Positions 1 through 64,000 of a stretch of 64,000 nucleotides of DNA are shown piece by piece. The notes beneath the pieces were generated by a model that made no database searches, was not told the DNA's origin, and was given only the letters and a program-made list of their open reading frames with translations. How positions within the stretch are numbered: the stretch's first letter is position 1; each line of letters opens with the position of its first letter. Origin of the DNA: Candidatus Hydrogenedens sp. (GTDB lineage Bacteria > Hydrogenedentota > Hydrogenedentia > Hydrogenedentales > Hydrogenedentaceae); NCBI GenBank assembly GCA_049968235.1, contig JBMFRC010000001.1, positions 320,001 through 384,000 on the forward strand, read 5' to 3'. Made by a program: the position numbers and the translations under genes.

Positions 1-852
1 TTTCCCATCTCGCGTTCCTTTGTATGAAATTACACAATACCCTTTATTGATACCTTTTCCATTCAGGACAAAGACATATCCCGTTTTACCTATTACAATA
101 TCCATAATCGCTTTTCGCAAAGCAGTGGTACTCTCCTGCGGAATACCCGCATATAACATTCCAATAACTTTTCCTCCTGAATCACATATAGGGTCATACG
201 CCGTTATATACCAGCGGTCAACAACAAAAGCAAGTCCTTTATACCTTTCTCCTTTTAATACTGTGTTTACCTCTGCATTGGGATTACCATCCGGCTCTTT
301 TGCAGGAATATAAGTCCCTATTGCCCGGTACCCCTCTTTCGTTAACACATTGGTACATACCCTTAACATATCTCCTGCATCATTCATTCGTTGAAAAATA
401 GTGCAAGTTACATTCTGCAAGTTTTTCACTTCATCTACAATAGGGGAAGGAATTTTAGGGTCTTTATTCGGCTCTATGATTTTGTCCCCTATCTTCATTA
501 ATGGTAATACTACACTTTGTTTTTCCTTCGTAATTTGATTTGTCCCTTCCCATGTTGAAAGAGAATCTGTATTAATTTTTACACCTCCGGACATCTCCAC
601 CAACTTATGAGCAACATCCAAACTCTTACCCACATAACTTTCCAAAACTTCCTGTTGACTTTCACAGAGACTATATACTCCCTCTGTAATATGCTTTAAA
701 TCCGAATTAGCAAGTCTCTCTGTTTCAGTTAAAACGGAATCCAGAACCTTATTGTTCTGAAAATAAACACTTAAAAAAATGATTAATGCAGGCAGTACAG
801 TAAAAACGGCACCTAAAATTAACAGCTTTAAAGTAAGAGATAAATTCATCAT
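1..852 (-). CDS. Cache-domain sensor protein, N-terminal part (methyl-accepting chemotaxis protein or sensor kinase); 3' end runs off the window
   Basis: Minus-strand reading frame open from ATGATG at 847-852 to the window edge. GGAG RBS upstream. N-terminal TM helix (LKLLILGAVFTVLPALIIF), then a periplasmic Cache-like fold including GYVFVLNGKG. Not in the ORF table because it has no stop inside the window. Confidence 0.6.
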   Translation of the reverse strand, partial: MMNLSLTLKLLILGAVFTVLPALIIFLSVYFQNNKVLDSVLTETERLANSDLKHITEGVYSLCESQQEVLESYVGKSLDVAHKLVEMSGGVKINTDSLSTWEGTNQITKEKQSVVLPLMKIGDKIIEPNKDPKIPSPIVDEVKNLQNVTCTIFQRMNDAGDMLRVCTNVLTKEGYRAIGTYIPAKEPDGNPNAEVNTVLKGERYKGLAFVVDRWYITAYDPICDSGGKVIGMLYAGIPQESTTALRKAIMDIVIGKTGYVFVLNGKGINKGYCVISYKGTRDGK

Positions 853-1180
853 CCTCTCCCTTGTAACTCACTATTACTATTTGTTTTAATTTTATTATTA
901 CATAACAACGAATAGAAAAGAAACTTTTCACAAAAGAAAATAAACAAATTTTATACTGGATATTTCTAAGACTATTCAGAATAGGGTTGTCTCATTTCCA
1001 AAAAGATATATTTACTAATCTATAAAGATATTGTTTTTTATTATTTTTTGAGTAATAATATATGGGCAATTTGATTTTATATATATGATAGGAGTATGCT
1101 TTTCCTCAATTGGGCTGTTTTCAGAAAGTTTGAGACTCCCCATCGAAACTCGAAAAATCACAATTTAAAGGAGACAAAAC

Positions 1181-1948
1181 ATGTCAGTTCTTAATGGTAA
1201 AATGATTCTTATAACATCTTGCTTATTGATATCCGCTCTTTTGCTTTTTATAACCCCTGTAAGAGGGCAGGATACAGCAGAGAAACCAACGTTTGAAAAT
1301 GATGTGGATAAATTATGCTATACCTTAGGTGTAAATGTGGCGAAGACTTTTCAAATGCTAAATACAAAACCTAATTTAGATGTGTTAAACAAAGCCATTA
1401 ATGATGTTCTGGAAAATAAAACTCTGGCTATGACAGACGAGGAAATGCAGAATTGCATCCGTAGTTTCCAGCAGAACCTTATGGAAGCACAGATGAAAAA
1501 GCGAGAAGAAGATGCCGTAAAAAATGAAGCAGAAGCGAAGAAATTCCTTGAAGAAAACAAAACGAAAGAAGGTGTTGTTACACTTCCCAGCGGTTTGCAA
1601 TATAAAGTATTGAAAGAAGGGAACGGTCCTAAACCGAAAGAAACGGACAGTGTAACTGTTCATTATAAAGGCACTCTTTTAGATGGAACAAAATTTGATA
1701 GTTCTTACGACCGAGGGGAACCCGTAACATTCCCATTAAATCGTGTTATTAAAGGCTGGACAGAAGCCCTACAACTCATGCCTGTTGGTTCCAAATGGCA
1801 ACTTTTCATTCCTCCCGACCTTGCCTATGGCAAAGATGGTAATCAACGCATTCCACCGAATGCTCTACTTCAGTTTGAAGTTGAATTAATTGAAATTAAA
1901 CCTCCAGAGCAAGAAAACAACAACACGGTCCAACTTCCCAATCAATAA
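1181..1948 (+). CDS. fkpA: FKBP-type peptidyl-prolyl cis-trans isomerase, FkpA/Mip-like (signal peptide, N-terminal helical dimerisation region, C-terminal FKBP domain)
   Basis: AGGAG RBS. Signal peptide. FKBP core VTVHYKGTLLDGTKFDSSYDRGEPVTFPLNRVIKGWTEALQLMPVGSKWQLFIPPDLAYG. Confidence 0.9.
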   Translation: MSVLNGKMILITSCLLISALLLFITPVRGQDTAEKPTFENDVDKLCYTLGVNVAKTFQMLNTKPNLDVLNKAINDVLENKTLAMTDEEMQNCIRSFQQNLMEAQMKKREEDAVKNEAEAKKFLEENKTKEGVVTLPSGLQYKVLKEGNGPKPKETDSVTVHYKGTLLDGTKFDSSYDRGEPVTFPLNRVIKGWTEALQLMPVGSKWQLFIPPDLAYGKDGNQRIPPNALLQFEVELIEIKPPEQENNNTVQLPNQ

Positions 1949-1981
1949 ATAAAAAACATCGAAGAATAGAGAGTATATTAT

Positions 1982-2014
1982 CCCCCATACTTCTTCATAT
2001 GGGGGATTTTATTT
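1982..2014 (+). terminator. Rho-independent terminator after fkpA
   Basis: Perfect 8-bp GC-rich stem cccccata/tatggggg with an 8-nt loop, followed by ATTTTATTT. Confidence 0.6.
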
Positions 2015-2177
2015 GAGGTTGAGTAACAAATATTAACAAAGAGTAATTGTCTGGTATCGACAAAATGTAATTTGATGGAATAAAAGATGGTCTGTATCTA
2101 TTTCAACTTACAGAATGGGAATTAAGTAAAAACCATTCTTTCCATATTTTTTATTCGTTTGTGATTGCTTATAAATG

Positions 2178-3338
2178 TTACCCAAATACCTGTCGCATGC
2201 GGTCACAATAATAACAAATGTTATCCCATTTTGCATCAGGAGGAATGCGATGGTCTGGACAAGGGATAAAACCACCCAAATCTACCAGAGGTTTTAGTCG
2301 TTCTATCTCACGGTCAACAGCATCTTTATCGTAAAGGAATACTACTTTGTTCATTCCTCCGACGCCGCGTAAACCTTTGCCATATTTCTCTCTCCATGGA
2401 GCAATGCTTGCGTTCCATGTGCCGACCTCTATTGGAAACATGGTATTCACACCATTACGGAACCATGTTGGAATAAGGGCATCAATACAGCCATCACAAT
2501 CCAGTGAAACAATATCCAGACCATAACTGCTACATAATTCTGTAATTCTTTTATAATGAGGTCCAACCAATTCATCAAATACAGAAGGAATTACCAGCGG
2601 TCCGTTCTTAAAGCAGATGTCCTCCCAGAAATGAGCGAAATCGTATCGGGCTCCGTTCTGTAAGGCTCGTTTTGTATTCTGATAGCAAAGTTCTCCATAA
2701 GTATTAATCATCTCCTTAAACAAATCCGGGTCATCGGCATAAATATAACTTAATCCTACTACACCGGTAATATTTCGTAACGAACCTAATAAACTTCCAC
2801 AATGCAATCCATAAAGATAATCCCGTTCATTTTTTTTGAGAAATTCCTCTCCTCCTTCTCCAAAAGGTATCATTTTATCATTGACACGAACCGGCGTTTT
2901 CAGTATCCTGTCTTCATTATATTGAAGTCTTGGCAAATAATACTCTTCCCAATCCTTTCGTGCTTTCAATAGGTGGTCAAACTCTGCTGGAATAGAAACA
3001 GCCCCCGGTTTTTCAAGGACAATAACACCATCTTCGCTTTGAATCTTTCTTGAACCATCCGGCAATTCTTCAATAGTTTTTCGCTCAAATAATGGTGCTA
3101 AATGGGCATTAGGTTTAAATACTGAATAATAATTGAAATCAAAACCTAACTTTTCACTTATTACTGCATCCACAGGATTTCCATCCACCCATTCTTTCGC
3201 TTCTTCCTTTGTAATATATCCTTCTTCTGCCCATTTTGTTAATGTCTCATTCCAAAAACCAAAATGAACTATCGGTAAACGGTCATACAGTTCATATCTC
3301 AAAACCGCAAGTGTTCTTTCCCTATGTGTCATTAACAT
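2178..3338 (-). CDS. Uroporphyrinogen decarboxylase (URO-D) family protein (MtaA/CmuA-like fold; function unknown)
   Basis: 386-aa ORF. Its N-terminus MTHRERTLAVL..DRLPI and overall length/composition are typical of URO-D-like family proteins. Assignment is by recollection only, not a search. Confidence 0.5.
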   Translation of the reverse strand: MLMTHRERTLAVLRYELYDRLPIVHFGFWNETLTKWAEEGYITKEEAKEWVDGNPVDAVISEKLGFDFNYYSVFKPNAHLAPLFERKTIEELPDGSRKIQSEDGVIVLEKPGAVSIPAEFDHLLKARKDWEEYYLPRLQYNEDRILKTPVRVNDKMIPFGEGGEEFLKKNERDYLYGLHCGSLLGSLRNITGVVGLSYIYADDPDLFKEMINTYGELCYQNTKRALQNGARYDFAHFWEDICFKNGPLVIPSVFDELVGPHYKRITELCSSYGLDIVSLDCDGCIDALIPTWFRNGVNTMFPIEVGTWNASIAPWREKYGKGLRGVGGMNKVVFLYDKDAVDREIERLKPLVDLGGFIPCPDHRIPPDAKWDNICYYCDRMRQVFG

Positions 3339-3592
3339 GCTCCTTATTCGGTTTAATTTTTTTCTTATCCATAATTATATATTACTCCCTAAATGAAAAA
3401 TGCAAAAATGAATAGAATGATTTTGTTCTTATGCATCATGGCAAAATATCCGGATGACTTATATTTTTTTCTTGCAACGAGTGCATAATTCGTAGTAACA
3501 TTATATATGCTGAATTTATTGTTTTATGCGGTGTTTTATTAACGATTTCCTTATGTTATCCTATTTCGGTTCATAGAAAAGGTTTTCTTTTT

Positions 3593-4624
3593 TTGAAAAA
3601 AAAGTTTTTATCTGAAATAATTATTTGTTTTTGTTTTTTACTCTTATCTCTTTCTACATATGGAGATGCATTAAAGTCTGTAACTATCCGTTTTCCTGCT
3701 ATGGGAACGGAGTTTGTATTTATTATCTATCCCCCCTCCGAAGGCATGCTTGAAGAAGATATCCGCAATTTATGTGAACCTGCTATAAATGCTGTTTATA
3801 ATCTTGAGAAGCATATCAGTCATTACTTACCTGATAATGACCTTGCACGGTTAAACCAATCGGCAGGTTCAGGTATGCTTAAAGTAAACAGTGACCTTTT
3901 TGAGGTTATCCGCTGGTCTAAACGATATTGGGAACGCACAGGTGGTGCCTTTGACCCGAGTGTGGGTCCTTTGCTGGACCTATGGGGATTTTATAGAAAA
4001 AATCGAGAGGACCTTCCTTCGGATAAAGAAATTTCTGAAGCATTAAAGAAAGTAGGTATGGATAAAGTAATTATAAATGGAGACGAACAATCTGTTGGAC
4101 TAACAGTTCCCGGGATGCGTCTTGATTTTGGCGGAATAGGAAAAGGATTGGCATTAGACCGAGCAAAAACGATATTAAAAGGACAGGGAATACAATCGGG
4201 CATATTGCATTCCGGAACAAGTTCGATTGTAGCCATTGGGACACCCCCCAACCAGACAGGTTGGAAAATAGGTATCCGTTCGCCTTATAATAAAAGTGAA
4301 ACGATTGAAGAATTTATAATTAATGATGAATCACTTTCTACATCTTCCGTTTCTGAACAGTTTTTGGAACGAAAAGGCAAAAAGTTTGGTCATATATTTA
4401 ACCCGAAAACAGGTTACCCTGTAGATAATAGTATTGTGAGTGCCACAGTTATTTGCAAAACTGCAGTTGAAAGTGATGCTTTAAGCACATCGTTTTTTGT
4501 ACTTGGTATTGATAAAACACAGGAATATTGTAAAAAATTTCAGGATGTGAAAGTTTTTCTGGTATCCGAAAGTAATAAAAAATTAGATAAACAATACATA
4601 AACCTTAAACAAAGCGAGGAATAG
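3593..4624 (+). CDS. apbE: FAD:protein FMN transferase (ApbE family), secreted/lipoprotein
   Basis: Signal peptide. ApbE hallmark DFGGIGKGLALDRA. TTG start per ORF table. First gene of a tight operon, 3-nt gap to the next gene. Confidence 0.85.
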   Translation: MKKKFLSEIIICFCFLLLSLSTYGDALKSVTIRFPAMGTEFVFIIYPPSEGMLEEDIRNLCEPAINAVYNLEKHISHYLPDNDLARLNQSAGSGMLKVNSDLFEVIRWSKRYWERTGGAFDPSVGPLLDLWGFYRKNREDLPSDKEISEALKKVGMDKVIINGDEQSVGLTVPGMRLDFGGIGKGLALDRAKTILKGQGIQSGILHSGTSSIVAIGTPPNQTGWKIGIRSPYNKSETIEEFIINDESLSTSSVSEQFLERKGKKFGHIFNPKTGYPVDNSIVSATVICKTAVESDALSTSFFVLGIDKTQEYCKKFQDVKVFLVSESNKKLDKQYINLKQSEE

Positions 4625-4626
4625 CC

Positions 4627-6084
4627 ATGAAATCCAATGTCTCTCGTAGAAATTTTATCAAAACAGCAAGCACTGCCACAGGACTTATGGTAATGGCAGG
4701 AAAAGCCCCATTCTCCTATGCACTCAACGACAAAGTAAAGGTCGGTTGTGTGGGTTGTGGAGGACAGGGAAGTTTTCATATTAAAGATGGATTGATGGGT
4801 ACTTCTGATATTGTCATCACTGCGGTATGTGATGCGTATGGTCCCCATCAACGGTTAGCGGTGCAATTAGCCCAGATTTCAAATGCAGGTATTGCCCTTG
4901 AACCCGGACAGGGTCTAACCGAAGAACAACGGCAAAAGGCTCTGGCTGCATTCAAACCGAAGAGTTATTATGATTACCGTGAAATGTTAGAAAAAGAAGA
5001 ACTGGATGCAGTTGTAATTTCCACGCCACTCCATACACACTATCAAATAACTATGGATAGTTTGAGTGCCGGTAAATATGTCTTTTGTGAAAAGACTATG
5101 TGCTATGAGATTGAACAAGCACGAGACATCGTAAAGAAATGTCACGAAACAGGTAAATGGGTTCAGGTAGGACATCAACGGAGATACAATCCTTTATATA
5201 ACAAAGCCTTGATGATGATTTGGGAGGAGGGGACTATTGGTCGTATTGTTCATATTGATGCTCAATGGCACCGCAATAATGATTGGCGACGTCCGATTAA
5301 CAAAGACCATAAACTCAACTCTCAAGAAGCACGCTTCATTAAAGATTTAGAGCGATATATGAACTGGCGATTGTATAAAGAATCCTCCCGAGGCTTATTA
5401 ACAGAATTAGCAACGCACCAATTGGACATTGTTGCATGGTTCCTCGATGCTATGCCCAAACGGGTTCATGGTTGCGGTAGTCTGGATTACTGGAGAGACG
5501 GACGCGAAATTCACGATAGCATTAATATGATTTATGAATTTGATATAACCCCTGAAAATCGTGGCTACCGTGCTATTAATGCTCGCAGTAGTTATCAGGA
5601 TAAAAAGGCAATCAATCAACCTTACACAGTTCAATTAGCCTATTCCAGTATCACTGCTAATGCAAAGAAAGGATGTAATGAATTAATACAAGGTGATGAA
5701 GGGACTATTGAATTGAGTGAAGAGGGCGGAAGTTTCTATCCGGAAGCAACATCCAAAGTTTCCTGGGGCGAGTCCGGTAGTGCAGAACAAACCGCAACAG
5801 TCATCACTTCTGGTGGAACCTTAAAACTGAGTAATAAAGCCCTTCAAGAAGGCAAACCGATTGTTGTAGATAATACGCGTTCTGTTGACCAACTTCAATT
5901 TATGCGTTTTGCAAAAGATATTAAAGAAGGTGGCATTCCAAAGGCGAATCAGATGGTCGGATTACGTGCTACAATTATGGCTCTTGCAGGTTATCAGGCC
6001 ATAGAGGAAAAACGCATGGTTGAAATAGACCCGGCTCTCTACACCTTTGACTTCCCGACTCCCGACCCATCAACGGTTAGTTAA
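4627..6084 (+). CDS. Gfo/Idh/MocA family oxidoreductase with twin-arginine (TAT) signal peptide (periplasmic dehydrogenase)
   Basis: SRRNFIKTAS TAT motif. Rossmann motif KVGCVGCGGQGSFH. 485 aa. Confidence 0.85.
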   Translation: MKSNVSRRNFIKTASTATGLMVMAGKAPFSYALNDKVKVGCVGCGGQGSFHIKDGLMGTSDIVITAVCDAYGPHQRLAVQLAQISNAGIALEPGQGLTEEQRQKALAAFKPKSYYDYREMLEKEELDAVVISTPLHTHYQITMDSLSAGKYVFCEKTMCYEIEQARDIVKKCHETGKWVQVGHQRRYNPLYNKALMMIWEEGTIGRIVHIDAQWHRNNDWRRPINKDHKLNSQEARFIKDLERYMNWRLYKESSRGLLTELATHQLDIVAWFLDAMPKRVHGCGSLDYWRDGREIHDSINMIYEFDITPENRGYRAINARSSYQDKKAINQPYTVQLAYSSITANAKKGCNELIQGDEGTIELSEEGGSFYPEATSKVSWGESGSAEQTATVITSGGTLKLSNKALQEGKPIVVDNTRSVDQLQFMRFAKDIKEGGIPKANQMVGLRATIMALAGYQAIEEKRMVEIDPALYTFDFPTPDPSTVS

Positions 6085-6154
6085 CATTTTCAATTTTTAT
6101 AGAACAGATTCATATAATAAAATTATAAACATATAAAAAAGAGAAAGTGATGCC

Positions 6155-9100
6155 ATGAGTAAATCGTGGAGAAGATGTATTTCATTATTAGTTTTCACTT
6201 TGGGTTTTCTGCCATTCCTTTCTATTTCAGCAAAGGAGACAACAGAACCATTACAAAACATTATAGAAAATTATGATAAATATATAGGCAGAGACCTTGT
6301 AATTAATAATCGTGCTCCCAACGCAAAAGTCATTCGCACACTACCTCTCTCATGCCCTCCTTTCCATTTAAGGGATAAAAATGGGGATATTATTGACCCG
6401 ACAAAAAATGCGGATGGGACACCCATTGACCCCAACCTGCCGGTTCAACAGCAAGGAATTCCCAGAGCGGTAAGCACAAAACAGACATGTGGAGCATGTC
6501 ATCCTTATGACAGGATTACTCATGGTTATCATTTTCAGATGGGTCGTGATGAACTTTATCCAGATACAGACCCGAGTAGTGGCGTTCCTAAAGATAAAAG
6601 TCCCGGGTTTTTCGGGAAATGGCTCTCTCTATATCAACGGGAATTGGTAGGAAAACATTTTGAAAATCCTGAACAGGTAGATATGACTCCTTTTGACTGG
6701 ATTGTAAATTGTGGAGTATGTCATCCCGGTGGTGGACCTGCTGAATATGACCGTTCCGGTAAAAATTATGCAACGGTGAAAAAAACAAGTCCATTAGCAG
6801 GTTCTTTTGGGGATGGAGATTACCACGAATCCCCATGGGAAAAAACAGGGGTTATTGAAGCGGATTGTTTCATTTGTCACCTTGAAGATTATGAATATTC
6901 CCTTCGTGCTCAACAGATAAAAAAATGGAACTTCGAATATGCAGCAACTGCGGGTGCTGGCTTTGGTTTCGTTTGGGGCTCAACCATTGATGGACAAGAG
7001 CCCAAAGTTTACTATAACAAAAGCCTTTTCCGTGCAGATGGAACAGTGCACCTACACATTCGCCGTCCAACAGACCGTCAATGTATGTTCTGCCATGATA
7101 TGTCCAGTGTTCAGAAACGTGGAATTTCATGGCACTCTCCATATATGCAGGATGTTCACACAGAACAAGGTCTGAAATGTATTGATTGCCACCATGGTGA
7201 TATCCGCCACAATTTTGCAAAAGGAGATTCTTCTATACAAACAGTTCGCGATGATTTGGATAATACAATTTTATCCTGTAAAAAATGTCATTACCAACAG
7301 GAAAAAGGCGCCCCGTACCCCGAACATAAAGGATTACCTCCTTTACATCTGGAACGGATAGATTGTACAGCGTGCCATATAACGCATCGTCCATTCTTGC
7401 CTGTATCTATTATTGACCCATTAACAGGCAAAGCCATAACTTTACCGGAAATCCAGGATATGAATTATTGGGGAGCCTTTGAATTCGGCGGTTTTTGGGG
7501 TTGGTCGCGAAGTAGAGACGATGCAAATCTTATATTTCCTTATACCGAAGACCAATTAAAGCAGGCTAAGGAATATATTATTTCTAATGAAGACAATATT
7601 CGCAAAATGTTCAAAGAAGCATTTTTGACAGACCTGCCCGAAGGGAATATTAAAGTCGCCGATTTCATCCAGCAAAAACAGGGACTTGAAAATTCAGAAG
7701 CCCGTGGATTAATGCTGATTACATTATCCCAATTAGTCCGTCCTGCAAAAGAAGCATTCCCGGTTGTTGTTTTCCGAAATCAAGCATACTCCTACGATGC
7801 CGGGCAAATACGGGAATTAAAAACAACACCACAACCGAAACGACCCGGTGCTACTATTATCGAATCTTCTTTTGATTTAGGTAGAAGTAAACCTGATGGA
7901 AAAATCTATGCTCAGAATACTCAGGTTTCCGCATATTGGGTTTATACTGATGGGGAGGAGGTTCGTCCTGTATTGCTTAAAGACATGAAGAAGGCTTACG
8001 ACTGGTTAACATCACAAGAATATAGTTTCTCTCTTTATTCCGCACAGCCTCAGAATGGACAGACTTCTCCTGCACTTCCGGAAAATCCATTCAAACAGGC
8101 ACAACAGACAACTACAACCTCATCGGAAAATACCGGAGCATTACAATCGCAAACATCTCCTCCCTCAGATACAGCAGAACGTAAAAAGACAGCGGAAGAA
8201 GTTCGTCAAATAGCAGAGATGGAAGAAAACCTAAAATCTGCTATACAGAAAAAAATAAAGGTATATTCCACATCGGACACTCGACCATTAAAAATTTATG
8301 ACGATAACAATGATACCTTCCCCGAAGTAAATTCTCAGGAAGAAATCGGCTTGTTCGCATGGGCACTTAAACAGACTGTTCCATCGCTACGCGAAAAAGA
8401 TTTATATTACTTGAGAGGAACCACTGTTTTTCGTGTTAGTGTTAAAGGCGGAGAAAATCCTTATGACCGTGAGTTTTTAGATATGGACCGTATTGGTGAG
8501 AATAAACCTTTCATAGCCATTACGAGATACGAACAGAAAGAAGAATCCGGTGAATATAGTTGGGACAAACCGAAACAAGTTTGGAAACCTGTCGAAATAC
8601 GACTTTGTTCGCCGTATGAAGCAGAGATTGTGCAAGTTGACCCGAAGGCATATCCATCTATTATCGCTATGGCAAAACCATTAGAATGGACTGTCTCTCA
8701 TGGTGTAGAACCTGCAAGCCGTGCATACGGTGCTAAAGGTTGTACAGAGTGCCATTCAGAAAATTCTTCATTCTTCATGGGTAGTATGCTCGTAGACCCA
8801 TTTTCTGAAAACGGGACGCCCAAATATGTTCCCCTATGGCATATCTTGGGCTACGATATTTCCAACTTGAAAATAGGAGCATGGCGCGAAGGTGTATTGA
8901 AAAAATATGCCCCATGGATTGTGCTCATACAATTATTACTCATTCTTGTACACTATGTCCTTATCGGGAGAAAAGAAGGAACACCTGTTGGGAAACCTAA
9001 TGTCCTTCGTTTCCGTTTTTATGAACGAATAGCCCATGCGATTGCCATGATTAGTGTTACATTCCTGGCTATTACGGGTTTCTTCTTCCTTATGGGTCAA

Positions 9101-9601
9101 CATGACCCCTTAGGACCCTGGGCAAGGGTGTGGCATACATGGTTTGGTTATGTCGCATGTGCGGGTGTTGTATTTATCTTCTTATCCTGGGTAGCCTTCA
9201 TGTTCCCTGCTAAAGGGGATTTCCGTTGGTTATTGAAAGCAGGCGGTTATTTAGGTGGTGTTAAAGGACATGTTCCAGCGGGCAAATTTAATGCCGGGCA
9301 AAAAATCCTATTCTGGTTAGCAATACTTGCATCAGGGACCTGTGGAATAACAGGTGTTGTTATGGGACTTAATCGTGGTTTTCACTTCCCAAATCAAGAA
9401 ATATTCTATACGATACACGATATATCTGCACTGGTTATGATTCTGGTACTCATTGCTCATATTTATTTAGCCGCCTTTGTTGTCCCTCACAGTTTGCGGG
9501 CTATTTTCGGAGGAAAGGTAAGCGATATATGGGCAAAAGAACACCATTCACTCTGGGCTTTTACAGTAATTGATGAAAAAAACAATTCATCTGAACATTA
9601 A
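6155..9601 (+). CDS. Octaheme c-type cytochrome fused to a C-terminal dihaem cytochrome b (Ni/Fe-hydrogenase/FdnI-type cyt b) membrane domain; CbcL-like quinone-interacting electron conduit
   Basis: Signal peptide. Eight CxxCH motifs (CGACH, CGVCH, CFICH, CMFCH, CIDCH, CKKCH, CTACH, CTECH). S/T/Q-rich linker. C-terminal ~260 aa has 5 TM helices with His in TM1 (AHAIAM), TM2 (WHTWF) and two in TM4 (IHDIS..AHIYL), the classic bis-haem b ligation pattern. Confidence 0.8.
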   Translation: MSKSWRRCISLLVFTLGFLPFLSISAKETTEPLQNIIENYDKYIGRDLVINNRAPNAKVIRTLPLSCPPFHLRDKNGDIIDPTKNADGTPIDPNLPVQQQGIPRAVSTKQTCGACHPYDRITHGYHFQMGRDELYPDTDPSSGVPKDKSPGFFGKWLSLYQRELVGKHFENPEQVDMTPFDWIVNCGVCHPGGGPAEYDRSGKNYATVKKTSPLAGSFGDGDYHESPWEKTGVIEADCFICHLEDYEYSLRAQQIKKWNFEYAATAGAGFGFVWGSTIDGQEPKVYYNKSLFRADGTVHLHIRRPTDRQCMFCHDMSSVQKRGISWHSPYMQDVHTEQGLKCIDCHHGDIRHNFAKGDSSIQTVRDDLDNTILSCKKCHYQQEKGAPYPEHKGLPPLHLERIDCTACHITHRPFLPVSIIDPLTGKAITLPEIQDMNYWGAFEFGGFWGWSRSRDDANLIFPYTEDQLKQAKEYIISNEDNIRKMFKEAFLTDLPEGNIKVADFIQQKQGLENSEARGLMLITLSQLVRPAKEAFPVVVFRNQAYSYDAGQIRELKTTPQPKRPGATIIESSFDLGRSKPDGKIYAQNTQVSAYWVYTDGEEVRPVLLKDMKKAYDWLTSQEYSFSLYSAQPQNGQTSPALPENPFKQAQQTTTTSSENTGALQSQTSPPSDTAERKKTAEEVRQIAEMEENLKSAIQKKIKVYSTSDTRPLKIYDDNNDTFPEVNSQEEIGLFAWALKQTVPSLREKDLYYLRGTTVFRVSVKGGENPYDREFLDMDRIGENKPFIAITRYEQKEESGEYSWDKPKQVWKPVEIRLCSPYEAEIVQVDPKAYPSIIAMAKPLEWTVSHGVEPASRAYGAKGCTECHSENSSFFMGSMLVDPFSENGTPKYVPLWHILGYDISNLKIGAWREGVLKKYAPWIVLIQLLLILVHYVLIGRKEGTPVGKPNVLRFRFYERIAHAIAMISVTFLAITGFFFLMGQHDPLGPWARVWHTWFGYVACAGVVFIFLSWVAFMFPAKGDFRWLLKAGGYLGGVKGHVPAGKFNAGQKILFWLAILASGTCGITGVVMGLNRGFHFPNQEIFYTIHDISALVMILVLIAHIYLAAFVVPHSLRAIFGGKVSDIWAKEHHSLWAFTVIDEKNNSSEH

Positions 9602-9659
9602 TTTCCTTTACAATTAAACGTTATAACACATTATTTATCATTAACATTGGGAGTATCTT

Positions 9660-10226
9660 ATGAAAATCCTGTCTTTATTGGGAAGCCCTAAAAAAAATGG
9701 GAACTCCGCACATGCATTGAACTATCTCGAAGAACAACTGAAACAACAGAACCATGAAATAAAACATATCCATGTCTCTTCCTTCCTTATTGAAGGGTGT
9801 AGGGAATGTTATTGGTGTAAACAGGAGGGGAATTTTTTGTGTTGCAATAACGATGATGCAATACCTATCTTAAAAGGAATGCTTGATTCAGATGCTATTA
9901 TCTTTTCTGCACCGACCTTTTGTTGGGGTTTTCCCGCACAAATGAAAGCCCTTTTCGACCGCATGTTCTGCCTGATTTCATGGAAAGAAGGAGATAGTGA
10001 AAATAAATCTTTGCTGAAAGGGAAAACTATGGCACTCATTGTAACTGCAGGGGGTGAAGTGAAAAATAATGCAGAACTTTTAGGAATTGCCTTCAACAAT
10101 ATGGCAGAATTTATGAATTGTAAATCTGCAGGGATAGTTTATATTGCCCCCTGCGAAGGTATTCATTCTATCAATGATAAGATAAAAAAACAATTAGACA
10201 ACTTAGCCCAAAATCTGAGTATCTAA
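9660..10226 (+). CDS. Flavodoxin-like fold NAD(P)H-dependent FMN reductase / iron-sulfur flavoprotein-like protein
   Basis: LLGSPKKNGNS N-terminus typical of the NADPH-dependent FMN reductase / multimeric flavodoxin fold. Cys cluster CRECYWC...CC. Last gene of the operon. Confidence 0.55.
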   Translation: MKILSLLGSPKKNGNSAHALNYLEEQLKQQNHEIKHIHVSSFLIEGCRECYWCKQEGNFLCCNNDDAIPILKGMLDSDAIIFSAPTFCWGFPAQMKALFDRMFCLISWKEGDSENKSLLKGKTMALIVTAGGEVKNNAELLGIAFNNMAEFMNCKSAGIVYIAPCEGIHSINDKIKKQLDNLAQNLSI

Positions 10227-10466
10227 TATCTTTAATTGTAAAATAGATCTGCCATTACTTTGAAAAAAAAAGAATATTGTTATCATTTCTGCTGTTAGTA
10301 TGAGGCCCACGAAACGGATGTAATTGTATCTACAACCACATTGATATTACATTGCAATTATAAATTTAATTTTTATATCTTCTCACCCCCCTATATCTAC
10401 CATTCGATTATAGATAGCACTAATGGTATTTTCTATGAATACCTATGCTCATAGCCCTTGAGTATG

Positions 10467-10507
10467 CAAGCCCTCCAGTTTCCCAGAGGGCTTGCATAAT
10501 ATTTTTT
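10467..10507 (+). terminator. Rho-independent terminator between convergent genes
   Basis: 11-bp stem tgcaagccctc/gagggcttgca with a 10-nt loop, followed by TAATATTTTTT. Confidence 0.45.
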
Positions 10508-10523
10508 GTTCAAGCAGTGAGTA

Positions 10524-11759
10524 TTATCTTTCGTTAGAATTATTCTTCAGGATTCCCCTTACCTTGCTATTTTGTGTCAATAACAAGAAGGAAAGAATTA
10601 CTAAAACAAATATATCACTCAGATGTGAATTTGTTGAAGGTCCACCGGAACCGCAAGATACAATGAAAGTTCTCTTGGCTCCTTTACTCATTACCAGTAT
10701 AACCTCTGTCCCCTTAACAACTTCAGTTCCAACAGAGGGCTCGGTTCGGATTATGCTCCCTTTCGGTACATCTTTGCTATATTCTTCTTTAATCGTTGCG
10801 GATACCTTAAGTCCTGCAGATGTTAGTATTTGAATAGCCTCGTCTTTAGATTTTCCTTTAACATCCGGCACTTTTACTTTCTGAATAGGTTCTCCTTCAT
10901 TACTTCCTTCGGGAGTACCTTCAACTACACCTTCAGGGGTTCCTTCTGGACTACCTTCCTGATGACCTTCGACTGTTCCTTCGCCTTCTGCATTCCCTTC
11001 GACAGAACCTTCTGTGCTTCCTTCTATACTACCCTCTTGCATACCTTCAGGAATGCCTTCTGTTGAACCTTCTTGTGCTCCTTCTCCTTCGAGAGTGCCT
11101 TCTATTATACCTTCTTGCTGTCCTTCGGTGATTCCTTCAACATTTCCTTCGCCTTCTGCAGGCGGTTCTAATGGAAGTATTTTAGGTGCTTTCGGGTCAT
11201 CAAACATGGGAACATAAGCAAATATATCGTTGATTTGGACTTGAGCCAAATTTATTTGTGCATCCCCGGTTTGTTTCATACGGAACAATACTTTGAGCAA
11301 TTCAAGACTTCCCTTAGCACCGATATTTTCAGAACTGCTTCCTGCAATTTTCAGACTACCTGTAGCATTTGCATTAGAGTTATAACTTAACTTCATATTG
11401 CTAACTGCATCACCTAATACGACCTCCATTACCTCCGCATATTCTTTATCGAAATTAATTACAAGAGAGAAGCCCGCTATATTGGATACATTGTTCATTA
11501 CCACAGATACCCACTTTTCAGAGCCTGCTGTTCCAGATAAGTAATCTGTTAATTGGGCATAAACAGTTGCATCCTCTTTTTCTACTCGTGCAAGGGTAGA
11601 CTCCGCAGACAAAGAACCTGCATCTGCCAGCCATTTTAAGTCGCTTATATAGTCTTCATAACTCTTTGCGTCTATTTTCTTTCCTGTTGGCATTACATCT
11701 TTACCTGTTAACCAGCGTTGTAGCATGCTGGAGTCAGCACTATCCACCATTCCATCCAT
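10524..11759 (-). CDS. C-terminal fragment of a disrupted giant surface protein: dockerin-like start, cohesin-like domain, xEGxxEG acidic repeat, PASTA domain, C-terminal Gly/Ser-rich + hydrophobic + basic tail
   Basis: ORF begins inside a dockerin repeat (GDFNMDGMVDSADSSMLQRWL continues upstream in another frame). Homologous to 11846-14179 and to the intact 20173-25416 protein. Tail SCGSGGP...FVLVILSFLLL...KVRG. Confidence 0.55.
   Translation of the reverse strand: MDGMVDSADSSMLQRWLTGKDVMPTGKKIDAKSYEDYISDLKWLADAGSLSAESTLARVEKEDATVYAQLTDYLSGTAGSEKWVSVVMNNVSNIAGFSLVINFDKEYAEVMEVVLGDAVSNMKLSYNSNANATGSLKIAGSSSENIGAKGSLELLKVLFRMKQTGDAQINLAQVQINDIFAYVPMFDDPKAPKILPLEPPAEGEGNVEGITEGQQEGIIEGTLEGEGAQEGSTEGIPEGMQEGSIEGSTEGSVEGNAEGEGTVEGHQEGSPEGTPEGVVEGTPEGSNEGEPIQKVKVPDVKGKSKDEAIQILTSAGLKVSATIKEEYSKDVPKGSIIRTEPSVGTEVVKGTEVILVMSKGAKRTFIVSCGSGGPSTNSHLSDIFVLVILSFLLLTQNSKVRGILKNNSNER
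10870..11170 (-). repeat. Imperfect 12-nt-periodic coding tandem repeat (nnnnccttc on the + strand) encoding xEGxxEG acidic linker
   Basis: Visible periodicity of ccttc every 12 nt. Protein EGNVEGITEGQQEGIIEGTLEGEGAQEGSTEG... Similar tracts at 12955-13135, 13558-13700 and 20335-20445. Confidence 0.7.
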
Positions 11760-11845
11760 ATTAAAGTCACCGGATTTCTGAATACAGGGATTTCCTCCTG
11801 TGTTATTTGTCCAATAATCCAGGATATATTGTGTGTCTAAATCGT

Positions 11846-14179
11846 TTACTTCATATTATTATCCGCATCACCAAAGACACATCCGTCTGTAACACACAAT
11901 TGTCCATCTTCTAATATAAGTTCTAACGGTTGTGTAAATGAGGAGATCACATCGTATAGGCGAACTCCATTGCCGGCTCCATCATCCGGAATAAGGTGTA
12001 ACTGTCCACATAAAGGACCTAAAACAGATAAATTGGGTTTAGCAATAATATTAAACAGAGTCCCAGCACCATACAAACTTTCTGCTTTTATTCCTGCTGC
12101 AGCAATTCGAACATTAATTGTCTCACCTTGAGGTATAGCTAATGATGCTATCATCATCCCACTAGTAATACCTGATGGTAATACGGTGATAGTCTCGGGG
12201 TCTGATATTAAGGCAGATGGCAATTCCGAATCAATCTGTATGGATGTTGCTGAAACATCATAAACTGATTTTGAGTTCACGGGAATACGAATAAGTATTT
12301 CATCAAGATTTTGTGGATTCGGTTGTAGCCAATAAAGACTGGTATCTGTTATATTAACCTGTTCAGGGAAGAATACGGTTAAGTATTGTCCACGAACCGT
12401 CTCCGAAGCATCTGATAACACAGTATAACGGTCCACATCACTTACAGCCTGTATGGCATATTGGTAGTAAATCCCTAATTCTACCGCATTATCTATATAT
12501 TCTAATGTTGTTAGATAACCTTCATAAGGCAACCTGTCCGGATTATTCAATCGTTGCCAATCTGTCAATGAATTCCCATCTCTATCTACTGTCCTGCGAT
12601 ACACATTATAGCCAGCAATATTATACTCAGGATTTGTATCCCATGCTACGCGAACACTATGCGGTCCACTATAAGGACGTGGACGGAATGATTTTTGAAT
12701 ATTTCCGGGGTCTAATTCAACAAGCAATTCAGCATTGGTATCCACAGGTTGTATCGTTTTGGGCTTATATTTCCGCTTTGTAAAGTCCAAACGATATGGC
12801 GGTTGCAATGTACCTAAATCTGGAAAGGCAAAACGTCCATTATTATCTGTTAGCACAGGTTCATTCCCTTTACTATCTGCAACGCTAATTTGGACTAATA
12901 CACCGGGAATCGGGCTTTTGCTTATACTATTTATCACCTGACCACGAACACCTGCATATTCGCCTTCGAATGTCCCTTCCGTAGTTCCTTCAATAGTTCC
13001 CTCCGGAATTCCTTCAATTACTCCTTCAGGTATTCCTTCAACATTACCATCCATAGGACCTTCGGGAATCCCTTCGATAACACCTTCAATTGTTCCTTCC
13101 GTTACACCTTCAGGTGTCCCTTCTTCACAGGGTCCTGTGGAAACCCAGATATCCACAGGTATTTCTATTGTATTCTCATAATTACAAGTGCCTTCTACAG
13201 CCATAGGTTCTTGCAAAGCGATGTATCCAGCGGGATAATTATTATCACATACCTCAACAATCTGTCCTAATAATAATCCATAATCTACAATTAATTGTTG
13301 TGCCTCTTCCAATGACATACCTATAACATTAGGAACTATGGTACAGGGTCCACAAGAGATAATCAGGTCAACGATTGTTCCAATCTCTACTGTATTTCCA
13401 CCACCGGGTATTTGTTCAACGACTGTGCCTGCCGGGTATTGGTCATTGCACATCTCAATAATAGCACCAATATTTAGGTTGGCATTACTAATTTCTCCCG
13501 TTGCTTCCTGTTGCGGAAGTCCTATCATATATGGAACTATAGTTGTTTCAATAGCACCTTCGCCTTCAGACATCCCTTCGCCTTCAGACATCCCTTCGCC
13601 TTCGAATAGCCCTTCTGAACTGCCTTCAATACTACCTTCGGTAGTTCCTTCAAATGAACCTTCTCCTTCTACAATACCTTCAACTACACCGGGTTCAGGC
13701 TCTCCAATAACAGGATTGAGTGGGTCTTCAAATCTTGGGGTATGTCCATATTTATCGTGTATCTGAACCTGAACAAATTTAATATCGCCTTTTCCATCTC
13801 GCTTAATCTTAAACTTTACTTTTACCAATTCAACTTCTCCAGAGGTTCCCAACTCTTCTTCACCTCCCGCACTTATCCGCAAACTGCTACTGGAACCAGA
13901 ATTTACTACTTCATAATTCCATCGCCATATATTTGCTGCATTCACAGGTTTTACCTGCTTTACTTCAGCAAAATCACTATCATAATTCAAGACAAATTCA
14001 AATCCTGCCACATTTGTTACTTCATCAGCCACAATGGCAATCCATTTATCACTGCCTGCAGACCCTTCTAATGTGCCACGGAACCACACCTTTACTCCCA
14101 CATTATTCTTTTCTAATTTGGCTAACTTTGCTTGTGCGGATAGGGAACCATGGGAAGCTAACCATTTCAATTCATCCAC
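11846..14179 (-). CDS. Central fragment of the disrupted giant surface protein: cohesin-like, EG repeats, 2 PASTA-like, EG repeats, carboxypeptidase-regulatory-like, FN3, dockerin start
   Basis: 777-aa ORF. Its frame stays open upstream of the annotated Met into a dockerin repeat, interrupted only by an in-frame TGA at 14270-14272. The C-terminal GDADNNMK* continues as a dockerin after a frameshift near 11840. Confidence 0.55.
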   Translation of the reverse strand: MDELKWLASHGSLSAQAKLAKLEKNNVGVKVWFRGTLEGSAGSDKWIAIVADEVTNVAGFEFVLNYDSDFAEVKQVKPVNAANIWRWNYEVVNSGSSSSLRISAGGEEELGTSGEVELVKVKFKIKRDGKGDIKFVQVQIHDKYGHTPRFEDPLNPVIGEPEPGVVEGIVEGEGSFEGTTEGSIEGSSEGLFEGEGMSEGEGMSEGEGAIETTIVPYMIGLPQQEATGEISNANLNIGAIIEMCNDQYPAGTVVEQIPGGGNTVEIGTIVDLIISCGPCTIVPNVIGMSLEEAQQLIVDYGLLLGQIVEVCDNNYPAGYIALQEPMAVEGTCNYENTIEIPVDIWVSTGPCEEGTPEGVTEGTIEGVIEGIPEGPMDGNVEGIPEGVIEGIPEGTIEGTTEGTFEGEYAGVRGQVINSISKSPIPGVLVQISVADSKGNEPVLTDNNGRFAFPDLGTLQPPYRLDFTKRKYKPKTIQPVDTNAELLVELDPGNIQKSFRPRPYSGPHSVRVAWDTNPEYNIAGYNVYRRTVDRDGNSLTDWQRLNNPDRLPYEGYLTTLEYIDNAVELGIYYQYAIQAVSDVDRYTVLSDASETVRGQYLTVFFPEQVNITDTSLYWLQPNPQNLDEILIRIPVNSKSVYDVSATSIQIDSELPSALISDPETITVLPSGITSGMMIASLAIPQGETINVRIAAAGIKAESLYGAGTLFNIIAKPNLSVLGPLCGQLHLIPDDGAGNGVRLYDVISSFTQPLELILEDGQLCVTDGCVFGDADNNMK

Positions 14180-14182
14180 ATA

Positions 14183-15574
14183 TCCTTTGCCCGCTGTTGA
14201 GATTTTTGGAGGTGTAATACTTTTTCTTGCTAACCAACGCTGAATTAAACTGGAATCCGCACTATCTACTCACCCATCGAGATTAATATCTCCTGATTTT
14301 AAGATGCATGAATGTGCACCTACTTTCCTAACCCAATAATCCAGAACAAATTGCTCATCTGTACTATCAATTACACTATCATTATTTACATCTCCATGAA
14401 TACATCCCCCTGAAACGCATAATCGTCCATCCACAAGAAGCACAGGTAAGGTTCTGTCTGATTTTGAATTACATTATATAACCGAACACCATTTCCCACA
14501 CCATCATCAGGAACTAAATGTAATAAACCACACTCATTCAAAAGATTTAAGCGAGGTTTTGCAAGAATATTAAATAATACTCCAGAACCATATAAACTCT
14601 CTGCTATCCCACCAGCAGATGATATACGAACATTAATTTTATCTCCATTTCTAACGGCATTGGCACTTATATTCATACCTGCGGTAATACCTGAGGGCTC
14701 CACCGTAATTGTGTCGGGATTGAGCAATAAACTTCTGGGCAATTCCGCATCGATTTGTATGGAAGTAGTGGAAACATCATATACAGCCTCTGAATTAACA
14801 GGTATTCTTACTAATTGTTGTTATGGATTTTGAGGGTCTCTTTCCCAGAGAAACATACCGCTATCTTTATAATTTACTTGTTCCGGGAAGAAAATAGTTA
14901 AAAATTGCCCTACTACATCTTCCGAAGCATCCGAAAGATTGGAATAACGGTCGACATCACTAACTGCCTGTATTGCATATTGATAGCGAATACCCGGTTG
15001 TATTGCGGTATCTGTATATTCTAATCCTCCAATATATCCTTCATAAGGAGGTAATCCCGGATTATTCAATTTTGCCCAAATAGAACTTCCTACTGTCCGA
15101 CGATATACATTATAGCCAGCAATGTTATATTCAGGATTTGTATCCCATCCAATACGGACACTATTGGTTCCTCCATAAACACGAGGAATGGTGGGTCTCT
15201 GAATATTTCCCGGCTCTATTTCCGCAAAAAGTTCTGCACCCGAATCAACAGGTTGAACCGTTTTCGGTTTAAATTTATTCTTTGTAAAATCCAGACGATA
15301 GGGAGGTAATAAACTCCCTAAATCGGAAAATTCAAATAGCCCATTTTTCATCTGTTAAAACAGGCTCTGTACTCTGTTTATCTGCAATACTTATTCCAAC
15401 AAGTACTCCCTCTACAGGTTTTTTGCTAATACTGTTAATAACCTGTCCCTTAACACTAAAGACTTTTTCTGCTACTGCTTGATTAGTAATAGCACATGCT
15501 ATTACTAATAGTGATATGCTCAAAAATATATTATTTTTTACAAAAATTGACTTTGCCCTACTTTTTGCATTCAT
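14183..15574 (-). pseudogene. N-terminal portion of the same giant surface protein (signal peptide, CarbopepD_reg-like, FN3, cohesin-like, dockerin), broken into ORFs 15332-15574, 14821-15351 and 14386-14742 by a frameshift and in-frame stops
   Basis: Paralog alignment with 11846-14179 (e.g. YRLDFTKNKFKPKTVQPVD vs YRLDFTKRKYKPKTIQPVD). TAA at 14821-14823 sits in-frame between two ORFs (DPQNP*QQLVRIP vs paralog NPQNLDEILIRIP). Frameshift in an A/T run at ~15341-15349. Frameshift at ~14430-14450. TGA at 14270-14272 where the paralog has ATG (DG*VD vs DGMVD). Confidence 0.55.
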
Positions 15575-15745
15575 TTTAGGTCTCCTTTGATTTATTCGCT
15601 CCAGTAGTTGGTTATTTTTTTATCCTTATTAAATAGCATTTAATAACAAAATTTGCCTGTTTTTTTGATAATCGTTGCCTCAAATAAGAACTATGATTCT
15701 TATGTGATTAGTGGTGAATAGAAGAAAATAATACTATTTTTAGAC

Positions 15746-16843
15746 TCACTTCCCATCAACTTCACGAATAGTAAACTTCATATTTAAAATTTTCCCTTCC
15801 CGAAAAACCTTCATTTCCACAGAGTCACCGATAAATAAATCCCAATTTATAAAATCCACATCTGAAGGGTCTTCGACAGGTTGGCGGTTAATCTCTATGA
15901 TTACATCACCAGGACGCAATCCTGCCTGATACGCTGGACTTTCTTTTAATATTCGTGTTACGAAAACTCCTTTATCTACCCGAATACCTAATTCTCGTAG
16001 AAGTCGGGAGTCTATTGAATCAAGAGATTCCGTTTTAAATCCAAACCATGGGTCGCGACGTTTCCCAAATTTAATCAGTTCTTCCGCTACACGACGGACA
16101 CGATTGATGGGTATAGCAAAACTTAATCCCTGATACCCACCCGTTTTAGAAAAAATCATGGTATTAATCCCAATAACTTTACCCTGGCTGTTAACCAGAG
16201 GTCCTCCGCTATTGCCCGGATTTATTGCCGCATCGGTTTGAATAAGGTCCTGATATAATCGAGTATCTCCGGAAACATTTCGACTCACTTTACGATGAAC
16301 GGCAGATACAACACCTACACTGACCGTAGGACGAGGATCTTTCATTAGTGAACCAAAGGGATTTCCTATGGCGATAACCCATTCTCCAATATATAAATTA
16401 TCTGAGTCACCTAAAGGAATATAGGGGAAGTTCTTTCCACTCGCTTTCAGCACTGCAATATCTGTCCGCGGGTCCGCACCAATAAATTCTACATCCAGTT
16501 TTTCACCACTTGAAAGAGTTACAGAATTAATTTTACTGGCATTTTCCAGTACATGGTAGTTTGTTAAAATATACCCCGCCTCATCAAAAATAAATCCGCT
16601 ACCGATGGAAGAAATTTGCTGACGACGAATGGGAAAACCGAACAACTCAAAGAACGGGTCTAAATCGTCTGATTGATACTCTACCACATTGATAGTTACC
16701 ACTGCGGGTGATGCTTTTTCTACCGCTGTTACTATCGCATTGCGTCGTGAATCTGATATACTGTCCTGCGAAATCGCAGGGGGTGTGTAAAATATCAAAA
16801 TAAAAAGCAGTGTTATAATACTAATGAAGATATTTTTCTGCAT
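15746..16843 (-). CDS. htrA: HtrA/DegP family periplasmic serine protease with PDZ domain
   Basis: Signal peptide. Catalytic triad contexts TNYHV, DIAVLK, GNSGGPL. C-terminal PDZ. Confidence 0.9.
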   Translation of the reverse strand: MQKNIFISIITLLFILIFYTPPAISQDSISDSRRNAIVTAVEKASPAVVTINVVEYQSDDLDPFFELFGFPIRRQQISSIGSGFIFDEAGYILTNYHVLENASKINSVTLSSGEKLDVEFIGADPRTDIAVLKASGKNFPYIPLGDSDNLYIGEWVIAIGNPFGSLMKDPRPTVSVGVVSAVHRKVSRNVSGDTRLYQDLIQTDAAINPGNSGGPLVNSQGKVIGINTMIFSKTGGYQGLSFAIPINRVRRVAEELIKFGKRRDPWFGFKTESLDSIDSRLLRELGIRVDKGVFVTRILKESPAYQAGLRPGDVIIEINRQPVEDPSDVDFINWDLFIGDSVEMKVFREGKILNMKFTIREVDGK

Positions 16844-16933
16844 AAGTGAATCCTTTTGCTTTAATTAAAATATAACTAATATTTTACTATAATTAAGAAA
16901 TAAGTTGCTCTGATACATGAGGAGATACGGTTT

Positions 16934-17137
16934 ATGATTAAGATTATTGTAAATGATGAAGAAAAATTGCTTTTAGATAATTCTTCCATTGAATTTTTAT
17001 TAAAAGAAATGAACTTGGATGGGAAAACGATGGTCGTTGTCGTAAACGATGAGATTATAGAACATACACAATATGCAGAAACGATTTTGCATGATGGTGA
17101 CCGTATAGAATTGGTTCGTATTGTTGGAGGAGGATAA
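16934..17137 (+). CDS. thiS: Sulfur carrier protein ThiS (MoaD/ThiS family, C-terminal GG)
   Basis: 67 aa ending VGGG. Immediately upstream of thiE with a 2-nt gap. Confidence 0.75.
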   Translation: MIKIIVNDEEKLLLDNSSIEFLLKEMNLDGKTMVVVVNDEIIEHTQYAETILHDGDRIELVRIVGGG

Positions 17138-17139
17138 TT

Positions 17140-17811
17140 ATGACTCATGATGAACGTATTAAGATGTTTCAGGGAACAGATTTGTATGTAGTTATCACAG
17201 AAAAAATGTGTAAAGGGAGATCTTCGGAATTTGTCCTTGAAGAATGTCTGAAAGCAGGTGTGCGCCTGGTTCAGTTCCGTGAAAAAAATAGTGACGATAG
17301 AACGAAATATCACAAAGCGATGGAATTCCGTAAAATTACCAATAACTATAATGCCTTGCTCATCATTGATGACCGTATCGACCTTGCTTTAATGGTAAAT
17401 GCAGATGGAGTTCATTTGGGACAGAATGATTTACCTATATATGAGGCGAGAAAAATAGCACCGAACCTGATTATCGGTGCTTCCACTCATAATTTAGAAC
17501 AGGCTTTGAAAGCACAGGAAGACGGGGCAAGTTATGTAAATATAGGTCCTATTTTCTCCACCCAGACAAAGGCAACTTCGGTTTCCCCTTTAGGTGTAGC
17601 GTCATTGGAAAAAATACCGCATCACTTAAATATCCCCTTCACCTGTATGGGCGGAATTAAATTGGAAAATATTGATGAGGTCCTAACACGCGGGGCTAAG
17701 CATATTGCTGTGGTAACCGCAGTAACTGAGGCGGATAATATCCAACAATCCGTGAAACAGTTAAGGGAAAAAATTCTGATGTACACGGAAAAAGTCTATA
17801 AAAAAATGTGA
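17140..17811 (+). CDS. thiE: Thiamine-phosphate synthase
   Basis: ThiE family similarity throughout (LVQFREK..., IIGASTH, GGIKLENI). TGA stop. Confidence 0.85.
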   Translation: MTHDERIKMFQGTDLYVVITEKMCKGRSSEFVLEECLKAGVRLVQFREKNSDDRTKYHKAMEFRKITNNYNALLIIDDRIDLALMVNADGVHLGQNDLPIYEARKIAPNLIIGASTHNLEQALKAQEDGASYVNIGPIFSTQTKATSVSPLGVASLEKIPHHLNIPFTCMGGIKLENIDEVLTRGAKHIAVVTAVTEADNIQQSVKQLREKILMYTEKVYKKM

Positions 17812-17925
17812 AAAGAGAACTAACAATCAATAAAAACCATTTTTGATTATCTTTATGGCTCTGCAAACCATATCTTGATTTTTCCTTATCTTCTTTGTTC
17901 TTATATGGAAGAAGGATAATACTCT

Positions 17926-20184
17926 ATGCATTTCTGGCTGATTAATGACAATGTTTTATTAAAATCTTCCCGTGCAGACATCGGTGGAAAAGGCTGGGGG
18001 CTGGTTCGATTAAAATTACAGGGATTAAATGTGCCACCTTTCGGAATAATCAGCACAGAAGGTGTGAAATATAAACTCTGGAAAACCGATACAGATTTTC
18101 AAAATGCAATAATGGCATGGTGTAAAGAGATATGGGATTGTTCCATAAGTAAGAAAGTAATCGTCCGCTCATCTGCATGTGAGGAAGACCATCAACATCA
18201 TTCTTTTGCAGGAAAGTTTTTAACAGAGGTTATAACAAAGCCAGAAGAACTTGTTCCAACACTGGACAGGATAGCCAAACATTATGCTTTAACTATAAAA
18301 ATGGATACGGGGAATTTTTCTGAAGGTCCCCATGGACTTGCAATTATTCTCCAGGAGTTTGTCAGTGGTGAAATCTCCGGCGTATGCTTTTCGACCCGAC
18401 CTATGAATGCAAATCCTCAACAAGTATATTGTGAAGTAGTAAATGGTGAAAATAAGTTGTTGGTTGATGGGGAAATACAACCCACTCGGATACTTTTTTA
18501 TCCCTCCACCGCAGAATTGATAGATTTTCAGGAAGGTTCTAATGGACCTGAATCAATACCTGAAGAATTATTAATAGAATTATCTCATGGGCTAATGAAG
18601 ATGGAATGGGATTACCGCACTGCAGTGGATATGGAATGGACATGGAATGGTAACAAGGTATGGTTTTTACAGATTCGCCCAATTACAAAGGTAACTCCTT
18701 CCCATAATTTATATCCAAAGGAATGTGCTACTTGCTGGTTTTTTGACCAACGTTTTATTGAACCGATTACAACTATTACCCAAACCACACTTATTCCGTT
18801 AATCCTGAGAAAGGCAATCACAGAGGGACTTAACATGCGACGAAAAAATACCCCCATTGAACCGTATTACTTTGGGGGTCAGGTGTATATCCCCCATCGG
18901 GCTTACTTCGATTTACTGGAGGGTTGTCCTAAATGGTGGCTTTCCTCCGATTTAAAACTGTTATTCCCTAATAACTGTGGTTGCCCGCATAAAAAAAAGA
19001 ACTTCCTGGGAATAGAATTCTGGCTGGATGCTTTTCGTTCATTGTTAAAACACTGGCGTGATGCTATTTTTGTGTTATGTCGCTGGGGACAATGGAAGAA
19101 GGATTTATCAAAGAAATTAAGTCTGTGGAATAAGGAGGATTTGTCAGAGATTACAACAGATGAATGGGTAACGCAATGGGAGCAATGCCAGAGATTATCC
19201 GAAGAATTTTTAGAAATACATCGCTGGGCAATACTCTGGTCCAGTTATGTATATCGTTTAGGGGGAAAGTATATCGTTCGTGGTAAGGAAAGACAGTATC
19301 CCTCTATTACGACACGGGCAAATCACATATTGACATCTTATTTATTCACCCGTGACATAAAATTATTAGCCCTCCTTCGCACTGAATATTCACACCGCAC
19401 AGAAAGTCTCGATTTTATATCTCCTCGATGGGGAGAATGGCTTTCCGGTGAGGAACAAAATGAATTGTTTAAAACGCAATTATTAGAGGAGAGGAAAGAT
19501 ATTCCATTAACATCACTGCAAACAAGGGAAAAAGCAGGTATTCTGTATCGTATTTTCGCAAAGTTTATACATCTGCGTGAGGAACAACGATTTGAATGGG
19601 AAAAAATATTAAATGTACAGAAAAAATTATTAAAGGAAGCAGGTAAACGATTGGTAGAAAAAGGTATCTTGATGGAGATAAATCAGGTCTGGTTTATAAG
19701 CGGGCTGGAATTAATGGAAGCACTTATAAAGGATAAGCCAATTAATCTAAAAGAAGTTTTGCTACGCCAACATCAATGGTGCGTTGAACATATATTTACA
19801 AAACCATTATTTATCAACGAAGGTGGTTTCATACTATCTACTTCCGAAAAAGATAAAGATACATGGTCAGGCTGGGGTGTGTCCGAAGGAAGAGTAAAAG
19901 GGACTGCCTATGTGAGCAGTAATCCGACTTCACTCCCATCCAATATCGCACATCCTCGTATTCTTGTAACACCTTGTTTAAATCCCGGACAGACATGGTG
20001 TCTGCAATACTGGGACGGTGTTCTATTGGAACGAGGCAGTGAACTGTCTCATCCTGCTATCATTGCACGGGAGATGAATATCCCCATGATTGCGAATTTA
20101 CCTGAGATTACACATAAACTAAACACGGGCGATTTAATTTATATAGATGCAACTTATGGTAAAGTTAGCCGTTTAAAATCTTAA
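17926..20184 (+). CDS. PEP-utilizing enzyme family protein (PEP synthase / pyruvate phosphate dikinase-like; PPDK_N ATP-grasp-like N-domain + phosphohistidine mobile domain)
   Basis: N-terminal GGKGWGLVRL resembles the PEP/pyruvate-binding N-domain. C-terminal mobile domain with SHPAIIAREMNIP (phospho-His motif). 752 aa. Confidence 0.65.
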   Translation: MHFWLINDNVLLKSSRADIGGKGWGLVRLKLQGLNVPPFGIISTEGVKYKLWKTDTDFQNAIMAWCKEIWDCSISKKVIVRSSACEEDHQHHSFAGKFLTEVITKPEELVPTLDRIAKHYALTIKMDTGNFSEGPHGLAIILQEFVSGEISGVCFSTRPMNANPQQVYCEVVNGENKLLVDGEIQPTRILFYPSTAELIDFQEGSNGPESIPEELLIELSHGLMKMEWDYRTAVDMEWTWNGNKVWFLQIRPITKVTPSHNLYPKECATCWFFDQRFIEPITTITQTTLIPLILRKAITEGLNMRRKNTPIEPYYFGGQVYIPHRAYFDLLEGCPKWWLSSDLKLLFPNNCGCPHKKKNFLGIEFWLDAFRSLLKHWRDAIFVLCRWGQWKKDLSKKLSLWNKEDLSEITTDEWVTQWEQCQRLSEEFLEIHRWAILWSSYVYRLGGKYIVRGKERQYPSITTRANHILTSYLFTRDIKLLALLRTEYSHRTESLDFISPRWGEWLSGEEQNELFKTQLLEERKDIPLTSLQTREKAGILYRIFAKFIHLREEQRFEWEKILNVQKKLLKEAGKRLVEKGILMEINQVWFISGLELMEALIKDKPINLKEVLLRQHQWCVEHIFTKPLFINEGGFILSTSEKDKDTWSGWGVSEGRVKGTAYVSSNPTSLPSNIAHPRILVTPCLNPGQTWCLQYWDGVLLERGSELSHPAIIAREMNIPMIANLPEITHKLNTGDLIYIDATYGKVSRLKS

Positions 20185-23100
20185 GTTCGAAAGGTCTGAC
20201 TTGTCCAACGGGTGTTCTCTCCTTCGCATACCACTCATAGCAAGTAATAACATGCCCATCAACACAAAATCCAATAGATATTTTAACCAATTGTCTCCAT
20301 CCCTGGATTTATGATTACACCCACAAATTCCAGTATTTTGCCCCTCTCCTTCCCCTTCTCGAGTGCCCTCAACATTCCCTTCCACTATTCCTTCCGGATT
20401 ACCTTCTTGAGTTCCTTCCAGAGTTCCTTCACTAACTACTATACCTGCTTCTGCTTTATCAATATATCCATCCTTATTGGTATCAGCACTATCAAAAGTA
20501 TCTCGGGACAGGGTGGAATATCGTGCCACTGCTTCTTCATAGGAAACTTTCCCATCCTTATTCGTATCCACCAAATCAAAATTTGTTTTTAGGTCATTTA
20601 TGAATTGCTCTACCCCGGTTATGGTAATAGAAGCACCTTTTGCATTAATTACTCCATACCAACTCAGGTCATCTCCAAATTCCCCCTTTATTTTTACTTC
20701 GCGTATTTGAATGTTTATTTTCTTTGATGTCATCGTTGTGGGTTTAAACTTTATTTGTATAATTCGTCCTTTTTCTTTTGTTGTAATGGGTTTTTCGCTA
20801 CTTATTGAAACTTTCAAATAACCCTCACCGACTTCTGTATCCTTCTTAAAGTTGCTGGCAATATCTGCCATGTTTAATCCGTAGAAATTTATACCTTCAT
20901 CATAGGTTAAGAGCAAATCCATTCCCGCAACACCTAATAATGAACTTAATTCTATACCTGTGCGATATTCATTGTTTGAGTCCGGTGTTAGGTTATCTAC
21001 AACAATTTCCACCGTACGATTATTTTCCGTTTCTAACAAGGCTTTTTCCCCAATCACGGTTGAACTCGGATTGATTGGAAGCCCTGCCAATTTACGCAGT
21101 AGTAACGACACATCCGCACAATCTAAAATTCCATCTCCATTAAAATCACCTCTCCGTTTATCACATTCCAAATCAACAATACCTGCTTTGCGAACAATCT
21201 TGCGCAGGAACACAATCGTATCAGACATACCAATGTAACCATCAGTATCCATATCTCCATAGATGCAACGACTACTAATACAATTCGTATCTGGGTTTTC
21301 TTCCAATACATTGAGTTGTCCATGAACCAATTCTACTGGCAATTCCTTCTGCTGGGTATCTTTAATAATAACCTTCTGCAATTTCAGGTCTGTATCCTGA
21401 GCACAACTTCCTGCCACTGTATTCTGTCGCACACGAAAAACCATATCAAAGAGGTGTCCTTCTCCATAAAGCACTTTCTTCTCATTATCAACTCTGGGTC
21501 CCGCATGGAATTTTATAACACCCTGTGTACGGGTATCCGAAACAACCTCAAGATTTCGTGTTACAACCGTTTTTTGAACCTCTACAAGTTCAAGCACTGT
21601 GTTGTTGTAACTCACATTAATATCAATCGTATAGGGTTCCAATCCCCGTACACTGTTTATATTTATCGGTATCTGAATTGTATCCCCACTTCCTTCTGGT
21701 ATCCAATCGATTGTAGGTATCCATACACGTAGCTTACCCGGTTCTGCTTTGACAGGCTCTGTAGGGTCGCTTTGTTGTTGATTGGTAGCAATAGCAATCA
21801 AACGATAATACCATGCCCGAGAGGTATCCACTTCGTTATCTGTGTAATTTGTACCTGTAATAATATTTGAGGAAACAGTAATCCACGGTCCGTTTCGTGT
21901 TTCGCTTCGTTCTAATTGGTATCCTGCAAGATTTCGCTCCACATTAGGCTCCCAGATAAGATAAACATGGTCTATCCCTGAAAAAACCTGCAATCCATGA
22001 GGGGTTGAAATCTTTGTCCCAGCAGGGTCAGGACCATTACTTACAATTAACTCAACCGTTGTTCCGTTCAATACGGAACTTCCTCCAACAGGAGATTGTC
22101 CCATTACAACATTTTGTGAAACGGTATCGCTATACTGCATTACTGTACGGGTCAGCAAACCCGTAGATTGGATTTGCCCTATTGCAGAAGTTATATTCTG
22201 CCCAATAACATCCGGTACCGTGATATATGTGTTTCCAGAACATTGTCCTGTTGAAACCCAAATTGTAACTTCCGCACCTCGATTTACTCCACTATAAGCA
22301 ATTGGTGATTGGCGTATTACCTGCCCCATGGCAACATAATTGTTACATTCCCGTTCCACCTTAACATGCAAATCCGCTATCTGTATTGCCTCATTCGCCT
22401 GCTGTTCGCTTCTCCCTACAACATCTGGAACCAATACACCCGGACATAATCCACTGGATACAGTTAACTGAATATAGGTTCGTGATGAAATTACATCTCC
22501 CGATGATGGGATTTGACTCAGGACATTTCCCTGTGCCACTGTGTTACTACAGTTATAAGTCGTACGGATTCTATTCAGTCCTACACCTTCAAGAGTGTTT
22601 TTTGCTTGTTGTTCTGTCATACCGACCACCCCCGGAATAGTTACGAAGATTTCTCCTTCTCCTGTTCCTTCGCCCTCTCCCTCTCCTATAAGGTCTACAA
22701 TCCATTTAAGTAATGGATAATCTGTCCCTTCATTTGCAACCCATATATTAACAAAATCCCAATCGTTGTATGTTGCTTGCTTATACATTTCTATTGTGGT
22801 TTTTCCTGTTCCACCATCGGAAAACGATGTCCCGGCAGATTGCACATCCCAATAACTGGACACTACTGTTCCTCCATCGTTATACCCAACAAGCCCACCA
22901 ACATATAGTTTCCCCGTAACATTGGCACTGCTATAACAATTACGAATATTTGTTTCAAAAGAATTCTCAGTATTCATTTGGTACCCAACCAATCCACCGA
23001 TAAACGAATTTCCGCCAACAAAGGAATCATAAACAAAACTATCTGTTATATTGCCACCATAATTTATCCCTACAAAACCACCCACTCCATAATCAGCTGT

Positions 23101-25416
23101 TTCGCCATTCACAAGTATTTCACCGGCAACACATCTTAATATTTTCCCCTTATTTCCACCGACGAATCCACCAATACTATCATCTTGGCTTATTCCCGAA
23201 ATATAACTTGCCAGGACACCACATTCCACAATTTCACACTCACTATCAACAACAACACCCGCTATAGCACCCACAAAATAATACCCTGTAAAACTACTTT
23301 CAACAATTATTAAATTTTGAATCTTTCCCGGAGAGGTTACAATCCCAAACAGAGCTGTATAATCCGCCTCAGAATTATCAATATAAAGGTTAGAAATAAT
23401 ATGGTTTTGCCCATTAAAATTACCTCTAAATGGTTTTTCCCATGTTCCTATGGGTCTAAACCCTTTCCCATTATTCCAGTTGACTGTATCACTTGCATCT
23501 ATATCTTGAGTCAAAATATATGAACCAAAAGGTGGATAATCCGGGTCATTCCCTATCTTTTGCAACTCCTCAATACTATCTATTTCAATAGTTGGACAGG
23601 GACCTTTGAAAACGAACAAATATACTTCGCTGTTCTGTATAACTTGTGCTCCACCTTCGGGTGATTGACCTATAACAGTACCCACCGGAGTAATTTCTTC
23701 ACCGCACCCATAATCGACAATTACATGGAAACCCATTTCTTGTAGAGTAGTAACAGCATTTGCTTCTGTCATTCCCATTACATCCGGCATGTTAACATAA
23801 ACACAGCGTCCTGTTGAAACAACAATATATACAGTGCTATCTATTTGCACAACATTTCCTGCAATGGGTTCCTGCTCTATAACAACCCCTTCAGGAATAT
23901 TGTCATCACAACGGTATAGGACATTGGCAGAGAGATTTTGTACCTGAACTGTATTTATAGCGGTAGTTTCATCCATCCCGATAACATCAGGTATTGTTAT
24001 AGAACAGGGTCCTCGTGAAATAAGCAAAGAAATCTCCACATCAGGTAATTCATTTGTGCCCGGTACGGGGTTTTGAGTTATCACTGCCCCAGAAGGAACT
24101 CCATCATGGCAATCATAATATGTAGTGATTGTACCCGTAAACCCGGAGGAACGAAGTAAATTTATAGCTTCTGTCCCATTCATTCCTACAACATTAGGTA
24201 GGGGGATGAAACACGGACCTGTGGACACAATAATGGAAACAGTACCATTAAGCTCAACCGATGCCCCTGCTCCGGGCTGTTGGTCCATAACTACCCCCGC
24301 AGGATATATATTGCTACAACTATAAGACACATCAGCAATCAATCCCAATCCATTTAACATATTAACTGCATTTTCTTCCATCATTCCTAACAAACTTGGA
24401 ACTTCCACCGTATGTTGTATATTTATAACCCATCTCAAATAGGGATAGTCTGTTCCCTCTTCTATACCCCATACATTCGTGAAATCCCAGCCTGCATAAG
24501 TCGCCTGTTGTTTCATTTCTCCCGTAGTTTTCCCTGTTCCACCATCAGAAAAGAACATTTGGGACACAGTCGTATCCCAATAACTGGATGTTACAGTCCC
24601 CCCATCATTAAATCCGATAAGTCCACCTATATACATGGTTCCTGCTACAGCCGAACTACTATAACAATTTGTAACTGTGCCAGTGCTTTTCTTTGAATTT
24701 TCGAGTATTCCAACCAGACCACCGACACCGTATGCTCCTGCTATTGAGGTGATATATGAAGATGAATACACACAACTATTTATAATAACTCCACCTGTAT
24801 TACGACCCACCAATCCACCCACTCCATATTGAGCATAACTATCATAAATTGTCGAATTAGAAACTACACATCTATCTATAACTCCATAATTTCCTCCTAC
24901 CAATCCACCAACACTATTATATATGCTTCCCATCCCTTCAATATCTGAAGAGGCAACTCCACATTCTCTGATTTCTCCCGCCATATTTAATCCAACCAAT
25001 CCCCCGATAAATAAAGAACCTGCGATATTGGAATTAAATAAAATAACATTGTGAACATTCCCGCCGGATATATTTCCAAACAAACCTGCAAATTCAGATT
25101 GTCTATTAATATAAAGATAGTAAATACCATAATTCTGACCATCAAAACTCCCTGTAAATGGATTATTCGTATCCCCTATCGGTTTAAATCCTCTGCCACT
25201 ATCCCAATTAATTGTATCGCTGGCATCTATATCCCGTGTTAATACATAATTCCCGTTAAGTGGATATTCAGGCTCATTCCCTATTCTCTGCAAATCTACA
25301 ATATTGCTTATAGGAATACCTTGTGCGGAAACCAAAATACACATGCAAAAAACAAAAATGGTCAATAGTGATAAAATATAGGTAGATTCTCTCGTAGACA
25401 TTTTACAATACCTCAA
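20173..25416 (-). CDS. Giant (1747 aa) secreted multidomain surface protein: signal peptide, 2 GLUG-motif modules, ~7 PASTA domains, FN3, cohesin-like, type-I dockerin, cohesin-like, EF-hand/dockerin-like pair, xEGxxEG repeat, C-terminal hydrophobic+RRR tail
   Basis: Signal peptide MSTRESTYILSLLTIFVFCMCILVSAQG. Repeated GGLVG (GLUG). PASTA pattern PxV[IV]GM..xxA...L...G....V repeated. Dockerin GDMDTDGYIGMSDTIVFLRKIV...GDFNGDGILDCADVSLLLRKLAG at 21101-21265. Tail GICGCNHKSRDGDNWLKYLLDFVLMGMLLLAMSGMRRRE. Confidence 0.8.
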   Translation of the reverse strand: MRYCKMSTRESTYILSLLTIFVFCMCILVSAQGIPISNIVDLQRIGNEPEYPLNGNYVLTRDIDASDTINWDSGRGFKPIGDTNNPFTGSFDGQNYGIYYLYINRQSEFAGLFGNISGGNVHNVILFNSNIAGSLFIGGLVGLNMAGEIRECGVASSDIEGMGSIYNSVGGLVGGNYGVIDRCVVSNSTIYDSYAQYGVGGLVGRNTGGVIINSCVYSSSYITSIAGAYGVGGLVGILENSKKSTGTVTNCYSSSAVAGTMYIGGLIGFNDGGTVTSSYWDTTVSQMFFSDGGTGKTTGEMKQQATYAGWDFTNVWGIEEGTDYPYLRWVINIQHTVEVPSLLGMMEENAVNMLNGLGLIADVSYSCSNIYPAGVVMDQQPGAGASVELNGTVSIIVSTGPCFIPLPNVVGMNGTEAINLLRSSGFTGTITTYYDCHDGVPSGAVITQNPVPGTNELPDVEISLLISRGPCSITIPDVIGMDETTAINTVQVQNLSANVLYRCDDNIPEGVVIEQEPIAGNVVQIDSTVYIVVSTGRCVYVNMPDVMGMTEANAVTTLQEMGFHVIVDYGCGEEITPVGTVIGQSPEGGAQVIQNSEVYLFVFKGPCPTIEIDSIEELQKIGNDPDYPPFGSYILTQDIDASDTVNWNNGKGFRPIGTWEKPFRGNFNGQNHIISNLYIDNSEADYTALFGIVTSPGKIQNLIIVESSFTGYYFVGAIAGVVVDSECEIVECGVLASYISGISQDDSIGGFVGGNKGKILRCVAGEILVNGETADYGVGGFVGINYGGNITDSFVYDSFVGGNSFIGGLVGYQMNTENSFETNIRNCYSSANVTGKLYVGGLVGYNDGGTVVSSYWDVQSAGTSFSDGGTGKTTIEMYKQATYNDWDFVNIWVANEGTDYPLLKWIVDLIGEGEGEGTGEGEIFVTIPGVVGMTEQQAKNTLEGVGLNRIRTTYNCSNTVAQGNVLSQIPSSGDVISSRTYIQLTVSSGLCPGVLVPDVVGRSEQQANEAIQIADLHVKVERECNNYVAMGQVIRQSPIAYSGVNRGAEVTIWVSTGQCSGNTYITVPDVIGQNITSAIGQIQSTGLLTRTVMQYSDTVSQNVVMGQSPVGGSSVLNGTTVELIVSNGPDPAGTKISTPHGLQVFSGIDHVYLIWEPNVERNLAGYQLERSETRNGPWITVSSNIITGTNYTDNEVDTSRAWYYRLIAIATNQQQSDPTEPVKAEPGKLRVWIPTIDWIPEGSGDTIQIPININSVRGLEPYTIDINVSYNNTVLELVEVQKTVVTRNLEVVSDTRTQGVIKFHAGPRVDNEKKVLYGEGHLFDMVFRVRQNTVAGSCAQDTDLKLQKVIIKDTQQKELPVELVHGQLNVLEENPDTNCISSRCIYGDMDTDGYIGMSDTIVFLRKIVRKAGIVDLECDKRRGDFNGDGILDCADVSLLLRKLAGLPINPSSTVIGEKALLETENNRTVEIVVDNLTPDSNNEYRTGIELSSLLGVAGMDLLLTYDEGINFYGLNMADIASNFKKDTEVGEGYLKVSISSEKPITTKEKGRIIQIKFKPTTMTSKKINIQIREVKIKGEFGDDLSWYGVINAKGASITITGVEQFINDLKTNFDLVDTNKDGKVSYEEAVARYSTLSRDTFDSADTNKDGYIDKAEAGIVVSEGTLEGTQEGNPEGIVEGNVEGTREGEGEGQNTGICGCNHKSRDGDNWLKYLLDFVLMGMLLLAMSGMRRREHPLDKSDLSNLRF

Positions 25417-25649
25417 ACCAATGGAGTGAATATTAATTTTTCTAAAATATATGATAACACATTTCTAAAATATATAATAATACATTAGAAAAAAAATAAA
25501 AAGGATGTCTTACTTATTATTTTTGAGTAGTACAAAATTATTCCCCTGCATCATGTAAGTCATAGAGGCCAAAAACTGACTTTTAAAATATTAATTAATA
25601 AAGAGTATACTAAATCCAAAATTATTATGGACAGGATGTTGTAAGTATT

Positions 25650-26135
25650 ATGTATCACATTCGCAAACCAAAATTATCAGAAGTTATACAATTAAAAACA
25701 TTAATAGATAATGCAGTTAGTAAAGACCTCGTTCTTCCGAGAACTTTAGAGGAACTGTACGAAAATGTTCGTGATTTCTATGTGTATGCAGATGAAAATG
25801 GTCTTGCTGGTTGCGTGTCTCTGCATATTGACATGGAAGACCTTGCAGAGGTAAGAACACTGATTGTTCGTGATGACCTACAGCGGAAAGGTATCGGAAG
25901 AATGTTATTGCACGCTGTTTTGAATGAAGCACGCGAATTGGGTATTCCCAGAGTCTATGTTCTAACACGGTGTCCCGAATTTTTTGAAAAACAGGGTTTT
26001 AAAAAAACCTTATTAGAACAACTTCCTTACAAAATACGAAAAGATTGTGTCCGTTGCCCCAAATATGGAATATCATGCGATGAAGTCCCCATGATTTTGC
26101 ATTTAAATGATAAGAAAAAAGAAAGTTCTCTATGA
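25650..26135 (+). CDS. GNAT family N-acetyltransferase (short N-acetylglutamate synthase-like)
   Basis: GNAT motif A region LQRKGIGRMLLHAVLNEARELG. 161 aa. ATGA overlap with proC. Confidence 0.55.
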   Translation: MYHIRKPKLSEVIQLKTLIDNAVSKDLVLPRTLEELYENVRDFYVYADENGLAGCVSLHIDMEDLAEVRTLIVRDDLQRKGIGRMLLHAVLNEARELGIPRVYVLTRCPEFFEKQGFKKTLLEQLPYKIRKDCVRCPKYGISCDEVPMILHLNDKKKESSL

Positions 26136-26971
26136 AAGGAGTATTTATGTCCTCCGATGAAATAAAAAATACTCATTTATCTCTTTTAGGTTTTGGAAAT
26201 ATGGGACAGGCAATTGTAAAAGGGTTATTGCGAAAAAATATCTTTTTACCTTCCCAGATATTTGTGTTCGACCCAGCAGATGATAAACAACAGGATGCAA
26301 AAAACATCCATCTTCAACTGGTTACCCATATAGAAGATTTGCTGAATAATTCAAAAATATTACTTGTTGCGGTAAAACCACAAATGATACAGTCAGCACT
26401 TCAACCATTGATAGCCTCAATAGGAAAAGAGGTATTAATCATTTCTATTGCTGCGGGCATATCTATCCACTATTACAAAAATCTATTGGGGAAATCAGAC
26501 CTCCGGATAGTCCGAACCATGCCAAATACACCTGCCCTGGTCGGAGAAGGAATTACCGCAATTAGTTTTAGCGAACAATGTTCGGAACAGGATAAAATCC
26601 TTGCTCAACGAATATTCCAATCTGTTGGGAAAACTGTTCTCGTTTCAGAGGAACAAATTGATATCGTTACCGCTGTAAGTGGAAGTGGACCTGCCTATTT
26701 CTTTTATTTGTGTGAATGTATGATAGAAGCAGGCAAATCTTTGGGGTTATCCGAAGAAATAGCACTATCTCTGGTTCGACAGACTTTTTATGGTTCTGCA
26801 TCACTTCTCATGAGTGGAGATGATTTGCCAGAGGTTCTCCGTGCTCGTGTAACTTCAAAAGGTGGAACTACAGAATCAGCCATAAAAACGATGGAAGGAA
26901 AAAATCTTAAATCTATTGTTATAGAAGCAATTCATTCCGCATACCATCGTGCCCGGGAACTTGGAAAATAA
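26132..26971 (+). CDS. proC: Pyrroline-5-carboxylate reductase
   Basis: LLGFGNMGQAI NADP-binding motif. P5CR C-terminal dimerisation region SGSGPAYFFYLCECMIEAG. Confidence 0.9.
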   Translation: MKGVFMSSDEIKNTHLSLLGFGNMGQAIVKGLLRKNIFLPSQIFVFDPADDKQQDAKNIHLQLVTHIEDLLNNSKILLVAVKPQMIQSALQPLIASIGKEVLIISIAAGISIHYYKNLLGKSDLRIVRTMPNTPALVGEGITAISFSEQCSEQDKILAQRIFQSVGKTVLVSEEQIDIVTAVSGSGPAYFFYLCECMIEAGKSLGLSEEIALSLVRQTFYGSASLLMSGDDLPEVLRARVTSKGGTTESAIKTMEGKNLKSIVIEAIHSAYHRARELGK

Positions 26972-27043
26972 TGTAGAGATAATAAGAAACGAGACGCTCA
27001 AGAATGATACAATTTATACAATAATCGTATTTGAGGTCAATCC

Positions 27044-27652
27044 ATGAGAAGAGACAAAGTCATATCGGAAGTATTGGGTGCCGAAACCATACTAACGCCC
27101 AGTGAGATTTACGCACAACGTTTCCCGAAAAGTTTTGTTGGAGGTTACTCGGTAGAATCAGTAGACGAATTCCTCCATCGTATAGCAGATACCATAGAAT
27201 TACTTCTGGACCGTATCCAGGAATTGAAAGAGAAAATTGATGAACAAACAAAACTGGTTGAATTTTATCGTCAGGAAGAGTCCGTTTTACGAAGTGCCTT
27301 AAATTCAGCCCAGAAATTAAATGAAGATATTATAGAAAGTGCTCAAAGACAAGCTGAATCTATCATAACAGAGGCTCAAACAAGGGCACAACAAATACCT
27401 CTTCGTCTGGAACAGGAAATACAACACCTGATACATCTACGGGATAGATTCCATCAAGAGGTTAAAACCGTCTTGCTCTCATTTCAATCTATGCTTTCCG
27501 AATATGAAGCCACAAAAATAAAAAATATATCCCCGGAAAATCGCGAAGTAATATTGGGCGAACTTCGCAAATCCCTTGACCAGGCACTATCGGTAGATTT
27601 TAACCTGGATTCATTAACCGAAGAAGAAGAACAAAATGACAACGCCGAATAA
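27044..27652 (+). CDS. divIVA: DivIVA domain cell-division protein
   Basis: LTPSEIYAQRFPKSFVGGYSVESVDEFL DivIVA N-domain followed by a coiled coil. Confidence 0.75.
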   Translation: MRRDKVISEVLGAETILTPSEIYAQRFPKSFVGGYSVESVDEFLHRIADTIELLLDRIQELKEKIDEQTKLVEFYRQEESVLRSALNSAQKLNEDIIESAQRQAESIITEAQTRAQQIPLRLEQEIQHLIHLRDRFHQEVKTVLLSFQSMLSEYEATKIKNISPENREVILGELRKSLDQALSVDFNLDSLTEEEEQNDNAE

Positions 27653-28505
27653 ATTATATATATTTTGTCTTTGCCTATCTTTATTTCTTGTCCTCTACCC
27701 ACGAACACTATACTGCCAGAACTCAGAAGAAGATAAGGAATTGGACGCATTCTTCAAAAAATATACAGAATCACGTGAAAAGATAGATGTTCTCGTTGCA
27801 ACTTTTCAACAGAAAAATATTTATCCCGACGAAATCTATACAACTGACGGCTCTCTCGTTTTTGTAAAACCCCAGAGAATGGTTTTTACTACAGATGAAC
27901 CGCAAAAATACACCGTGGTAGAAGAAAAACGAATCTACGAATATGAACCGGATATTAAACAAGTAACTATTTATGATTTGAAAGATTCCGCTGAAACCGA
28001 ATTGTTTTTCTTCGCATTTGCAGAAGACCTGAATACACTCCGCAAAAAATATCACGTCCTGCCAATTCGTCTATCGGATGAACGAGGAAAACATGGCATA
28101 TCTATCCGACCTTTTACAGATAAGGAAGAAGACAACCCATTTGAAGAAATTGTTTTATATCTGCAAGATGATACCTTTTTACCTTATCGTTTGCGGATTG
28201 TTAACGAAGGTAATGTCCAGACTATTGTCGATTTCGAACATATAAAGATTAATGAAAAAATTCGACTGGAAGAGACACAAATATACTTGCCCCCAGGAAC
28301 AAATATAATTGAAAATGACAAATTTAAAGAAACCGTTGCAGGTGAAGGCAAAAAAATTCCTGACCCCGCAAAATTAGACCCTAAATACATTGATACATCT
28401 CCCCCACCAACCGCAATTAAAAAAGAAGAAAATAAAATTCAGAATACTCCAGAAGAAATAAATAAAATAGAAATAAGAGACCTTGAACCTATAAAAAAAC
28501 AGTAA
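27636..28505 (+). CDS. LolA-like outer-membrane lipoprotein carrier/sorting family protein (secreted)
   Basis: Signal peptide. Size and beta-rich composition. Weak LolA-like similarity. C-terminal low-complexity tail. Confidence 0.4.
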   Translation: MTTPNKLYIFCLCLSLFLVLYPRTLYCQNSEEDKELDAFFKKYTESREKIDVLVATFQQKNIYPDEIYTTDGSLVFVKPQRMVFTTDEPQKYTVVEEKRIYEYEPDIKQVTIYDLKDSAETELFFFAFAEDLNTLRKKYHVLPIRLSDERGKHGISIRPFTDKEEDNPFEEIVLYLQDDTFLPYRLRIVNEGNVQTIVDFEHIKINEKIRLEETQIYLPPGTNIIENDKFKETVAGEGKKIPDPAKLDPKYIDTSPPPTAIKKEENKIQNTPEEINKIEIRDLEPIKKQ

Positions 28506-28522
28506 AATAGGGAACTGTTACT

Positions 28523-29143
28523 ATGGAAGATTGTAAACTCCCTCTTGTTCTTGCATCTGCATCACCTCGCCGTCATTCATTATTATCATCCATAGGTATT
28601 GATTTTGAAGTAATTGTTAGTTATGCAAAAGAAGTAGATGCGGGAGCGTCTCCTACCACATTGGTCGAGGAAAATGCCTGTGCCAAATGTGAGGAAGTTG
28701 CATCTCGCATAGCATATCCTGCAGTAATTATCTCTGCAGATACTCTTGTGTTTTGCGATGGTGAGGTCCTGAGTAAACCACAGGATATCAACGAAGCAAG
28801 AAATATGCTACATCGCCTTTCAGGAAACACACACCAGGTAATTACAGGAATTGCAGTGGCAAATACCGCCGATGGAAGAAAAGCGAGAGGCTCTGAAACA
28901 ACAGATGTTACCTTCCGTAATTTGAGTAATGAAGAAATAGAAACATTTATTCGCATCGTGAACCCTATTGACCGCGCAGGTGCTTATACCGTAGATGGTC
29001 CGGGAAGTTTACTCGTCTCTCGGTATGATGGCTGCTACTACAATGTATTAGGTTTACCTATTGTCCGTTTAGATAAACTACTTCGCAAAGTAGGGGTTGT
29101 ACTATTTCAACGAATTAATGCAGGAAAAGCAAAATTTTTATAA
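28523..29143 (+). CDS. maf: Maf family nucleoside triphosphate pyrophosphatase (septum formation protein)
   Basis: LVLASASPRR ... ADTLV ... Maf signature regions. Confidence 0.9.
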   Translation: MEDCKLPLVLASASPRRHSLLSSIGIDFEVIVSYAKEVDAGASPTTLVEENACAKCEEVASRIAYPAVIISADTLVFCDGEVLSKPQDINEARNMLHRLSGNTHQVITGIAVANTADGRKARGSETTDVTFRNLSNEEIETFIRIVNPIDRAGAYTVDGPGSLLVSRYDGCYYNVLGLPIVRLDKLLRKVGVVLFQRINAGKAKFL

Positions 29144-29713
29144 ACTTAAACCTGCCACACCTCCACAATTCAGTGTAATGAAAAACGAATTGAGAACCTA
29201 ACATGGGTGTTCCATCTATGTAAAACTACGATTCCATACTTATTTCCATCTCATATCATTCATTACTAAAAAAAACAAAAGCAAGAGATACCTGTAAATG
29301 TAAAAATACAGTAGAAGTGTTGATATAAGAAGTAACACAGGCAGTTCTTTCTGTCTGTATCATCACCGCATAGATTATCCACATGCAGAACTGTCCATAT
29401 TACATTCGTGCAAAAAATATCTCACCCCTGCATTAACCCGCCTACATGGCAAATGCATCTCTTCGTAGGGGCGGATAATTATTTGTCATGATATTTATTG
29501 CGGAATTTATGCATAAATATAAGATATTTGCAAGTGAGTTTATAATTTTTTACTCTATTATTTTTTGCACCTTCATAGTATTCTGGTATTTGAATAATAT
29601 TTAATTGTAGAGATACATTTCTTTTCTACTTTTTTACTATCTTTTTCTTTATGCCATCTCTTAATGCTTCATTTTATCATAAAATCTTTGTACATCCTTT
29701 AGATATTGAACAT

Positions 29714-32293
29714 CTATTTTAGGGGAAGAGGGGTGAAAGTATCGGGGAGTGAGTCGAGGAATGTTTTGATTCGGATGGATTGGAAGTTTTTAATGGGGAA
29801 TTTGTTTTTAAGGAGGTATTCTCGTAGTGTTTTGGGTTTGAAAAATTTGCCTTTAATTATAGGGGTCTGCCATTGTAATAAGATGGAATTATTTTCGGTT
29901 CTTATTTCAACTGGGAATGGATTTAATGCGGATGTTTTTCCTTGTGCAATTTCTTCCAATTGTGAATGGATAAATATTTTTAGTTCTTCCATATCCTCTA
30001 TATTGTTTGATTTTTCTGTTTGAATAATAACTGCGTAGTGTAGTCCTGCTACACGCTCCATGATAGAAGGACTTGATATAGGAATAGATTCTACGGTATA
30101 TAAAAGGAAGCCCGTGGGTAGAGCGGATTGAATCCGTTTTTGAAGTTCGTCTGTATCTTTTTCTGTCTGAAGCCATATCTCGATATATTCTTCCAGTAAT
30201 ATCTCACCGACAGGAGCAGGTAAGGCTATGCTAATTCGTGCATGGGCATGATAACCCTGTGTGTATGCTAATGGCAGTTGTGTACGTCGCAGGGCACGAA
30301 TCCATGCGGTTTGGAATTCTAGATGGCTCAGGAAGCGAGATAATCCTACTTTACCCACTTTTAATAACAATCTCTGAATGGGATGATGTGAAGTAGATAC
30401 TGGTGGTAAATGAGAAGAAGACGTTTCAATTTCTATAATTGACTCTTTTTTTTCCTTTTTCCAATGGATACAATGAAAACCTTCTCGTTGTTGTATTCCA
30501 CATTGCAAGCAACCCTTTTCTCTGCAATCAGATGTAATTTTGTATTGATGAGCGTTCTGCCACTCTTTGTATAACCAATCTTTTTTAATTCCTGTGTCGA
30601 TGAAGTCCCAGGGGAAAGCCTCGTCCTCATTTCGTTCTCGGAGAAAATTTTCTCCCATCAGGTTATGTTTTTCAAGGGCATGTAACCAATGTTGAATTGA
30701 AATTTTATCTGTGGAGGTTTCTAATTTAGCACCTTCCTGCCATGCAGAGAGGATAACGGGACTTATTCTACGGTCTGCACGGCTAAGAAGCCCTTCGATA
30801 AAAGAGGCATCGGGGGTATGGAAATTTATTTTTATGGCTTTGTATTTTTTGAGTCCGCTTAATATTTTTTTCTGTTTTTCTGTGGTTTCTTCCAATGATA
30901 TTTGGTTTGCCCATTGGAAGGGTGTCCATGGTTTAGGAACAAAGGTAGATATGCCTAAATGGATATGTGCGGAATGCCGAATTTTTTTGGCGATGTTTAA
31001 ACATTGGATTGATAAATTGATTAATGCGTTCAAATCTTCTTCCGTTTCTGTAGGTAAACCAATCATGAAATATAATTTTACATGTGTCCATCCTTTTTGA
31101 AAGGCAATACGAATTATCTCCATTAAATCTTCATCTGTTACAGATTTATTTATCATCTTTCGTAATCTTTCTGAGCCTGCTTCCGGTGCGAAGGTTAGTC
31201 CACTCCGCCGAATAGCGGAAATAGAATCCGCTAATTTTACCGAGAAGGAGTCAAGCCGAAGCGATGGAAGGGATATACCGGTCATAGAAGGTTGAGTAAT
31301 TTGTCGGGTCTGATGTAAAAGGTCTTGAATTTGAGAATGGTCACAGGTGGAAAGGGATACAAGAGTAACTGTTTCTAATCCTGTATCAGGTAAGAACGAA
31401 GCGAGTAAGGTAGAGACTTCTTCGGGAGAACGTTCCCGAACTGGTCGAAAGGTACAGCCTGCAAGACAAAAACGACAGCCTCGAGTGCAACCCCGCATTA
31501 CTTCGATGGATAATCCGTCATGTATTAATGAAGCGAAAGGGACAATATATTTTCCTACAAAATTTTTTGTAGTTAATTCTTTCGTTATTGCACGACGAAC
31601 TTTCCTCGTTGAAGCATCGGGTATTGGGACACCATGTTGGTTGGAAGTAAGGGGAATAGTGTCAGGGACATAAATACCATCTATTCTGGAAAGCAATGCT
31701 AATTTTTTATCACGGCTTGCATCTTTATTTGTGAGAAGTATTTCTGCTATTTCTAAAATGATGTCTTCACCTTCGCCGATAACGAAAAAATCCATAAAAG
31801 GTGCCATAGGTTCGGGGTTAAAACAGCAAGGACCTCCGGCGCAAATTAATGGGTCTTCATTGGTACGGTCTTTTGCATATAAAGGTATATGAGCAAGGTC
31901 TAAAATATTCAGCACGGTGGTATAAGTCAATTCTGATTGAAGTGTTATGCCGACCCAATCACTTTGTTTAATGGGGTCTTTGGATTCCCAGAGAAATAGG
32001 GGGTAATTTTTTTGACGGAGTATTTGTTCTAAATCTGTAGCAGGTGCGTAAACTCGTTCTGCCCAGATATGGGGGTGCGAATTTAATAATGAGTATAAAA
32101 TTTGTAGTCCCAGATTCCCCAATCCTAATTCATATAAGTCAGGGAAAACCAGAGCGACCCGTAATTGAATTTCCTTTTTCGACTTGTGAATTGCATTCCA
32201 TTCAGTTCCCAGATAACGAGAAGGATGTTCCACATATGGAAGTATTTCATACTCGAAAACATTTTGATTTTCTGTTCGTTTTTTTATATTCAT
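29714..32293 (-). CDS. B12-binding-domain radical SAM protein of the TIGR03960 family fused to a TIGR03936 (DUF2344) domain
   Basis: CxxxCxxC radical SAM motif in MRGCTRGCRFCLAG. N-terminal region typical of TIGR03960. 859 aa. Confidence 0.7.
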   Translation of the reverse strand: MNIKKRTENQNVFEYEILPYVEHPSRYLGTEWNAIHKSKKEIQLRVALVFPDLYELGLGNLGLQILYSLLNSHPHIWAERVYAPATDLEQILRQKNYPLFLWESKDPIKQSDWVGITLQSELTYTTVLNILDLAHIPLYAKDRTNEDPLICAGGPCCFNPEPMAPFMDFFVIGEGEDIILEIAEILLTNKDASRDKKLALLSRIDGIYVPDTIPLTSNQHGVPIPDASTRKVRRAITKELTTKNFVGKYIVPFASLIHDGLSIEVMRGCTRGCRFCLAGCTFRPVRERSPEEVSTLLASFLPDTGLETVTLVSLSTCDHSQIQDLLHQTRQITQPSMTGISLPSLRLDSFSVKLADSISAIRRSGLTFAPEAGSERLRKMINKSVTDEDLMEIIRIAFQKGWTHVKLYFMIGLPTETEEDLNALINLSIQCLNIAKKIRHSAHIHLGISTFVPKPWTPFQWANQISLEETTEKQKKILSGLKKYKAIKINFHTPDASFIEGLLSRADRRISPVILSAWQEGAKLETSTDKISIQHWLHALEKHNLMGENFLRERNEDEAFPWDFIDTGIKKDWLYKEWQNAHQYKITSDCREKGCLQCGIQQREGFHCIHWKKEKKESIIEIETSSSHLPPVSTSHHPIQRLLLKVGKVGLSRFLSHLEFQTAWIRALRRTQLPLAYTQGYHAHARISIALPAPVGEILLEEYIEIWLQTEKDTDELQKRIQSALPTGFLLYTVESIPISSPSIMERVAGLHYAVIIQTEKSNNIEDMEELKIFIHSQLEEIAQGKTSALNPFPVEIRTENNSILLQWQTPIIKGKFFKPKTLREYLLKNKFPIKNFQSIRIKTFLDSLPDTFTPLPLK

Positions 32294-32300
32294 AATTACT

Positions 32301-33569
32301 TCATTTGGGGAATGATGGCAGGTAAGGGCTAACTTGTTGATTGGGTTTCGACCAGATAATTCTGCCTACAAGCACACACCCTTTTGCACCGCATTGTTTT
32401 GCGTCTTTACTGAACATTCCCTCACCAACAGTTACCCAGGTCTCTTCCGGAGAAACTGCGGATACGCCAAAATTTCCCATAGTGGCACCGCGTTCAGGTA
32501 AAACAATTTGTTCTGTCTTACGGATAACATATATTTGGTCATTATCTGTATTAACCTGAGCAATAAATAACGGAGCCCGATGTCGAATAATATGGTCATT
32601 ATTAGCACCTTTCCTTGTGTAAACAAGGAATAATCCATCGCTATGCACTGCCCAATGTTGTTGTGTATTATAACTACCTAATTCAATTCCATCATCAAAT
32701 AACCAGGGTTGTATTGGCTCATAATGTAGCCCATCATTACTCCATGTTACATATCCCCGTTCATCATTTCTAATAGTAAGATAATATTTCCCTTTATACT
32801 TTGCCAGGGAGGGTTCACACATTCCCCGGGGGACTTCATGCGTAATAATATTTCCGTTTTTTAGATAGATAAGTTTTTCTCCATCAAATTTTATATGTAG
32901 GACTGTTATGGAATAATTTTTGTTATTATCCTCTTTGTTTTTTGCGAAATAAATGGGCAGAAGAATGGTCCCATCAGGTTCGATTATCCATTGGGTACAA
33001 CCGGGCATAATGGAAAAAGCGTCTTTCAGGTCTCCACCCAAATCTAAGGTTTGCCATTTTGTCCATAAGTTTTTTTCGGGGTCGTAAATAGCATAAGCCC
33101 CTTCCAGACAGCCCTTATCCTCCCGGACTTGATGCCCATTATCGTCATATCGCAGGCGTATTCCGATAGCAATATATTTCTTTGTTTGTGGATGCCAGCC
33201 CGGGGTAACATCACAAACGCTTACTATATGTCCTCTTTCATCTTTTACCCAATCCAATTCCGGAACGGGTTGTGGTTCTGCCCATGTTTTTCCTCCGTCA
33301 TCCGTGTAAGAGAAAAACATACCGGAATAATAATCCGATACCATCAAATGCTTTTGCAAAGTCATTAACACTCGTGGATAGCCCTTAGAACTTATTACAG
33401 GTATTGTTGCTACACGCGGATGAAACCAGCAGAAATCATCTCCATCATAATTAAAAGCACATGACGGTTCTATTGCTCTTATAAGGTTTTCTTCCCCGGC
33501 ATAAGATAGTGAGGTAAAAAGAATGATGGATATAGAGAAGAAATGCAATTTAAAATAATGATTTTTCAT
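32301..33569 (-). CDS. BNR/Asp-box repeat glycoside hydrolase (sialidase-like beta-propeller), secreted
   Basis: Asp-box SYTDDGGKTW. Signal peptide after the second Met (better RBS aaggaaa). ORF table start is 33608. Confidence 0.5.
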   Translation of the reverse strand: MKNHYFKLHFFSISIILFTSLSYAGEENLIRAIEPSCAFNYDGDDFCWFHPRVATIPVISSKGYPRVLMTLQKHLMVSDYYSGMFFSYTDDGGKTWAEPQPVPELDWVKDERGHIVSVCDVTPGWHPQTKKYIAIGIRLRYDDNGHQVREDKGCLEGAYAIYDPEKNLWTKWQTLDLGGDLKDAFSIMPGCTQWIIEPDGTILLPIYFAKNKEDNNKNYSITVLHIKFDGEKLIYLKNGNIITHEVPRGMCEPSLAKYKGKYYLTIRNDERGYVTWSNDGLHYEPIQPWLFDDGIELGSYNTQQHWAVHSDGLFLVYTRKGANNDHIIRHRAPLFIAQVNTDNDQIYVIRKTEQIVLPERGATMGNFGVSAVSPEETWVTVGEGMFSKDAKQCGAKGCVLVGRIIWSKPNQQVSPYLPSFPK

Positions 33570-33890
33570 AACTATTTCCTTTTTGAAAAATGTAACAGTA
33601 GCAAACATATTATTTCGTATTTTGATGGCTATTTTAAAACAAAGGTACGCCGTTATGTGTCATAAAATGGGGAAAATGGATAAGGCAGAGGAAAGAATAG
33701 ACATTAGCAAGGCTACAGGTAATATTCGTTAAAGTATAAATATAACATCTTACCCCTGTGGAGTGAAATGCATCTTTTAGCCCACAATTATCTTACCCTC
33801 AGTGTTTGGTAGGAAAAGAGTTTCAAAAACCAGGTATTATTTTACTTAGAGGACATCCAAAAAACGCTCAGGAGGTATATGTTAGCAGTT

Positions 33891-34523
33891 TTACTTTATT
33901 CCCCTGCGTTTTAACTGTAAATATTTGTATTGCACCGCACATCCTAACAAGCCCAGTCCGAACCATGTGAGCATACTAACCATTCGGAAATAAGATGGTT
34001 CAAAATCGGTAGTGATAGAAAGGATACCTATCAGTTCCAGCAATCGTACCATAGCCCACACAATAATCAGCGAACCGATGGAGGATGTTGCAACAACAAT
34101 AACTATTTTTTCAATAAGAAAAGATAGAACACCTCCAAATATACCCGACATAAGTAAAATAATAGGATTATTCATCACAGGTAGCAAAATAATCCCAAAA
34201 GAAAATCCACCAATCATACCTAACAAAAATATTCCCGATTTGTAGAAAAGAATTGCTAAAAGGCTACCTATTATACCTAAAAGGAGTGAAAGAGCAATTG
34301 TTAGAGGGAAAAAATGCATCATATATCCTCCTAAAAATAGGAAGGAAGCAGAACTTAGTATGCCAAAACCCAGCAATCCGATAATCCAGTAAATCAGGCG
34401 ATAACCTGTAAAACACATCAGGAACCCCAAAACTATTATAAATAATATTGCAGACATATGTATAGGATAATTTAATATTTGTTGATAAATATCTACAGGT
34501 TTAATCAGACAAAAATAACTCAC
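33891..34523 (-). CDS. Polytopic membrane protein, unknown function (~6 TM)
   Basis: Highly hydrophobic 210-aa ORF immediately downstream of the secreted protein 34536-35621. Confidence 0.4.
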   Translation of the reverse strand: MSYFCLIKPVDIYQQILNYPIHMSAILFIIVLGFLMCFTGYRLIYWIIGLLGFGILSSASFLFLGGYMMHFFPLTIALSLLLGIIGSLLAILFYKSGIFLLGMIGGFSFGIILLPVMNNPIILLMSGIFGGVLSFLIEKIVIVVATSSIGSLIIVWAMVRLLELIGILSITTDFEPSYFRMVSMLTWFGLGLLGCAVQYKYLQLKRRGIK

Positions 34524-34535
34524 TTTTCCCTCAAA

Positions 34536-35621
34536 TCAAGTCGTGGTCTTCCTTTGTTTCTTGTATGAGAACCCGAGTAGTAGCAAAGTTAAGAGTAGAA
34601 TGGATATATCCCCTTTGTTTATCGATTCACTTCTCTGTTGAGAATCTATATTACAGGAAATAACATTTCGTAACCACGAACCTTGCCCTCCCATGTAAAT
34701 ATAGTATTTTTCCCCATATACCTCAATTACAAGTATTCCGGATACTTTATTAAAATCTCGAGGTGTAAATTTAACCTGAAATTTTACTATTCCCTGGGGT
34801 TCTACCAGAAATGTTCGTTCTCCGATAATCTGAAATTCAGGTTCTCCAATAATCCAGATGTAAAAGGGGATGTCTTCCGTGCCAATGTTCTGAACCGTAA
34901 ATTCGCTAACCACCGAATTTTTCAAGGATATACTACCGAAGTTCAGCATACTATTTACTGCGGGTGTAATTATTAGAGGGACATCTTTATCAATAGGCGG
35001 AATTTCAATTTCCCCTTCGTTAGGATTTTCTTGTGGAGTTACTGCATACTGAACAAACAAATCGAAATCTCCTTCCGCTAATAGGAACTCTTTGCGGTTC
35101 GAAATTAGGTCCCCATCAAGGTCTGCAGTTGCCCGTAGATATAATCCACCACTTAAATTATAATTTTTTAAATCAATATTAATTCCGACTTGACTAATAG
35201 CCCCTTGTACAAAGTACTGAATAGCCACAGGTTCTCCCATCGTAATAATTGCAGCACTGAAACGTTCAATCTCATCACAGGTAATACCATACAATTGCTG
35301 GATTGCTATACATTTACTACCCAATGTATTGTCCTTTTTTATCTGAACCCAATTAAAGTAATAAATGGAAAGCAGTAGGTCATGGTTAGGTACCGTCTCA
35401 TCTCTGAGAACACGGTCCAATAATCTCGCATGAGCACGGTCGGAAATGCCATTTTTATCCACATCGACCAGGTCAGGGTCGGTATCCGGGTCAAAGGCTT
35501 TGGTAATTTTTACAAAGGTATTCTCTGCTTCAATATCTAAAACATAGGCGGTCGAAGAAAAAAATAAAAATAAAGTAAAACCAAGAAAAATAATCGTTTT
35601 TTGTATATAAAAACTATTCAT
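34536..35621 (-). CDS. Secreted protein with Ig-like beta-sandwich domain and C-terminal hydrophobic+basic tail
   Basis: Signal peptide. Tail NKGDISILLLTLLLLGFSYKKQRK resembles the tails of the giant surface proteins. Confidence 0.45.
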   Translation of the reverse strand: MNSFYIQKTIIFLGFTLFLFFSSTAYVLDIEAENTFVKITKAFDPDTDPDLVDVDKNGISDRAHARLLDRVLRDETVPNHDLLLSIYYFNWVQIKKDNTLGSKCIAIQQLYGITCDEIERFSAAIITMGEPVAIQYFVQGAISQVGINIDLKNYNLSGGLYLRATADLDGDLISNRKEFLLAEGDFDLFVQYAVTPQENPNEGEIEIPPIDKDVPLIITPAVNSMLNFGSISLKNSVVSEFTVQNIGTEDIPFYIWIIGEPEFQIIGERTFLVEPQGIVKFQVKFTPRDFNKVSGILVIEVYGEKYYIYMGGQGSWLRNVISCNIDSQQRSESINKGDISILLLTLLLLGFSYKKQRKTTT

Positions 35622-35757
35622 ATTCCAATAATTAAGTTATCCGTTTTTTTATTAGACTGTATTTGCTGTAAAATAGATTTATAATATTTACATTTATTTA
35701 TTGAATATCGTTCCAATACTCTTAGTTTCATTATATTAAATTCACGAGGATAAAACA

Positions 35758-35979
35758 ATGAAGTATTTTAAAATCGCACAATTTGTTCCCGGAAAGGGCG
35801 ATGCCTGGACTTATTACGAATGTGATGATAAAGAAACGATACAACGACAATTAACATATATTCCCGAAACAGGTGAAATTTCAAAAGTACCTGACCCTAT
35901 TGTCAAAAGGCTATATCGTCCGGAATTATTAGAACCTTCAACCTCAGAAGAATTTATATCCCTCTGGGGGAAAGAATAA
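35758..35979 (+). CDS. Small hypothetical protein (73 aa)
   Basis: Intergenic location. GAGGA RBS 8 nt upstream of ATG. Confidence 0.35.
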   Translation: MKYFKIAQFVPGKGDAWTYYECDDKETIQRQLTYIPETGEISKVPDPIVKRLYRPELLEPSTSEEFISLWGKE

Positions 35980-36010
35980 CTTATTAAAGATATGATACGG
36001 AGTATATGAA

Positions 36011-36877
36011 TTGAAAATTAGAAGTCCTTATTTAAATTCTGTAAATTCTATTTGGGTAAAAGGCAATTTACACACACATACAACCGTAAGTGATGGTTCT
36101 TTTAGTCCACAGGATACTATATCCCGATATGCATCCATGGGTTATCAATTTCTTATGTTCAGCGACCATGATTTAATTACTCCTATAAATGGGCTGGACA
36201 CAAAAGGAATGATAATCATTCCGGGAAATGAAATCACAAATGACGGACCTCACCTCCTTCATGTAAATGCGAAGAAGAAAGTTGAACCCTATCCAAACCG
36301 ACAGAAGGTCCTGGATGAAATTCAAAAAGATAGCAATTTTGCTATTATTTCTCATCCTAACTGGGAAGAAGATTTTAATCACTGTCCCCAGGAGTTGTTG
36401 GAGAAATGGGAACATTACACCGGTATCGAGATATACAACGGTATTGTCCGTCGCCTACCGGGTAACCCCTGTGCCACAGACCGCTGGGACTTACTCCTTT
36501 CTCGGGGAAAATTTGTCTGGGGATATGCCCATGATGATGCCCATTGGGAAGAAAATTTCGGCGTTGCATGGAATGTCGCACAGGTCGAAAGTTTAACATT
36601 AGAGAATGTTCTTAATGCCCTAAAAAATGGAAACTTCTATACCAGCACAGGAGTTGAGATAGAAAAAATCCATGTAAATTCAAATACAATATCCATAACC
36701 ACATCCAATGCTAAGAAAATCGCTGTTATCGTTGATTATGGACGGAGAGTTAAAGAGGTTTGTGGGAATTCCATTTGTTATGAAATTAGTGAGACATTTC
36801 CATATTCCTACATTCGTTTTGAATGTTGGGGAGAAGGTGAAGCCCAGGCATGGACACAGCCATTCCAGTTCGTATAG
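36011..36877 (+). CDS. PHP-domain metal-dependent phosphoesterase
   Basis: GNLHTHTTVSDG PHP motif I. Later His/Asp motifs FSDHD, ISHPN. TTG start per ORF table. Confidence 0.7.
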   Translation: MKIRSPYLNSVNSIWVKGNLHTHTTVSDGSFSPQDTISRYASMGYQFLMFSDHDLITPINGLDTKGMIIIPGNEITNDGPHLLHVNAKKKVEPYPNRQKVLDEIQKDSNFAIISHPNWEEDFNHCPQELLEKWEHYTGIEIYNGIVRRLPGNPCATDRWDLLLSRGKFVWGYAHDDAHWEENFGVAWNVAQVESLTLENVLNALKNGNFYTSTGVEIEKIHVNSNTISITTSNAKKIAVIVDYGRRVKEVCGNSICYEISETFPYSYIRFECWGEGEAQAWTQPFQFV

Positions 36878-37066
36878 AGATGAAAAAATAAAGTATACTC
36901 AACATAAAGAAGGAATATATACAAAAATACAAACAAGATTGTTTCTATGAAATATCACAAATTTTTTTTTTCGACATCCAAAAGTTGTTTATTATATGAT
37001 TAAAAACCCGGTATATTAAAATCTGAAATAAAAATGACAAAAAAACATCTATGAAGGAGTTGTATC

Positions 37067-38635
37067 TTGATTGAGTATGTAACATTACATTGGATAGATT
37101 TAACGATCATTGGCGTTTATATGGTAGGTTGTTTTGCATTAGGCACCTATACCAGTCGGTATATTGAAAATGCAGGAGATTTCTTTATTTCAGGTAAATC
37201 CCTCCCTTTCTGGGCGATTGCATTTTCTATCGTTGTGAGTGACATCGGAGCCTTAGACTTTGTTGGAGTTGCCGGAAATGCTTATAGATACGGAGTATCT
37301 GCTGCTAATTTTGACTGGTTAGGGTCCATGCCTGCTATGGTATTTGCCGCATTTATATTTGTTCCTTACTTCTGGCGTTCAGGGGTATTTACCATTCCCG
37401 AATTTTTAGGAAGAAGATATAACTCAGCGGTTCAGGTAATTAATGCTCTTATCTGGACCTCTGTAATGTTATTGTCTCTGATGATAATGCTCTGGACAAC
37501 AGCGGATGACCTTGTCTATACCATTTTAGGATATAAACCTATATATACAGTTTGGGTTATGGCGGGTGTTACAGGTTTCTATACCTTTGCAGGAGGATTA
37601 TCCGCCGTGGTAATGACCGATGTAGTTCAGTTAATAGTAATGTATGTTGGGGGGTTAGGTTTGCTGGCATTAAGTTTATGGGAAGTCGGTGGATGGAGTG
37701 TTATGAGAGCCAAAATAGAGGCACTCGGTCCGGAATATGCAAATCATTTTACAATTCTTCTGCCAAACAGCATAGAAAATCCATTCCCATGGACAGGAAT
37801 TGTCTTCGGTCTGGGTATTGTTCTTGCCATCGCTTATATGAGTGGAAATCAGGCAATTGTTCACAGAACATTGGGCGCCCGTTCTGAATGGGATGCCAAA
37901 GCAGGGATGCTCATGGGAGGTTTTTTGAAGTCTTTTATTCCATTAATGGTAGCTCTGCCCGGACTCTGCGCTATTGTTTATCTGCATGAAAGAAACATTA
38001 TATTGCATGAACAGGATAAAGTTATTCCCACTATGATACGGATGATGCTACCACCAGGATTACGAGGACTTATGTTTGCAGCTCTTTTTGCTGCATTAAT
38101 GTCCAGTATCTCCGGCACTCTTAGTTCTGCTTCCACCATATTTGTTACAGATATTTTCAATAAGCTCTGGACATTAGGAAGAAAAAAATCATTAGACGAA
38201 AAACAGGCTTTATATGTGGGACGAGGTTTTACCTTGTTTCTTATCATAAGTAGTGCCATCTTTGCGGAACAAATATCACGAGTTGGTGGAATTTATAATT
38301 TTATCCAAACTATTTTGTCTCTATTTCAAGGTCCCTCTCTGGCTATTCTATTGCTTGGAATTATGTGGAAACGAGCCACCGGTTGGGGAGGTCTGGTAGG
38401 CTTAATATCCGGCGTCTTTTTCTGTTTTATTTTATGGTGTGTTCCCAACCTATTCCCTGCAGAAGACCCATTCTTATTTGTTTCCATGTGGTCTTTTGTC
38501 TTCTCAATCATTGTTACTGTAATAGTTAGTCTTCTAACCCCGCCCGAACCCGAAGAAAAGATTCGGGGTTTGGTCTGGGGGTCTGTTGTTCAGGATATAA
38601 AAGCACAAAAAGCCTTAGCGGAAAGGATTCAATAA
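37067..38635 (+). CDS. Sodium:solute symporter (SSS) family transporter
   Basis: 13-14 TM. SSS family similarity (e.g. FFISGKSLPFWAIAFSIV..., GNQAIVHRTL). Confidence 0.85.
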   Translation: MIEYVTLHWIDLTIIGVYMVGCFALGTYTSRYIENAGDFFISGKSLPFWAIAFSIVVSDIGALDFVGVAGNAYRYGVSAANFDWLGSMPAMVFAAFIFVPYFWRSGVFTIPEFLGRRYNSAVQVINALIWTSVMLLSLMIMLWTTADDLVYTILGYKPIYTVWVMAGVTGFYTFAGGLSAVVMTDVVQLIVMYVGGLGLLALSLWEVGGWSVMRAKIEALGPEYANHFTILLPNSIENPFPWTGIVFGLGIVLAIAYMSGNQAIVHRTLGARSEWDAKAGMLMGGFLKSFIPLMVALPGLCAIVYLHERNIILHEQDKVIPTMIRMMLPPGLRGLMFAALFAALMSSISGTLSSASTIFVTDIFNKLWTLGRKKSLDEKQALYVGRGFTLFLIISSAIFAEQISRVGGIYNFIQTILSLFQGPSLAILLLGIMWKRATGWGGLVGLISGVFFCFILWCVPNLFPAEDPFLFVSMWSFVFSIIVTVIVSLLTPPEPEEKIRGLVWGSVVQDIKAQKALAERIQ

Positions 38636-39078
38636 TGAATATCTATACAAAAACTATTTTTTCTATACTCTTTGTTCCCATAATTTGCACTATGTTTTCC
38701 ATTAGCGCATTTACACAAACAAATGAAACTGCCTCTAAAGATGTGGATATTCCCAAAGCAGAGGTTTCTTACATATTTCATCTTGCAGATAAAGTAGTGG
38801 ACAGTTGGTTAGCGTTCCTAGACGGATTGGGCAGGACATTTGACCCTATCATAAGACCTATTTTCAGACCTATTACAACATTCTTAGAACGCACTTATCA
38901 GCCCTGGGCTAAAATATGTGCTCTGGGATTATTTGTTGGCACTATGCTCTGGGTATGGCTCGGAATGCCTAAAGAATATGTTAACCTGGGTAGAAAAAAG
39001 AAAACTGTGTGGACAGATCTAAGATTGTGGACAATCATTTCCATGCTTCCTCATATTATTGTATATCTATACTTCTAA
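38635..39078 (+). CDS. Small membrane protein (possible symporter-associated subunit)
   Basis: ATGA overlap with the SSS gene stop. Signal/TM at N-terminus and a second TM. Confidence 0.4.
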   Translation: MNIYTKTIFSILFVPIICTMFSISAFTQTNETASKDVDIPKAEVSYIFHLADKVVDSWLAFLDGLGRTFDPIIRPIFRPITTFLERTYQPWAKICALGLFVGTMLWVWLGMPKEYVNLGRKKKTVWTDLRLWTIISMLPHIIVYLYF

Positions 39079-39094
39079 CTTAGGAGATTTTCAT

Positions 39095-39388
39095 ATGGCA
39101 AACGAAGAAAAGAACATAAATACTCAGGACCGCGGCGAAATGCACCGCATTGATAATGAACGAAATCAAGGAGTGCAATTAGAACATAGAGATGCAGAAT
39201 TATATATTGTGATGGGGATTTTTGTAGTGGCTTTAGGTTTGCCTGTTATTTTAGGGACTTATTTCTCCATGCAAGCAAGTAATTACCGACCCGCAGTTGT
39301 GAATTTTATTTGCGGTGTTGTAATGACGGGTATTGGAATAGCATCAATCCTTTACGGCTGGGCTATGAAGAAAAGACTCTTGTCGTGA
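39095..39388 (+). CDS. Small 2-TM membrane protein
   Basis: TAGGAG RBS 8 nt upstream of ATG at 39095. ORF table start (TTG 39059) is less likely. Confidence 0.4.
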   Translation: MANEEKNINTQDRGEMHRIDNERNQGVQLEHRDAELYIVMGIFVVALGLPVILGTYFSMQASNYRPAVVNFICGVVMTGIGIASILYGWAMKKRLLS

Positions 39389-40011
39389 ACAACACAGTTC
39401 CTTCAGGATATATACCGCTTCGTTATACACAAAAAGAAGTTCCTTTACGACTGCCTGTCCCGCGATTTTATCGCTATCGAACACAGATTAGTAAATTATT
39501 TCTATCATTCTCAGGCAAAGTAGTCCCTCTACCCATACAAGAATTACCTAAGTATGAGTTAGTCGCCTGGCCTCTGTATATAGTCCGATTCTTTTTACAG
39601 TCTGGTACAGAGAAAACACAAGAAATATTTATCGCTGTAGATGCCTGGACAAGAACAATTGCACGATTTGAGCGTATAAAAGAGATACAAGACACTCCTA
39701 CCGCAGATTTTCAATTATGGATTAAACCTTCTATATCATTAGACGAAGTAAAATCTATCGCCCGGTACGGACTCATGCATCAGTTGCTACGCCAGCGAAG
39801 ATTACAACCTGCCCCTGAAACGGTTATACCCGAAATTATATTTTTAGTTTATACGCCTATATGGGCATGTTATTTTGCACGAACTCTACACTCCTTAGAT
39901 GTTCGACTTCTCGATGGTTATTCCGGTGAAAAAATAGGTTCCCAAACCCGAAGTGCCTTCTTAAATGCTCTGATACATCATCACTCTGAAAAATCAGGAA
40001 CTTCTTATTGA
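39385..40011 (+). CDS. Hypothetical protein
   Basis: GTG at 39385 overlaps the upstream TGA (GTGA coupling). The ORF table extends the frame to 39310. Confidence 0.35.
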   Translation: MNNTVPSGYIPLRYTQKEVPLRLPVPRFYRYRTQISKLFLSFSGKVVPLPIQELPKYELVAWPLYIVRFFLQSGTEKTQEIFIAVDAWTRTIARFERIKEIQDTPTADFQLWIKPSISLDEVKSIARYGLMHQLLRQRRLQPAPETVIPEIIFLVYTPIWACYFARTLHSLDVRLLDGYSGEKIGSQTRSAFLNALIHHHSEKSGTSY

Positions 40012-40169
40012 AAACAACTATATACTTTGTATATACCTATTAAAAACTTTCACCTCGAACAATCGGAAATTATTTTAATATAAATTAGTGGAAACTTTTT
40101 ATATTTGTGCTAAAGTTAATATAACACCTAAAAAGTTTGCAGTAAATTTCCCCAGATAATGCAAATATT

Positions 40170-40981
40170 CTACATGGCCAGCAAGATATAAAACATTTCC
40201 TCCTCCCGGAAATGATTAAAATGAGCCGAATTCCCAAAAGCACCAAACTCATCCCACATTACAGGAAGTTCACTTGCAGATAATGATAATCTCGAAGGAT
40301 TATTAATATCTGTAATTAAAAATCGCTCAACACATTTTCTTAATCTCGGAACAGGACTTAAATCACCTAATTTCACGGCAAACCTATCTTTTATAGGAAG
40401 GGAATCGTCATACATCTTTACTACCTACTGTAACATTCCTATCCTCTCGGGCTTAAAATACTGAATAGCCTGAATCATAACCGCGCAAGGGTCTACTCCG
40501 AGAGGAAGTTACTTGTGTTTGATGGAAGAGGCACACCTGGTTTAATTAGCATATCAGGGTGTGGAGCCCATCCAAAATAATTGTAACTGCCTTTATCAAA
40601 TTGGCAGGGTAATATAGGTTTATTGAAATCATAATCTACATGAAATCTCGTACGAACAGATTCTGCATCAGAATCAGAAAGGAATACACAGATATTAAAA
40701 TCCGGCATATATTCTGGATACAATAGGGTAGGTTCAAAAATTGCATCGAAAACGAAATTGCCATGACAATCTAATAATTTTATGGGAGGATAATACTCTC
40801 CCTTTGCTTCATTCGCATACATTTCAAATATTACACCCATTTGTTTTAAATTATTCTGACATGACGAATGTCTTACCGTCTCTCTTGCTCTTGCTTATGC
40901 AGGCGATAATATTGTAGCAAGATTCCCTATAATCGCAATGACAACTAATAATTCAATCAGCGTAAATCCTTTCTTTTTCAT
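40170..40981 (-). pseudogene. DUF1559 / prepilin-type N-terminal cleavage-methylation domain protein, disrupted
   Basis: Start MKKKGFTLIELLVVIAIIGNLATILSPA, then in-frame TAA at 40895-40897 where the family has Leu, then ARARETVRHSSCQNNLKQMG (canonical DUF1559 continuation). A second break lies between ORFs 40493-40840 and 40170-40415. C-terminal FGNSAH motif. Confidence 0.6.
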
Positions 40982-41039
40982 TTTTAATCTCCTTTCCAAA
41001 TAAGGTTAAAATTTTATTTTTATCGATATGAGTTCTTTA

Positions 41040-41340
41040 TATCACATGATATAACATAATAAATATTAATAACCAATAATGATTATTATAATAAATATAT
41101 TATATTATAACATGTTATTCAATGTTAATTTAATATATAATTTAAGTTATTATACAATAGTAGAAATTATAATAGAATATCAATATTTGTTATACTCATT
41201 ATTAATATTTACTATTATATCTCTATTTTACTAAAACGTTCTAACTATGCTATCGATTTATAGGAGTAATACAAGAATTACTCTTGAGACCTCTGAATAA
41301 AAAAATACGATAAATAGTATATGAAAAATTATATATAGGA
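41040..41340. other. Extremely AT-rich (~85% AT) island with TATAAT/TTATAATA-like reiterations
   Basis: Direct reading. No ORF. Lies in a 1 kb gene-free gap. Confidence 0.5.
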
Positions 41341-42013
41341 AGGGTAAAAGGGAAAAGTAAATATGTGGTATGATGAAAGAGGCAAAGCAGGTAAGTTTTT
41401 TATATTATGCAGTGTCAAAACAAAGACTGACATGATGAGAGAAATGATTGAGAGTAATGCAAGAGATAACCCTGTGGGAGAAATTGGAATGCAGATGAGT
41501 AGAGGGGAGAGTATAAGTCAAACCGGGGAGAGCGGAGGAGTTCGTCTTTACTATTTTATGCATTTTTGAATACTGAGTGATGATTTTTCTGTGTTCTCTG
41601 TGGTTGATTACATTTTTTCACCACGGAGGACACAGAGGAGCATAGATAAAGGAGCATATCATTTCTTGCTAATGACTGCATATAATTTAAAACGGATGTA
41701 TGGAAAATTAAGGAAACAAAAGGAGAGATATGCATAGATAACAAAAAGATAGAAAAACGGACAGAAAACAACAAATAAAATGGGTAAAAGTAAAAATATA
41801 GACTCTTGCATTTTAATTCCTCATCGGGGTTTTATCTCGTAAAAACATGTATAATTTATACTCTAACCTCTTACACAAATTGTTCAGAGGTCTCATTGAA
41901 TAATAAGACTCTATGTAATTCAGATAGAAAAGCCCGTGTCTATTTTAATGAATTTTCCATTCGTCCTGTTTGCCTAATTGGGTCGCTCGGTCTTACTTGC
42001 TTTTATTGAAGAC

Positions 42014-44356
42014 TTATTGGGGAATAAGTGAAGAAAAGTCAACATTTGCTGATATATCTGGCTGGCGACGGATATTTAAAGGAAGCATTATAAAAACATA
42101 ATCCCCTTCTATCCTATGTTTTATTCCTTTTTGTAAATACATATCTACCCCGCCATCATCTTTTCTATCCATGCCTATGCTATATATTTTAAATGCAAAG
42201 TCATCTCCTTTTATATATGTAATTGGTTCGCCATTTTTCCATGGGTCCTCAGGAATTTTAGAAATATAATCGGGAACAAGTTCTTTTAGATTATCAGGAA
42301 GCCGATTATTTTTCAAACGAAATCGTTCAATGGCTATAGCGGTTTGAACAAGATTTATAAGAACATAGTGCCGTAATTCGGAATCAAAACAGCGGTCCAA
42401 TGACGGGTATATTATGTTGAGGTTTATATAAAGCCAGTGTGGGGGAATAGATGTGAAGAGTGAATTTATTTCTCTCTTTTTCAGAAGATGAGTCTTATAG
42501 TCATCGAACGAACATTTTTCTTGTATGCAAATGTTTTCTTTTTGTGCTACATTGGTAGCCGTTTTTCTTAGTGCGGTATATAGATTCATTGCCACCATTC
42601 TTTCTATATCTGTAAGATAAAAAACATCAAAGATAGGAACCCATGATTTAATTATATTTCTCAATTGATAATATTGAAGGTACTTATATTTTTGTATCCA
42701 GGAACTATATTCAATTAAGAATCCTTCTCTTTGAACCATAGGTAAAACAGACAGAAACATCAGTAATTCTGTATGTAAACTCAAATTAAATAAGGACCTT
42801 TCTTCAGGAGGTACCGAAAAATTCTGAACAATATTACTTAATTCTAAAAGTACTTCTTCGGATAGTTCTTGATGATTAATAATCCATTCTAAATTATCAT
42901 AGAATTTCCTAAACATGGCAATATATACAAGTTGTGAAATATATACAGGTTCATCTTTTAGAGATTTAGAAACAGAGGCACAGGTTCGCAATGCCCGCAA
43001 CATATTTCCATAATCACCATCTATGGCACTTAAAATAGCCTCCAACCCTAATTTCCTCTCAAAATCTCGCAATTCGGAAAGATGTCCCAATTCCACAGAA
43101 TAACCCTTAGTTAAATCAATTGAATAGTACCCTTTTGTTAGACCACTTTCAGCAGTTTCATGGAGTTTTTGGGTTAATTTTTTATATACCTTCTCGTAAA
43201 CTTCTTTATATAACCAGTAGAGATTTTCCGATAGGGGCTTATCATATCTTATTATATCGCCATAAAAACGGTTCAATATTATCTTTAGATATTCTTTTTC
43301 TTCCTGTGTTTTAAATTTTTCATCAATCTCCTTTTGATACAATTTTTCAAAATCCATTTCCTTCAAAATGACATCTCGACAAAGAGGAAATAAATCGTAA
43401 TATTTCCGGGCAATGTTCTCCTTTTGCGGAACGGAACTATATTTTTCATTCATTTCTTTTAAGGTTGCAGGGAGAGAATTTCCTCTAAAATAAGCAATAC
43501 ATTTTTCAATAGTTCCTGTTTGTAAATGGGAAATAAGCGTTAAGATTGCAAAACAAAGGGGCAGTAAATATCCAACACATAAGAATGAAACCCGTTCCTC
43601 TATATACGGAGAATTCCCAGAATTTTCCAATAAATCTTTCTCTGGTGTTTTCCAATAATAACCATGTGCAAATAACAGAAGATTGAGCCATGTTATAGCA
43701 AAGATTGCAGATAAGAACAGATATGTACCTCCAAGTATGGATGTATTAAGAATACCCAAATATTGCCATGGCACTATGCAGACAAAAATACTAAGGAAAA
43801 TAATTAGCAGGAAAATCCTTTCTTTTTTCCCTAACAAACGGGCTCGGATTGTAATGAATAAATAAACAAAAAACATGATAAGATAGTAAAAATAAACTGC
43901 ATGAAAAACGATATAGATAAGGGAAAGAGAAAATTTCCTACATGAAGGGAAAATAATAAATAACAAATTCTTAACAAAAGAAATAAGCCACGAAACCCCT
44001 TGCCCTATTCCAAAAAGATGATATAGGGTCATAAACCATTCTTTATTTGAGTATATATAAAAGGAGGACAATGAATAAAAAGATATAAGCAGACACAGGA
44101 CAAGAAACGAAAAGATAAGAATACTTGATGGGTTAAACATGATTAACCAGACAATTATCCCATAAGTAATGACAATCCCGGTAATAAATATCATAAGGGG
44201 CATTAAGAAAGAATTTATATCAGGGAAAGGAATCTGCAAACTTGCCAGAGCGGGGTCTGGTACAATATGCATCTTAAACTTCCAATAAAAATAGATAAAC
44301 TCTATATCCAGATAACAGGCAATGTTATGAAAAGATTTATGTTCCCTGCTAACCAA
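42014..44356 (-). CDS. Large polytopic membrane protein (~12-16 TM N-terminal half) with ~400-aa C-terminal soluble alpha-helical domain; unknown function
   Basis: Downstream gene in the minus-strand ABC/GntR operon. Start uncertain because the ORF overlaps the permease by 55 nt; an internal Met at about 44275 is possible. Confidence 0.45.
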   Translation of the reverse strand: MVSREHKSFHNIACYLDIEFIYFYWKFKMHIVPDPALASLQIPFPDINSFLMPLMIFITGIVITYGIIVWLIMFNPSSILIFSFLVLCLLISFYSLSSFYIYSNKEWFMTLYHLFGIGQGVSWLISFVKNLLFIIFPSCRKFSLSLIYIVFHAVYFYYLIMFFVYLFITIRARLLGKKERIFLLIIFLSIFVCIVPWQYLGILNTSILGGTYLFLSAIFAITWLNLLLFAHGYYWKTPEKDLLENSGNSPYIEERVSFLCVGYLLPLCFAILTLISHLQTGTIEKCIAYFRGNSLPATLKEMNEKYSSVPQKENIARKYYDLFPLCRDVILKEMDFEKLYQKEIDEKFKTQEEKEYLKIILNRFYGDIIRYDKPLSENLYWLYKEVYEKVYKKLTQKLHETAESGLTKGYYSIDLTKGYSVELGHLSELRDFERKLGLEAILSAIDGDYGNMLRALRTCASVSKSLKDEPVYISQLVYIAMFRKFYDNLEWIINHQELSEEVLLELSNIVQNFSVPPEERSLFNLSLHTELLMFLSVLPMVQREGFLIEYSSWIQKYKYLQYYQLRNIIKSWVPIFDVFYLTDIERMVAMNLYTALRKTATNVAQKENICIQEKCSFDDYKTHLLKKREINSLFTSIPPHWLYINLNIIYPSLDRCFDSELRHYVLINLVQTAIAIERFRLKNNRLPDNLKELVPDYISKIPEDPWKNGEPITYIKGDDFAFKIYSIGMDRKDDGGVDMYLQKGIKHRIEGDYVFIMLPLNIRRQPDISANVDFSSLIPQ

Positions 44357-45099
44357 TAGGTATAAATTCGTTCTTTTCGATTCATAGGGATATGGGACAA
44401 CAAATAAACACCTGATTTATAATCTCTTCTCATCCGTCGGCTTACTTTCAAATGCCAGACAAGCCCTGATAACACTAAAGCAATCAGTGGGAAAAATACG
44501 AACAGTAAGTCCAGTAAGTAAGAATAGTCGAAGGAGACTATCCACCGCATTGCCAGCAATATAAACATAACAGAAACATAAAGAGTAAAAAGTAAAAACC
44601 AGAAAATACCCGTCCATACGGGAATAATCAGTCCATTATTTCTGAGTTCAAACCAGACCTGAGCAATTTGACTATTCGGAAAACTTTTAATAACCATATT
44701 CGGTTCTAATTTGCTTAGGACACTACGAAGACGCAAAGGAAGTAATAACTTTATATCTTTTTTTATGCCAGTCCTTACCTGTGAAGTAATTTTTACACTC
44801 AAAAACCAGATGAGGTAAGTATAAAGTATTACTAACACCAAAAATATTAAGTAAGTATATGTAGAAAAGGATATTTTATTTTCATACTCTGCACCTGTAA
44901 AAGGTAAAGAACCAAATAAAAAGGGAATTACCCTATCCATAATAGTTGCATAGTCCAAAACTGCTAATATCACACATGAAAAAATAGAAAGAAATATAAT
45001 TATTCCTACCAAAAATGGTGAAAAGACAAAAAACCAGCATAAAAATTGAATAGTGAGATACACAATCCCATGTATAACAGCAGGGAAAATTAAAGGCAC
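44302..45099 (-). CDS. ABC-2 type transporter permease (6 TM)
   Basis: Hydrophobic. GTG start overlapping the stop of the upstream permease ORF. May be the second permease gene, or the C-terminal part of a frameshifted single permease. Confidence 0.5.
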   Translation of the reverse strand: MPLIFPAVIHGIVYLTIQFLCWFFVFSPFLVGIIIFLSIFSCVILAVLDYATIMDRVIPFLFGSLPFTGAEYENKISFSTYTYLIFLVLVILYTYLIWFLSVKITSQVRTGIKKDIKLLLPLRLRSVLSKLEPNMVIKSFPNSQIAQVWFELRNNGLIIPVWTGIFWFLLFTLYVSVMFILLAMRWIVSFDYSYLLDLLFVFFPLIALVLSGLVWHLKVSRRMRRDYKSGVYLLSHIPMNRKERIYTYWLAGNINLFITLPVIWI

Positions 45100-45542
45100 A
45101 TAAAAAGGAAGTTCAAGAGGGAAAAATTTTGAAAGGCATCCATGTATCTATGGGTAGATAATTCATAAGGTACATATTCTGATAAAATAAAAGCCACAAC
45201 AAACCGTAAAAGAAAAGTAGAGAGAATAACTAAAAAGAGCCGTGTAAATAAAGATACAGTTACAATTAAAGATAAAGTTATGGGAAGATGAAATATTCTA
45301 TGTGGAAAACCAATATGCATTTCTCCGGAATTACCTATCTGAAGGAGTAAAAGAATGGATATAGCATAAACCGTAAGATACAAACTAATGTCTACATCTT
45401 TCCAGTCAACAAGAAATATGGGGACAAAAATACGAAAGGAAATAGCAACAAATATGCACATTCCTAAAACAACACCAAAAATACTACCCCCTACATATAA
45501 TTCCTCCCACAATAAGGCTTTCCGAGACGAGTTAAGTTTCAT
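45090..45542 (-). CDS. ABC-2 type transporter permease, small (4 TM)
   Basis: Hydrophobic 150-aa ORF directly downstream of the ATPase. Confidence 0.45.
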   Translation of the reverse strand: MKLNSSRKALLWEELYVGGSIFGVVLGMCIFVAISFRIFVPIFLVDWKDVDISLYLTVYAISILLLLQIGNSGEMHIGFPHRIFHLPITLSLIVTVSLFTRLFLVILSTFLLRFVVAFILSEYVPYELSTHRYMDAFQNFSLLNFLFMCL

Positions 45543-45666
45543 AAAAATTACTCCTTATCTTGTTTTTTCACATAAGCAATAAAAATTTCTTCTAACGATG
45601 GAATAGCGATATTAATTATCTCTCCACCTTGTTGTTGTATTTGTTCTTTTATGTTTGTGTTATTCC

Positions 45667-46478
45667 CTACACACAAAACCTGATACCCATGGCCAGGGAA
45701 TTTATTCGTTTTATACCGGGGATATTCTTCAAATTTAATTTTTTATTGTTCATCCTCACTTCTAACAAATAGTGTTGTTTTTTTATCTCTTCCAGATTTC
45801 CATTCATAACAACTCTACCATGATGAAGCATGCATACATCATCCGATACTCGTTCTACTTCATCCAATAAATGCGAGGAAAATAACACAGTTCGTCCTTC
45901 TTCGGCTACGGAACGAACTACTGCTGATAATATATCCATCCTCGCTACCGGGTCTAAACCTGACGATGGCTCGTCCATACCAACAACTCCGGACGATGTG
46001 ATAATGCTACCAGTAATCCTGTTCGTGCTAATTCGCCCAGTGATAATGCCCGTATCTTACGTTTCGGGTCTAATTCAAACTGTTCAAATAATTGATATGA
46101 ATATGTCATATCCCAATTTGGATAAAAAGCGGACATATAACGGATTAATTGTTCAATACGCATCCATCGGGGAAGGTCCCGCGTTTCTGATAAGTAACCA
46201 ATACGGCTGAGTACCTCTTTTGGATACTTCACGGGATTTAGACCAAAGACAGAAACAGAACCTATCTCTACGGTATAAGCACCTAAAATATGATGAATAA
46301 GAGTCGTTTTCCCGGCTCCATTTTCCCCTACCAAACCAAATACCCGACCCTGCAATACTTCTATCGTTACATCATTTAGAGCACACTTTCTCCCGAAATT
46401 CTTGCATAAGTTTTCGGTCTTAATGATAATTGAGTCTTTTTTTCCTTCAGATTGTTTATTCATGGTCTTTCTCCTCAT
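45667..46478 (-). pseudogene. ABC transporter ATP-binding protein split by a frameshift between Walker A/signature and Walker B
   Basis: ORF 45954-46478 has Walker A GENGAGKTT, Q-loop and LSLGELARTGL and ends ...HRPELLVWTSHRQV*. ORF 45667-45978 begins in another frame with the D-loop MDEPSSGLD and H-loop SSHLL. A 1-nt indel lies near 45965-45975. Confidence 0.7.
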
Positions 46479-46860
46479 CCATGTGCAGTTTTATTTGTTC
46501 TGCGCGGGACTGTATTAGTTCTAATAACTGGCTTAATGAAAAGTTAAGGTGCTTTGCTATAACCAATAGAGAATCTATATGTTCATATATGACGCGGTAT
46601 CGTTCTTCATCGGAAAATAATGTTCGTATAGTAGCCACATAAGTACCGGCTCCAGGACGGGTATAAATCATCCCTTGATTTTCCAGTTCCCGATATGCTT
46701 TGGATACTGTATTGGGATTGATTAACAGTTGTTGAGCCAATGTGCGAACAGGAGGTAATTCATCTCCATTTTTCAAAGAACCTGTAGCAATTAGGTATTT
46801 GAACTGCCGAACAATCTGTAGATATATTGGCGTTCCATCTTGAGTATTAATTCGAATCAT
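46456..46860 (-). CDS. GntR family transcriptional regulator, short YtrA-like subfamily
   Basis: wHTH LPPVRTLAQQLLINPNTVSKAYRELENQGMIYTRPGAGTYV. 134 aa. First gene of the ABC transporter operon, as in ytrA operons. Confidence 0.8.
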   Translation of the reverse strand: MIRINTQDGTPIYLQIVRQFKYLIATGSLKNGDELPPVRTLAQQLLINPNTVSKAYRELENQGMIYTRPGAGTYVATIRTLFSDEERYRVIYEHIDSLLVIAKHLNFSLSQLLELIQSRAEQIKLHMDEEKDHE

Positions 46861-47345
46861 AATTTGAATCCTAATGTATTACTGTTCTACTAATATAATA
46901 CAATTTTTCTCCCGTTTGTCAATACCTTTTTAATATTTTTTCATTATTTCATATCTTATTTTTTATCAATTATTTATATATGCTATGTCTCTTAATTCTT
47001 ACGCAGGAGATTATTGTAAAGAAAAAATTTTTACAGAGTTTTATCAATTTTAGGGGATATAAATTATTTGAAAACAGTGATGTCATCTACAATTATTGTT
47101 GTCTATATTGCTCGTAAGTTTTGAGAACGGATTTCCTTGCTTAGATAGTATAAAAGAAGAGAATAATCCTCCCATTTTTTATTTACTTTAATTACAAATC
47201 TGATTTTACTTCTCGATTACATGTATAATTTATCCTAAAACCTCTTCTTCTTTTTATTCAGAGGGCTCAATTAGTGTATCTCTTTATAAATCGTTTATCA
47301 ATAATAAAAACATAACATACTATACAGAAGGGAAACAGATAAGGT

Positions 47346-48254
47346 ATGTTACAGATAGAAAAAATAGACATCCAAAAAATAAATGCAATAGCAGATATGT
47401 TGGAAACAACGACAAAGATTATAAACAGCGGATTGGATGAATCAGCAATAAGTTCTATGTATAATGAATCAACCCCATTATGGGTCCGAACAGTTAACAA
47501 TCAGTTCTGCGGGATAATTAATGATAGCAATGATATAAAACTTATTATTTCAACTGCGAAAAGAAAAGCAGAAGAAGGGGCGCCTATACTTGTTCAGCAG
47601 GGGATAGAAGGAAAAACCTGTTATCTAATCGGTTATCGTATGTCATACCATTTTTTTCCTGTAGAAATTTTTGGTGTAGAGTTTATTCCCGGAAATTATC
47701 GTATTCCTCGATTGTTATGGTTGCCTGTAGAATTTCCCGGAAAAGAATTAAAATCCATAACAGAAAAAGCCAAAGAAGTTGCCCGGAATCTTCCCCTTGG
47801 ATATTATGGTGTGTTATTTGAATTCGTTGTAAATGCACAGGGTGTATTTTTATCTTTTATTGACCCATTTTTCCAGCCGGATGAAGGAATGTGCCAGATA
47901 TGTAAGGAAGGAACGGGCATGGATTTAATGCGGATACATCAAACTGTTGAAAAACAGGGGATTCCTGATGTGGTTCCTACACGCGAATTAGGATGTGCTA
48001 TAGCGTGGATTATCCCGCATAGTGGAATTGTGCAAAGTATAAAGAACATTGAAAAGGTGCAAAGCACGGAGGGAATTAAGCAGGTGTATATACGAGTACA
48101 TGAGGGAGATTCGCTCACTCATATAACAGATATAGATTCCCGTAATAAAACAGGATATGTAATTGCTATTGGTCCGGATGCCTTTACCGCACGGAATAGG
48201 GCGTTATCTGCAGTTTCGCGAATACAAATCAATACGCGTAATCTTTTACCTTGA
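47346..48254 (+). CDS. ATP-grasp fold domain protein (function unknown)
   Basis: Weak ATP-grasp-like segments (GKTCYLIGY; GVLFEFVVNAQGVFLSFIDP). Confidence 0.35.
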   Translation: MLQIEKIDIQKINAIADMLETTTKIINSGLDESAISSMYNESTPLWVRTVNNQFCGIINDSNDIKLIISTAKRKAEEGAPILVQQGIEGKTCYLIGYRMSYHFFPVEIFGVEFIPGNYRIPRLLWLPVEFPGKELKSITEKAKEVARNLPLGYYGVLFEFVVNAQGVFLSFIDPFFQPDEGMCQICKEGTGMDLMRIHQTVEKQGIPDVVPTRELGCAIAWIIPHSGIVQSIKNIEKVQSTEGIKQVYIRVHEGDSLTHITDIDSRNKTGYVIAIGPDAFTARNRALSAVSRIQINTRNLLP

Positions 48255-48312
48255 GAGATATTTTAAGTTGGTCCTGTCGGACAAATCAGGCGCGTTTGAC
48301 GCATCGGATACT

Positions 48313-49338
48313 TTATATTATACTTCCTGTCTTCTTGATAATATTCTCTGCCATACAAAGGAGTTCGACCCATTGAATATTATAATAGCGGGGATTATGG
48401 AAATCTGCATGGATACCATTTTGGATTTTAGTGACCATAGTCTGTATGGCTTCTTCTACGCTGACTTGAGGGCGAAATCCTAAAATCTGCTCGGTCTTCT
48501 TCGTGGAAACGCGGTAACTGCGTCCTCGTGTAGAACCATATTCTACTTCAATTCCGATATCCATTCCATTTTCACGAAATACTTTCCGTACCCAATGGGC
48601 TAATTCAAGTATCCGATAATTTTTATAAGATAGATTAAATATCTGATTTCCTACAATTTTTAGGTCCGCTTGCAGGCAAGCCACATAAGCACGGGCTATA
48701 TCGATTACATCAATCAAAGGTCGCCACATCTCTCCTCCACAATGAACAGTTAAGAAACCTTTATCAAATGCAGATTTTACAAAGGTATTAACGACAAGGT
48801 CATACCGCATACGGGGACTCCATCCATATACAGTTCCCTGTCGTAACAAGGTTGGATAGAAATCGGGTCCGGATAGTTTTAACAGTTCTTTTTCTGCCTG
48901 ATATTTGCTTACCGCATACGCAGCACGCGGTTCTACTGGGCTTTCCTCATCCTGCAAAACATCTTCCGCTAATAGTCCACGGTCATAAATAGAGCAACTG
49001 GATGCAAAGATAAACCGCTTTATCCCTCTACGTTTGCAATTTTCTCCTAAAATAGCCGTGGCTTCCGTGTTTAATTTTTTGTTGGCTTCCGGATTAAATT
49101 CTGCCATCGGGTCGTTACTCAATCCTGCCAGATGAATAACTCCGTCGACATCGTCCAACCATGCAGAATCAAATTGACATAAATCACCCTGAACACATTC
49201 AATTCGATTTTTTACTTCTTCCAGCCCTTCATCTCCGAATAGGAATTTATCAACAACACGGACTGCAAACCCATGATTTAACAATTCGCGAACAGTAACC
49301 GCACCAATATAGCCAGAACCACCTGTTACCAGTATCAT
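48313..49338 (-). CDS. NAD-dependent epimerase/dehydratase (extended SDR family)
   Basis: VTGGSGYIG Rossmann motif and YAVSK catalytic YxxxK. Confidence 0.85.
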   Translation of the reverse strand: MILVTGGSGYIGAVTVRELLNHGFAVRVVDKFLFGDEGLEEVKNRIECVQGDLCQFDSAWLDDVDGVIHLAGLSNDPMAEFNPEANKKLNTEATAILGENCKRRGIKRFIFASSCSIYDRGLLAEDVLQDEESPVEPRAAYAVSKYQAEKELLKLSGPDFYPTLLRQGTVYGWSPRMRYDLVVNTFVKSAFDKGFLTVHCGGEMWRPLIDVIDIARAYVACLQADLKIVGNQIFNLSYKNYRILELAHWVRKVFRENGMDIGIEVEYGSTRGRSYRVSTKKTEQILGFRPQVSVEEAIQTMVTKIQNGIHADFHNPRYYNIQWVELLCMAENIIKKTGSII

Positions 49339-49376
49339 CTTTTAACTCCTTCTTCTAATATTTATTTTTTCAATCA

Positions 49377-51284
49377 TTATGGCACAAACAGAGTTCGTAT
49401 TTCTTTTTTTGTTAATCCTGCATAATCTGTAACCACAAATGTAATTGTATGCGTTCCGGAGGGTAAATCTTCATCTTGTTCCCAACGTAGTGTTCCACGA
49501 GGTCCATCATATTCACTCAGTAGCCATTTCTGGTCGCAGAAAATTTCTGCCCGTGCTATACCACTTCCTATATCGGAAATAGAAGCAGATATAGGAGGTC
49601 GTTTTGTAAGTTGTTTTATGTCTTTATTAATATTAATGGAAATATTTGTGATTTGTGGAGGTTCATCATCTCTTATTAATGCGAAAGTGCCCCAATCAGA
49701 TACAGTGGCAATAACAGAGTCTCCCCTCTTTTGAGAATCTACTCTTGTCCATGAAGAACTTGTTTTACGGTATAAATGGATTCGCTCTTGCGGTTGGACA
49801 TTCTCTCGAATCTGTATTTTCATCTGTACCGCTTCTGCCATAGGCACATTATACGGTTCTATTTTCCATATATTTGAGGTAATTACCATGCCCTGAGGGA
49901 CTTTCTGTGCAGAGACAGGGGAGATGGAAAGCCAGAGGATTCCGTATGGTGTATTGGACGGTATATCTATCTGAAAATCATTCAATACAATGGGATTTAT
50001 TTTATCTTGTGCCTTAACTGCATATATAGTCTTTTCCCATGGAGGTATAGATGGATGGGACACTCGAAAAGTATATTTGCCTGATGCAGGAGGTTCCCAT
50101 GGAAGTTCGTAAATATTATTTGCCCGCTGGATAGGTTTTAGTAAGATAGACTCCTGTTCTGAGATGCATGTAACCTCAGGTATTTCCTTCGCAGATGTTT
50201 GTGCTAATAGAATTTCTAATACAAGGATAGACGGTAAATAGTGAATAGAAATATCTGTTTTTTCTATCTTCTTGTGTAAATCATTTGCAGGAACATCTGT
50301 GATGTATAGAGGAATCTGTGTTTTTTTCCTATCAAAGTCCTCTACTTCTATCTGGATATGCTCCTCATCTTTTATAGAAATCCAATCTTTTCGAGCCTGC
50401 TTGTAATTCTGCGATTGATTTCCCTGCCATTGCCACAATAACCAATAAATTGGATTTGAGATGTAAGGATAAAAAGCGACCACAGCATCCCGATAGGTAT
50501 TGTAATCAATGCGGTCTTGCTGAATAGTCGATAAGATGTTTTCGCTATTCTTTAATGAAATTCGGTAAGGTCCCAATTTACAATTGCCGGATTCGGGGTC
50601 GATGGTTGAAATACCAAATCCTATTGCACCCTGTGCATTAATAACGATAGGAAATGTTGTCTTTTCGTTAATAGGTATTTCTAGAGGAAGACAGCGACCA
50701 TTGATGGTTGCGTGAATACTTCCGGGGATAACAAGTAGAGATGTTATTTGAGGTTTATTACGGTCAATCCAGTGAAAACCATATTCCCATGGATTTAGAC
50801 ATGTAATTCCATCTTTTGTGCGAAGTTCAAAGTGTAAGTGTGGTGCTTTTGTTCCAGACTGACCTGTATATGCGATTATAGTCCCTTTTTTTACAATAAG
50901 TTCGTTGTCTTTGAGCATTAGGTCTACGGTGAAGGATTCTTTCTGATGTTGGACCTTTTGCAGATAAGACTGATATGGTTCTGCAAAAGAAAGTAGGTGT
51001 GCATAAATCCCCATAATTCCCGAATGAAATTGAATATATAACACGCGACCATAACCCCAGGGACCGCAACGCATCCTTGTTACATAGCCATCATCTATGG
51101 CATAGACCGGTGTACCAACAACAGCATGATAGTCCACGCCCATATGAAAACGACCATCTCGATGCTCGCCAAAGGAAGAAGTAGCCATCAAGTCTCCTTT
51201 CAAAGGGAGAACAAAAGATTCTTTGGCAGAAAGGGAATTGATTATTATAAAAATAAATGCAATAAATGGAGTTATGAACTTCAT
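49377..51284 (-). CDS. M23 family (LytM-type) metallopeptidase with long C-terminal extension
   Basis: Signal peptide. HMGVDY ... D, GQSGTKAPHLHFEL M23 zinc-ligand motifs. ~430-aa C-terminal beta-rich extension. Confidence 0.75.
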   Translation of the reverse strand: MKFITPFIAFIFIIINSLSAKESFVLPLKGDLMATSSFGEHRDGRFHMGVDYHAVVGTPVYAIDDGYVTRMRCGPWGYGRVLYIQFHSGIMGIYAHLLSFAEPYQSYLQKVQHQKESFTVDLMLKDNELIVKKGTIIAYTGQSGTKAPHLHFELRTKDGITCLNPWEYGFHWIDRNKPQITSLLVIPGSIHATINGRCLPLEIPINEKTTFPIVINAQGAIGFGISTIDPESGNCKLGPYRISLKNSENILSTIQQDRIDYNTYRDAVVAFYPYISNPIYWLLWQWQGNQSQNYKQARKDWISIKDEEHIQIEVEDFDRKKTQIPLYITDVPANDLHKKIEKTDISIHYLPSILVLEILLAQTSAKEIPEVTCISEQESILLKPIQRANNIYELPWEPPASGKYTFRVSHPSIPPWEKTIYAVKAQDKINPIVLNDFQIDIPSNTPYGILWLSISPVSAQKVPQGMVITSNIWKIEPYNVPMAEAVQMKIQIRENVQPQERIHLYRKTSSSWTRVDSQKRGDSVIATVSDWGTFALIRDDEPPQITNISININKDIKQLTKRPPISASISDIGSGIARAEIFCDQKWLLSEYDGPRGTLRWEQDEDLPSGTHTITFVVTDYAGLTKKEIRTLFVP

Positions 51285-52435
51285 TACTTCTTATTTTTTT
51301 TTGGTGCTGTTGGCTTTGTTGTGGTTTGAGCAGGCACGGATTTCTTTACTGCTGGGGTTTTATCCTGACGGGATAATTTTTCTAAAATGGGGTCAAAGGC
51401 GAGGAATATTTTCACTTTTTCCGAATCATTTAGATAAGGTTTACAATATTCAAATATCTTTTCATCCGTTTTTTGTTCAATTAAAATATTTTTAATTTTT
51501 TCTTTAACCTGTTCAAAGTTAACCTTCTCTTCTGCTTCGCATTCTAACAATTTAAACAAATGCCATCCTAATGAACTTTTTATGACAGGGCTCAGGTCTC
51601 CCGGTTTCATGGCAGGTAGAACCTGTGTAAAAAACGGAGGCAATGCTTCTGTGGGTATCCATCCCATATCGCCTCCTTTCTGACGGTCCGGTGCTTCGGA
51701 AACAGAACGGGCAACCGCGTCAAAACTTTCTCCTGCCTTTATTCGTGCTAATGCTTTCTCTACTTCTTTTTGTGTTTCCTGCCATGCTTTTTCATCTGCC
51801 GTTTTTGCATTGGGCTTTGGTTGTCGAAATATTTGTTTTAAATGCACGCGTGAGGGTTTCATGAAAAGGTCCGGGTTACTTTCATAAAACTTTTTCGCTT
51901 CATCATCTGTTACGGTTATCTTATTCTCATTTACAAGGGCTTGTCTCATCTTTTTTAATATCAGATTTTTACGGGTTCTTTCGCGAAAAGATTCTATTGT
52001 CTCTCCTTTGGCTTTTAAGATGTCCTCCATACTGGGAGGGTTCTTTCCTGCCTTTTTTGTATCCTCCTGAATTTCCTTAATTTGTTCATCCACTGCTTTT
52101 TTTACCTCATCCTCAGTTACAGAATATTTTCGTTTTAGAGATTCCTGATACAAAATTTCGCGTTGGGCTAAATTGGTAATGCAACGGATGGCAATATGGA
52201 TACGGTCCTCATCTTTTACATCTTTTTGTCCCGTTCCCGCAACATATTCCAATAGTTCCAGATGATACCTCATTAAAAATTCTTCTTTCGATATGGGCGT
52301 ACCGAGAACCAAAGCCACAGGTCCATCCGGGACAGATTTCTCTACGATATCCATCCTAGACAGGTCAGGAGCCTGAGCAGGTAAATATGAAATCCAGAGG
52401 ATAGAGGTAAGCACAAAAAGTAATTTGCGAAACAT
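51284..52435 (-). CDS. SurA/PrsA-like periplasmic chaperone with PpiC-type (parvulin) PPIase domain
   Basis: Signal peptide. Parvulin region GDLSPVIKSSLGWHLFKL. Lys-rich C-terminal tail. Overlaps the M23 gene by 1 nt. Confidence 0.65.
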   Translation of the reverse strand: MFRKLLFVLTSILWISYLPAQAPDLSRMDIVEKSVPDGPVALVLGTPISKEEFLMRYHLELLEYVAGTGQKDVKDEDRIHIAIRCITNLAQREILYQESLKRKYSVTEDEVKKAVDEQIKEIQEDTKKAGKNPPSMEDILKAKGETIESFRERTRKNLILKKMRQALVNENKITVTDDEAKKFYESNPDLFMKPSRVHLKQIFRQPKPNAKTADEKAWQETQKEVEKALARIKAGESFDAVARSVSEAPDRQKGGDMGWIPTEALPPFFTQVLPAMKPGDLSPVIKSSLGWHLFKLLECEAEEKVNFEQVKEKIKNILIEQKTDEKIFEYCKPYLNDSEKVKIFLAFDPILEKLSRQDKTPAVKKSVPAQTTTKPTAPKKNKK

Positions 52436-52462
52436 ATAATTATCCTTATTTTAAAATTATGT

Positions 52463-52798
52463 TCAATCCTGTGTTTTATCCACTGGTTTTTCTGTTTCAG
52501 GGGTAATTTCAGTTTGTGTTGTTTTTATAATCAATAATCCGTAGTAAATCAAAATACCTGAGATGCCATAAGTAATAACAAAAATCAATGCACATAAAAT
52601 AACCATTGTGCCTATAGCAATGTAATATCCACTCAATTGCATCATCAAAAATACAAATAGGGCTATGAGAGTGAAAAACAATCCGGCAATAGTTGCAATA
52701 CGATTTGGCTCCAGATGAACAACAACCTGTTTTTTTGTATCCAGAAGGGGTCTTACCTCGGGATAATCCAAATTATGAAGGTTATTTATATTCTTCAT
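52463..52798 (-). CDS. Small 2-TM membrane protein
   Basis: Hydrophobic ORF co-oriented with the SurA-like gene. Confidence 0.35.
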   Translation of the reverse strand: MKNINNLHNLDYPEVRPLLDTKKQVVVHLEPNRIATIAGLFFTLIALFVFLMMQLSGYYIAIGTMVILCALIFVITYGISGILIYYGLLIIKTTQTEITPETEKPVDKTQD

Positions 52799-53130
52799 CT
52801 TCCGATTTGTACCTTTTTATTCATTCTATATAAATATACAAAATTCAGACCCCCATTTACATTTTTAAAATTACCATTAATCAATCACTTAGAGGTAGAA
52901 AGTATTAACAAATTGATAGCTAAAACAAATAATTACCAGTAAAGGCAATTCATAAATTGTCTCAAAAGGGTATAGATGAATACATATATATCAAATGATA
53001 ACCTTACATATTCGTTCTATGTCTTTTTATCCAATCCACATATCCCATTTATATAATCTCTCATTTCTACTTACATAGATAGTATTAATTATCTGATTTA
53101 AGGTTAAAAAATATTAATTTTGTAAAGTTT

Positions 53131-53826
53131 TCATTGGGATTTATATGATGATAAAAAATCCTGATAGGCTGTAAGGATTTGCTCCTCGTTCATAGGTGCA
53201 ATAATCATACGGACTGTAGTAGAAGCAGTCTGTCCTGTTTCCAATGTTTTACCAAACAGTGAGAAATACATGGAGTAATGTGTATTCCCTACTGGTGGAG
53301 TTAATATAGCAAAGCAGTTATCTTTGCGTGCCATCTGAACCACGGCAAGATTTGTCTCTTTATTGATGCGATAAATAATTGGCTCCTTAAAGGAGGGACG
53401 TATTGTCCAATCTACAGGATTAGGTGGAATAGTCCAGCGTCCATCACGAATAATCGAAATAGATTGTTCGTCCCTTGGGAAAGCCTGCCAATCTCCCGCA
53501 TCCACAGGAGTGGGAAGAAACTTATTGCCTTCCTCCGTTTGTGCATAAACGTAAGATTCTGGAAATTTATCGGTCAGGTAAGAGGAAAGAAATATTTCAA
53601 AATCCGGCAAATTTTGTTTTGCTTCAATTGAGATATGAAGGTCTAATGTGTAAGGATTTATCCATTGATATACAGAGGACAGGACAAAAGGATGTGCTTC
53701 GTCTGCTTCCCACTTTACTTTTATTGTTTTCTCATCTACCCATTCTGTTGAACTTTGCACACTCCGCATACTTTCTCCGAAGCGTTGGTTGGTTGCAAAT
53801 ACACGGTAAAAATTTAACAAGCCCGG
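53131..53826 (-). CDS. Hypothetical protein; start unclear (no ATG/GTG; the frame stays open to ~54053 and overlaps the upstream gene)
   Basis: ORF table uses TTG at 53820. The frame is open for another ~75 codons upstream with no canonical start. Confidence 0.35.
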   Translation of the reverse strand, partial: PGLLNFYRVFATNQRFGESMRSVQSSTEWVDEKTIKVKWEADEAHPFVLSSVYQWINPYTLDLHISIEAKQNLPDFEIFLSSYLTDKFPESYVYAQTEEGNKFLPTPVDAGDWQAFPRDEQSISIIRDGRWTIPPNPVDWTIRPSFKEPIIYRINKETNLAVVQMARKDNCFAILTPPVGNTHYSMYFSLFGKTLETGQTASTTVRMIIAPMNEEQILTAYQDFLSSYKSQ

Positions 53827-53990
53827 TAGTGCAGACGGATTGGTAGAAATTTCAAGTTCCGGTGAAATAGAGGAGAACGGGACAAATCCGATAGACCTCC
53901 CTTCAAAACGGAATGTGCCTTTCAGTGCTCCTGTATCTATAAGATATTCACCTGGAGTTTTATCTGAAGCAATGAAATATGGTTTTTCTT

Positions 53991-55295
53991 CTATTGATTT
54001 TGTTGATGATATTTTTCTTTTCGTGCAGAGTTAAAAAGTTCTTTCATTTTGTAGTGAACATAGGGCTGTTTTGCCGCATCCTCTTTTCCTTTCGCGTGAG
54101 CGACCCATAATTCTAAATCTGTGGGACAATAGAGAACGCTGTGCAAGTTAACATTGACCATTGCCACTGCTTTGAGGATCTCTAATGCGATATTCTGGTC
54201 AATCTTGCCGTAATTCTCTTTTATTCGTGTAGCCATTCCTTTATAACGATGGTCATAGGAATTTGAACCATAGGGCATATTTGGTGCATTGGCACAGGTC
54301 TGTAAAGAGCGAATGGTTGGATCCATTGCTTCATCGGCACGCATAACGGCATTCTCAATGGGAATTGCATATTCGACAGTCTCGCGCGGGTCATTATCTG
54401 TAAATATTGCTACATGATGGGCACACGTTTCATAAACCAGGGCTCGGTTTTCATCTCCATCCGCAATCACATAGTTATAACCCACGGTATGCCGTGCTTC
54501 GAGAACAATTTCTGTTACCTGGTCCAAAGTAGATGCTTCTTCCAATATCTTGCGTAGAAGAAATTCAAGTGGGATACCATCAATGCGTCGGTCTTTATTC
54601 GTTGCTCCAATCTGTGCAATGGATACTTTGCGGTTATTCATGCCGGAGAGAACACCAATTGCACATGCATAACCGACAGAAATAAATGAATTCAATCCTT
54701 GTGGTTCATAACAGAAGGTAACCGCTGTATCCTGAATTCCTGCTTCCATAATCCAATCAAAATTTCTACCATGATACATCTTCCCATCAACAGTAGCTTT
54801 ACCCCACACGGCAAACGAACTACAACCCCGTTCTGTTATAACGGAAACAACATGAATACGACGCAAATCCTGAAGATTTACACCGGCACCATCAGCAATC
54901 CCCTCCAGTTCACGAGAATACCGTAATGGAATATGTGGCGAACATAATCTCCATGTAACATCCAATATCAACTTTGCTGCAAACTTTGGTAACCCTACTT
55001 CTTGCTTCGCCAGTTCTAATAATTCGTCAAATCGTGCAAGACTACGGTGAATAACATCTTTCAAGAGAACACCTCGTTGAAAACCCATCTCATACGGGGT
55101 CCCTTTCAAGTGAATAACCTTCGTCCCTTCAATTTCCTCCAAGAAAGCTTTTTGTATATCTACTGCTTCATGGGGACCGCGCGTAGGATAGAGCCAGAAG
55201 TAGAATCCAGCACCTAAAACCAGCACAACAAAAAGAATGGGAAGTATAAAACGAATTTTCTTTTTCATGGGAAATTCTCCAATAACAATTTTCAA
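53991..55295 (-). CDS. Ntn-hydrolase, peptidase C45 / acyl-CoA:6-APA acyltransferase-like family protein
   Basis: N-terminal TM/signal. Candidate autoprocessing nucleophile context ERGCSSFAV. Confidence 0.5.
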   Translation of the reverse strand: MKIVIGEFPMKKKIRFILPILFVVLVLGAGFYFWLYPTRGPHEAVDIQKAFLEEIEGTKVIHLKGTPYEMGFQRGVLLKDVIHRSLARFDELLELAKQEVGLPKFAAKLILDVTWRLCSPHIPLRYSRELEGIADGAGVNLQDLRRIHVVSVITERGCSSFAVWGKATVDGKMYHGRNFDWIMEAGIQDTAVTFCYEPQGLNSFISVGYACAIGVLSGMNNRKVSIAQIGATNKDRRIDGIPLEFLLRKILEEASTLDQVTEIVLEARHTVGYNYVIADGDENRALVYETCAHHVAIFTDNDPRETVEYAIPIENAVMRADEAMDPTIRSLQTCANAPNMPYGSNSYDHRYKGMATRIKENYGKIDQNIALEILKAVAMVNVNLHSVLYCPTDLELWVAHAKGKEDAAKQPYVHYKMKELFNSARKEKYHQQNQ

Positions 55296-55421
55296 GTGAA
55301 ATTATGTTTATGTTATTTACATTAAATATTTGAATTCAAAAAATATACCAGGATTATTTATTATATCTATATCATCTGACTTTTATTTTCAAAAAAATTT
55401 TCATCGGGTTATTATCGTCTA

Positions 55422-58400
55422 TTATACATCCTTAATGATAGAAATAGGGATTGTTAGATTGTTAGCAATATCGGGAATATCATTTCTATATGTAAAAAGG
55501 ATTATCTGTTGTCCTTCTCCCAATGCTTTCAATGTTTCCAGAGATTGAATCAATTGGGGATAGTCATAAGACACAAAAGGGTCATCTAACAATAACGGAA
55601 TTGGTTCTTTGAGAAAATGAGGAATTTTCATAAGGGCGACACGCATAGCAAGATATGCCTGTTCCTGAACAGAGGGATTTGAAGATAATTCTTCCAGAGG
55701 TATGGGGTTCTCTGTTTGTGCAGGAATAACTTTCAATGTCAGGTCCTGCTCTACAAGCACACCTGTATATTTGTACTTCGTTAAATGTATCAGCAAACGA
55801 CTGACTTCATTTTGTAAAGGCAATGCAATTTTATGATACCGATATGTGGATAATTGCTGTAATACCGATATTGCTGATAATACACTCTCCTGTTCGTATC
55901 GAAGTATTCTCCATTGAGTTTCATAATAATATTTTTCTTCAGCAATTTCATTTAACGGTCGCAATTTGTTTGTCAATGTTTCCAACTCTGATTGTAGAAT
56001 CTGTATATCCTTTTGTATTTGTTCTACTTCGTTTTCTGTTTGCTCAATAAGTAGTTGCAATTGTTCTTCATCTTCGGCGGGGACTGATGGGACAAAATCT
56101 TGTGTTTGTTTTTCCAGTTCCTCTATTGTGCCATCATTCAGCAATTGTTGAAGTTGCAGTTCGGTTTGTTTAATTCGTGAAAAGATAGCCTGTGCTTCTT
56201 CGGCAAGGGCATATTTGTTTTTCCATTCGGAGATACTGCTTACTCCTGCCAGTTCTAATATCTCCTGAATCTGTTTCTGGTTTTGAGATAGTTCCTCATC
56301 CACTTTTTGCAGTTGTTGATTTAAATCCAATCGCTTTTTCCGAAGCTCGGATACCTTTGTTTTTAGCCCACAGTACATTTCTTCTGCACGATAATATGAA
56401 CGGAAAGTATCCTGTGTTAAAGTTTCCCCTGGTTGAAGCAGTCCGGATTGAACTAAGTCATGTTCTATCCGGCTAAGTATCTCTTTTTGAATTTTATTGT
56501 AAATATCCTTTGTATATTCTTCTTTTTTCGTTATAGTGTATGTTAATTGTTGATATTGGTTCCGGAGGTCCCAGAGCCTGCGGTGGTACATTCTTGCTTT
56601 TTCCTGCAATTCAAATACCTTTCGCCGATTTTGCTCTATTTTATCCTTATCTTCCAGAGATAGACCTGCTTGTTCAAAAAGATTTTGTATCTCTTGATAA
56701 AGGTCGTAGGTTCGGGTCTGGTTAATCGTAAATAGTTCCTCTGCTTTACGAACCTGTGTAGATAAATCTCCCTCGTTTTTTAACCAGGCACAGTATTCGT
56801 CATAAAGCCCCTGCAATTCGCGCACATGCTGTAAATTGGCTTTATTAAGTAGTGCTGTTATTGGATGCTTATCAATATATTCGAAGGTAACTATTTTCTG
56901 AATTTTTTCTTTCAATTGCTTCAGGAAAACATCGATTTCTTTCAGAGTTCGCTTATTATTGATATAAGAACTCACAAAATATAAAAAAGCCAATCCTACT
57001 GCACTGGCAAACCATAGAGATTCCTTTTTATGCATTGTTATAAACAGATAAATGAGTAAAATATCCAGCAAAAAACAAAGCGTCCCTAATACCAGGTCCA
57101 CAGGTTGTCGGGAACGAATTTGTAGTTTTAATACCTCTGCTTCTTCCAATTGTCTTTCTAATTCTTGCTGTTCTTCTTCCGGTTTATCTTTATATTTCAA
57201 ATAATCATCTACAAGCCCTGCAAAGTCATTTATATCATCAAATAATTCCCGATACGGTTGCGTTTGTTGTTGAACACGGGTATATTCTTTTCTCAGTTCA
57301 TTAAGTTGCGATTCGCTTTTATGTGTTTCCTTCAAAGAACTTTTATACATATCAATGGCAAAATCGGTTTTGGAGTAGAACATATCATCTTTTTGTATTA
57401 CCTCTGGAAGTTCCGAAACAATTTTTTCAACTTCCTGAATATGTTCGTTTACCTTCTCTCGTTGATTGTGTAGTTCTTTCAACACCTCCTCATTACTGTG
57501 AATATGTTTCAAATATTCCTCATATTTATCTTGATAATCCTTAATATAATCAATAGGGATAAAGGTAGAATGACGCAGTTCTAACTCAAGTTCATTGATT
57601 TCCCCAGAGATGTTCTCAATCTCATTTTGCAATTTCTGCTTTTGCATTTCCGCATGATTGATAGCCATCTCCGTTTGAATAACATATACATTCTGGTCAA
57701 CTGGAAAATTTCTAAAATTGGAGTATGAAAAGGAACGTCTAGTCAGTTCATTTAACTTGTCTCGTAAGGCTTTTGCATCGTTCTTTTTTCTCCAGAGCGT
57801 ATATTGACGGGCATATTGTAATTTATCTTGCAGTTCCTTATATTTCTGTTGAAGACTACTCAGTTTCTCCTTATGTTGTTTCAGAAATAATTTCTTCTCG
57901 CATATTCTTTCAAAACTTTCCTTTACCTGCTCATATTCCTCTGATAACCTTTCTATTTGTTCCGATATCAGGTTATAGGGGCGTTTATAGGTACGTTCTG
58001 TTCCGATGGATTGCAAATATTCCTGAAAATCGGTAATTATGGTATTTACAGATTGTTCCGTTGTCCCTGTATCTATCAAACACTGAAGATGTTCCTTTAC
58101 TCTGTTCCCGTGGGTAAAGGAATTCAAACTGTCTATTGTCTTCTGTGAAATTACAGACACTCCGGAGAACATTTCACGAGTCAAATCCAGATGTTCATTT
58201 ATAAAAGCAGGTTCTCCATTTGGATATACAGGAACTGTATCTGTTATATCATTTGCATCCATCCCTTCATATATTCTTAATGATGGTTCAGGTCCAAATA
58301 CTCGATGAAGATGTATCAGTTTCCCCGTATTCAGGCGATAAACAATATTTCCCCGATAATCCGAAGTATACCATGGTGTATATTTATAATAATTTTCAGA

Positions 58401-58580
58401 AAAGGATGCATTTTTCTTTTTGGAAGTTTTTTGCCCAAATAACATATCCAGCATAAACTGGAATAATGTATTTTTCCCATTCTCATCTCTGACAAAAATT
58501 ATCTGGAACCCCTTCTCAAATTCAAGGGGAATCTTTTGTAGTTTCCCGAAACCATAGATATGTCCCTTTATAAATTCCAT
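55422..58580 (-). CDS. YhaN/SbcC-like AAA ATPase with long coiled coils and two internal TM helices; Walker A appears degenerate
   Basis: N-terminus IYGFGKLQKIPLEFEKGFQIIFVRDENGKNTLFQFMLDMLFG matches the YhaN family head, but it has VRDENGKNT where GxNxxGKST is expected. Central hydrophobic segments LVLGTLCFLLDILLIYLFI and FASAVGLAFLYFVSSYI. C-terminal LLLDDPFVSYD Walker B/D-loop. Confidence 0.65.
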   Translation of the reverse strand: MEFIKGHIYGFGKLQKIPLEFEKGFQIIFVRDENGKNTLFQFMLDMLFGQKTSKKKNASFSENYYKYTPWYTSDYRGNIVYRLNTGKLIHLHRVFGPEPSLRIYEGMDANDITDTVPVYPNGEPAFINEHLDLTREMFSGVSVISQKTIDSLNSFTHGNRVKEHLQCLIDTGTTEQSVNTIITDFQEYLQSIGTERTYKRPYNLISEQIERLSEEYEQVKESFERICEKKLFLKQHKEKLSSLQQKYKELQDKLQYARQYTLWRKKNDAKALRDKLNELTRRSFSYSNFRNFPVDQNVYVIQTEMAINHAEMQKQKLQNEIENISGEINELELELRHSTFIPIDYIKDYQDKYEEYLKHIHSNEEVLKELHNQREKVNEHIQEVEKIVSELPEVIQKDDMFYSKTDFAIDMYKSSLKETHKSESQLNELRKEYTRVQQQTQPYRELFDDINDFAGLVDDYLKYKDKPEEEQQELERQLEEAEVLKLQIRSRQPVDLVLGTLCFLLDILLIYLFITMHKKESLWFASAVGLAFLYFVSSYINNKRTLKEIDVFLKQLKEKIQKIVTFEYIDKHPITALLNKANLQHVRELQGLYDEYCAWLKNEGDLSTQVRKAEELFTINQTRTYDLYQEIQNLFEQAGLSLEDKDKIEQNRRKVFELQEKARMYHRRLWDLRNQYQQLTYTITKKEEYTKDIYNKIQKEILSRIEHDLVQSGLLQPGETLTQDTFRSYYRAEEMYCGLKTKVSELRKKRLDLNQQLQKVDEELSQNQKQIQEILELAGVSSISEWKNKYALAEEAQAIFSRIKQTELQLQQLLNDGTIEELEKQTQDFVPSVPAEDEEQLQLLIEQTENEVEQIQKDIQILQSELETLTNKLRPLNEIAEEKYYYETQWRILRYEQESVLSAISVLQQLSTYRYHKIALPLQNEVSRLLIHLTKYKYTGVLVEQDLTLKVIPAQTENPIPLEELSSNPSVQEQAYLAMRVALMKIPHFLKEPIPLLLDDPFVSYDYPQLIQSLETLKALGEGQQIILFTYRNDIPDIANNLTIPISIIKDV

Positions 58581-59740
58581 TCCGGGGGAACCTCACATGT
58601 TTCAACGGTAGGAATTTTTAGATTTGCTCCTCCAGCAATTCTTGCGGTTAAATGTCGGACTCGTTTTGCAATACTGACAGCGGAGGTATTCGGTGCACAT
58701 TTTTGTTGTTCCGTTACCTGCTTAAAAAATTCAGATAGAACGGTAATCTCTCGCAAATCTTCTGCATTTTCAAATCCTTCTATTTCTCCATCAAAACTCC
58801 ATGTAATAAATAGATTTTCTTCCTGAATAGATATCATTGTTTCCGGGATGCCATTTAGAAGGGAAGGAGAAATTGTTCCACTGAAACGGAGATGAACAAC
58901 ACAGGGTTTTTGCAAATTTGTCAATTCATTTCGTAACTTCGTGTGAAGTCCATCTTCATTTGTAAACAAAGACATATCTATATTGATAAGAGCATAAAAA
59001 TTTTTCTGTAAAGACATATGTTCTACATGGGAAACTTTCCATTGATTATCATCCGATTGAAAGCGAATACCTAAAACCCCAAAAGGAGGAGTATCATCCA
59101 TACTTATAGGGTCGGGAATACCACAACAACACGCCGTCAATTGCGAAGTATTGTAAAATTGTTTGAAACTGTGTCCTTTCCCTACCCCGATATATGAGAT
59201 AACATCCGGGACCTTCTCAAACCATCTTGACAATTCCCTTTTATCGTTAAACATAGGCAATTCATAAGATAGAAGAATATGATTCCTGCCATCATAGCCA
59301 GTCGGTAAATTAAGTTCCGCAAAATCCCCTACCTTCCTATTATCTCCTGCTATTGCATAAACAACAATCGGGGTCTTATTCCCTTCCCACCTGTTTGTTG
59401 TTTCGGAATTCATTACTATTACATTTTCGGGAAAAGTCTCTAATATGTAGGGAGAATATTTTGTGATAGGGTCTGATTCGCCGGGAATAATAATGACTGG
59501 AACAGGTTTAATTGCTTCACATCGCTCAAACAGGAATTGAAGGGTTTGTTCCGTTACATATTCTGCATCCAGCAAATTACCGGTTATGAATAAGGCATCT
59601 GCTTTATACTCAAATACTTTACTGACAATTGCATCGAGTAATTCCCTCTGTCTTCTTCTTCGTTCTTGACCATAGTGTAGGTTTAAGGAGGAAAAAAAGG
59701 GCTTGTCTAAGTATACATTTGCGGTATGTAAGATGAACAT
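58568..59740 (-). CDS. SbcD/YhaO-like calcineurin-fold phosphoesterase homolog with substituted metal-binding motifs (likely inactive)
   Basis: Aligns with SbcD motifs I-III, but ILHTANVYLD replaces ILHTSDWHLG, GNLLD replaces GDVFD and PGESD replaces GNHD. 13-nt overlap with the downstream ATPase gene. Confidence 0.6.
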   Translation of the reverse strand: MFILHTANVYLDKPFFSSLNLHYGQERRRRQRELLDAIVSKVFEYKADALFITGNLLDAEYVTEQTLQFLFERCEAIKPVPVIIIPGESDPITKYSPYILETFPENVIVMNSETTNRWEGNKTPIVVYAIAGDNRKVGDFAELNLPTGYDGRNHILLSYELPMFNDKRELSRWFEKVPDVISYIGVGKGHSFKQFYNTSQLTACCCGIPDPISMDDTPPFGVLGIRFQSDDNQWKVSHVEHMSLQKNFYALINIDMSLFTNEDGLHTKLRNELTNLQKPCVVHLRFSGTISPSLLNGIPETMISIQEENLFITWSFDGEIEGFENAEDLREITVLSEFFKQVTEQQKCAPNTSAVSIAKRVRHLTARIAGGANLKIPTVETCEVPPEWNL

Positions 59741-59765
59741 TTTCGTTTAACCTGTAACAGTTTGA

Positions 59766-60716
59766 TTAAGAATATATTATATCAATTTGCGGTTCCTGCT
59801 TTGCTATGGCATCAGTAAAACCCCTATATCGCCAATATCGGAATACTCGGCGATACATTCGGAGAAGTAATTTAGAATCTTCTGGAAGTTTTAAGCAAAA
59901 ACGGTGGTAGTAAGGAATAAGCAGGGCATTGATAATTCGTGTAGTATAAGGAAAATAAAGTTTATAATTAACGACGATATGATAGTCATTAGGAAACAAT
60001 CGCAGGTAACAGCCCATTGAATAACCCCGACGGTAATGATATCTGCACATATCCAGATATGAACTTCCTTTCCAAAGCCAACAAAGAGCCTGATTGTCAA
60101 TATGAAGTTTACAACCTACTTGCGAGAGCCTTTTTACCAATTCCACTTCTGCGAATTCCGGGAAATAAAATGATTTGTTAAATGTTCCACTTTGAAGAAT
60201 AAGGTCACGAGGGATACTCATGTTATAGAGAGAGAAATGGGAAGGAGTTATTTGTGTAATTTCCTCCATTGAAGGTGGTTCATCCTCTGGCAAGAACCAG
60301 GGTGTTATGCTTTTTGAAGAGAGTCGCGGATGCAAAAGTAACGCGCCTCCGATACAGGCTTTCCCCTCATATGCGTATTGGAGCTGGACATGCCTTTGGA
60401 TCCAACTATTACTGGGCAATACCTCCGGTTGACTGCACAATACCCACTTTCCTTTCGCCTCGTGCAATGCTAAGTCCCATGCTTGTATCATTGACTCTCC
60501 CCCATGTGGAATATAACGAACAATCAACGGAGACCCTTTTGACAAAGAAGCAACTGTCTTTCGCGTTTCTTCTGAGGAATTCGTTTCAACAATAATCCAC
60601 TCAAATTGTGCTAAAGGATAATCCTGATGTTCCAGATGAAAAAACCATGGGGATAAACACCACGACAAATTATTTCCTACTAACAGCACGCTTGCATGGA
60701 TTTCATTCGTTGACAT
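59766..60716 (-). CDS. Glycosyltransferase family 2-like (GT-A) protein, divergent
   Basis: N-terminal pattern SVLLVGNN...EWIIVETNSSEET resembles the GT2 IIPTYN...EIIVVDDGSTD region. Confidence 0.35.
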   Translation of the reverse strand: MSTNEIHASVLLVGNNLSWCLSPWFFHLEHQDYPLAQFEWIIVETNSSEETRKTVASLSKGSPLIVRYIPHGGESMIQAWDLALHEAKGKWVLCSQPEVLPSNSWIQRHVQLQYAYEGKACIGGALLLHPRLSSKSITPWFLPEDEPPSMEEITQITPSHFSLYNMSIPRDLILQSGTFNKSFYFPEFAEVELVKRLSQVGCKLHIDNQALCWLWKGSSYLDMCRYHYRRGYSMGCYLRLFPNDYHIVVNYKLYFPYTTRIINALLIPYYHRFCLKLPEDSKLLLRMYRRVFRYWRYRGFTDAIAKQEPQIDIIYS

Positions 60717-60825
60717 TCCGATACTTTCTTCCCTTTTTGTTATTATAAAATATTAACATGATAATATACTGAAAAGGGAATTTTTATTTCTATATATAGT
60801 TTTCCAGAGATAAGGCTCATCATAT

Positions 60826-63108
60826 ATGTCGCAAATAGCAAGTAAGGTTTCGGAGTTCCGACGCTTCCCTTTTTGGGGAACATTACTCGGGGGTATTTTC
60901 CTGTTACTTTTGATACGTATTTATTGGGACCCTATGCTGGCAGCCAGTTTAGGTAAAAGCGATAAAGAAGATATATGGGCAAACAAACAATATTCCGTTT
61001 GGGGTCCTATATGGAAATATGGGTTTGACCGTATCGGGAAGGGAGAAATTCCGCACTGGAATCCGTATCAACTTTGTGGACAACCCTACCTTGTGGACAT
61101 ACGTACATCTTTGTTTCAACCCTTGCATATACTATTTTGGCGAATGGACTTTGCACATGCCTATCAATGGTATATTTTCCTTTCCATGTCCCTTTTAGGT
61201 ATCGGTTTTTTAATATGGGGTAGAATTTTAGAGATTCCTTATCCTGCTTTAATACCCGGACTTGTATCTGTGGTATTTTCGGGACCTGGAATATGTGTTC
61301 AAATGTCGTTACCTTTGTTAAGTGGTTCTGTGTGGCTAATTTTTCTACTAAGTGGTATGGTATATTTCTTTGAAAACCATACACCACGCAGTTTTCTCAT
61401 CTTATTGTTTATATGGACCGCATTGATACTATCTGGAAGTATTGAATGCATATTTGCAGGTCTCCTTATGCTCATCCTTTTCCCTTTTATCTTTCGCAGT
61501 TTCCCGACACTTTCCATAGAAAGGAAATCTTTATCGGTAATTTTCAAAATTATAGTTGTTTTGATACTGGGAATAATGGTAAGTGCATTTGCATGGTTTC
61601 CTTTTATATCATGGCAGATATATACAGATGTACACTGGAGCCAATTTCTTAGTTTTCCTTTATCGGCTCATTTTCCCGAAACATTCTCTCTCGCTTTTTC
61701 TCAAATCTTTCTCCCTATATGGGCATGGGACCTTCCAAAATTACCCGTTTTATATCCCGGATTAATATGTTTCGTATTTATTTTTCCCGCATTTTTTGAC
61801 CGTGAACTTCGTTCTATCGTATGGTTTCATGGGCTAATCTTGTTATTTTTCTTCCTTCTATTTTTTATAAACCTTAACCTGGCACGAATACTTCAACAGG
61901 GAATGTTAATTCTTGTTGCAATTTCTTTCTCAACATTGGCAGGGATAGGCTTTCACCGATTGCTATTAAAAGGTCGGGATTTAAGTTCTCCATATGTATG
62001 GGTTTCGGGTATCTTTGTTTTTTTATTGCTATTAGCCCTCATTTTAATCGCTAATCCATGGATAAAGGGTGTATCCATTTTATTACTCTTTCTCCTTATC
62101 CCTGCAACAATCATCCGTATACCCAAAATAAATTCTATCCTTTGCATCTTAATCGCTCTGTTAAGTTTCATCGAATTGTATTATTTACTTCGTCCTTTTC
62201 TACCTGAAAGTTATATCCCCGTTATTGAAAAAAAAGATGTTTATTCCGAATTCGTCAGACAGCTCCGCTATCAAACAGGCACAGGAAGAGGTCTGATTGT
62301 CCCGGAATCGAACTCAATACTCTGGTCGGAAAACCTCGGGATGTATTATCACTGGCAATTGGTGAATGGAACAGAACTACCCACAGATAAATATGCACAA
62401 TTATGGATGAAATCCCTTTCAAATCAAACACAGGAAAAAACAGAACTATTAACAAATCCGTTAACAACAATCAGTGGTGTTCAGTGGGCATTTACTACAA
62501 ATATGTCAATAGATAACGATAAGGGGAAAAATTTAAAAACCTGGCGAAAAATGGAGCAAATCTACTTTGTTGATATTTATGAAAATACCCAACCTATACC
62601 GCGATGTTTCTGGGTACCCCACTACCGAAAAGTCTCTTCTATGGAAGAGGTCTTAAATATTTTGACACATAGTAACTTCTCTCCATTTAAAGAATGCGTG
62701 ATACAGTCAGATGTTCCGATTTCCTACGACAAAAAAACTGCTGATATACTTCCCTTAACACCGGAACAGGATGCAGATTCTTCCGCAAAGGTAGTAACTA
62801 CCAATATCCAGGAGGAAAACTCTGAATATATCTCTATACAGATAAAAGCACCTAAGGAAGGTTTCTTAGTGCTTTTAGACACATACAACCCGGGCTGGAA
62901 AGCATTTGTCGATGGAGAACTTACTGAAATTTTTAGAACAAACGGTATATTTAGAGGTGTTCCCATACCGGGAGGGGTACATCAGGTTGTATTCAAATAT
63001 ACAAGCCCTGGCTGGGACGCAGGGAGAATAATTACATTCGTGGCTATTCTTTTAACTCTATCAACACTACTCATCGAAAAAGTTTTCAATAAAAGCCAAA
63101 CCGCATAA
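60826..63108 (+). CDS. YfhO family polytopic membrane protein (membrane glycosyltransferase-like)
   Basis: Many TM helices. N-terminal IPHWNPYQLCGQPYL motif typical of YfhO. Large C-terminal extracytoplasmic domain and final TM. Confidence 0.55.
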   Translation: MSQIASKVSEFRRFPFWGTLLGGIFLLLLIRIYWDPMLAASLGKSDKEDIWANKQYSVWGPIWKYGFDRIGKGEIPHWNPYQLCGQPYLVDIRTSLFQPLHILFWRMDFAHAYQWYIFLSMSLLGIGFLIWGRILEIPYPALIPGLVSVVFSGPGICVQMSLPLLSGSVWLIFLLSGMVYFFENHTPRSFLILLFIWTALILSGSIECIFAGLLMLILFPFIFRSFPTLSIERKSLSVIFKIIVVLILGIMVSAFAWFPFISWQIYTDVHWSQFLSFPLSAHFPETFSLAFSQIFLPIWAWDLPKLPVLYPGLICFVFIFPAFFDRELRSIVWFHGLILLFFFLLFFINLNLARILQQGMLILVAISFSTLAGIGFHRLLLKGRDLSSPYVWVSGIFVFLLLLALILIANPWIKGVSILLLFLLIPATIIRIPKINSILCILIALLSFIELYYLLRPFLPESYIPVIEKKDVYSEFVRQLRYQTGTGRGLIVPESNSILWSENLGMYYHWQLVNGTELPTDKYAQLWMKSLSNQTQEKTELLTNPLTTISGVQWAFTTNMSIDNDKGKNLKTWRKMEQIYFVDIYENTQPIPRCFWVPHYRKVSSMEEVLNILTHSNFSPFKECVIQSDVPISYDKKTADILPLTPEQDADSSAKVVTTNIQEENSEYISIQIKAPKEGFLVLLDTYNPGWKAFVDGELTEIFRTNGIFRGVPIPGGVHQVVFKYTSPGWDAGRIITFVAILLTLSTLLIEKVFNKSQTA

Positions 63109-63513
63109 TGTTTTAATACCCATCATTTGAGCATTAACATCCTTTGTAAATAGCGAAAAGTTTCTGTTTAAATGAACAAATGAGAATGAGTGCGTAGAAA
63201 AAACAGCACAGACACAGCGCTGTATTGAGTACATGTATAACCCTACCCATGCAGGAGTAATTTATAAATTGCTTCTACAACCTATAGAATAAGCAGAATC
63301 TCTGTGTATAATAAAAATATTCTATCGACCTATTGGAACTTGCTTTGCCAGACCCTATTCCATCGCTTTATCTATCTCCATTATTCCATTTGTTCCTTTT
63401 TAGAATACGAACACTAAATTTGTTTATTTGGAAAATAATCTGGAAATATGTAATTATAACTATTATTTCATATCTTGTTTCTAACTTTATCTTGATTTTG
63501 CGGAGTTTTTCCT

Positions 63514-64000
63514 ATGCGTATACCTGATTATGTTTATGGTAGTATTGCACCAACTTTTACCGTTTTCAAGGAAGATGGTTCCCTTGACCCTGAGGGTCAA
63601 AAGCGTCTCCTTGAATATATGATTGAAAAAGGTTCCATATCCGCATTTTTCATTCGTTCGGGTATGGGACAGATGTATACCTTTTCTTTTGAAGAAGTAA
63701 AACAATTGGCAGAGATTGCCTGCAAAGTGGTGAAAGAGCATTCTGCGGTACTTATCGGATGTAGCGGTATCTGGGACCGTAACTATGACCACCGTCCTAA
63801 TCGACAGGAATACATTCAACAGGCAATCGAATTAAGTCGTTTTGCACAAGATATAGGTGCGGATGGTGCTGTATTAACTATCCCTGAGGCTCTGGTGCCC
63901 GAAAATAATGAGTCGCTTGAAGATTTAATATATCGTTATTTTGAAACGGTCTGTTCCGCAGTGAAAATACCCGTGTTATTCTATCAACCCCCCGGCACAA
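63514..64000 (+). CDS. Dihydrodipicolinate synthase / N-acetylneuraminate lyase (DapA) family protein, N-terminal part; runs off the window
   Basis: GCGGAG RBS. DHDPS-family N-terminal pattern (TPF.EDGS.D....). Open to the window end. Confidence 0.65.
   Translation, partial: MRIPDYVYGSIAPTFTVFKEDGSLDPEGQKRLLEYMIEKGSISAFFIRSGMGQMYTFSFEEVKQLAEIACKVVKEHSAVLIGCSGIWDRNYDHRPNRQEYIQQAIELSRFAQDIGADGAVLTIPEALVPENNESLEDLIYRYFETVCSAVKIPVLFYQPPGT

What the first reader, a model, noticed from the sequence alone, without database searches (positions are those of the whole stretch)
20173..25416. 1747-aa secreted mosaic protein combining GLUG, ~7 PASTA, FN3 and intramolecular dockerin-cohesin modules
PASTA domains are normally confined to PBPs and Ser/Thr kinases. 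Here ~7 occur in a giant surface protein with duplicated GLUG (IgA-protease-like) modules. A bona fide two-segment type-I dockerin is flanked on both sides by cohesin-like beta-sandwich domains in the same polypeptide. An EF-hand-like Ca-binding pair follows (DTNKDGKVSYEE / DTNKDGYIDKAE). This implies self-assembly or oligomerisation via dockerin-cohesin contacts outside any cellulosome context. A paralogous locus lies at 10524-15574.
Basis: partly seen in the sequence, partly recalled or inferred. Interest (0 to 1): 0.8.

Follow-up and report, generated by a model that had tools for sequence, protein, structure and literature searches.

The report
Anchored surface protein with cohesin-dockerin pedestal
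This is a real gene for a giant, non-enzymatic, membrane-anchored envelope protein of an uncultured Hydrogenedens bacterium. Its cohesin-dockerin-cohesin part is a conserved, probably self-locked base module shared by many proteins of two little-known phyla.

Summary

The dockerin and second cohesin fall below Pfam cut-offs in this sequence alone. Family profiles (E 1e-9 to 1e-13 against solved dockerins and cohesins) and an AlphaFold model confirm them.

The organism is a close relative of Ca. Hydrogenedens terephthalaticus, probably a diderm.

The main new point is that FN3-Coh-Doc-Coh is a conserved ~460-aa cassette, not an ad hoc mosaic.
- It sits near the C-terminus of at least 79 protein clusters.
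- Named members come from Hydrogenedentota and Sumerlaeota only.
- Payloads are unrelated, and domain spacing is almost invariant.
- It is predicted to fold as one compact body (pLDDT 90, pTM 0.90).

I read it as a calcium-stabilised pedestal joining variable payloads to a Cys-type C-terminal anchor. Here the payload is an adhesin-like GLUG/PASTA rod.

Binding in cis versus in trans, localisation and ligand are untested. The "paralogous locus" is real but broken by two stops and three frameshifts. Verdict: new variant of non-cellulosomal cohesin-dockerin proteins.

The parts
20173..25416 (-). Whole ORF (1747 codons from TTG; probable ATG start at 25401, ~1742 aa), including the stop codon at 20173-20175
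   Evidence: Orthologs at 73-81% identity cover 99% of it. Synteny is conserved in Ca. H. terephthalaticus and a Logan contig.
25321..25401 (-). Signal peptide, aa 6-32 (MSTREST-YILSLLTIFVFCMCILV-SAQG)
   Evidence: Read from the sequence. It holds the highest hydropathy window in the protein. The hydrophobic N-terminus is conserved in orthologs. No signal-peptide predictor was available.
24412..25323 (-). GLUG module 1, aa 32-335 (homologous to the N-terminal non-catalytic domain of IgA1 proteases)
   Evidence: Pfam Glug, 5 stretches, E=2.3e-16. Profile A4 against 3n6z_A gives E=5.3e-18, and against the S. pneumoniae IgA1 protease N-domain 6xja gives 2.4e-13.
23596..24411 (-). PASTA repeats 1-4, aa 336-607, each with a Cys pair 35 residues apart
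   Evidence: Pfam PASTA. M. tuberculosis PknB PASTA array 2kui_A, E=6.7e-18. Cys positions.
22687..23595 (-). GLUG module 2, aa 608-910
   Evidence: Pfam Glug, 4 stretches, E=6.3e-12. It is 49% identical to module 1 in alignment A4.
22027..22686 (-). GEGEGE linker (aa 911-922) plus PASTA repeats 5-7 (aa 923-1130)
   Evidence: Pfam PASTA best stretch at 1065-1127. NCBIfam PknB_PASTA_kin region matched at 924-1126.
21739..22011 (-). FN3 domain, aa 1136-1226 (first module of the cassette)
21301..21732 (-). Cohesin 1, aa 1229-1372, with the family-wide motif L.GEGHLFD
21067..21282 (-). Dockerin, aa 1379-1450: two Ca loops (DMDTDGYIGMSD, DFNGDGILDCAD), three helices, four conserved Cys
   Evidence: Pfam Dockerin_1 is 13.9-19.4 bits, below cut-off. 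Profile A3 against 2ccl_B gives 3e-10 and against 1ohz_B gives 1e-9. Ca ligands D1388, D1399 and D1435 are present in 77/77 homologs. AF2 helices have pLDDT 89-96.
20617..21033 (-). Cohesin 2, aa 1462-1600, a subtype distinct from cohesin 1
   Evidence: No Pfam hit on its own. hhalign to the Pfam-positive post-dockerin cohesins of the paralog gives 82% probability, E=1e-5. Profile A3 against the A. fulgidus cohesin 2xdh gives 4.5e-13 and against 2vn5 gives 2.9e-10.
20437..20610 (-). EF-hand pair, aa 1603-1660
   Evidence: EF-hand_5 47.4 bits and EF-hand_1 43.2 bits as a slice.
20335..20436 (-). Acidic EG-x-x tetrapeptide-repeat spacer, aa 1661-1694
   Evidence: Read from the sequence. Similar spacers occur in orthologs and in the paralog.
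20176..20334 (-). C-terminal tripartite tail, aa 1695-1747: GICGC motif, W-L-K-Y-L-L-D plus a hydrophobic helix, then RRR
   Evidence: Conserved in P0001-4, P0006, P0122-4 and P0138. No NCBIfam or Pfam model matches it. The design matches the Cys-type sorting signals described in bioRxiv 10.1101/2023.06.07.544157.
10524..15619 (-). Disrupted paralog carrying two copies of CarboxypepD_reg - FN3 - Coh - Doc - Coh - EG spacer - PASTA
   Evidence: Pfam results. Frame analysis. There is a TGA inside a dockerin loop (~14270), a TAA at ~14820, and frameshifts at ~15345, ~14475 and ~11850. hhalign links its modules to Coh1 and Coh2 of the target.

Best explanation
The gene encodes a large, non-catalytic protein exported by a Sec signal peptide. 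It stays tied to the cell envelope of a (probably diderm) Candidatus Hydrogenedens bacterium through a C-terminal tail made of a Cys motif, a transmembrane helix and an Arg cluster.

Reading from the anchor outward, the parts are:
- an acidic EG-repeat spacer;
- a Ca-binding EF-hand pair;
- a ~460-aa FN3-cohesin-dockerin-cohesin cassette;
- a distal rod of three PASTA, a GLUG module, four PASTA and a second GLUG module (GLUG modules probably beta-helical, by homology only).

The cassette is the conserved functional core. It is an ancient fixed-order, fixed-spacing supermodule of Hydrogenedentota and Sumerlaeota. Its dockerin, with both Ca loops intact, is held between or against its own two cohesins, so that the four domains form one rigid body. 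It acts as a membrane-proximal pedestal that couples many unrelated payloads to the anchor.

In this protein the payload is adhesin-like. The PknB-type PASTA arrays serve as disulfide-stapled stalks and possible muropeptide or glycan binders. The IgA1-protease-type GLUG modules serve as binding surfaces.

What is shown: domain identities, order, conservation, family distribution and a confident compact predicted fold.

What is inferred: the cis dockerin-cohesin contact, the pedestal and anchoring role, surface exposure, Ca dependence and the ligand.
For: - Domain calls.
- Organism: a 100% identical partial protein is named Ca. Hydrogenedens sp.. An 87% identical ortholog lies in syntenic context in Ca. 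H. terephthalaticus. LolA and SurA-like genes in the window point to an outer membrane.
- Cassette conservation: an exhaustive HMMER search finds dozens of 50%-identity cluster representatives that match profile positions ~10-474 in a single stretch. 79 retrieved proteins carry the whole cassette at ~25% identity to the target.
- Position: the cassette almost always lies within 13-260 aa of the C-terminus.
- Payloads differ: LVIVD, PKD, FGE-sulfatase, WD40, LamG, Calx-beta, FG-GAP, LRR, DUF5011. Only 13 of 79 have PASTA and 9 of 79 have GLUG.
- Homologs pass Pfam: Cohesin x2 and Dockerin_1 score above curated cut-offs in most of the 10 cassette homologs scanned.
- Spacing: FN3 to Coh1 has a median of 45 residues (IQR 45-45). 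Loop 1 to loop 2 is 23 (IQR 23-23). Doc to Coh2 is 48 (IQR 46-51). All over 77 sequences.
- Structure: AF2 with 36 sequences gives mean pLDDT 90.1 and pTM 0.90 over all 473 residues. The dockerin scores 89-96 and only the 7-residue Doc-to-Coh2 linker falls below 50.
- Anchor: the Cys/TM/basic tail occurs in at least 25 of 79 cassette proteins, against 2 of 205 non-cassette proteins in the same sample once P0274, a 253-aa fragment that carries the second cohesin, is set aside.
- No catalytic site: no HExxH and no M26 catalytic domain.
- Family: a second member in Ca. H. terephthalaticus has 14 full PASTA plus one partial hit (15 PASTA hits), 3-4 GLUG modules, the same cassette, the EF pair and the CGC tail.
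Against: - The model coordinates and PAE could not be read, so I do not know which cohesin face, if any, touches the dockerin. pTM 0.90 shows a fixed arrangement, not a canonical Coh-Doc interface.
- With only 9 sequences the same region gave pLDDT 61 and pTM 0.42, so the result depends on the alignment.
- Both dockerin Ca loops and Arg1441 are as conserved as in trans-acting dockerins. That is also what an intermolecular binder would show.
- Some GLUG proteins and some cassette proteins carry extra terminal dockerins, which hints at trans interactions.
- No sorting enzyme or secretion system lies in the window.
- The tail matches no curated sorting-signal model.
- If the tail is an uncleaved stop-transfer anchor, the protein would be periplasmic, not on the surface.
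- No ligand evidence exists for the PASTA or GLUG modules.
Confidence: 0.55

Rival explanations
1. Trans-acting cohesin-dockerin network. The dockerin of one molecule plugs into a cohesin of a neighbour. This would give chains or lattices of these proteins on the cell, or recruit dockerin-only passenger proteins, as a cellulosome-like scaffold without cellulases. A hybrid is possible: one cohesin occupied in cis and the other free for trans partners.
For: - Both Ca loops are canonical and are invariant or nearly invariant across the family.
- The two cohesins are different subtypes. Coh2 against Coh1 shows no hhalign similarity, while each matches its positional counterpart in the paralog. They could therefore have different partners.
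- Dockerin-only GLUG proteins exist, with a dockerin at the extreme C-terminus (P0110, P0113, P0016). Some cassette proteins carry additional dockerins (tails).
- Several cassette proteins occur per genome.
- Non-cellulosomal proteins with one dockerin and several cohesins are described in ANME archaea (PMC9012536).
Against: - AF2 predicts the monomeric cassette as one confident compact body (pTM 0.90).
- The 1 Doc: 2 Coh stoichiometry, the order and the spacing are fixed over ~25% identity. That is typical of an obligate fold rather than freely combinable modules.
- The taxa of the dockerin-only GLUG proteins are unknown.
- No scaffoldin with many cohesins turned up among the proteins retrieved here; those searches were seeded with the cassette and GLUG/PASTA, so this does not exclude one.
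Confidence: 0.3
2. Inner-membrane-anchored periplasmic protein. The C-terminal helix with its RRR is a plain stop-transfer anchor (positive-inside). The whole ectodomain stays in the periplasm, where the PASTA repeats bind the cell's own peptidoglycan. The protein would then be an envelope spacer, tether or cell-wall monitor rather than a surface adhesin.
For: - The topology is read directly from the sequence: signal peptide, C-terminal hydrophobic helix and a basic cluster.
- PASTA arrays homologous to PknB normally sit next to peptidoglycan.
- LolA and SurA-like genes imply a periplasm.
- No sorting enzyme or secretion genes lie nearby.
Against: - My estimate from typical domain sizes is that the extended ectodomain (7 PASTA, 2 GLUG modules, FN3 and the cassette) would be several times wider than a usual periplasm.
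- The conserved Cys motif upstream of the helix would have no role in a plain anchor. It resembles the Cys-type sorting signals that are cleaved and sent to the surface (PMC11980579).
- Payloads of other cassette proteins (LRR, PKD, Calx-beta, LamG, FG-GAP) are typical surface or extracellular modules.
Confidence: 0.12
3. An IgA1-protease-like or other hydrolytic enzyme, or a cellulosomal polysaccharide-degrading component.
For: GLUG modules are homologous to the N-terminal domain of M26 IgA1 proteases. Cohesin and dockerin are hallmarks of cellulosomes.
Against: - There is no HExxH and no Peptidase_M26 catalytic domain.
- The Peptidase_M26_N hit is only E=0.34.
- The target has no glycoside hydrolase, CBM or other catalytic Pfam family.
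- The whole length is accounted for by binding, structural and linker modules.
Confidence: 0.03

Closest known systems
Non-cellulosomal cohesin/dockerin proteins: Archaeoglobus fulgidus cohesin 2xdh and its dockerin-bearing partners; ANME archaeal proteins with one dockerin plus several cohesins; survey by Peer et al. 2009 as cited in PMC9012536
   Same: Cohesin and dockerin modules occur outside any plant-cell-wall-degrading context, sometimes in the same polypeptide. The best solved match of cohesin 2 is the A. fulgidus non-cellulosomal cohesin (E=4.5e-13; Foldseek TMt 0.80).
   Different: Here the modules form a fixed FN3-Coh-Doc-Coh cassette with invariant spacing. The cassette is predicted to be one rigid body, sits at the C-terminal end of many proteins and is coupled to a Cys-type anchor. 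I found no description of such a cassette in the papers searched.
Cellulosomal anchoring and adaptor scaffoldins (C. thermocellum OlpA/OlpC/SdbA, CipA X-dockerin; A. cellulolyticus ScaA/ScaB)
   Different: There are no SLH or sortase anchors, no CBM, no CAZyme partners and no tandem arrays of like cohesins. The organism is a probable diderm from another phylum. No PDB chain matches more than one cassette domain at low rmsd.
PknB/Stk1-type PASTA arrays of Gram-positive Ser/Thr kinases, and PBP2x
   Same: The four-repeat PASTA array aligns end to end with M. tuberculosis PknB (2kui, E=6.7e-18) and S. aureus Stk1 (3py9) extracellular regions.
   Different: There is no kinase or transpeptidase domain. 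The 7 repeats are split by GLUG modules. Six of the seven repeats carry a conserved Cys pair. The host probably has an outer membrane.
M26 IgA1 proteases (S. pneumoniae IgA1P 6xja; putative IgA1 protease fragment 3n6z) and other GLUG-motif giant surface proteins
   Same: Each ~300-aa GLUG module is homologous to the N-terminal non-catalytic domain of these proteases (E=5e-18 and 2.4e-13). Thousands of GLUG proteins in many phyla share it.
   Different: The catalytic metalloprotease domain and its HExxH are absent.
[quoted passage not shown]
   Same: The design is the same: a short motif with conserved Cys, then a hydrophobic helix, then an Arg cluster. The motif here is GCGC, which is also frequent in MYXO-CTERM. 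The tail is shared by many otherwise unrelated proteins of the lineage.
   Different: No NCBIfam model of these signals matches. The best was JDVT-CTERM at 12.9 bits against a cut-off of 27, on one distant homolog. A ~9-residue polar spacer and a conserved W-[LW]-K-Y-[LI]-L-D lie between the Cys motif and the helix. No cognate protease was identified.

Membership tests
Cohesin (Pfam PF00963) | Sequence match to the family model above the curated cut-off | tested here: met
   Cohesin 1 scores 44.9 bits against a cut-off of 24.1. Cohesin 2 alone gives no hit. Its family profile hits solved cohesins 2xdh, 2vn5 and 1g1k at E=4.5e-13 to 5.8e-10. The equivalent modules of 10 cassette homologs score 33-90 bits, mostly as two stretches.
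Cohesin (Pfam PF00963) | Nine-stranded beta-sandwich (jelly-roll) fold | tested here: met
Cohesin (Pfam PF00963) | Binds a dockerin | not testable with these tools
   There is only indirect support from the compact AF2 arrangement (pTM 0.90).
Dockerin type I (Pfam PF00404) | Sequence match above the curated cut-off | tested here: inconclusive
   The target scores 13.9 bits in the whole protein and 19.4 bits as a slice, against a cut-off of 22.9. In 8 of the 10 homologs scanned the homologous module passes at 25.5-51.5 bits; P0204 reaches 21.2 bits and P0168 showed no dockerin among its 25 listed families. The family profile hits solved type I dockerins at 3e-10 and 1e-9.
Dockerin type I (Pfam PF00404) | Two duplicated ~22-residue segments, each a 12-residue Ca loop (D/N at positions 1, 3, 5, 12) followed by a helix | tested here: met
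   The loops are DMDTDGYIGMSD and DFNGDGILDCAD. D1388, D1399 and D1435 are present in 77/77 homologs. Helices lie at cassette positions 270-280, 289-296 and 306-316 in the AF2 model.
Dockerin type I (Pfam PF00404) | Ca-dependent binding to a cognate cohesin; dual or single binding mode | not testable with these tools
   Segment 2 is more conserved than segment 1 (S/A at positions 10-11; Arg1441 in 74/77; GLPxNP). This suggests a single binding face, by inference only.
PASTA-domain PBPs and PknB-type kinases | PASTA repeats (PF03793) | tested here: met
   Seven stretches, E=3.3e-85. PknB array 2kui, E=6.7e-18.
PASTA-domain PBPs and PknB-type kinases | Attached transpeptidase or Ser/Thr kinase catalytic domain | tested here: not met
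   No such Pfam family is present. NCBIfam PknB_PASTA_kin scores 254.7 bits against a cut-off of 450 and matches the PASTA region only.
M26 IgA1-specific metalloproteases | N-terminal GLUG-containing domain | tested here: met
   Profile A4 against 3n6z gives 5.3e-18 and against 6xja/6xjb gives 2.4e-13. The Glug motif appears in 8 stretches.
M26 IgA1-specific metalloproteases | Catalytic zinc-metalloprotease domain with HExxH | tested here: not met
   No HExxH occurs anywhere in the protein. No M26 catalytic family is found. NCBIfam ZmpA scores 21.8 bits against a cut-off of 3000.
Fibronectin type III | Sequence and fold match | tested here: met
EF-hand pair | Two canonical 12-residue loops with Glu at position 12, above the Pfam cut-off | tested here: met
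   EF-hand_5 47.4, EF-hand_1 43.2 and EF-hand_7 36.5 bits.
Cellulosome scaffoldin or cellulosomal component | CBM and/or CAZyme modules, tandem like cohesins, dockerin-bearing glycoside hydrolase partners | tested here: not met
   The target has no CBM or GH family, and none turned up in the window ORFs scanned. The family payloads scanned are not CAZymes. Genome-wide partners were not tested.
Cys-type tripartite C-terminal sorting signals (MYXO-CTERM class) | Signature motif with conserved Cys, then a TM helix, then a basic cluster at the extreme C-terminus | tested here: met
   The tail reads GICGC ... WLKYLLDFVLMGMLLLAMSGM RRR. The CGC motif is invariant in the four orthologs aligned (P0001-P0004) and recurs in all ten W-x-K-Y-[LI]-L-D tails, and variants occur in at least 25 cassette proteins.
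Cys-type tripartite C-terminal sorting signals (MYXO-CTERM class) | Match to a curated model (TIGR03901 and relatives) | tested here: not met
   No NCBIfam hit at E<=10 for the target tail or for 9 of 10 homolog tails.
Cys-type tripartite C-terminal sorting signals (MYXO-CTERM class) | Cognate CPBP/Rce1-like intramembrane protease in the genome; cleavage and Cys modification | not tested
   None is found among the window ORFs of at least 150 aa. The rest of the genome was not available. Housekeeping sortases need not be linked to their clients.

The most novel reading that the evidence does not exclude
FN3-Coh-Doc-Coh plus the Cys/TM/Arg tail is a previously undescribed surface-display system, found here in Hydrogenedentota and Sumerlaeota. 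A cis-locked cohesin-dockerin pedestal has one cohesin holding its own dockerin as a Ca-dependent clasp and the second left free. A lineage-specific myxosortase-like enzyme attaches the pedestal to the outer surface. Dozens of payloads are mounted on it. Dockerin-tipped passengers such as GLUG/PASTA proteins and proteases are recruited to it. The result would be a cellulosome-like machine aimed at peptidoglycan- and protein-rich necromass rather than plant cell walls.
Probability: 0.2. Interest if true: 0.85.

Novelty: new variant of a known kind. Interest (0 to 1): 0.6.

Why it matters
Cohesin-dockerin pairs are the classic example of modular extracellular assembly and are widely used in protein engineering. 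Almost everything known about them comes from cellulosomes of Firmicutes.

A conserved cassette in which a dockerin is permanently flanked by two different cohesins, and appears to fold with them into one body, would be a new way of using this pair: as an intramolecular clasp or pedestal. It would give a defined, testable ~460-aa object for structural work.

The cassette also marks, together with a Cys-type C-terminal tail, a whole repertoire of envelope proteins in two uncultured phyla whose cell surfaces are unknown.

PASTA arrays on such a protein in a probable diderm raise the testable idea that these scavengers bind foreign cell-wall material.

None of this is shown experimentally. The immediate value is a precise hypothesis and a protein family definition.

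Tried and rejected
- Pfam and NCBIfam on isolated slices gave nothing for cohesin 2 or the C-terminal tail, and only sub-threshold scores for the dockerin and FN3. Family profiles were needed.
- Word-indexed homolog searches with the cassette found only 7 and 13 proteins and understated its spread. The exhaustive HMMER search was decisive.
- The first AlphaFold run with 9 sequences was unusable for the dockerin (pLDDT below 40; pTM 0.42). Only the 36-sequence alignment gave a confident model.
- Model coordinates and PAE are not exposed, so the Doc-Coh interface could not be read. I did not attempt DCA on 77 sequences because it would be underpowered.
- The afdb50 fold library was unavailable.
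- hhalign of Coh2 against Coh1 shows no direct similarity. They are distinct subtypes, not a recent duplication.
- Protease reading rejected: no HExxH and no catalytic domain.
- Cellulosome reading rejected: no CBM or CAZyme modules.
- Literature searches pairing Hydrogenedentes or Sumerlaeota with cohesin, dockerin, PASTA or GLUG found nothing relevant. Peer et al. 2009 is not held.
- No tRNA or Rfam element occurs in the window.
- No sorting enzyme or secretion genes lie next to the gene in the window or in two syntenic contigs.


Full report
**1. The observation**

The window contains a single uninterrupted minus-strand ORF at 20173..25416. It has 1747 codons counted from a TTG. An ATG at codon 6 (nt 25401) is preceded by GAGG at a suitable distance and coincides with the N-termini of orthologs, so the protein is probably ~1742 aa.

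The N-terminus (MSTREST-YILSLLTIFVFCMCILV-SAQG) has the shape of a Sec signal peptide and holds the highest hydropathy window in the protein. No predictor was available.

**2. Domain content**

Pfam on the whole protein gives:
- PASTA x7, E=3.3e-85.
- Glug in 8 stretches, E=1.1e-20.
- Cohesin at 47 bits against a cut-off of 24.1.
- Several EF-hand models above cut-off.
- Dockerin_1 at only 13.9 bits against a cut-off of 22.9.
- No fn3.

When the protein is cut into slices:
- Cohesin 1 scores 44.9 bits.
- The dockerin scores 19.4 bits, still under the cut-off.
- The FN3-like slice hits only Tissue_fac, at E=0.016.
- The second 'cohesin-like' slice and the C-terminal 63 aa hit nothing.

**3. Relatives and organism**

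- Full-length orthologs at 73-81% identity and a 49% relative share the architecture.
- A 100% identical partial protein is deposited as 'PASTA domain-containing protein [Candidatus Hydrogenedens sp.]'.
- An 87% identical ortholog lies in Candidatus Hydrogenedens terephthalaticus.
- The gene order there is the same: ProC, GNAT, target, PEP-utilising enzyme, ThiE, HtrA.
- LolA and SurA-like genes in the window suggest an outer membrane.
- The neighbours are housekeeping genes. There is no operon of secretion or sorting genes.

**4. The cassette**

I aligned aa 1128-1600 with 8 relatives (A2) and ran it through an exhaustive HMMER search of 1.84 billion cluster representatives.
- There were 500 hits at E<1e-30.
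- Among the best 150, about 73 match the whole profile (positions ~10-474) in one stretch.
- Locally, 79 retrieved proteins carry the complete FN3-Coh-Doc-Coh unit, and those outside the target's near relatives are only ~25% identical to it.

A 36-sequence alignment (A3) used as a profile against PDB sequences settles the identities:
- FN3 against titin: 2.6e-30.
- Dockerin against XynY/Xyn10B type I dockerins 2ccl_B and 1ohz_B: 3e-10 and 1e-9.
- Cohesin 2 against the A. fulgidus non-cellulosomal cohesin 2xdh: 4.5e-13; against 2vn5 and 1g1k: about 1e-10.
- Cohesin 1 against 6kg8, 3ul4 and 3kcp: about 1e-7.

In ten cassette homologs Pfam itself calls Cohesin (mostly two stretches, 33-90 bits), and Dockerin_1 above cut-off in eight of them (25-51 bits).

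hhalign shows that the two cohesins are distinct subtypes, each matching its positional counterpart in the paralog.

**5. The cassette behaves as one unit**

- Spacing between conserved anchor residues is almost invariant over 77 sequences. FN3 to Coh1 is 45 residues (IQR 45-45). Loop 1 to loop 2 is 23 (IQR 23-23). Doc to Coh2 is 48 (IQR 46-51).
- The Ca ligands D1388, D1399 and D1435 are present in 77/77, and Arg1441 in 74/77.
- Segment 2 of the dockerin, with its GLPxNP exit, is more conserved than segment 1.
- AlphaFold2 with 9 sequences failed (pLDDT 61, pTM 0.42, dockerin below 40).
- With the 36-sequence alignment it gave mean pLDDT 90.1 and pTM 0.90 for all 473 residues. All five models scored 85-90, the dockerin scored 89-96, and only the 7-residue Doc-to-Coh2 linker fell below 50.
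- A pTM of 0.90 for four domains means their mutual arrangement is predicted with confidence.
- I could not read coordinates or PAE. A canonical Coh-Doc interface is therefore an inference, not a result.

**6. Where the cassette sits and what it carries**

- In nearly all of the 79 proteins the cassette ends 13-260 aa from the C-terminus. The N-terminal part varies from 0 to ~3000 aa.
- Only 13 have PASTA and 9 have GLUG.
- Other payloads include LVIVD repeats, PKD, FGE-sulfatase, WD40 propellers, LamG, Calx-beta, FG-GAP, LRR and DUF5011.
- Every member that carries an organism name is from Hydrogenedentota or Sumerlaeota/BRC1. One cassette also turned up on a contig of a MAG labelled uncultured Nitrospiraceae (L007).
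- Several occur per genome.
- Ca. H. terephthalaticus has a second family member of at least 2615 aa. It carries 15 PASTA hits (one partial), 3-4 GLUG modules, the cassette, an EF pair and the same tail.

**7. The C-terminal tail**

After the EF-hand pair and an acidic EG-x-x repeat spacer, the protein ends in GICGC-NHKSRDGDN-WLKYLLDFVLMGMLLLAMSGM-RRR.
- The CGC motif, the W-x-K-Y-L-L-D helix start and the basic cluster are conserved down to 36% identical relatives.
- Looser versions (a GC, CxC or CC motif, a spacer with GD, a TM helix and basic residues) end at least 25 of the 79 cassette proteins. Of 206 non-cassette proteins in the same sample only 3 have one, and one of those (P0274) is a fragment that carries the second cohesin.
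- The design is that of the Cys-containing tripartite sorting signals (MYXO-CTERM, 'GCGC motif', and others) proposed to be processed by CPBP/Rce1-like myxosortases (bioRxiv 10.1101/2023.06.07.544157; experimental work in PMC11980579, seen).
- No curated model matches it, and that paper does not mention Hydrogenedentota.
- I treat it as a candidate lineage-specific member of that class. Its processing is not shown.

**8. The distal part**

- PASTA 1-4 align end to end with the PknB extracellular array (2kui, 6.7e-18).
- Six of the seven repeats have a Cys pair 35 residues apart. The pairs in repeats 2-5 are invariant across the four aligned orthologs. This suggests intradomain disulfides and an oxidising location.
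- Each ~300-aa GLUG module is homologous to the N-terminal non-catalytic domain of IgA1 proteases (3n6z 5.3e-18; 6xja 2.4e-13).
- There is no HExxH and no catalytic domain.
- The protein is thus built entirely of binding, structural, linker and anchor modules.

**9. Interpretation**

The most economical reading is an anchored envelope protein. Its conserved FN3-Coh-Doc-Coh cassette is a Ca-stabilised, self-contained pedestal near the membrane. Its GLUG/PASTA rod is the variable, outward-facing, adhesin-like payload.

Alternatives, which could be combined with this reading:
- Trans cohesin-dockerin networking. This is supported by dockerin-only GLUG proteins and by extra dockerins on some cassette proteins.
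- A periplasmic, inner-membrane-anchored cell-wall binder.

Enzyme and cellulosome readings are rejected.

**10. Comparison with what is known, and novelty**

Non-cellulosomal cohesins and dockerins, including proteins with both, are known (PMC9012536 and references therein). NCBI already labels relatives as 'cohesin domain-containing' or 'PASTA domain-containing' proteins. The individual parts and the general idea are therefore not new.

Within the literature I could search, the following appear undescribed:
- the fixed four-domain cassette;
- its confident compact predicted fold;
- its C-terminal position under many unrelated payloads;
- its coupling to a Cys-type tail in two candidate phyla.

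I rate it a new variant of a known kind, of moderate to high interest.

**11. The paralogous locus**

The region 10524-15619 (-) carries two copies of CarboxypepD_reg - FN3 - Coh - Doc - Coh - EG spacer - PASTA. It is broken by a TGA inside a dockerin Ca loop, a TAA, and three frameshifts, at least one of them in an A-run. It is either a decaying pseudogene or a badly assembled repeat.

Noticed in passing
window 10524-15619 (-): The paralog of the target carries two tandem cassettes (CarboxypepD_reg-FN3-Coh-Doc-Coh-EG spacer-PASTA). It is interrupted by TGA (~14270, inside a dockerin Ca loop), TAA (~14820) and frameshifts at ~15345, ~14475 and ~11850. It is either a pseudogene or an assembly error in a repeat.
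   Followed up: partly
window 20176-20334 (-); also the tails of P0001-4, P0006, P0122-4, P0138, P0227, P0260, P0268, P0269 and others: The C-terminal Cys motif (GCGC, CxC or CC), spacer, TM helix and Arg/Lys cluster match no NCBIfam sorting-signal model. The tail co-occurs with the cassette (at least 25 of 79 against 2 of 205, setting aside the Coh2-bearing fragment P0274). It is a candidate new Cys-type C-terminal sorting signal of Hydrogenedentota.
   Followed up: partly
P0161, P0164, P0172, P0193, P0205, P0210, P0228, P0231, P0232, P0249, P0279 (C-termini): Cassette proteins that lack a TM tail end 13-22 aa after cohesin 2. The short conserved tail ends in W-x-[LM]-[YF]-[EQ] or similar (for example SSWSLYE, DAWMLYQ, NWNLFQ). 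It may be a second kind of C-terminal signal.
   Followed up: no
P0237, P0243, P0244, P0245, P0247, P0261, P0262 (C-termini): A repeated Cys-rich ~50-aa C-terminal element follows the cassette in another subgroup: ..YNVGxYGCDxxTEDGFAPG..C.PHTADY...L.ELLRVIQLFN.GGF..C..GEDGFC. I could not assign it to a family.
   Followed up: no
window 23596-24411 and 22027-22650 (-): Six of the seven PASTA repeats carry a Cys pair exactly 35 residues apart; the pairs in repeats 2-5 are invariant in the four aligned orthologs and the pattern recurs in P0006. They are probably intradomain disulfides. I do not recall these in kinase or PBP PASTA domains.
   Followed up: partly
window 20335-20436, 22651-22686 (-); paralog ~11156, ~13039, ~13681: Acidic E-G-x-x tetrapeptide-repeat linkers recur between modules and before the anchor. 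P0004 has a ~75-aa insert of this kind between PASTA 1 and 2. They look like a lineage-specific counterpart of Pro/Thr linkers.
   Followed up: no
window 6155-9601 (+), with 3593-4624 and 9660-10226: A 1148-aa ORF fuses multihaem cytochrome c modules (NapC/NirT, cytochrome c7/c3, MtrC-like) to a cytochrome b561-type membrane domain. An ApbE flavin transferase and an FMN reductase flank it, with a GFO/IDH/MocA oxidoreductase gene (4627-6084) between ApbE and the cytochrome. It may be an extracytoplasmic electron-transfer module.
   Followed up: no
window ~40000-46000, ORFs 42014-44356, 44302-45099, 45090-45542 (-): This is a low-GC stretch (0.32-0.34 against ~0.38-0.40 elsewhere). Its ORFs have no Pfam match. 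It may be an acquired island.
   Followed up: no
window 55422-58580 and 58568-59740 (-): Two overlapping large ORFs (1052 and 390 aa) have no Pfam family at E<=0.001. They lie next to a GT2 glycosyltransferase and a YfhO-like membrane protein.
   Followed up: no
window 49377-51284 and 53991-55295 (-): There is an M23 peptidase with a weak, sub-threshold Big_7 hit (22.5 bits, cut-off 24.1) and a C45/AAT-family protein. A GLUG/PASTA relative (P0062) is itself named a C45 family hydrolase. P0076 combines a subtilase with PASTA, GLUG and a dockerin. This hints that PASTA/GLUG modules can target hydrolases.
   Followed up: no
L007 (CAYRLQ010000184.1, 'uncultured Nitrospiraceae' MAG), match at 1026-2354: A full cassette (24% identity) lies on an 8.7-kb contig binned as Nitrospiraceae, outside the two phyla that hold all other named members. 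It is either a mis-binned contig or a horizontal transfer.
   Followed up: no
P0110, P0113, P0016: These GLUG-motif proteins have no cassette but carry a single dockerin at the extreme C-terminus. They are candidate passengers for free cohesins. Their organisms are unknown.
   Followed up: partly

What the first reader, a model, noticed from the sequence alone, without database searches (positions are those of the whole stretch)
20600..21730. Tandem cohesin-like / dockerin / cohesin-like arrangement inside one protein
The dockerin at 21101-21265 (GDMDTDGYIGMSDTIVFLRKIV...GDFNGDGILDCADVSLLLRKLAG) lies between two ~150-aa beta-sandwich modules (LRVWIPTIDW...INVSYNNTVLELVEV and EIVVDNLTPDS...IQIREVKIKGEFG). 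The same dockerin-then-cohesin-like order recurs twice in the disrupted paralog (dockerin at ~14240-14345 followed by the ELKWLASHGS domain; dockerin at ~11760-11840 followed by the DLKWLADAGS domain). This is a conserved module, not chance.
Basis: seen in the sequence. Interest (0 to 1): 0.6.

Follow-up and report, generated by a model that had tools for sequence, protein, structure and literature searches.

The report
Conserved cohesin-dockerin-cohesin surface-protein module
A large cell-surface protein of an uncultured Hydrogenedens bacterium carries a dockerin flanked by two different cohesins, and this fixed three-part unit recurs in well over a hundred protein clusters from several candidate phyla, so it looks like a shared structural base for displaying many different binding domains rather than part of a cellulose-degrading machine.

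Summary
Gene A (window 20173-25416, minus strand, 1747 aa) encodes Coh1 (Pfam Cohesin, 45 bits), a type I dockerin (23.9 bits) and Coh2. Coh2 has no Pfam hit, but its AlphaFold model matches solved cohesins (TM 0.73-0.77).

The broken paralog at 10527-15619 carries the whole triad twice. Each of its modules is closest to the module at the same position in gene A.

An exhaustive HMMER search found 523 cluster representatives. Of the best 150, 123 have exactly Coh1-Doc-Coh2. The named ones come from Hydrogenedentota, Sumerlaeota and Auribacterota. Their other domains vary widely (LRR, WD40, PKD, FGE-sulfatase and others).

AlphaFold predicts the triad as one compact body (pTM 0.90). Doc-Coh2 without Coh1 is not fixed (pTM 0.66). 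The Coh1-Doc junction is almost constant at about 9 residues. Four cysteines co-vary as two pairs. Only the dockerin's second repeat keeps conserved recognition residues.

My best reading is a calcium-dependent, self-docked, membrane-proximal stalk or hub. Assembly between molecules into a surface network cannot be excluded.

This is a new variant of a known kind and is not a cellulosome. I had no model coordinates, so the interfaces are inferred.

The parts
20173..25416 (-). Gene A, 1747 aa. The likely start is the ATG at 25401. Order of parts: signal peptide, two blocks of [GLUG domain + PASTA repeats], FN3-like domain, Coh1-Doc-Coh2 triad, EF-hand pair, acidic E/G-rich linker, C-terminal Cys motif + TM helix + RRR.
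   Evidence: PASTA 3e-85 in 7 stretches; Glug 1e-20; Cohesin; EF-hand.
21742..22029 (-). FN3-like domain directly upstream of the triad (aa about 1130-1225).
   Evidence: It aligns with the FN3 block that precedes the triad in most family members. That part of the family profile hits titin and Fn3 chains. On its own it gives only a weak Pfam hit to Tissue_fac, E 0.015.
21292..21732 (-). Coh1, the upstream cohesin (aa 1229-1375). It contains the near-invariant L-x-G-E-G-H-L-F-D motif and Cys1338.
   Evidence: Pfam Cohesin at 45 bits. AF2 pLDDT is mostly above 90. Foldseek TM is 0.78-0.82 to solved cohesins at about 20% identity. Family Coh1 profile E 6e-38.
21067..21282 (-). Type I dockerin (aa 1379-1450). 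It has two Ca-loop/helix repeats (GDMDTDG..., GDFNGDG...), Cys1379, Cys1384 and Cys1418, and the conserved GLPxNP cap.
   Evidence: Pfam Dockerin_1 at 23.9 bits. The family profile hits solved type I dockerins, for example 2ccl_B at 8e-9. AF2 shows three helices with pLDDT 93-97.
21022..21066 (-). Variable linker between Doc and Coh2. It is predicted as a helix in the triad model and has low confidence.
   Evidence: pLDDT is 57-78. Length in the family is 13-31 residues, median 21.
20614..21021 (-). Coh2, the downstream cohesin (aa 1466-1601). It carries the conserved L-x-G-x-[YF]-G-x4-W motif in the strand-8 region.
   Evidence: No Pfam hit. Family Coh2 profile E 5e-34. The profile hits 2xdh, 2vn5 and 1g1k. 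All top-50 Foldseek hits are cohesins, TM 0.73-0.77.
20449..20589 (-). EF-hand pair (DTNKDGKVSYEE ... DTNKDGYIDKAE), weakly dockerin-like.
   Evidence: EF-hand_5 7e-13; Dockerin_1 E 0.0078, below the cut-off. It is present only in the subfamily nearest the window.
20176..20328 (-). C-terminal GICGC motif, hydrophobic helix and RRR. This is a putative membrane anchor or sorting signal.
   Evidence: Seen in the sequence. About 51 of 150 family representatives end the same way. No NCBIfam model matches.
13742..14814 (-). Paralog unit 1 triad: Coh1 14814-14515, Doc 14410 to about 14200, Coh2 14077-13742. It is interrupted by a frameshift near 14440 and a TGA at 14270-14272. A TAA at 14821-14823 lies just upstream.
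11220..12292 (-). Paralog unit 2 triad: Coh1 12292-12005, Doc about 11870-11685 (a frameshift lies inside it near 11850), Coh2 11540-11220.
   Evidence: Once the frame is corrected, the dockerin scores 26.9 bits against Dockerin_1.

Best explanation
Coh1-Doc-Coh2 is a single conserved supra-module of non-cellulosomal surface proteins in Hydrogenedentota and neighbouring candidate phyla.

Inferred mechanism: the dockerin folds around two Ca2+ ions. It is held at the C-terminal end of Coh1 by a junction of about 9 residues. In about half of the family, including all three window copies, two disulfides stabilise this junction. Together with Coh2 it packs into one compact body in which cohesin and dockerin surfaces are satisfied within the same chain.

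This rigid unit sits close to the C-terminal membrane anchor. It works as a stalk or hub that holds out the variable N-terminal binding domains, which in this protein are GLUG + PASTA.

Shown: the identity of the three modules, their order, their conservation, the Cys pairing pattern, the dockerin asymmetry, and the AlphaFold confidence values.

Inferred: that the contacts are within one chain, which faces touch, Ca dependence, and the stalk role.
For: - Module identity.
- Fixed order: 123 of 150 representatives have exactly Coh1-Doc-Coh2, and 111 match the whole 378-aa query in one stretch.
- Position-specific cohesin subtypes.
- Compactness: AF2 on the triad gives pLDDT 90.5 and pTM 0.90. 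This is hard to obtain unless all three domains are placed relative to each other.
- Dependence on Coh1: removing Coh1 drops pTM to 0.66 and the linker pLDDT falls below 50.
- Linkers: the Coh1-to-Doc linker has a median of 9 residues (10th-90th percentile 9-11). The Doc-to-Coh2 linker ranges from 13 to 31 residues.
- Cysteines: four Cys sites are present or absent as two pairs (Fisher 7e-24 and 2e-25). The Cys-pair couplings rank 1st and 3rd of all position pairs in my DCA analysis.
- Dockerin asymmetry: positions 10/11/18 are S/A/R in repeat 2, with entropy 1.96/0.91/0.70. The same positions in repeat 1 have entropy 3.14/2.82/2.83.
- Inter-domain couplings: Doc L212-Coh1 V58 scores 1.53 and Coh1 M99-Coh2 I262 scores 1.31. 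Both exceed the maximum of five block shuffles, which was 1.03 or less.
- Membrane-proximal position: the protein has its own C-terminal anchor, and the triad lies next to it in many members.
- Variable payloads on a constant triad.
Against: - I never saw model coordinates, so no interface was inspected.
- A single-chain AlphaFold run cannot tell contacts within a chain from the same contacts made between neighbouring chains.
- Doc-Coh2 alone was not predicted as a confident pair. A simple canonical binding of Doc to Coh2 within the chain is therefore not supported on its own.
- The covariation rests on about 110 effective sequences. The shuffle control does not remove shared ancestry, and only two non-Cys inter-domain couplings clearly exceed it.
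- By strand periodicity, residue 99 looks as if it faces the core. That weakens the 99-262 pair as evidence of direct contact.
- Two cohesins for one dockerin leaves one cohesin formally unpaired.
Confidence: 0.5

Rival explanations
1. Self-assembly between molecules. The same cohesin and dockerin surfaces pair between neighbouring molecules (daisy chain or domain swap). This would link the many triad-bearing paralogs of one cell into a Ca-dependent surface lattice that displays diverse binding domains.
For: - Proteins with a cohesin and a dockerin in one chain are known to self-polymerise, as described for R. bromii Amy4/Sca1 in 10.1101/2025.03.31.646359.
- Several triad proteins with different payloads occur in the same genomes. 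The LRR protein P0008 and the WD40 protein P0022 share the same accession series. The window holds three triads.
- The dockerin recognition residues are nearly the same in all three window copies (C/S-A...R), so cross-pairing is possible.
- The Doc-Coh2 linker is variable and flexible.
- Twelve of 150 representatives end in an extra dockerin-like motif (regex on the C-terminus), and profile-based domain calls show an extra dockerin, before or after the triad, in 12.
Against: - The single-chain model is confidently compact (pTM 0.90).
- The Coh1-Doc junction is too short and too constant to be a free tether.
- There is no experimental or multimer-model evidence.
Confidence: 0.3
2. Adaptor scaffoldin of a cellulosome-like system. 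The dockerin plugs into a separate anchoring protein, and the two cohesins recruit other dockerin-bearing proteins, as in cellulosomes, amylosomes or the proposed 'planctosome'.
For: - The modules are canonical types.
- A Doc-HYR-Coh adaptor was proposed for Planctomycetes in PMC6461901.
- Dockerin-only and multi-cohesin proteins appear among the weaker hits.
Against: - The one named multi-cohesin hit is a true clostridial scaffoldin from Acetivibrio clariflavus. The other looked-up weak hits, the multi-cohesin P0091 and the dockerin-only P0134 and P0133, carry no source name.
- Gene A has its own C-terminal anchor.
- No CAZyme or CBM is present.
- The window has no dockerin-only or cohesin-only gene.
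- The strict 1:1:1 stoichiometry, the fixed order and the compact prediction do not fit beads-on-a-string scaffoldins.
Confidence: 0.15
3. Chance or mis-called modules: an EF-hand pair between two generic Ig-like sandwiches.
For: Coh2 of gene A has no Pfam hit. The dockerin is only 1 bit above the Pfam cut-off, and EF-hand models also match it weakly.
Against: Profile, fold and family evidence all point to cohesin and dockerin. The arrangement recurs in 123 of 150 representatives.
Confidence: 0.02

Closest known systems
Non-cellulosomal cohesin/dockerin proteins, e.g. the Archaeoglobus fulgidus cohesin (PDB 2xdh)
   Same: It is the best solved-structure match for the Coh2 part, both by profile (E 1e-13) and by fold (TM 0.73-0.81). 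The setting is non-cellulolytic, and cohesin and dockerin occur outside a cellulosome.
   Different: Here one dockerin is fixed between two cohesins of different subtype. The unit is conserved across well over a hundred protein clusters and sits next to a membrane anchor. That the A. fulgidus proteins combine cohesin and dockerin in one chain is recalled from memory. I could not check it because Peer et al. 2009 is not held.
Ruminococcus bromii Amy4/Sca1 (amylosome)
   Same: It has one cohesin and one dockerin in the same polypeptide. It is reported to self-associate through them (10.1101/2025.03.31.646359).
   Different: Amy4 is a GH13 enzyme from a Firmicute. Its order is Coh then a C-terminal Doc, with one cohesin. 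It has no conserved triad and no membrane anchor of its own.
X-module-dockerin dyads of type II/III cohesin-dockerin complexes (e.g. C. thermocellum CipA XDoc; PDB 3kcp, 4fl4, 2b59)
   Same: A beta-sandwich module immediately precedes the dockerin and is rigidly coupled to it. The cohesin partner is recognised by the composite. This would explain why Doc-Coh2 is not fixed without Coh1.
   Different: Here the preceding sandwich is itself a cohesin by sequence and fold. The geometry does not superpose on 3kcp or 4fl4 (rmsd 16-18 A). The analogy is inferred and was not tested.
Cellulosomal adaptor scaffoldins and the proposed planctomycete 'planctosome' adaptor (Doc-HYR-Coh; PMC6461901)
   Same: Cohesin and dockerin are combined in one protein. 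A non-cellulolytic role has been proposed.
   Different: Those are loosely linked modules meant to bridge other proteins. This one is a compact unit of fixed order that carries its own payload and its own anchor.

Membership tests
Cohesin (Pfam PF00963) | Sequence match to the family model above the curated cut-off | tested here: met
   Coh1 scores 45 bits against a cut-off of 24.1. Coh2 of gene A has no hit on its own. Its positional homologs in the paralog score 24.4 and 29.8 bits. The family profile over Coh2 hits solved cohesins at E 1e-13.
Cohesin (Pfam PF00963) | Nine-stranded beta-sandwich (jelly-roll) cohesin fold | tested here: met
   AF2 models have pLDDT of about 90. Foldseek to solved cohesins gives TM 0.78-0.82 for the triad model, which I assign to Coh1 from the roughly 20% sequence identity of those hits. 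For Coh2 it gives 0.73-0.77, and all top-50 hits are cohesins.
Cohesin (Pfam PF00963) | Binds a dockerin through the 8-3-6-5 sheet | not testable with these tools
   No coordinates were returned and no binding assay is possible. The only hints are that the strand-8 motif of Coh2 (G352, W360) is lost together with the dockerin residues D206, R215 and N223, and the weak 212-358 coupling.
Type I dockerin (Pfam PF00404) | Sequence match above the cut-off, and two ~22-residue repeats each with a D-x-[ND]-x-[DN]-G...D Ca loop followed by a helix | tested here: met
   It scores 23.9 bits against a cut-off of 22.9, and the paralog dockerin scores 26.9 bits. In the family, D1 and D12 are invariant or nearly so in both repeats, while N3 and D5 are strongly conserved only in repeat 2. 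AF2 shows three helices. The profile hits many solved dockerins.
Type I dockerin (Pfam PF00404) | Internal two-fold symmetry of recognition residues (dual binding mode) | tested here: not met
   Positions 10/11/18 are conserved only in repeat 2: entropy 1.96/0.91/0.70 against 3.14/2.82/2.83 in repeat 1. This suggests a single binding mode. Symmetry is not required for family membership.
Cellulosome / amylosome system | Dockerin-bearing carbohydrate-active enzymes assembled on multi-cohesin scaffoldins that carry a CBM | tested here: not met
   Gene A and the ten family members scanned contain no CAZyme or CBM domain. The payloads are PASTA, GLUG, LRR, WD40, PKD, FGE-sulfatase and others. The window has no other cohesin or dockerin gene.
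X-dockerin dyad (type II/III) | Rigid contact between the preceding sandwich module and the dockerin, contributing to cohesin recognition | tested here: inconclusive
   The junction is a constant ~9 residues. pTM is 0.90 with Coh1 and 0.66 without it. Position 58 couples with 212, and 98 with 223. No coordinates were available, and the model does not superpose on 3kcp or 4fl4.
MYXO-CTERM-like C-terminal sorting signals | Match to a curated sorting-signal model, and a cognate sorting enzyme | tested here: not met
   The Cys motif + TM + basic tail is visible. No NCBIfam model matches at E up to 10. I did not search for a sorting enzyme.

The most novel reading that the evidence does not exclude
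The triad is the universal connector of a previously undescribed, non-cellulosomal surface-assembly system. In this reading, dozens of paralogous proteins per cell each carry a different binding or enzymatic head. They lock into one another through Coh1-Doc-Coh2 units and form a Ca-dependent, modular cell coat in Hydrogenedentota, Sumerlaeota and Auribacterota.
Probability: 0.25. Interest if true: 0.75.

Novelty: new variant of a known kind. Interest (0 to 1): 0.55.

Why it matters
Cohesin-dockerin pairs are the textbook plug-and-socket of cellulosomes and are widely used in protein engineering. Outside cellulolytic Firmicutes their role is mostly unknown.

This work shows a fixed cohesin-dockerin-cohesin unit with position-specific cohesin subtypes. 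The unit is shared by hundreds of surface-protein clusters in uncultured phyla and attached to very different heads. That gives a concrete, testable object for asking what non-cellulosomal cohesin-dockerin pairs do.

- If the unit is docked within one chain, it is a natural single-chain cohesin-dockerin complex. That would be useful as a structural model and possibly as an engineering scaffold.
- If it pairs between chains, it would be a new kind of modular cell-surface lattice.

Public annotation calls these proteins only 'PASTA / cohesin / LRR domain-containing'.

Tried and rejected
- **Word-indexed homology search, single triad.** It found one fragment only, so the family had to be reached through the exhaustive HMMER search.
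- **Same search with alignment A1.** It still gave the organism name.
- **Genome-contig scan.** It failed on A1 because no block was conserved enough. On A3 it was saturated by the generic dockerin pattern, and only two full triads were confirmed.
- **afdb50 fold library.** Not available.
- **Peer et al. 2009.** Not held.
- **Model coordinates.** None are exposed, so interfaces could not be read.
- **Doc-Coh2 as a self-sufficient canonical pair within the chain.** Tested by modelling Doc-Coh2 alone. It was not supported (pTM 0.66).
- **An inter-domain disulfide between Doc Cys at repeat-2 position 10 (C207) and Coh2 column 273.** Rejected, because the two cysteines do not co-occur.
- **The invariant GEGHLFD motif of Coh1 as a dockerin-binding residue set.** Probably not. 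It aligns with the generic strand-7 'G-x-F' motif of cohesins on the sheet opposite the canonical binding face. This rests on a C. thermocellum cohesin sequence recalled from memory and on a local alignment that covered only the N-terminal half.
- **DCA on about 110 effective sequences.** Intra-domain top pairs fit the known cohesin and dockerin topology. Only two non-Cys inter-domain pairs clearly exceed the block-shuffle control, so I do not present a contact map.
- **C-terminal anchor.** No NCBIfam sorting-signal model matches.
Full report
**1. What is at the coordinates**

The finding lies inside one long ORF, window 20173-25416 on the minus strand. It is 1747 aa, and the likely start is the ATG at 25401.

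Pfam finds seven PASTA repeats, two GLUG blocks, one Cohesin and EF-hands on the whole protein. I then scanned the segments separately:
- The upstream module (aa 1229-1375, window 21732-21292) is a Cohesin at 45 bits, against a cut-off of 24.1.
- The middle segment (aa 1387-1445, window 21258-21082) is Dockerin_1 at 23.9 bits, against a cut-off of 22.9.
- The downstream module (aa 1466-1601, window 21021-20614) matches nothing.
- An EF-hand pair follows it. After that come an acidic E/G-rich linker and a C-terminal GICGC + hydrophobic helix + RRR.

**2. The paralog**

Three-frame translation of 10500-16900 on the minus strand shows a broken gene at 10527-15619. It is made of two tandem units, each [CarboxypepD_reg - FN3 - Coh1 - Doc - Coh2 - E/G linker - PASTA].

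In fact both units carry the full triad.

BLASTP between modules shows that each module is closest to the module at the same position:
- A_Coh1 to B_Coh1: E 1e-5 and 1e-4.
- A_Doc to B_Doc: 35-42% identity.
- A_Coh2 to B_Coh2: E 4e-6 and 2e-4.
- Coh1 against Coh2 within one protein is insignificant.

Profiles built from the wider family confirm these assignments in the window. They find no other cohesin or dockerin in the 64 kb.

**3. Is the downstream module a cohesin?**

Yes.
- Its paralog counterparts pass the Pfam Cohesin cut-off (24.4 and 29.8 bits).
- The family profile over this part hits the A. fulgidus non-cellulosomal cohesin 2xdh (E 1e-13) and the clostridial cohesins 2vn5 and 1g1k.
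- An AlphaFold model that contains only Doc + Coh2 gives cohesins for all top-50 Foldseek hits in the PDB, with TM 0.73-0.77.

For the triad model, the best single-cohesin hits reach TM 0.78-0.82 at about 20% identity. I assign these to Coh1.

**4. How widespread is it?**

The word-indexed search found only one fragment. The exhaustive HMMER search of 1.84 billion cluster representatives found 523 proteins at E <= 1e-3 and 178 at E <= 1e-10.

Of the best 150:
- 111 match the whole 378-aa triad in a single stretch.
- 123 have exactly one Coh1-Doc-Coh2 in that order, according to position-specific profiles.

The window protein is 100% identical to an NCBI entry, 'PASTA domain-containing protein, partial [Candidatus Hydrogenedens sp.]'. 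Other named members come from Candidatus Hydrogenedentota, Sumerlaeota/BRC1 and Auribacterota.

The rest of each protein varies widely: LVIVD, WD40, LRR, RCC1, Calx-beta, PKD, BACON, InlB B-repeat, DUF4214 and FGE-sulfatase. An FN3 usually precedes the triad.

About a third of the representatives end in a Cys motif + TM helix + basic tail like gene A. Thirteen end right after Coh2 in W-x-L-Y.

The LRR protein P0008 and the WD40 protein P0022 share the same three GenBank accession series. One genome therefore encodes several triad proteins with different heads.

**5. Anatomy of the unit across the family** (112 aligned triads)

(a) *Linkers.* The Coh1-to-dockerin linker is almost constant. Its median is 9 residues, with 10th-90th percentile 9-11. 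Gene A has a 7-residue insertion. The dockerin-to-Coh2 linker varies from 13 to 31 residues and is the least confident part of the model.

(b) *Cysteines.* Four cysteine sites behave as two pairs.
- C1338 (start of a late Coh1 strand) pairs with C1379: 53 both, 52 neither, 7 discordant, Fisher 7e-24.
- C1384 (three residues before the first Ca loop) pairs with C1418 (between the repeats): 49/58/5, Fisher 2e-25.

The Cys-pair couplings rank 1st and 3rd of all position pairs in the direct-coupling analysis. All three window triads have all four cysteines. I read this as two disulfides, which fits an extracytoplasmic location. With only four residues between C1379 and C1384, they would pin the dockerin to the end of Coh1.

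(c) *Dockerin asymmetry.* Repeat 2 has S, A and R at positions 10, 11 and 18 (69, 93 and 101 of 112; entropy 1.96, 0.91, 0.70). The same positions in repeat 1 are variable (entropy 3.14, 2.82, 2.83). A conserved GLPxNP follows helix 3. This argues for a single conserved partner surface rather than the dual binding mode typical of cellulosomal type I dockerins.

(d) *Conserved motifs.* Coh1 has a near-invariant L-x-G-E-G-H-L-F-D and a T-A-L-T motif. Coh2 has L-x-G-x-[YF]-G-x4-W. In the alignment to C. cellulolyticum cohesin, this Coh2 motif falls in the strand-8 region, which forms part of the canonical dockerin-binding sheet. That last point is established knowledge of type I complexes, recalled from memory.

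**6. Is it one body or beads on a string?**

AlphaFold2 on the triad, with a 63-sequence alignment, gives mean pLDDT 90.5 and pTM 0.90. The dockerin is at pLDDT 93-97. A pTM this high for domains of 150 + 70 + 140 residues means that all three are placed relative to each other.

The same alignment with Coh1 removed gives a similar pLDDT (88.3) but pTM 0.66, and the linker falls below 50. The predicted placement of Coh2 therefore depends on Coh1. A simple canonical Doc-Coh2 pair within the chain is not supported on its own.

No coordinates are exposed, so I could not read the interface.

Covariation gives only hints.
- In mean-field DCA, the intra-domain top pairs fit known strand and helix neighbours.
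- Two non-Cys inter-domain couplings exceed the maximum of five block shuffles, which was 1.03 or less. They are Doc L212 (repeat-2 position 15, on the same helical face as A11 and R18) with Coh1 V58 in the TALT motif, score 1.53, and Coh1 M99 with Coh2 I262, score 1.31.
- The 58/212/358 columns switch together between A/M/F and V/L/L.
- N223 of GLPxNP is lost together with Coh1 D98/H95 and with Coh2 W360/G352.

These patterns fit a three-way junction. They could also reflect shared ancestry, and residue 99 looks core-facing.

**7. Explanation**

Best reading (0.5): a Ca-dependent, disulfide-stapled, self-docked Coh1-Doc-Coh2 body acts as a rigid membrane-proximal stalk or hub for variable surface heads. 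Coh1 would play a role like the X-module of type II dockerins.

Main rival (0.3): the same surfaces pair between molecules and build a lattice of paralogs, as R. bromii Amy4/Sca1 self-associates.

Third (0.15): a cellulosome-style adaptor. This is weakened by the protein's own anchor, the fixed stoichiometry, the compact prediction and the lack of CAZymes.

Chance is excluded.

**8. Known or new?**

The modules are well known, and non-cellulosomal cohesins and dockerins have been reported. Searching 8 million full texts, I found no paper with the phrase 'cohesin-dockerin-cohesin'. None combines cohesin, dockerin and Sumerlaeota. The Hydrogenedentes hits are biogas MAG surveys, which I did not read.

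Pfam and NCBIfam have no model for the unit, and public names are generic.

I file it as a new variant of a known kind: a conserved supra-module. It is not a cellulosome.

**9. Limits**

- I had no coordinates, no multimer modelling and no whole-genome census.
- The covariation set is small.
- The structural statements about canonical contact residues are partly from memory.

Noticed in passing
window 10527-15619 (minus strand): The tandem-triad paralog is interrupted five times. There is a +1 frameshift in an A5 run near 15340, a TT/TTT indel near 14440, an indel in AATAAT near 11850, a TGA at 14270-14272 and a TAA at 14821-14823. The three indels sit in short repeats, so sequencing error, phase variation and real decay are all possible.
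   Followed up: partly
window 14823, 18277, 18537: The window differs from the public record JBMFPN010000006.1 (GCA_049969095.1) at only 3 of 14,334 bases. The difference at 14823 (A here, G there) turns a CAA Gln codon of the record into the TAA stop seen in the window. The other disruptions are present in the record too.
   Followed up: partly
window 20176-20328 (minus strand); also 10527-10640: The C-terminus is a Cys motif (GICGC / SCGSGG) + hydrophobic helix + basic tail. It resembles MYXO-CTERM or PEP-CTERM-type sorting signals, and about 51 of 150 family representatives share it. No NCBIfam model matches at E up to 10. It may be an undescribed sorting signal.
   Followed up: partly
family members P0010, P0017, P0018, P0077, P0088, P0146 and others: Thirteen of 150 representatives end a few residues after Coh2 in a W-x-L-Y(-E) C-terminus instead of a TM anchor. 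This may be a different attachment or secretion signal.
   Followed up: no
window 20449-20589 (minus strand): The EF-hand pair directly after Coh2 is weakly dockerin-like (Dockerin_1 E 0.0078, below the cut-off). It might be a second Ca-dependent partner for one of the cohesins. It occurs only in the subfamily nearest the window.
   Followed up: no
window 22100-25320 (minus strand): Gene A contains an internal duplication: two blocks of [about 300-aa GLUG domain followed by 4 or 3 PASTA repeats], with clearly similar N-terminal segments (IPISNIVDLQRIGNEPEYP... / IEIDSIEELQKIGNDPDYP...). Extracellular PASTA repeats attached to a cohesin-dockerin unit are unusual.
   Followed up: no
window 6155-9601 (plus strand): A 1148-aa protein combines a multihaem cytochrome c7-like region with a C-terminal cytochrome b561 / Ni-hydrogenase b-type domain. 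It sits next to an FMN reductase and an ApbE flavin transferase.
   Followed up: no
L001-L003 (contigs carrying P0001): Three independent metagenome contigs all break at the same point inside the homologous gene, just upstream of Coh2. The repetitive upstream part probably defeats short-read assembly, so the family is likely under-counted in public data.
   Followed up: no

What the first reader, a model, noticed from the sequence alone, without database searches (positions are those of the whole stretch)
55422..59740. YhaO/YhaN (SbcD/SbcC-like) pair with substituted active-site motifs and a membrane-embedded coiled-coil ATPase
The phosphoesterase aligns convincingly to SbcD motifs I-III, yet the canonical metal-ligand positions are substituted (D to N, H to Y, GDxxD to GNxxD, GNHD to PGESD). 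The partner ATPase has a YhaN-type head with a shortened Walker A lacking the first Gly and the Ser/Thr, plus two hydrophobic helices in the middle of the coiled coil. Inference: a membrane-anchored, possibly non-catalytic derivative of a DNA-end-processing complex, perhaps repurposed for envelope or defence functions. It is co-operonic with a GT2-like gene and divergent from a YfhO glycosyltransferase-like gene.
Basis: partly seen in the sequence, partly recalled or inferred. Interest (0 to 1): 0.65.

Follow-up and report, generated by a model that had tools for sequence, protein, structure and literature searches.

The report
Catalytically dead membrane-anchored Mre11-Rad50-like pair
Two overlapping genes of a Candidatus Hydrogenedens genome encode a membrane-anchored relative of the Mre11-Rad50 (SbcCD/SbcEF) DNA-end-processing machine that has lost the residues needed for both its nuclease and its ATPase yet is still preserved by selection, so it most likely now acts as a non-enzymatic scaffold; this is a neat natural pseudoenzyme but not a new kind of system.

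Summary
Window 58568-59740(-) encodes a 390-aa protein with an Mre11/SbcD fold. Window 55422-58580(-) encodes a 1052-aa SMC/Rad50-like protein. They overlap by 13 nt and belong to the YhaO/YhaN (SbcF/SbcE) family.

Most relatives, including most Hydrogenedentota, have canonical nuclease ligands and ATPase motifs. Here the ligands are N8, Y10, N55, E88, S89 and K188. The Walker A is VRDENGKNT and the signature motif is LSSNPS.

A bootstrapped tree shows two steps. The nuclease site died once, at the base of a Ca. Hydrogenedens-containing clade. The ATP site died later, in a nested subclade that includes the window. Both genes remain under purifying selection (dN/dS about 0.12).

The two hydrophobic helices (residues 496-516 and 522-541) form the apex of the coiled coil. 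They are a family-wide trait (118 of 120 homologues), not a novelty of this variant.

A GT2-like gene lies directly upstream in about half of the Hydrogenedentota loci, including catalytically intact ones, so that linkage predates the decay. Independent degenerate pairs occur in another Hydrogenedentota lineage and in Melghirimyces algeriensis.

Best reading: an ATP-independent, membrane-tethered structural complex. A defence role is not supported. An envelope role is suggestive only.

The parts
58568..59740 (-). PE gene: a 390-aa Mre11/SbcD-fold (YhaO/SbcF-family) pseudo-nuclease
   Evidence: ORF. The clade profile hits SbcD/Mre11 chains at E about 1e-3. The AF2 model (pLDDT 70, pTM 0.64) gives Mre11/SbcD as the top 35 Foldseek hits, with E down to 4.7e-11. 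dN/dS is 0.12.
59705..59728 (-). Phosphoesterase motif I, HTANVYLD (canonical H-x-x-D-x-H-L-D). The metal ligands are changed: D to N8 and H to Y10.
   Evidence: N8 is invariant in the clade. D occupies this position in 141 of 161 family rows and H occupies position 10 in 129 of 161.
59567..59581 (-). Motif II, GNLLD (canonical GDxxD/E). The bridging Asp is changed to N55.
   Evidence: This is the same type of change as the yeast nuclease-dead allele mre11-D56N (PMC2625443). The position equivalence to D56 is from my own knowledge.
59471..59485 (-). Motif III, PGESD (canonical GNHD). The changes are N to E88 (variable among orthologues) and catalytic H to S89 (S/T/A among orthologues).
   Evidence: Compare the P. 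furiosus Mre11-H85S entry 3dsd and mre11-H125N.
59171..59182 (-). Motif V, GKGH (canonical GHxH). The first His is changed to K188. The second His (H190) is kept here but varies (N/Y/Q) among orthologues.
58571..58615 (-). Clade-specific conserved C-terminal tail of the PE, IPTVETCEVPPEWNL. It is absent from canonical relatives. AF2 confidence is low here and its role is unknown.
55422..58580 (-). ATPase-like gene: a 1052-aa YhaN/SbcE-family SMC/Rad50-like protein with degenerate nucleotide-binding motifs
   Evidence: ORF. Its full-length relatives P0021-P0025 carry Pfam AAA_27, AAA_23 and SMC_N. The AF2 model shows a Rad50-type head, long antiparallel helices and an apex hairpin. Foldseek hits are Smc5/6, condensin, Rad50, MukB, JetC and LmuB. 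dN/dS is 0.117.
58467..58493 (-). Degenerate Walker A, VRDENGKNT (family consensus GxNESGK[ST]T)
   Evidence: Orthologues have NEKNT, QDRNS and NEKDT, so the second Gly or the Lys is lost as well.
56958..57095 (-). Hydrophobic helical hairpin at the coiled-coil apex. TM1 is residues 496-516, the HKKES turn is 517-521 and TM2 is 522-541. It is the predicted membrane anchor and takes the place of the Rad50/SbcC zinc hook.
   Evidence: The Kyte-Doolittle peak is 2.65. The segments are 76% and 65% hydrophobic and 5% and 0% charged, against 28-33% and 30-37% in the arms. AF2 gives helix 467-516, a turn and helix 519-564. There is no CxxC. A hairpin is present in 118 of 120 homologues.
55659..55688 (-). 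Degenerate ABC signature motif, LSSNPSVQEQ (family consensus LSxGTxDQ)
55563..55598 (-). Walker B and D-loop, PLLLDDPFVSYD. These are retained in the window protein but vary among orthologues (LLDNP, LLEDP, ILNDP).
59766..60716 (-). Co-directional GT2-like gene 25 nt upstream of the PE. The position of its DxD motif reads Q-P-E in this clade.
   Evidence: Pfam Glycos_transf_2 scores 25.7 bits against a cut-off of 23.3. Alignment to chondroitin synthase DCD. Orthologues next to canonical pairs keep DxD. Synteny is shown.
60826..63108 (+). Divergent YfhO-like (GT-C type) membrane protein. It belongs to the conserved four-gene block in Ca. Hydrogenedens.
   Evidence: Pfam YfhO E 7.6e-10. Synteny is shown.

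Best explanation
The two genes encode a YhaO/YhaN (SbcF/SbcE)-family complex. This is the branch of the Mre11-Rad50/SbcCD superfamily in which the Rad50-like subunit carries a hydrophobic helical hairpin at the coiled-coil apex instead of a zinc hook.

In this lineage both catalytic centres have decayed, in two steps. The nuclease metal site was lost once in the ancestor of a clade containing Ca. Hydrogenedens. The ATP-binding site (Walker A and signature motif) was lost later in a nested subclade that includes the window organism.

What selection still keeps is the architecture: the Mre11-like fold with its capping domain and C-terminal region, the Rad50-like head fold, arms of about 300 residues, the apex hairpin, and the translationally coupled gene pair.

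The most likely mode of action (inferred, not shown) is a static, ATP-independent complex. The hairpin inserts in the cytoplasmic membrane, and both arms run back into the cytoplasm. The head with its pseudo-nuclease partner would sit up to about 40 nm from the membrane. There it would act as a tether or scaffold that still binds the ancestral ligand (DNA or a partner protein) without cutting it or cycling on ATP.

It is co-transcribed with a GT2-like gene. That arrangement is older than the catalytic loss.
For: Shown:
- Fold and family. The PE model matches only Mre11/SbcD in its top 35 hits, and the profile hits SbcD/Mre11. The ATPase model matches SMC/Rad50-class proteins. Relatives carry AAA_27. 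A Bacilli locus shows Metallophos, then AAA_27, then an OB+HD (YhaM-like) gene.
- The canonical state is the norm. In the family tally, D8 is 141/161, H10 129, D55 128, N88 114 and GHxH 121-130. About 20 Hydrogenedentota loci have DHDNHDHHH with GPNEQGK[ST]T, KGTVDQ and LLDDP.
- Stepwise, nested loss. In the NJ tree the PE-dead clade has bootstrap 100 and the double-dead subclade nested inside it has bootstrap 100.
- Motif-specific relaxation. Walker A, signature and Walker B pairwise identities are 0.62, 0.53 and 0.72 in the dead subclade against 0.90, 1.00 and 0.95 in the sister clade. Whole-head identity is unchanged at 0.69 against 0.71. Orthologues have even lost the P-loop Gly or Lys.
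- Purifying selection. dN/dS is 0.12 for both genes, similar to the neighbours at 0.075 and 0.144.
- Hairpin at the apex.
- The equivalent laboratory changes (Mre11 D56N, H125N) abolish nuclease activity but keep the complex with Rad50 (PMC2625443).

Inferred: membrane insertion, complex formation, and the tether or scaffold role.
Against: There is no experimental data for this protein or this phylum.

The window protein itself still has the P-loop G35-K36, the Walker B DD and the D-loop. It also keeps PE residues H154 and H190 and the second-shell acids D12, D58 and D90. Residual nucleotide or single-metal binding therefore cannot be excluded.

N8 and N55 are invariant rather than drifting. 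This could mean a remodelled pocket that is still functional.

Membrane insertion of the hairpin is a hydropathy and AF2 inference. B. subtilis SbcE-YFP was reported as polar foci and an insoluble central domain, not as a demonstrated membrane protein.

The ligand of the proposed tether is unknown. A crude charge/pI comparison showed no shift.
Confidence: 0.62

Rival explanations
1. Envelope-linked module. The pair works together with the adjacent GT2-like and YfhO-like (GT-C) proteins, for example as a membrane scaffold or regulator of a glycan-modification pathway. DNA is no longer, or never was, its substrate in this phylum. This overlaps with the best explanation and differs only in the partner.
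For: The GT2-like gene is immediately upstream on the same strand in all Ca. Hydrogenedens loci. It is also upstream in L012-L017, L020, L032 and L033, where PE identity to the window is only 23-29%, while the outer flanks differ.

YfhO recurs divergently in L016, L020, L024 and L030.

The first Asp of the GT2-like DxD is replaced (Q/K/I-x-E/D) in Ca. Hydrogenedens loci, all of which have a dead PE.

A GT2 paired with YfhO is a known glycosylation pair, as in CsbB/YfhO and GtlA/GtlB (PMC5836110).
Against: About half of the Hydrogenedentota loci with enough upstream sequence lack the GT2-like gene (L001, L002, L019, L021, L023, L031, L034, L035).

No such neighbour is seen outside the phylum.

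The association exists with catalytically intact pairs too, so it does not explain the decay.

Gene order within one phylum can simply be inherited.

The only experimental data for the family point to DNA repair and competence.
Confidence: 0.22
2. The pair is still an enzyme. The substituted residues form an unconventional but active metal site (Asn can ligate metals) and a non-canonical P-loop, so the complex still processes nucleic acid.
For: N8, N55, D58, D90 and H154 are invariant or nearly so in the clade. The window ATPase retains G35-K36, the Walker B DD and the D-loop.
Against: Five of the eight canonical ligand or catalytic positions are replaced, and positions 88, 89 and 190 vary freely among orthologues.

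D-to-N in motif II and loss of the motif III His are classic nuclease-dead changes (3dsd title).

Orthologues at 57-66% identity have lost the P-loop Gly or Lys (P0016, P0018, P0020) and all have lost the signature Ser-x-Gly.

Motif conservation has dropped to background.
Confidence: 0.08
3. Anti-phage defence system related to Lamassu, Wadjet or other SMC-plus-nuclease systems.
For: There are weak PADLOC hits of the ATPase to LmuB (E 1e-13, C-terminal half) and to JetC. LmuB and JetC appear among the structural matches. In L006 a prophage-like segment abuts the YfhO gene.
Against: The PE has no PADLOC hit, and no LmuA- or JetABD-like partners are present.

The pair is vertically inherited and syntenic across a phylum, which is unlike patchy defence islands.

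The window context is housekeeping and envelope genes.

The similarity is at the generic SMC level.
Confidence: 0.04
4. Decaying pseudogenes or an annotation artefact with no function.
For: The catalytic motifs are lost in both genes. Pfam scores fall below the gathering thresholds.
Against: Intact full-length ORFs are found in at least 12 genomes and metagenomes spanning 46-100% identity. dN/dS is about 0.12 with dS about 1. The overlapping start/stop arrangement is conserved. The models are well folded.
Confidence: 0.02

Closest known systems
B. subtilis SbcE/SbcF (YhaN/YhaO), Krishnamurthy et al. 2009 (PMC2811018)
   Same: The nuclease-like gene directly precedes the SMC-like gene. The PE is SbcD-like. 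The SMC-like protein has arms of about 300 residues, no CxxC hook, and a conserved hydrophobic central domain preceded by a conserved Pro (RQP here). Relatives carry Pfam AAA_27.
   Different: Nuclease ligands, Walker A and the signature motif are lost. The neighbours are a GT2-like gene and a YfhO-like gene rather than yhaM. The host belongs to the phylum Hydrogenedentota rather than Bacillota. No phenotype is known.
Mre11-Rad50 / SbcCD
   Same: The PE has the Mre11/SbcD nuclease-plus-capping fold. The partner has the Rad50-type ABC head and an antiparallel coiled coil. The genes are adjacent.
   Different: The zinc hook is replaced by a hydrophobic hairpin. The metal ligands and the ATP site are degenerate. 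Sequence similarity is only marginal.
Laboratory nuclease-dead Mre11 alleles (yeast D56N, H125N; P. furiosus H85S)
   Same: The same kinds of substitution occur at what I take (from my own knowledge) to be the same motif positions: motif II Asp to Asn, and loss of the motif III His. Such proteins still assemble with Rad50 (3dsd).
   Different: Here the changes are natural, fixed for a long time, combined with further ligand losses and, in this subclade, accompanied by loss of the partner's ATP site.
Other inactivated calcineurin-like phosphoesterase scaffolds (B subunits of DNA polymerases alpha/delta/epsilon; Vps29). This comparison is from my own knowledge.
   Same: A metallophosphoesterase fold is kept as a protein-protein scaffold after the metal ligands are lost. 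There are weak echoes here: Pfam DNA_pol_E_B at E 0.098 and Vps29 at Foldseek ranks 38-39.
   Different: Those are different branches of the superfamily with different partners. None is paired with an SMC-like protein.
Lamassu LmuB / Wadjet JetC
   Same: They are SMC-like ATPases with long coiled coils. There are weak profile and fold matches.
   Different: There are no LmuA/LmuC or JetABD partners, no defence-island context and no membrane hairpin in those systems. The similarity is generic to the SMC class.
CsbB/GtlA (GT2) with YfhO/GtlB (GT-C) glycosylation systems, for the neighbouring genes only (PMC5836110)
   Same: A GT2 gene is adjacent to a YfhO-family membrane protein.
   Different: The GT2-like protein here is most similar to soluble EPS-type GT2s (EpsD, sub-threshold). 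Its DxD is altered in this clade. The YfhO match covers only the C-terminal 76 residues.

Membership tests
Mre11/SbcD nucleases (calcineurin-like metallophosphoesterases) | Phosphoesterase fold with a capping domain | tested here: met
   The AF2 model gives Mre11/SbcD as the top 35 Foldseek hits, with E down to 4.7e-11 and TMt up to 0.66 over about 350-400 columns.
Mre11/SbcD nucleases (calcineurin-like metallophosphoesterases) | Motifs I-V with the di-metal ligands and catalytic His (D, H, D, N, H, H, H, H) | tested here: not met
   The window has N8, Y10, N55, E88, S89, H154, K188 and H190. Five of eight positions are replaced, in alignments that place canonical residues in relatives.
Mre11/SbcD nucleases (calcineurin-like metallophosphoesterases) | Score above the curated family thresholds | tested here: not met
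   Pfam Metallophos scores 16.6 bits against a cut-off of 21.5. NCBIfam sbcd models score 12-19 bits against cut-offs of 78-480.
Rad50/SbcC/SMC ABC-type ATPases | Bipartite ABC head joined by a long antiparallel coiled coil | tested here: met
   AF2 secondary structure and topology. Foldseek hits to Smc5/6, condensin, Rad50 and MukB.
Rad50/SbcC/SMC ABC-type ATPases | Walker A, GxxxxGK[ST] | tested here: not met
   The window has VRDENGKNT. Orthologues have lost the second Gly or the Lys.
Rad50/SbcC/SMC ABC-type ATPases | Signature motif (LSGG; LSxGT in this family) | tested here: not met
   The window has LSSNPS. The motif is variable within the subclade and invariant in the sister clade.
Rad50/SbcC/SMC ABC-type ATPases | Walker B and D-loop | tested here: inconclusive
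   The window keeps LLLDD...YD, the Hydrogenedentota form of the motif. Orthologues show DN, ED and ND.
Rad50/SbcC/SMC ABC-type ATPases | Zinc hook (CxxC) or hinge at the coiled-coil apex | tested here: not met
   There is no CxxC anywhere in the protein. The apex is a hydrophobic helical hairpin.
YhaO/YhaN (SbcF/SbcE) family | Adjacent PE-then-ATPase genes, with an AAA_27-type head in the ATPase lineage | tested here: met
   The genes overlap. There is a continuous chain of homologues to proteins carrying PF13514 (AAA_27) above threshold. The window protein itself is below threshold at 17.9 bits against 22.
YhaO/YhaN (SbcF/SbcE) family | Conserved hydrophobic central domain instead of a hook | tested here: met
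   118 of 120 homologues have a mid-protein hydrophobic segment or pair of segments. This matches the description in PMC2811018.
YhaO/YhaN (SbcF/SbcE) family | Role in double-strand-break repair and competence; interaction of the two proteins | not testable with these tools
   Only genetic, yeast two-hybrid and localisation data from B. subtilis exist.
YhaO/YhaN (SbcF/SbcE) family | Actual membrane insertion of the central hairpin | not testable with these tools
   The only evidence is hydropathy and AF2 geometry. No TM-topology predictor or experiment was available.
Lamassu (LmuB with LmuA) | LmuB-type SMC together with an LmuA effector (and LmuC) | tested here: not met
   There is only a partial LmuB hit (E 1e-13, residues 534-1042). 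The PE and the GT2-like protein have no PADLOC hit.

The most novel reading that the evidence does not exclude
The YhaO/YhaN (SbcF/SbcE) family as a whole may be a membrane-tethered structural machine whose core job does not need catalysis. That would explain why the nuclease site, and sometimes the ATP site, have been lost independently in several phyla: the Ca. Hydrogenedens clade, another Hydrogenedentota lineage (L030), Melghirimyces algeriensis, Schlesneria and some Clostridia. In Hydrogenedentota the pair would be physically and functionally coupled to a GT2/YfhO glycan pathway. That would give a first example of an Mre11-Rad50-type architecture recruited to the cell envelope rather than to DNA ends.
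Probability: 0.12. Interest if true: 0.72.

Novelty: new variant of a known kind. Interest (0 to 1): 0.45.

Why it matters
Mre11-Rad50/SbcCD-type complexes are normally thought of as ATP-driven nucleases. This natural, long-lived variant has lost both activities but keeps the whole architecture under purifying selection. That shows the architecture has a use of its own.

The stepwise order (nuclease first, ATPase later) and the independent repeats in other lineages give a natural separation-of-function series for the barely studied SbcE/SbcF family. One repeat is in a cultured organism, Melghirimyces algeriensis DSM 45474, whose close relatives are canonical.

The phylum-wide GT2-like neighbour is a concrete and testable lead to what this membrane-anchored branch actually does.

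It does not by itself open a long-standing question, and pseudoenzymes are common, so the interest is moderate.

Tried and rejected
- The promoter and terminator consensus scan of 53.8-61 kb gave counts within or close to chance (29 against 23 +/- 4; 9 against 4.7 +/- 2.5). It was uninformative about operon boundaries.
- Net charge and pI of the PE and the ATPase heads, as a crude probe for lost DNA binding, showed no difference between dead and canonical groups.
- I looked for a CxxC hook in family members that lack the hairpin (alphaproteobacterial forms of about 1,160 aa) to show the two apex modules as alternatives. None has CxxC.
- A single-sequence search of the GT2-like protein against PDB sequences found nothing. 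The profile search was needed.
- The literature search for 'AAA_27' returned only noise. Searches for membrane-anchored SMC-like proteins and for pseudoenzyme with Mre11 returned nothing relevant.
- NCBIfam has no model that names this family. Even canonical relatives stay far below all cut-offs.
- The defence hypothesis was rejected for the reasons given under the rival explanations.
- The pseudogene hypothesis was rejected on dN/dS.
- The flanks beyond GT2-PE-ATPase are not conserved between lineages, so no larger conserved operon exists.
- The first tree attempt timed out and was redone with a faster distance routine.

Full report
OBSERVATION. The ATPase start codon lies inside the last codons of the PE, giving a 13-nt overlap. 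A GT2-like gene ends 25 nt upstream on the same strand. A YfhO-like gene is divergent, 109 nt further on. A 100%-identical protein in the public collection is labelled Candidatus Hydrogenedens sp.. Both proteins fall below the curated family thresholds: Metallophos at 16.6 bits against 21.5, and AAA_27 at 17.9 bits against 22. No NCBIfam model comes near its cut-off.

WHAT THE PE IS. A profile of 12 orthologues (46-100% identity, alignment A1) finds solved SbcD/Mre11 chains at E about 1e-3. The alignments pair HTANLY with HTSDWH, GNLLD with GDLLH, PGESD with PGNHD, and ALGKGK with ALGHIH. An AlphaFold2 model (pLDDT 70, pTM 0.64; the last 70 or so residues are unreliable) has Mre11 or SbcD as every one of its top 35 Foldseek hits, with E down to 4.7e-11 and coverage of both the nuclease and capping domains. 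An exhaustive profile search found 2,589 relatives. Among the best 150 plus the clade itself, the canonical residues dominate: D8 in 141 of 161 rows, H10 in 129, D55 in 128, N88 in 114, H89 in 99, and the GHxH histidines in 121 and 130. The window's N8, Y10, N55, E88, S89 and K188 are therefore a derived state, not an alignment shift. H154 (motif IV) is kept. H190 is kept in the window but varies among orthologues. N8 and N55 are invariant in the clade, whereas positions 88, 89 and 190 drift. D-to-N in motif II and loss of the motif III His are the changes used in the laboratory to make nuclease-dead Mre11 that still binds Rad50 (D56N and H125N in PMC2625443; Pfu H85S, 3dsd). The equivalence of positions is from my own knowledge of the motifs.

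WHAT THE ATPASE IS. Homologues form a gradient: eleven at 49-80% identity, one at 30% and one at 23% with full-length coverage, then many Clostridia proteins of 620-660 aa. The more distant ones carry Pfam AAA_27, AAA_23 and SMC_N. The family consensus is Walker A GxNESGK[ST]T, signature LSxGTxDQ, Walker B hhLD[ED] and D-loop YD. The window and its closest relatives (at least 57% identity) instead have VRDENGKNT and LSSNPS. Three of those relatives have also lost the second P-loop Gly or the Lys (NEKNT, QDRNS, NEKDT). Within this subclade the pairwise identities of Walker A, signature and Walker B are 0.62, 0.53 and 0.72, no better than the protein average of 0.67-0.69. In the sister clade with intact motifs they are 0.90, 1.00 and 0.95. 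Whole-head identity is the same in both, 0.69 against 0.71. Constraint has therefore been lost specifically at the nucleotide site and not on the head fold. The AF2 model (pLDDT 73) shows a Rad50-type bipartite head and long helices. Its Foldseek matches are Smc5/6, condensin, Rad50, MukB, JetC and LmuB.

THE HYDROPHOBIC HELICES. Residues 496-516 and 522-541 are 76% and 65% hydrophobic and 5% and 0% charged. The coiled-coil arms are 28-33% hydrophobic and 30-37% charged. The Kyte-Doolittle peak is 2.65. AF2 draws one helix from 467 to 516, a two-residue turn, and a returning helix from 519 to 564, so the hairpin is the apex of the antiparallel coiled coil. There is no CxxC. This does not look like a buried heptad core, and a membrane hairpin is the best reading, although it remains a prediction. 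It is not special to this protein. 118 of 120 homologues have a hydrophobic segment or pair at the midpoint, including fully canonical ones and the short Clostridia forms. The 2009 paper on B. subtilis SbcE (YhaN) already described a conserved, hydrophobic, insoluble 'central domain' with a conserved proline and no CxxC (PMC2811018). A Bacilli locus in my set has Metallophos, then AAA_27, then (after an inserted two-component pair) an OB+HD gene with the YhaM architecture. This ties the family to yhaO-yhaN-yhaM.

ORDER OF EVENTS. A scan of species-representative genomes returned 80 loci with organism names. For each one I tabulated the PE ligands, the ATPase motifs, the hairpin and the neighbours.
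- About twenty Hydrogenedentota loci are fully canonical (DHDNHDHHH; GPNEQGK[ST]T; KGTVDQ; LLDDP) and have the hairpin.
- L001, L004/5, L010 and L011 have a dead PE with an intact ATPase.
- WIN, L006, L007/L009 and L008 (Ca. Hydrogenedens terephthalaticus) are dead in both.

An NJ tree of the ATPases with 100 bootstraps gives (L001,(L004,((L010,L011),(L007,(WIN,(L006,L008)))))), with every node at 94-100. So there was one loss of the nuclease site, followed by one later loss of the ATP site. Against the closest relative (L006), dN/dS is 0.120 for the PE and 0.117 for the ATPase, with dS about 1. The GT2-like gene gives 0.075 and YfhO gives 0.144. These are maintained proteins, not pseudogenes.

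RECURRENCE. The same thing has happened elsewhere.
- L030, another Hydrogenedentota lineage nested among canonical ones, has HTSDVR, GNLFD and PGDRD in the PE and no recognisable Walker A, signature or Walker B.
- Melghirimyces algeriensis DSM 45474 (L040) has PGKSD, LSDETDRRI and ILHNS, while its sister Kroppenstedtia (L037, bootstrap 100) is canonical. Its ATPase has no Pfam hit at all.
- Schlesneria (L055/56) has HAANLQ, GNTFD and PGKLD with an intact P-loop.
- L032 and a Clostridia MAG (L059) are partly degenerate.
- In the representative set, 31 of 161 rows have Asn at position 55.

CONTEXT. The block of divergent YfhO followed by GT2-PE-ATPase is present in every Ca. Hydrogenedens locus, while both outer flanks differ. 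The GT2-like gene is also directly upstream, on the same strand, of canonical pairs in L012-L017, L020 and L033, and of the partly degenerate L032. YfhO recurs in L016, L020, L024 and L030. Loci such as L001, L002, L019, L021, L023, L031, L034 and L035 lack the GT2-like gene. Nothing further out is conserved. The linkage is therefore old in the phylum, incomplete, and older than the catalytic decay. The GT2-like orthologues next to canonical pairs keep a DxD (LFLDLD, LFLDDH, LFLDAE) and score E 1e-26 to 1e-35 against EpsD. The Ca. Hydrogenedens ones read LCSQPE, LCSKPE or LCSQFD, and the window protein scores 9e-14. This is suggestive of co-evolution but does not prove inactivity. The rest of the window is ordinary chromosome. 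PADLOC gives only generic LmuB and JetC similarity for the ATPase and nothing for the PE.

MECHANISM. Shown: the fold, the family, the loss of catalytic residues, the motif-specific relaxation, purifying selection, the apex position of the hairpin, and the stepwise and recurrent history. Inferred: the hairpin inserts in the cytoplasmic membrane. Both arms (about 300 residues, roughly 40 nm if extended) return to the cytoplasm. Neither protein has a signal peptide-like N-terminus. The head binds a PE dimer as in Mre11-Rad50. The assembly then works without ATP turnover or cleavage, as a tether or scaffold. Whether the thing held is DNA (the ancestral ligand) or the neighbouring glycosyltransferase machinery cannot be decided here. 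I give the static-scaffold reading 0.62 overall. The envelope-partner version gets 0.22 as a distinct rival, residual catalysis 0.08, defence 0.04 and pseudogene 0.02.

COMPARISON AND NOVELTY. It works like, and descends from, SbcE/SbcF (YhaN/YhaO). It fails the defining catalytic features of both the Mre11/SbcD nucleases and the Rad50/SMC ATPases, so it should be filed as a degenerate member of the YhaO/YhaN lineage and not as a nuclease or an ATPase. I found no paper describing such dead variants or the GT2 linkage, but the searchable library is incomplete. Verdict: a new variant of a known kind, of moderate interest (0.45).

LIMITS. The NJ tree uses a simple distance correction. dS is near saturation for all but the closest pair. 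TM insertion, complex formation and loss of activity are predictions. The loci come mostly from MAGs, some with doubtful taxonomic labels.

Noticed in passing
window 60417-60443 (GT2-like gene 59766-60716, minus strand): The position of the GT2 DxD motif reads Q-P-E (VLCSQPEVL) in the window. Other Ca. Hydrogenedens orthologues read K-P-E or Q-F-D. Orthologues next to catalytically intact PE/ATPase pairs keep D-x-D, D-D-H or D-A-E. The glycosyltransferase-like gene may therefore have changed or lost activity in the same clade that lost the nuclease site.
   Followed up: partly
L030 (Hydrogenedentota MAG CTOTU18300) 6501-10604; L040 (Melghirimyces algeriensis DSM 45474) 6483-10438; L055/L056 (Schlesneria) PE genes; L059 (Clostridia MAG): There are independent, convergent losses of nuclease ligands in other lineages, and in L030 and L040 of the ATPase motifs too. 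The same D-to-N change in motif II recurs. L040 is from a cultured strain whose sister taxa are canonical.
   Followed up: partly
window 58571-58615 and 59108-59134 (PE gene): The PE has a clade-specific conserved C-terminal tail (IPTVETCEVPPEWNL) and a conserved Cys-rich patch (ACCCGIPDP; C204 invariant). Both are absent from canonical relatives. No function could be assigned.
   Followed up: no
L010, L013-L015, L019, L020, L023, L024, L034 (record titles): Several MAGs labelled 'uncultured Nitrospirales/Nitrospiraceae bacterium' carry PE-ATPase genes that group with those of Hydrogenedentota. L010 has the complete Ca. Hydrogenedens four-gene block at 48% PE identity. The deposited taxonomic labels are probably wrong or generic.
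   Followed up: no
L006 662-5149 (next to the YfhO gene): A prophage-like segment (Phage_capsid_4, Portal_Mu) abuts the YfhO gene in this close relative. It is absent from the window and the other loci, so it is probably an unrelated insertion.
   Followed up: no
window about 40000-46500: This is a low-GC stretch (0.32-0.34 against about 0.38 elsewhere). It holds ORFs of 780, 265 and 150 aa with no Pfam match and a short ABC_tran-like ORF of 174 aa. It may be horizontally acquired or fast-evolving.
   Followed up: partly
window 20173-25416 (minus) and 11846-14179 (minus): There is a 1,747-aa protein with seven PASTA repeats plus GLUG, Cohesin and EF-hand motifs, and a 777-aa PASTA/Cohesin/CarboxypepD_reg protein. 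These are unusual large PASTA-repeat proteins.
   Followed up: no
window 6155-9601 (plus): This 1,148-aa ORF combines multihaem cytochrome c motifs (NapC/NirT, c7 and c3 types) with a C-terminal cytochrome b561-type membrane domain. It looks like a fused electron-transfer module.
   Followed up: no
window 48313-55295 (minus strand, downstream of the pair): This is a run of co-directional genes with an envelope flavour: a C45-family autoproteolytic acyltransferase/hydrolase, a 229-aa protein with no family, a small 111-aa protein with hydrophobic stretches, a SurA-like PPIase, an M23 peptidase and an NAD-dependent sugar epimerase. The run is not conserved downstream of the pair in other loci, apart from an AAT/C45-like gene in L006.
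   Followed up: partly
L064, L078-L083 (Alphaproteobacteria): The family members of about 1,160 aa in Alphaproteobacteria have intact motifs (LTHH at the H-loop position). They have neither a mid-protein hydrophobic hairpin nor a CxxC hook, so a third, unknown kind of apex exists in this family.
   Followed up: partly
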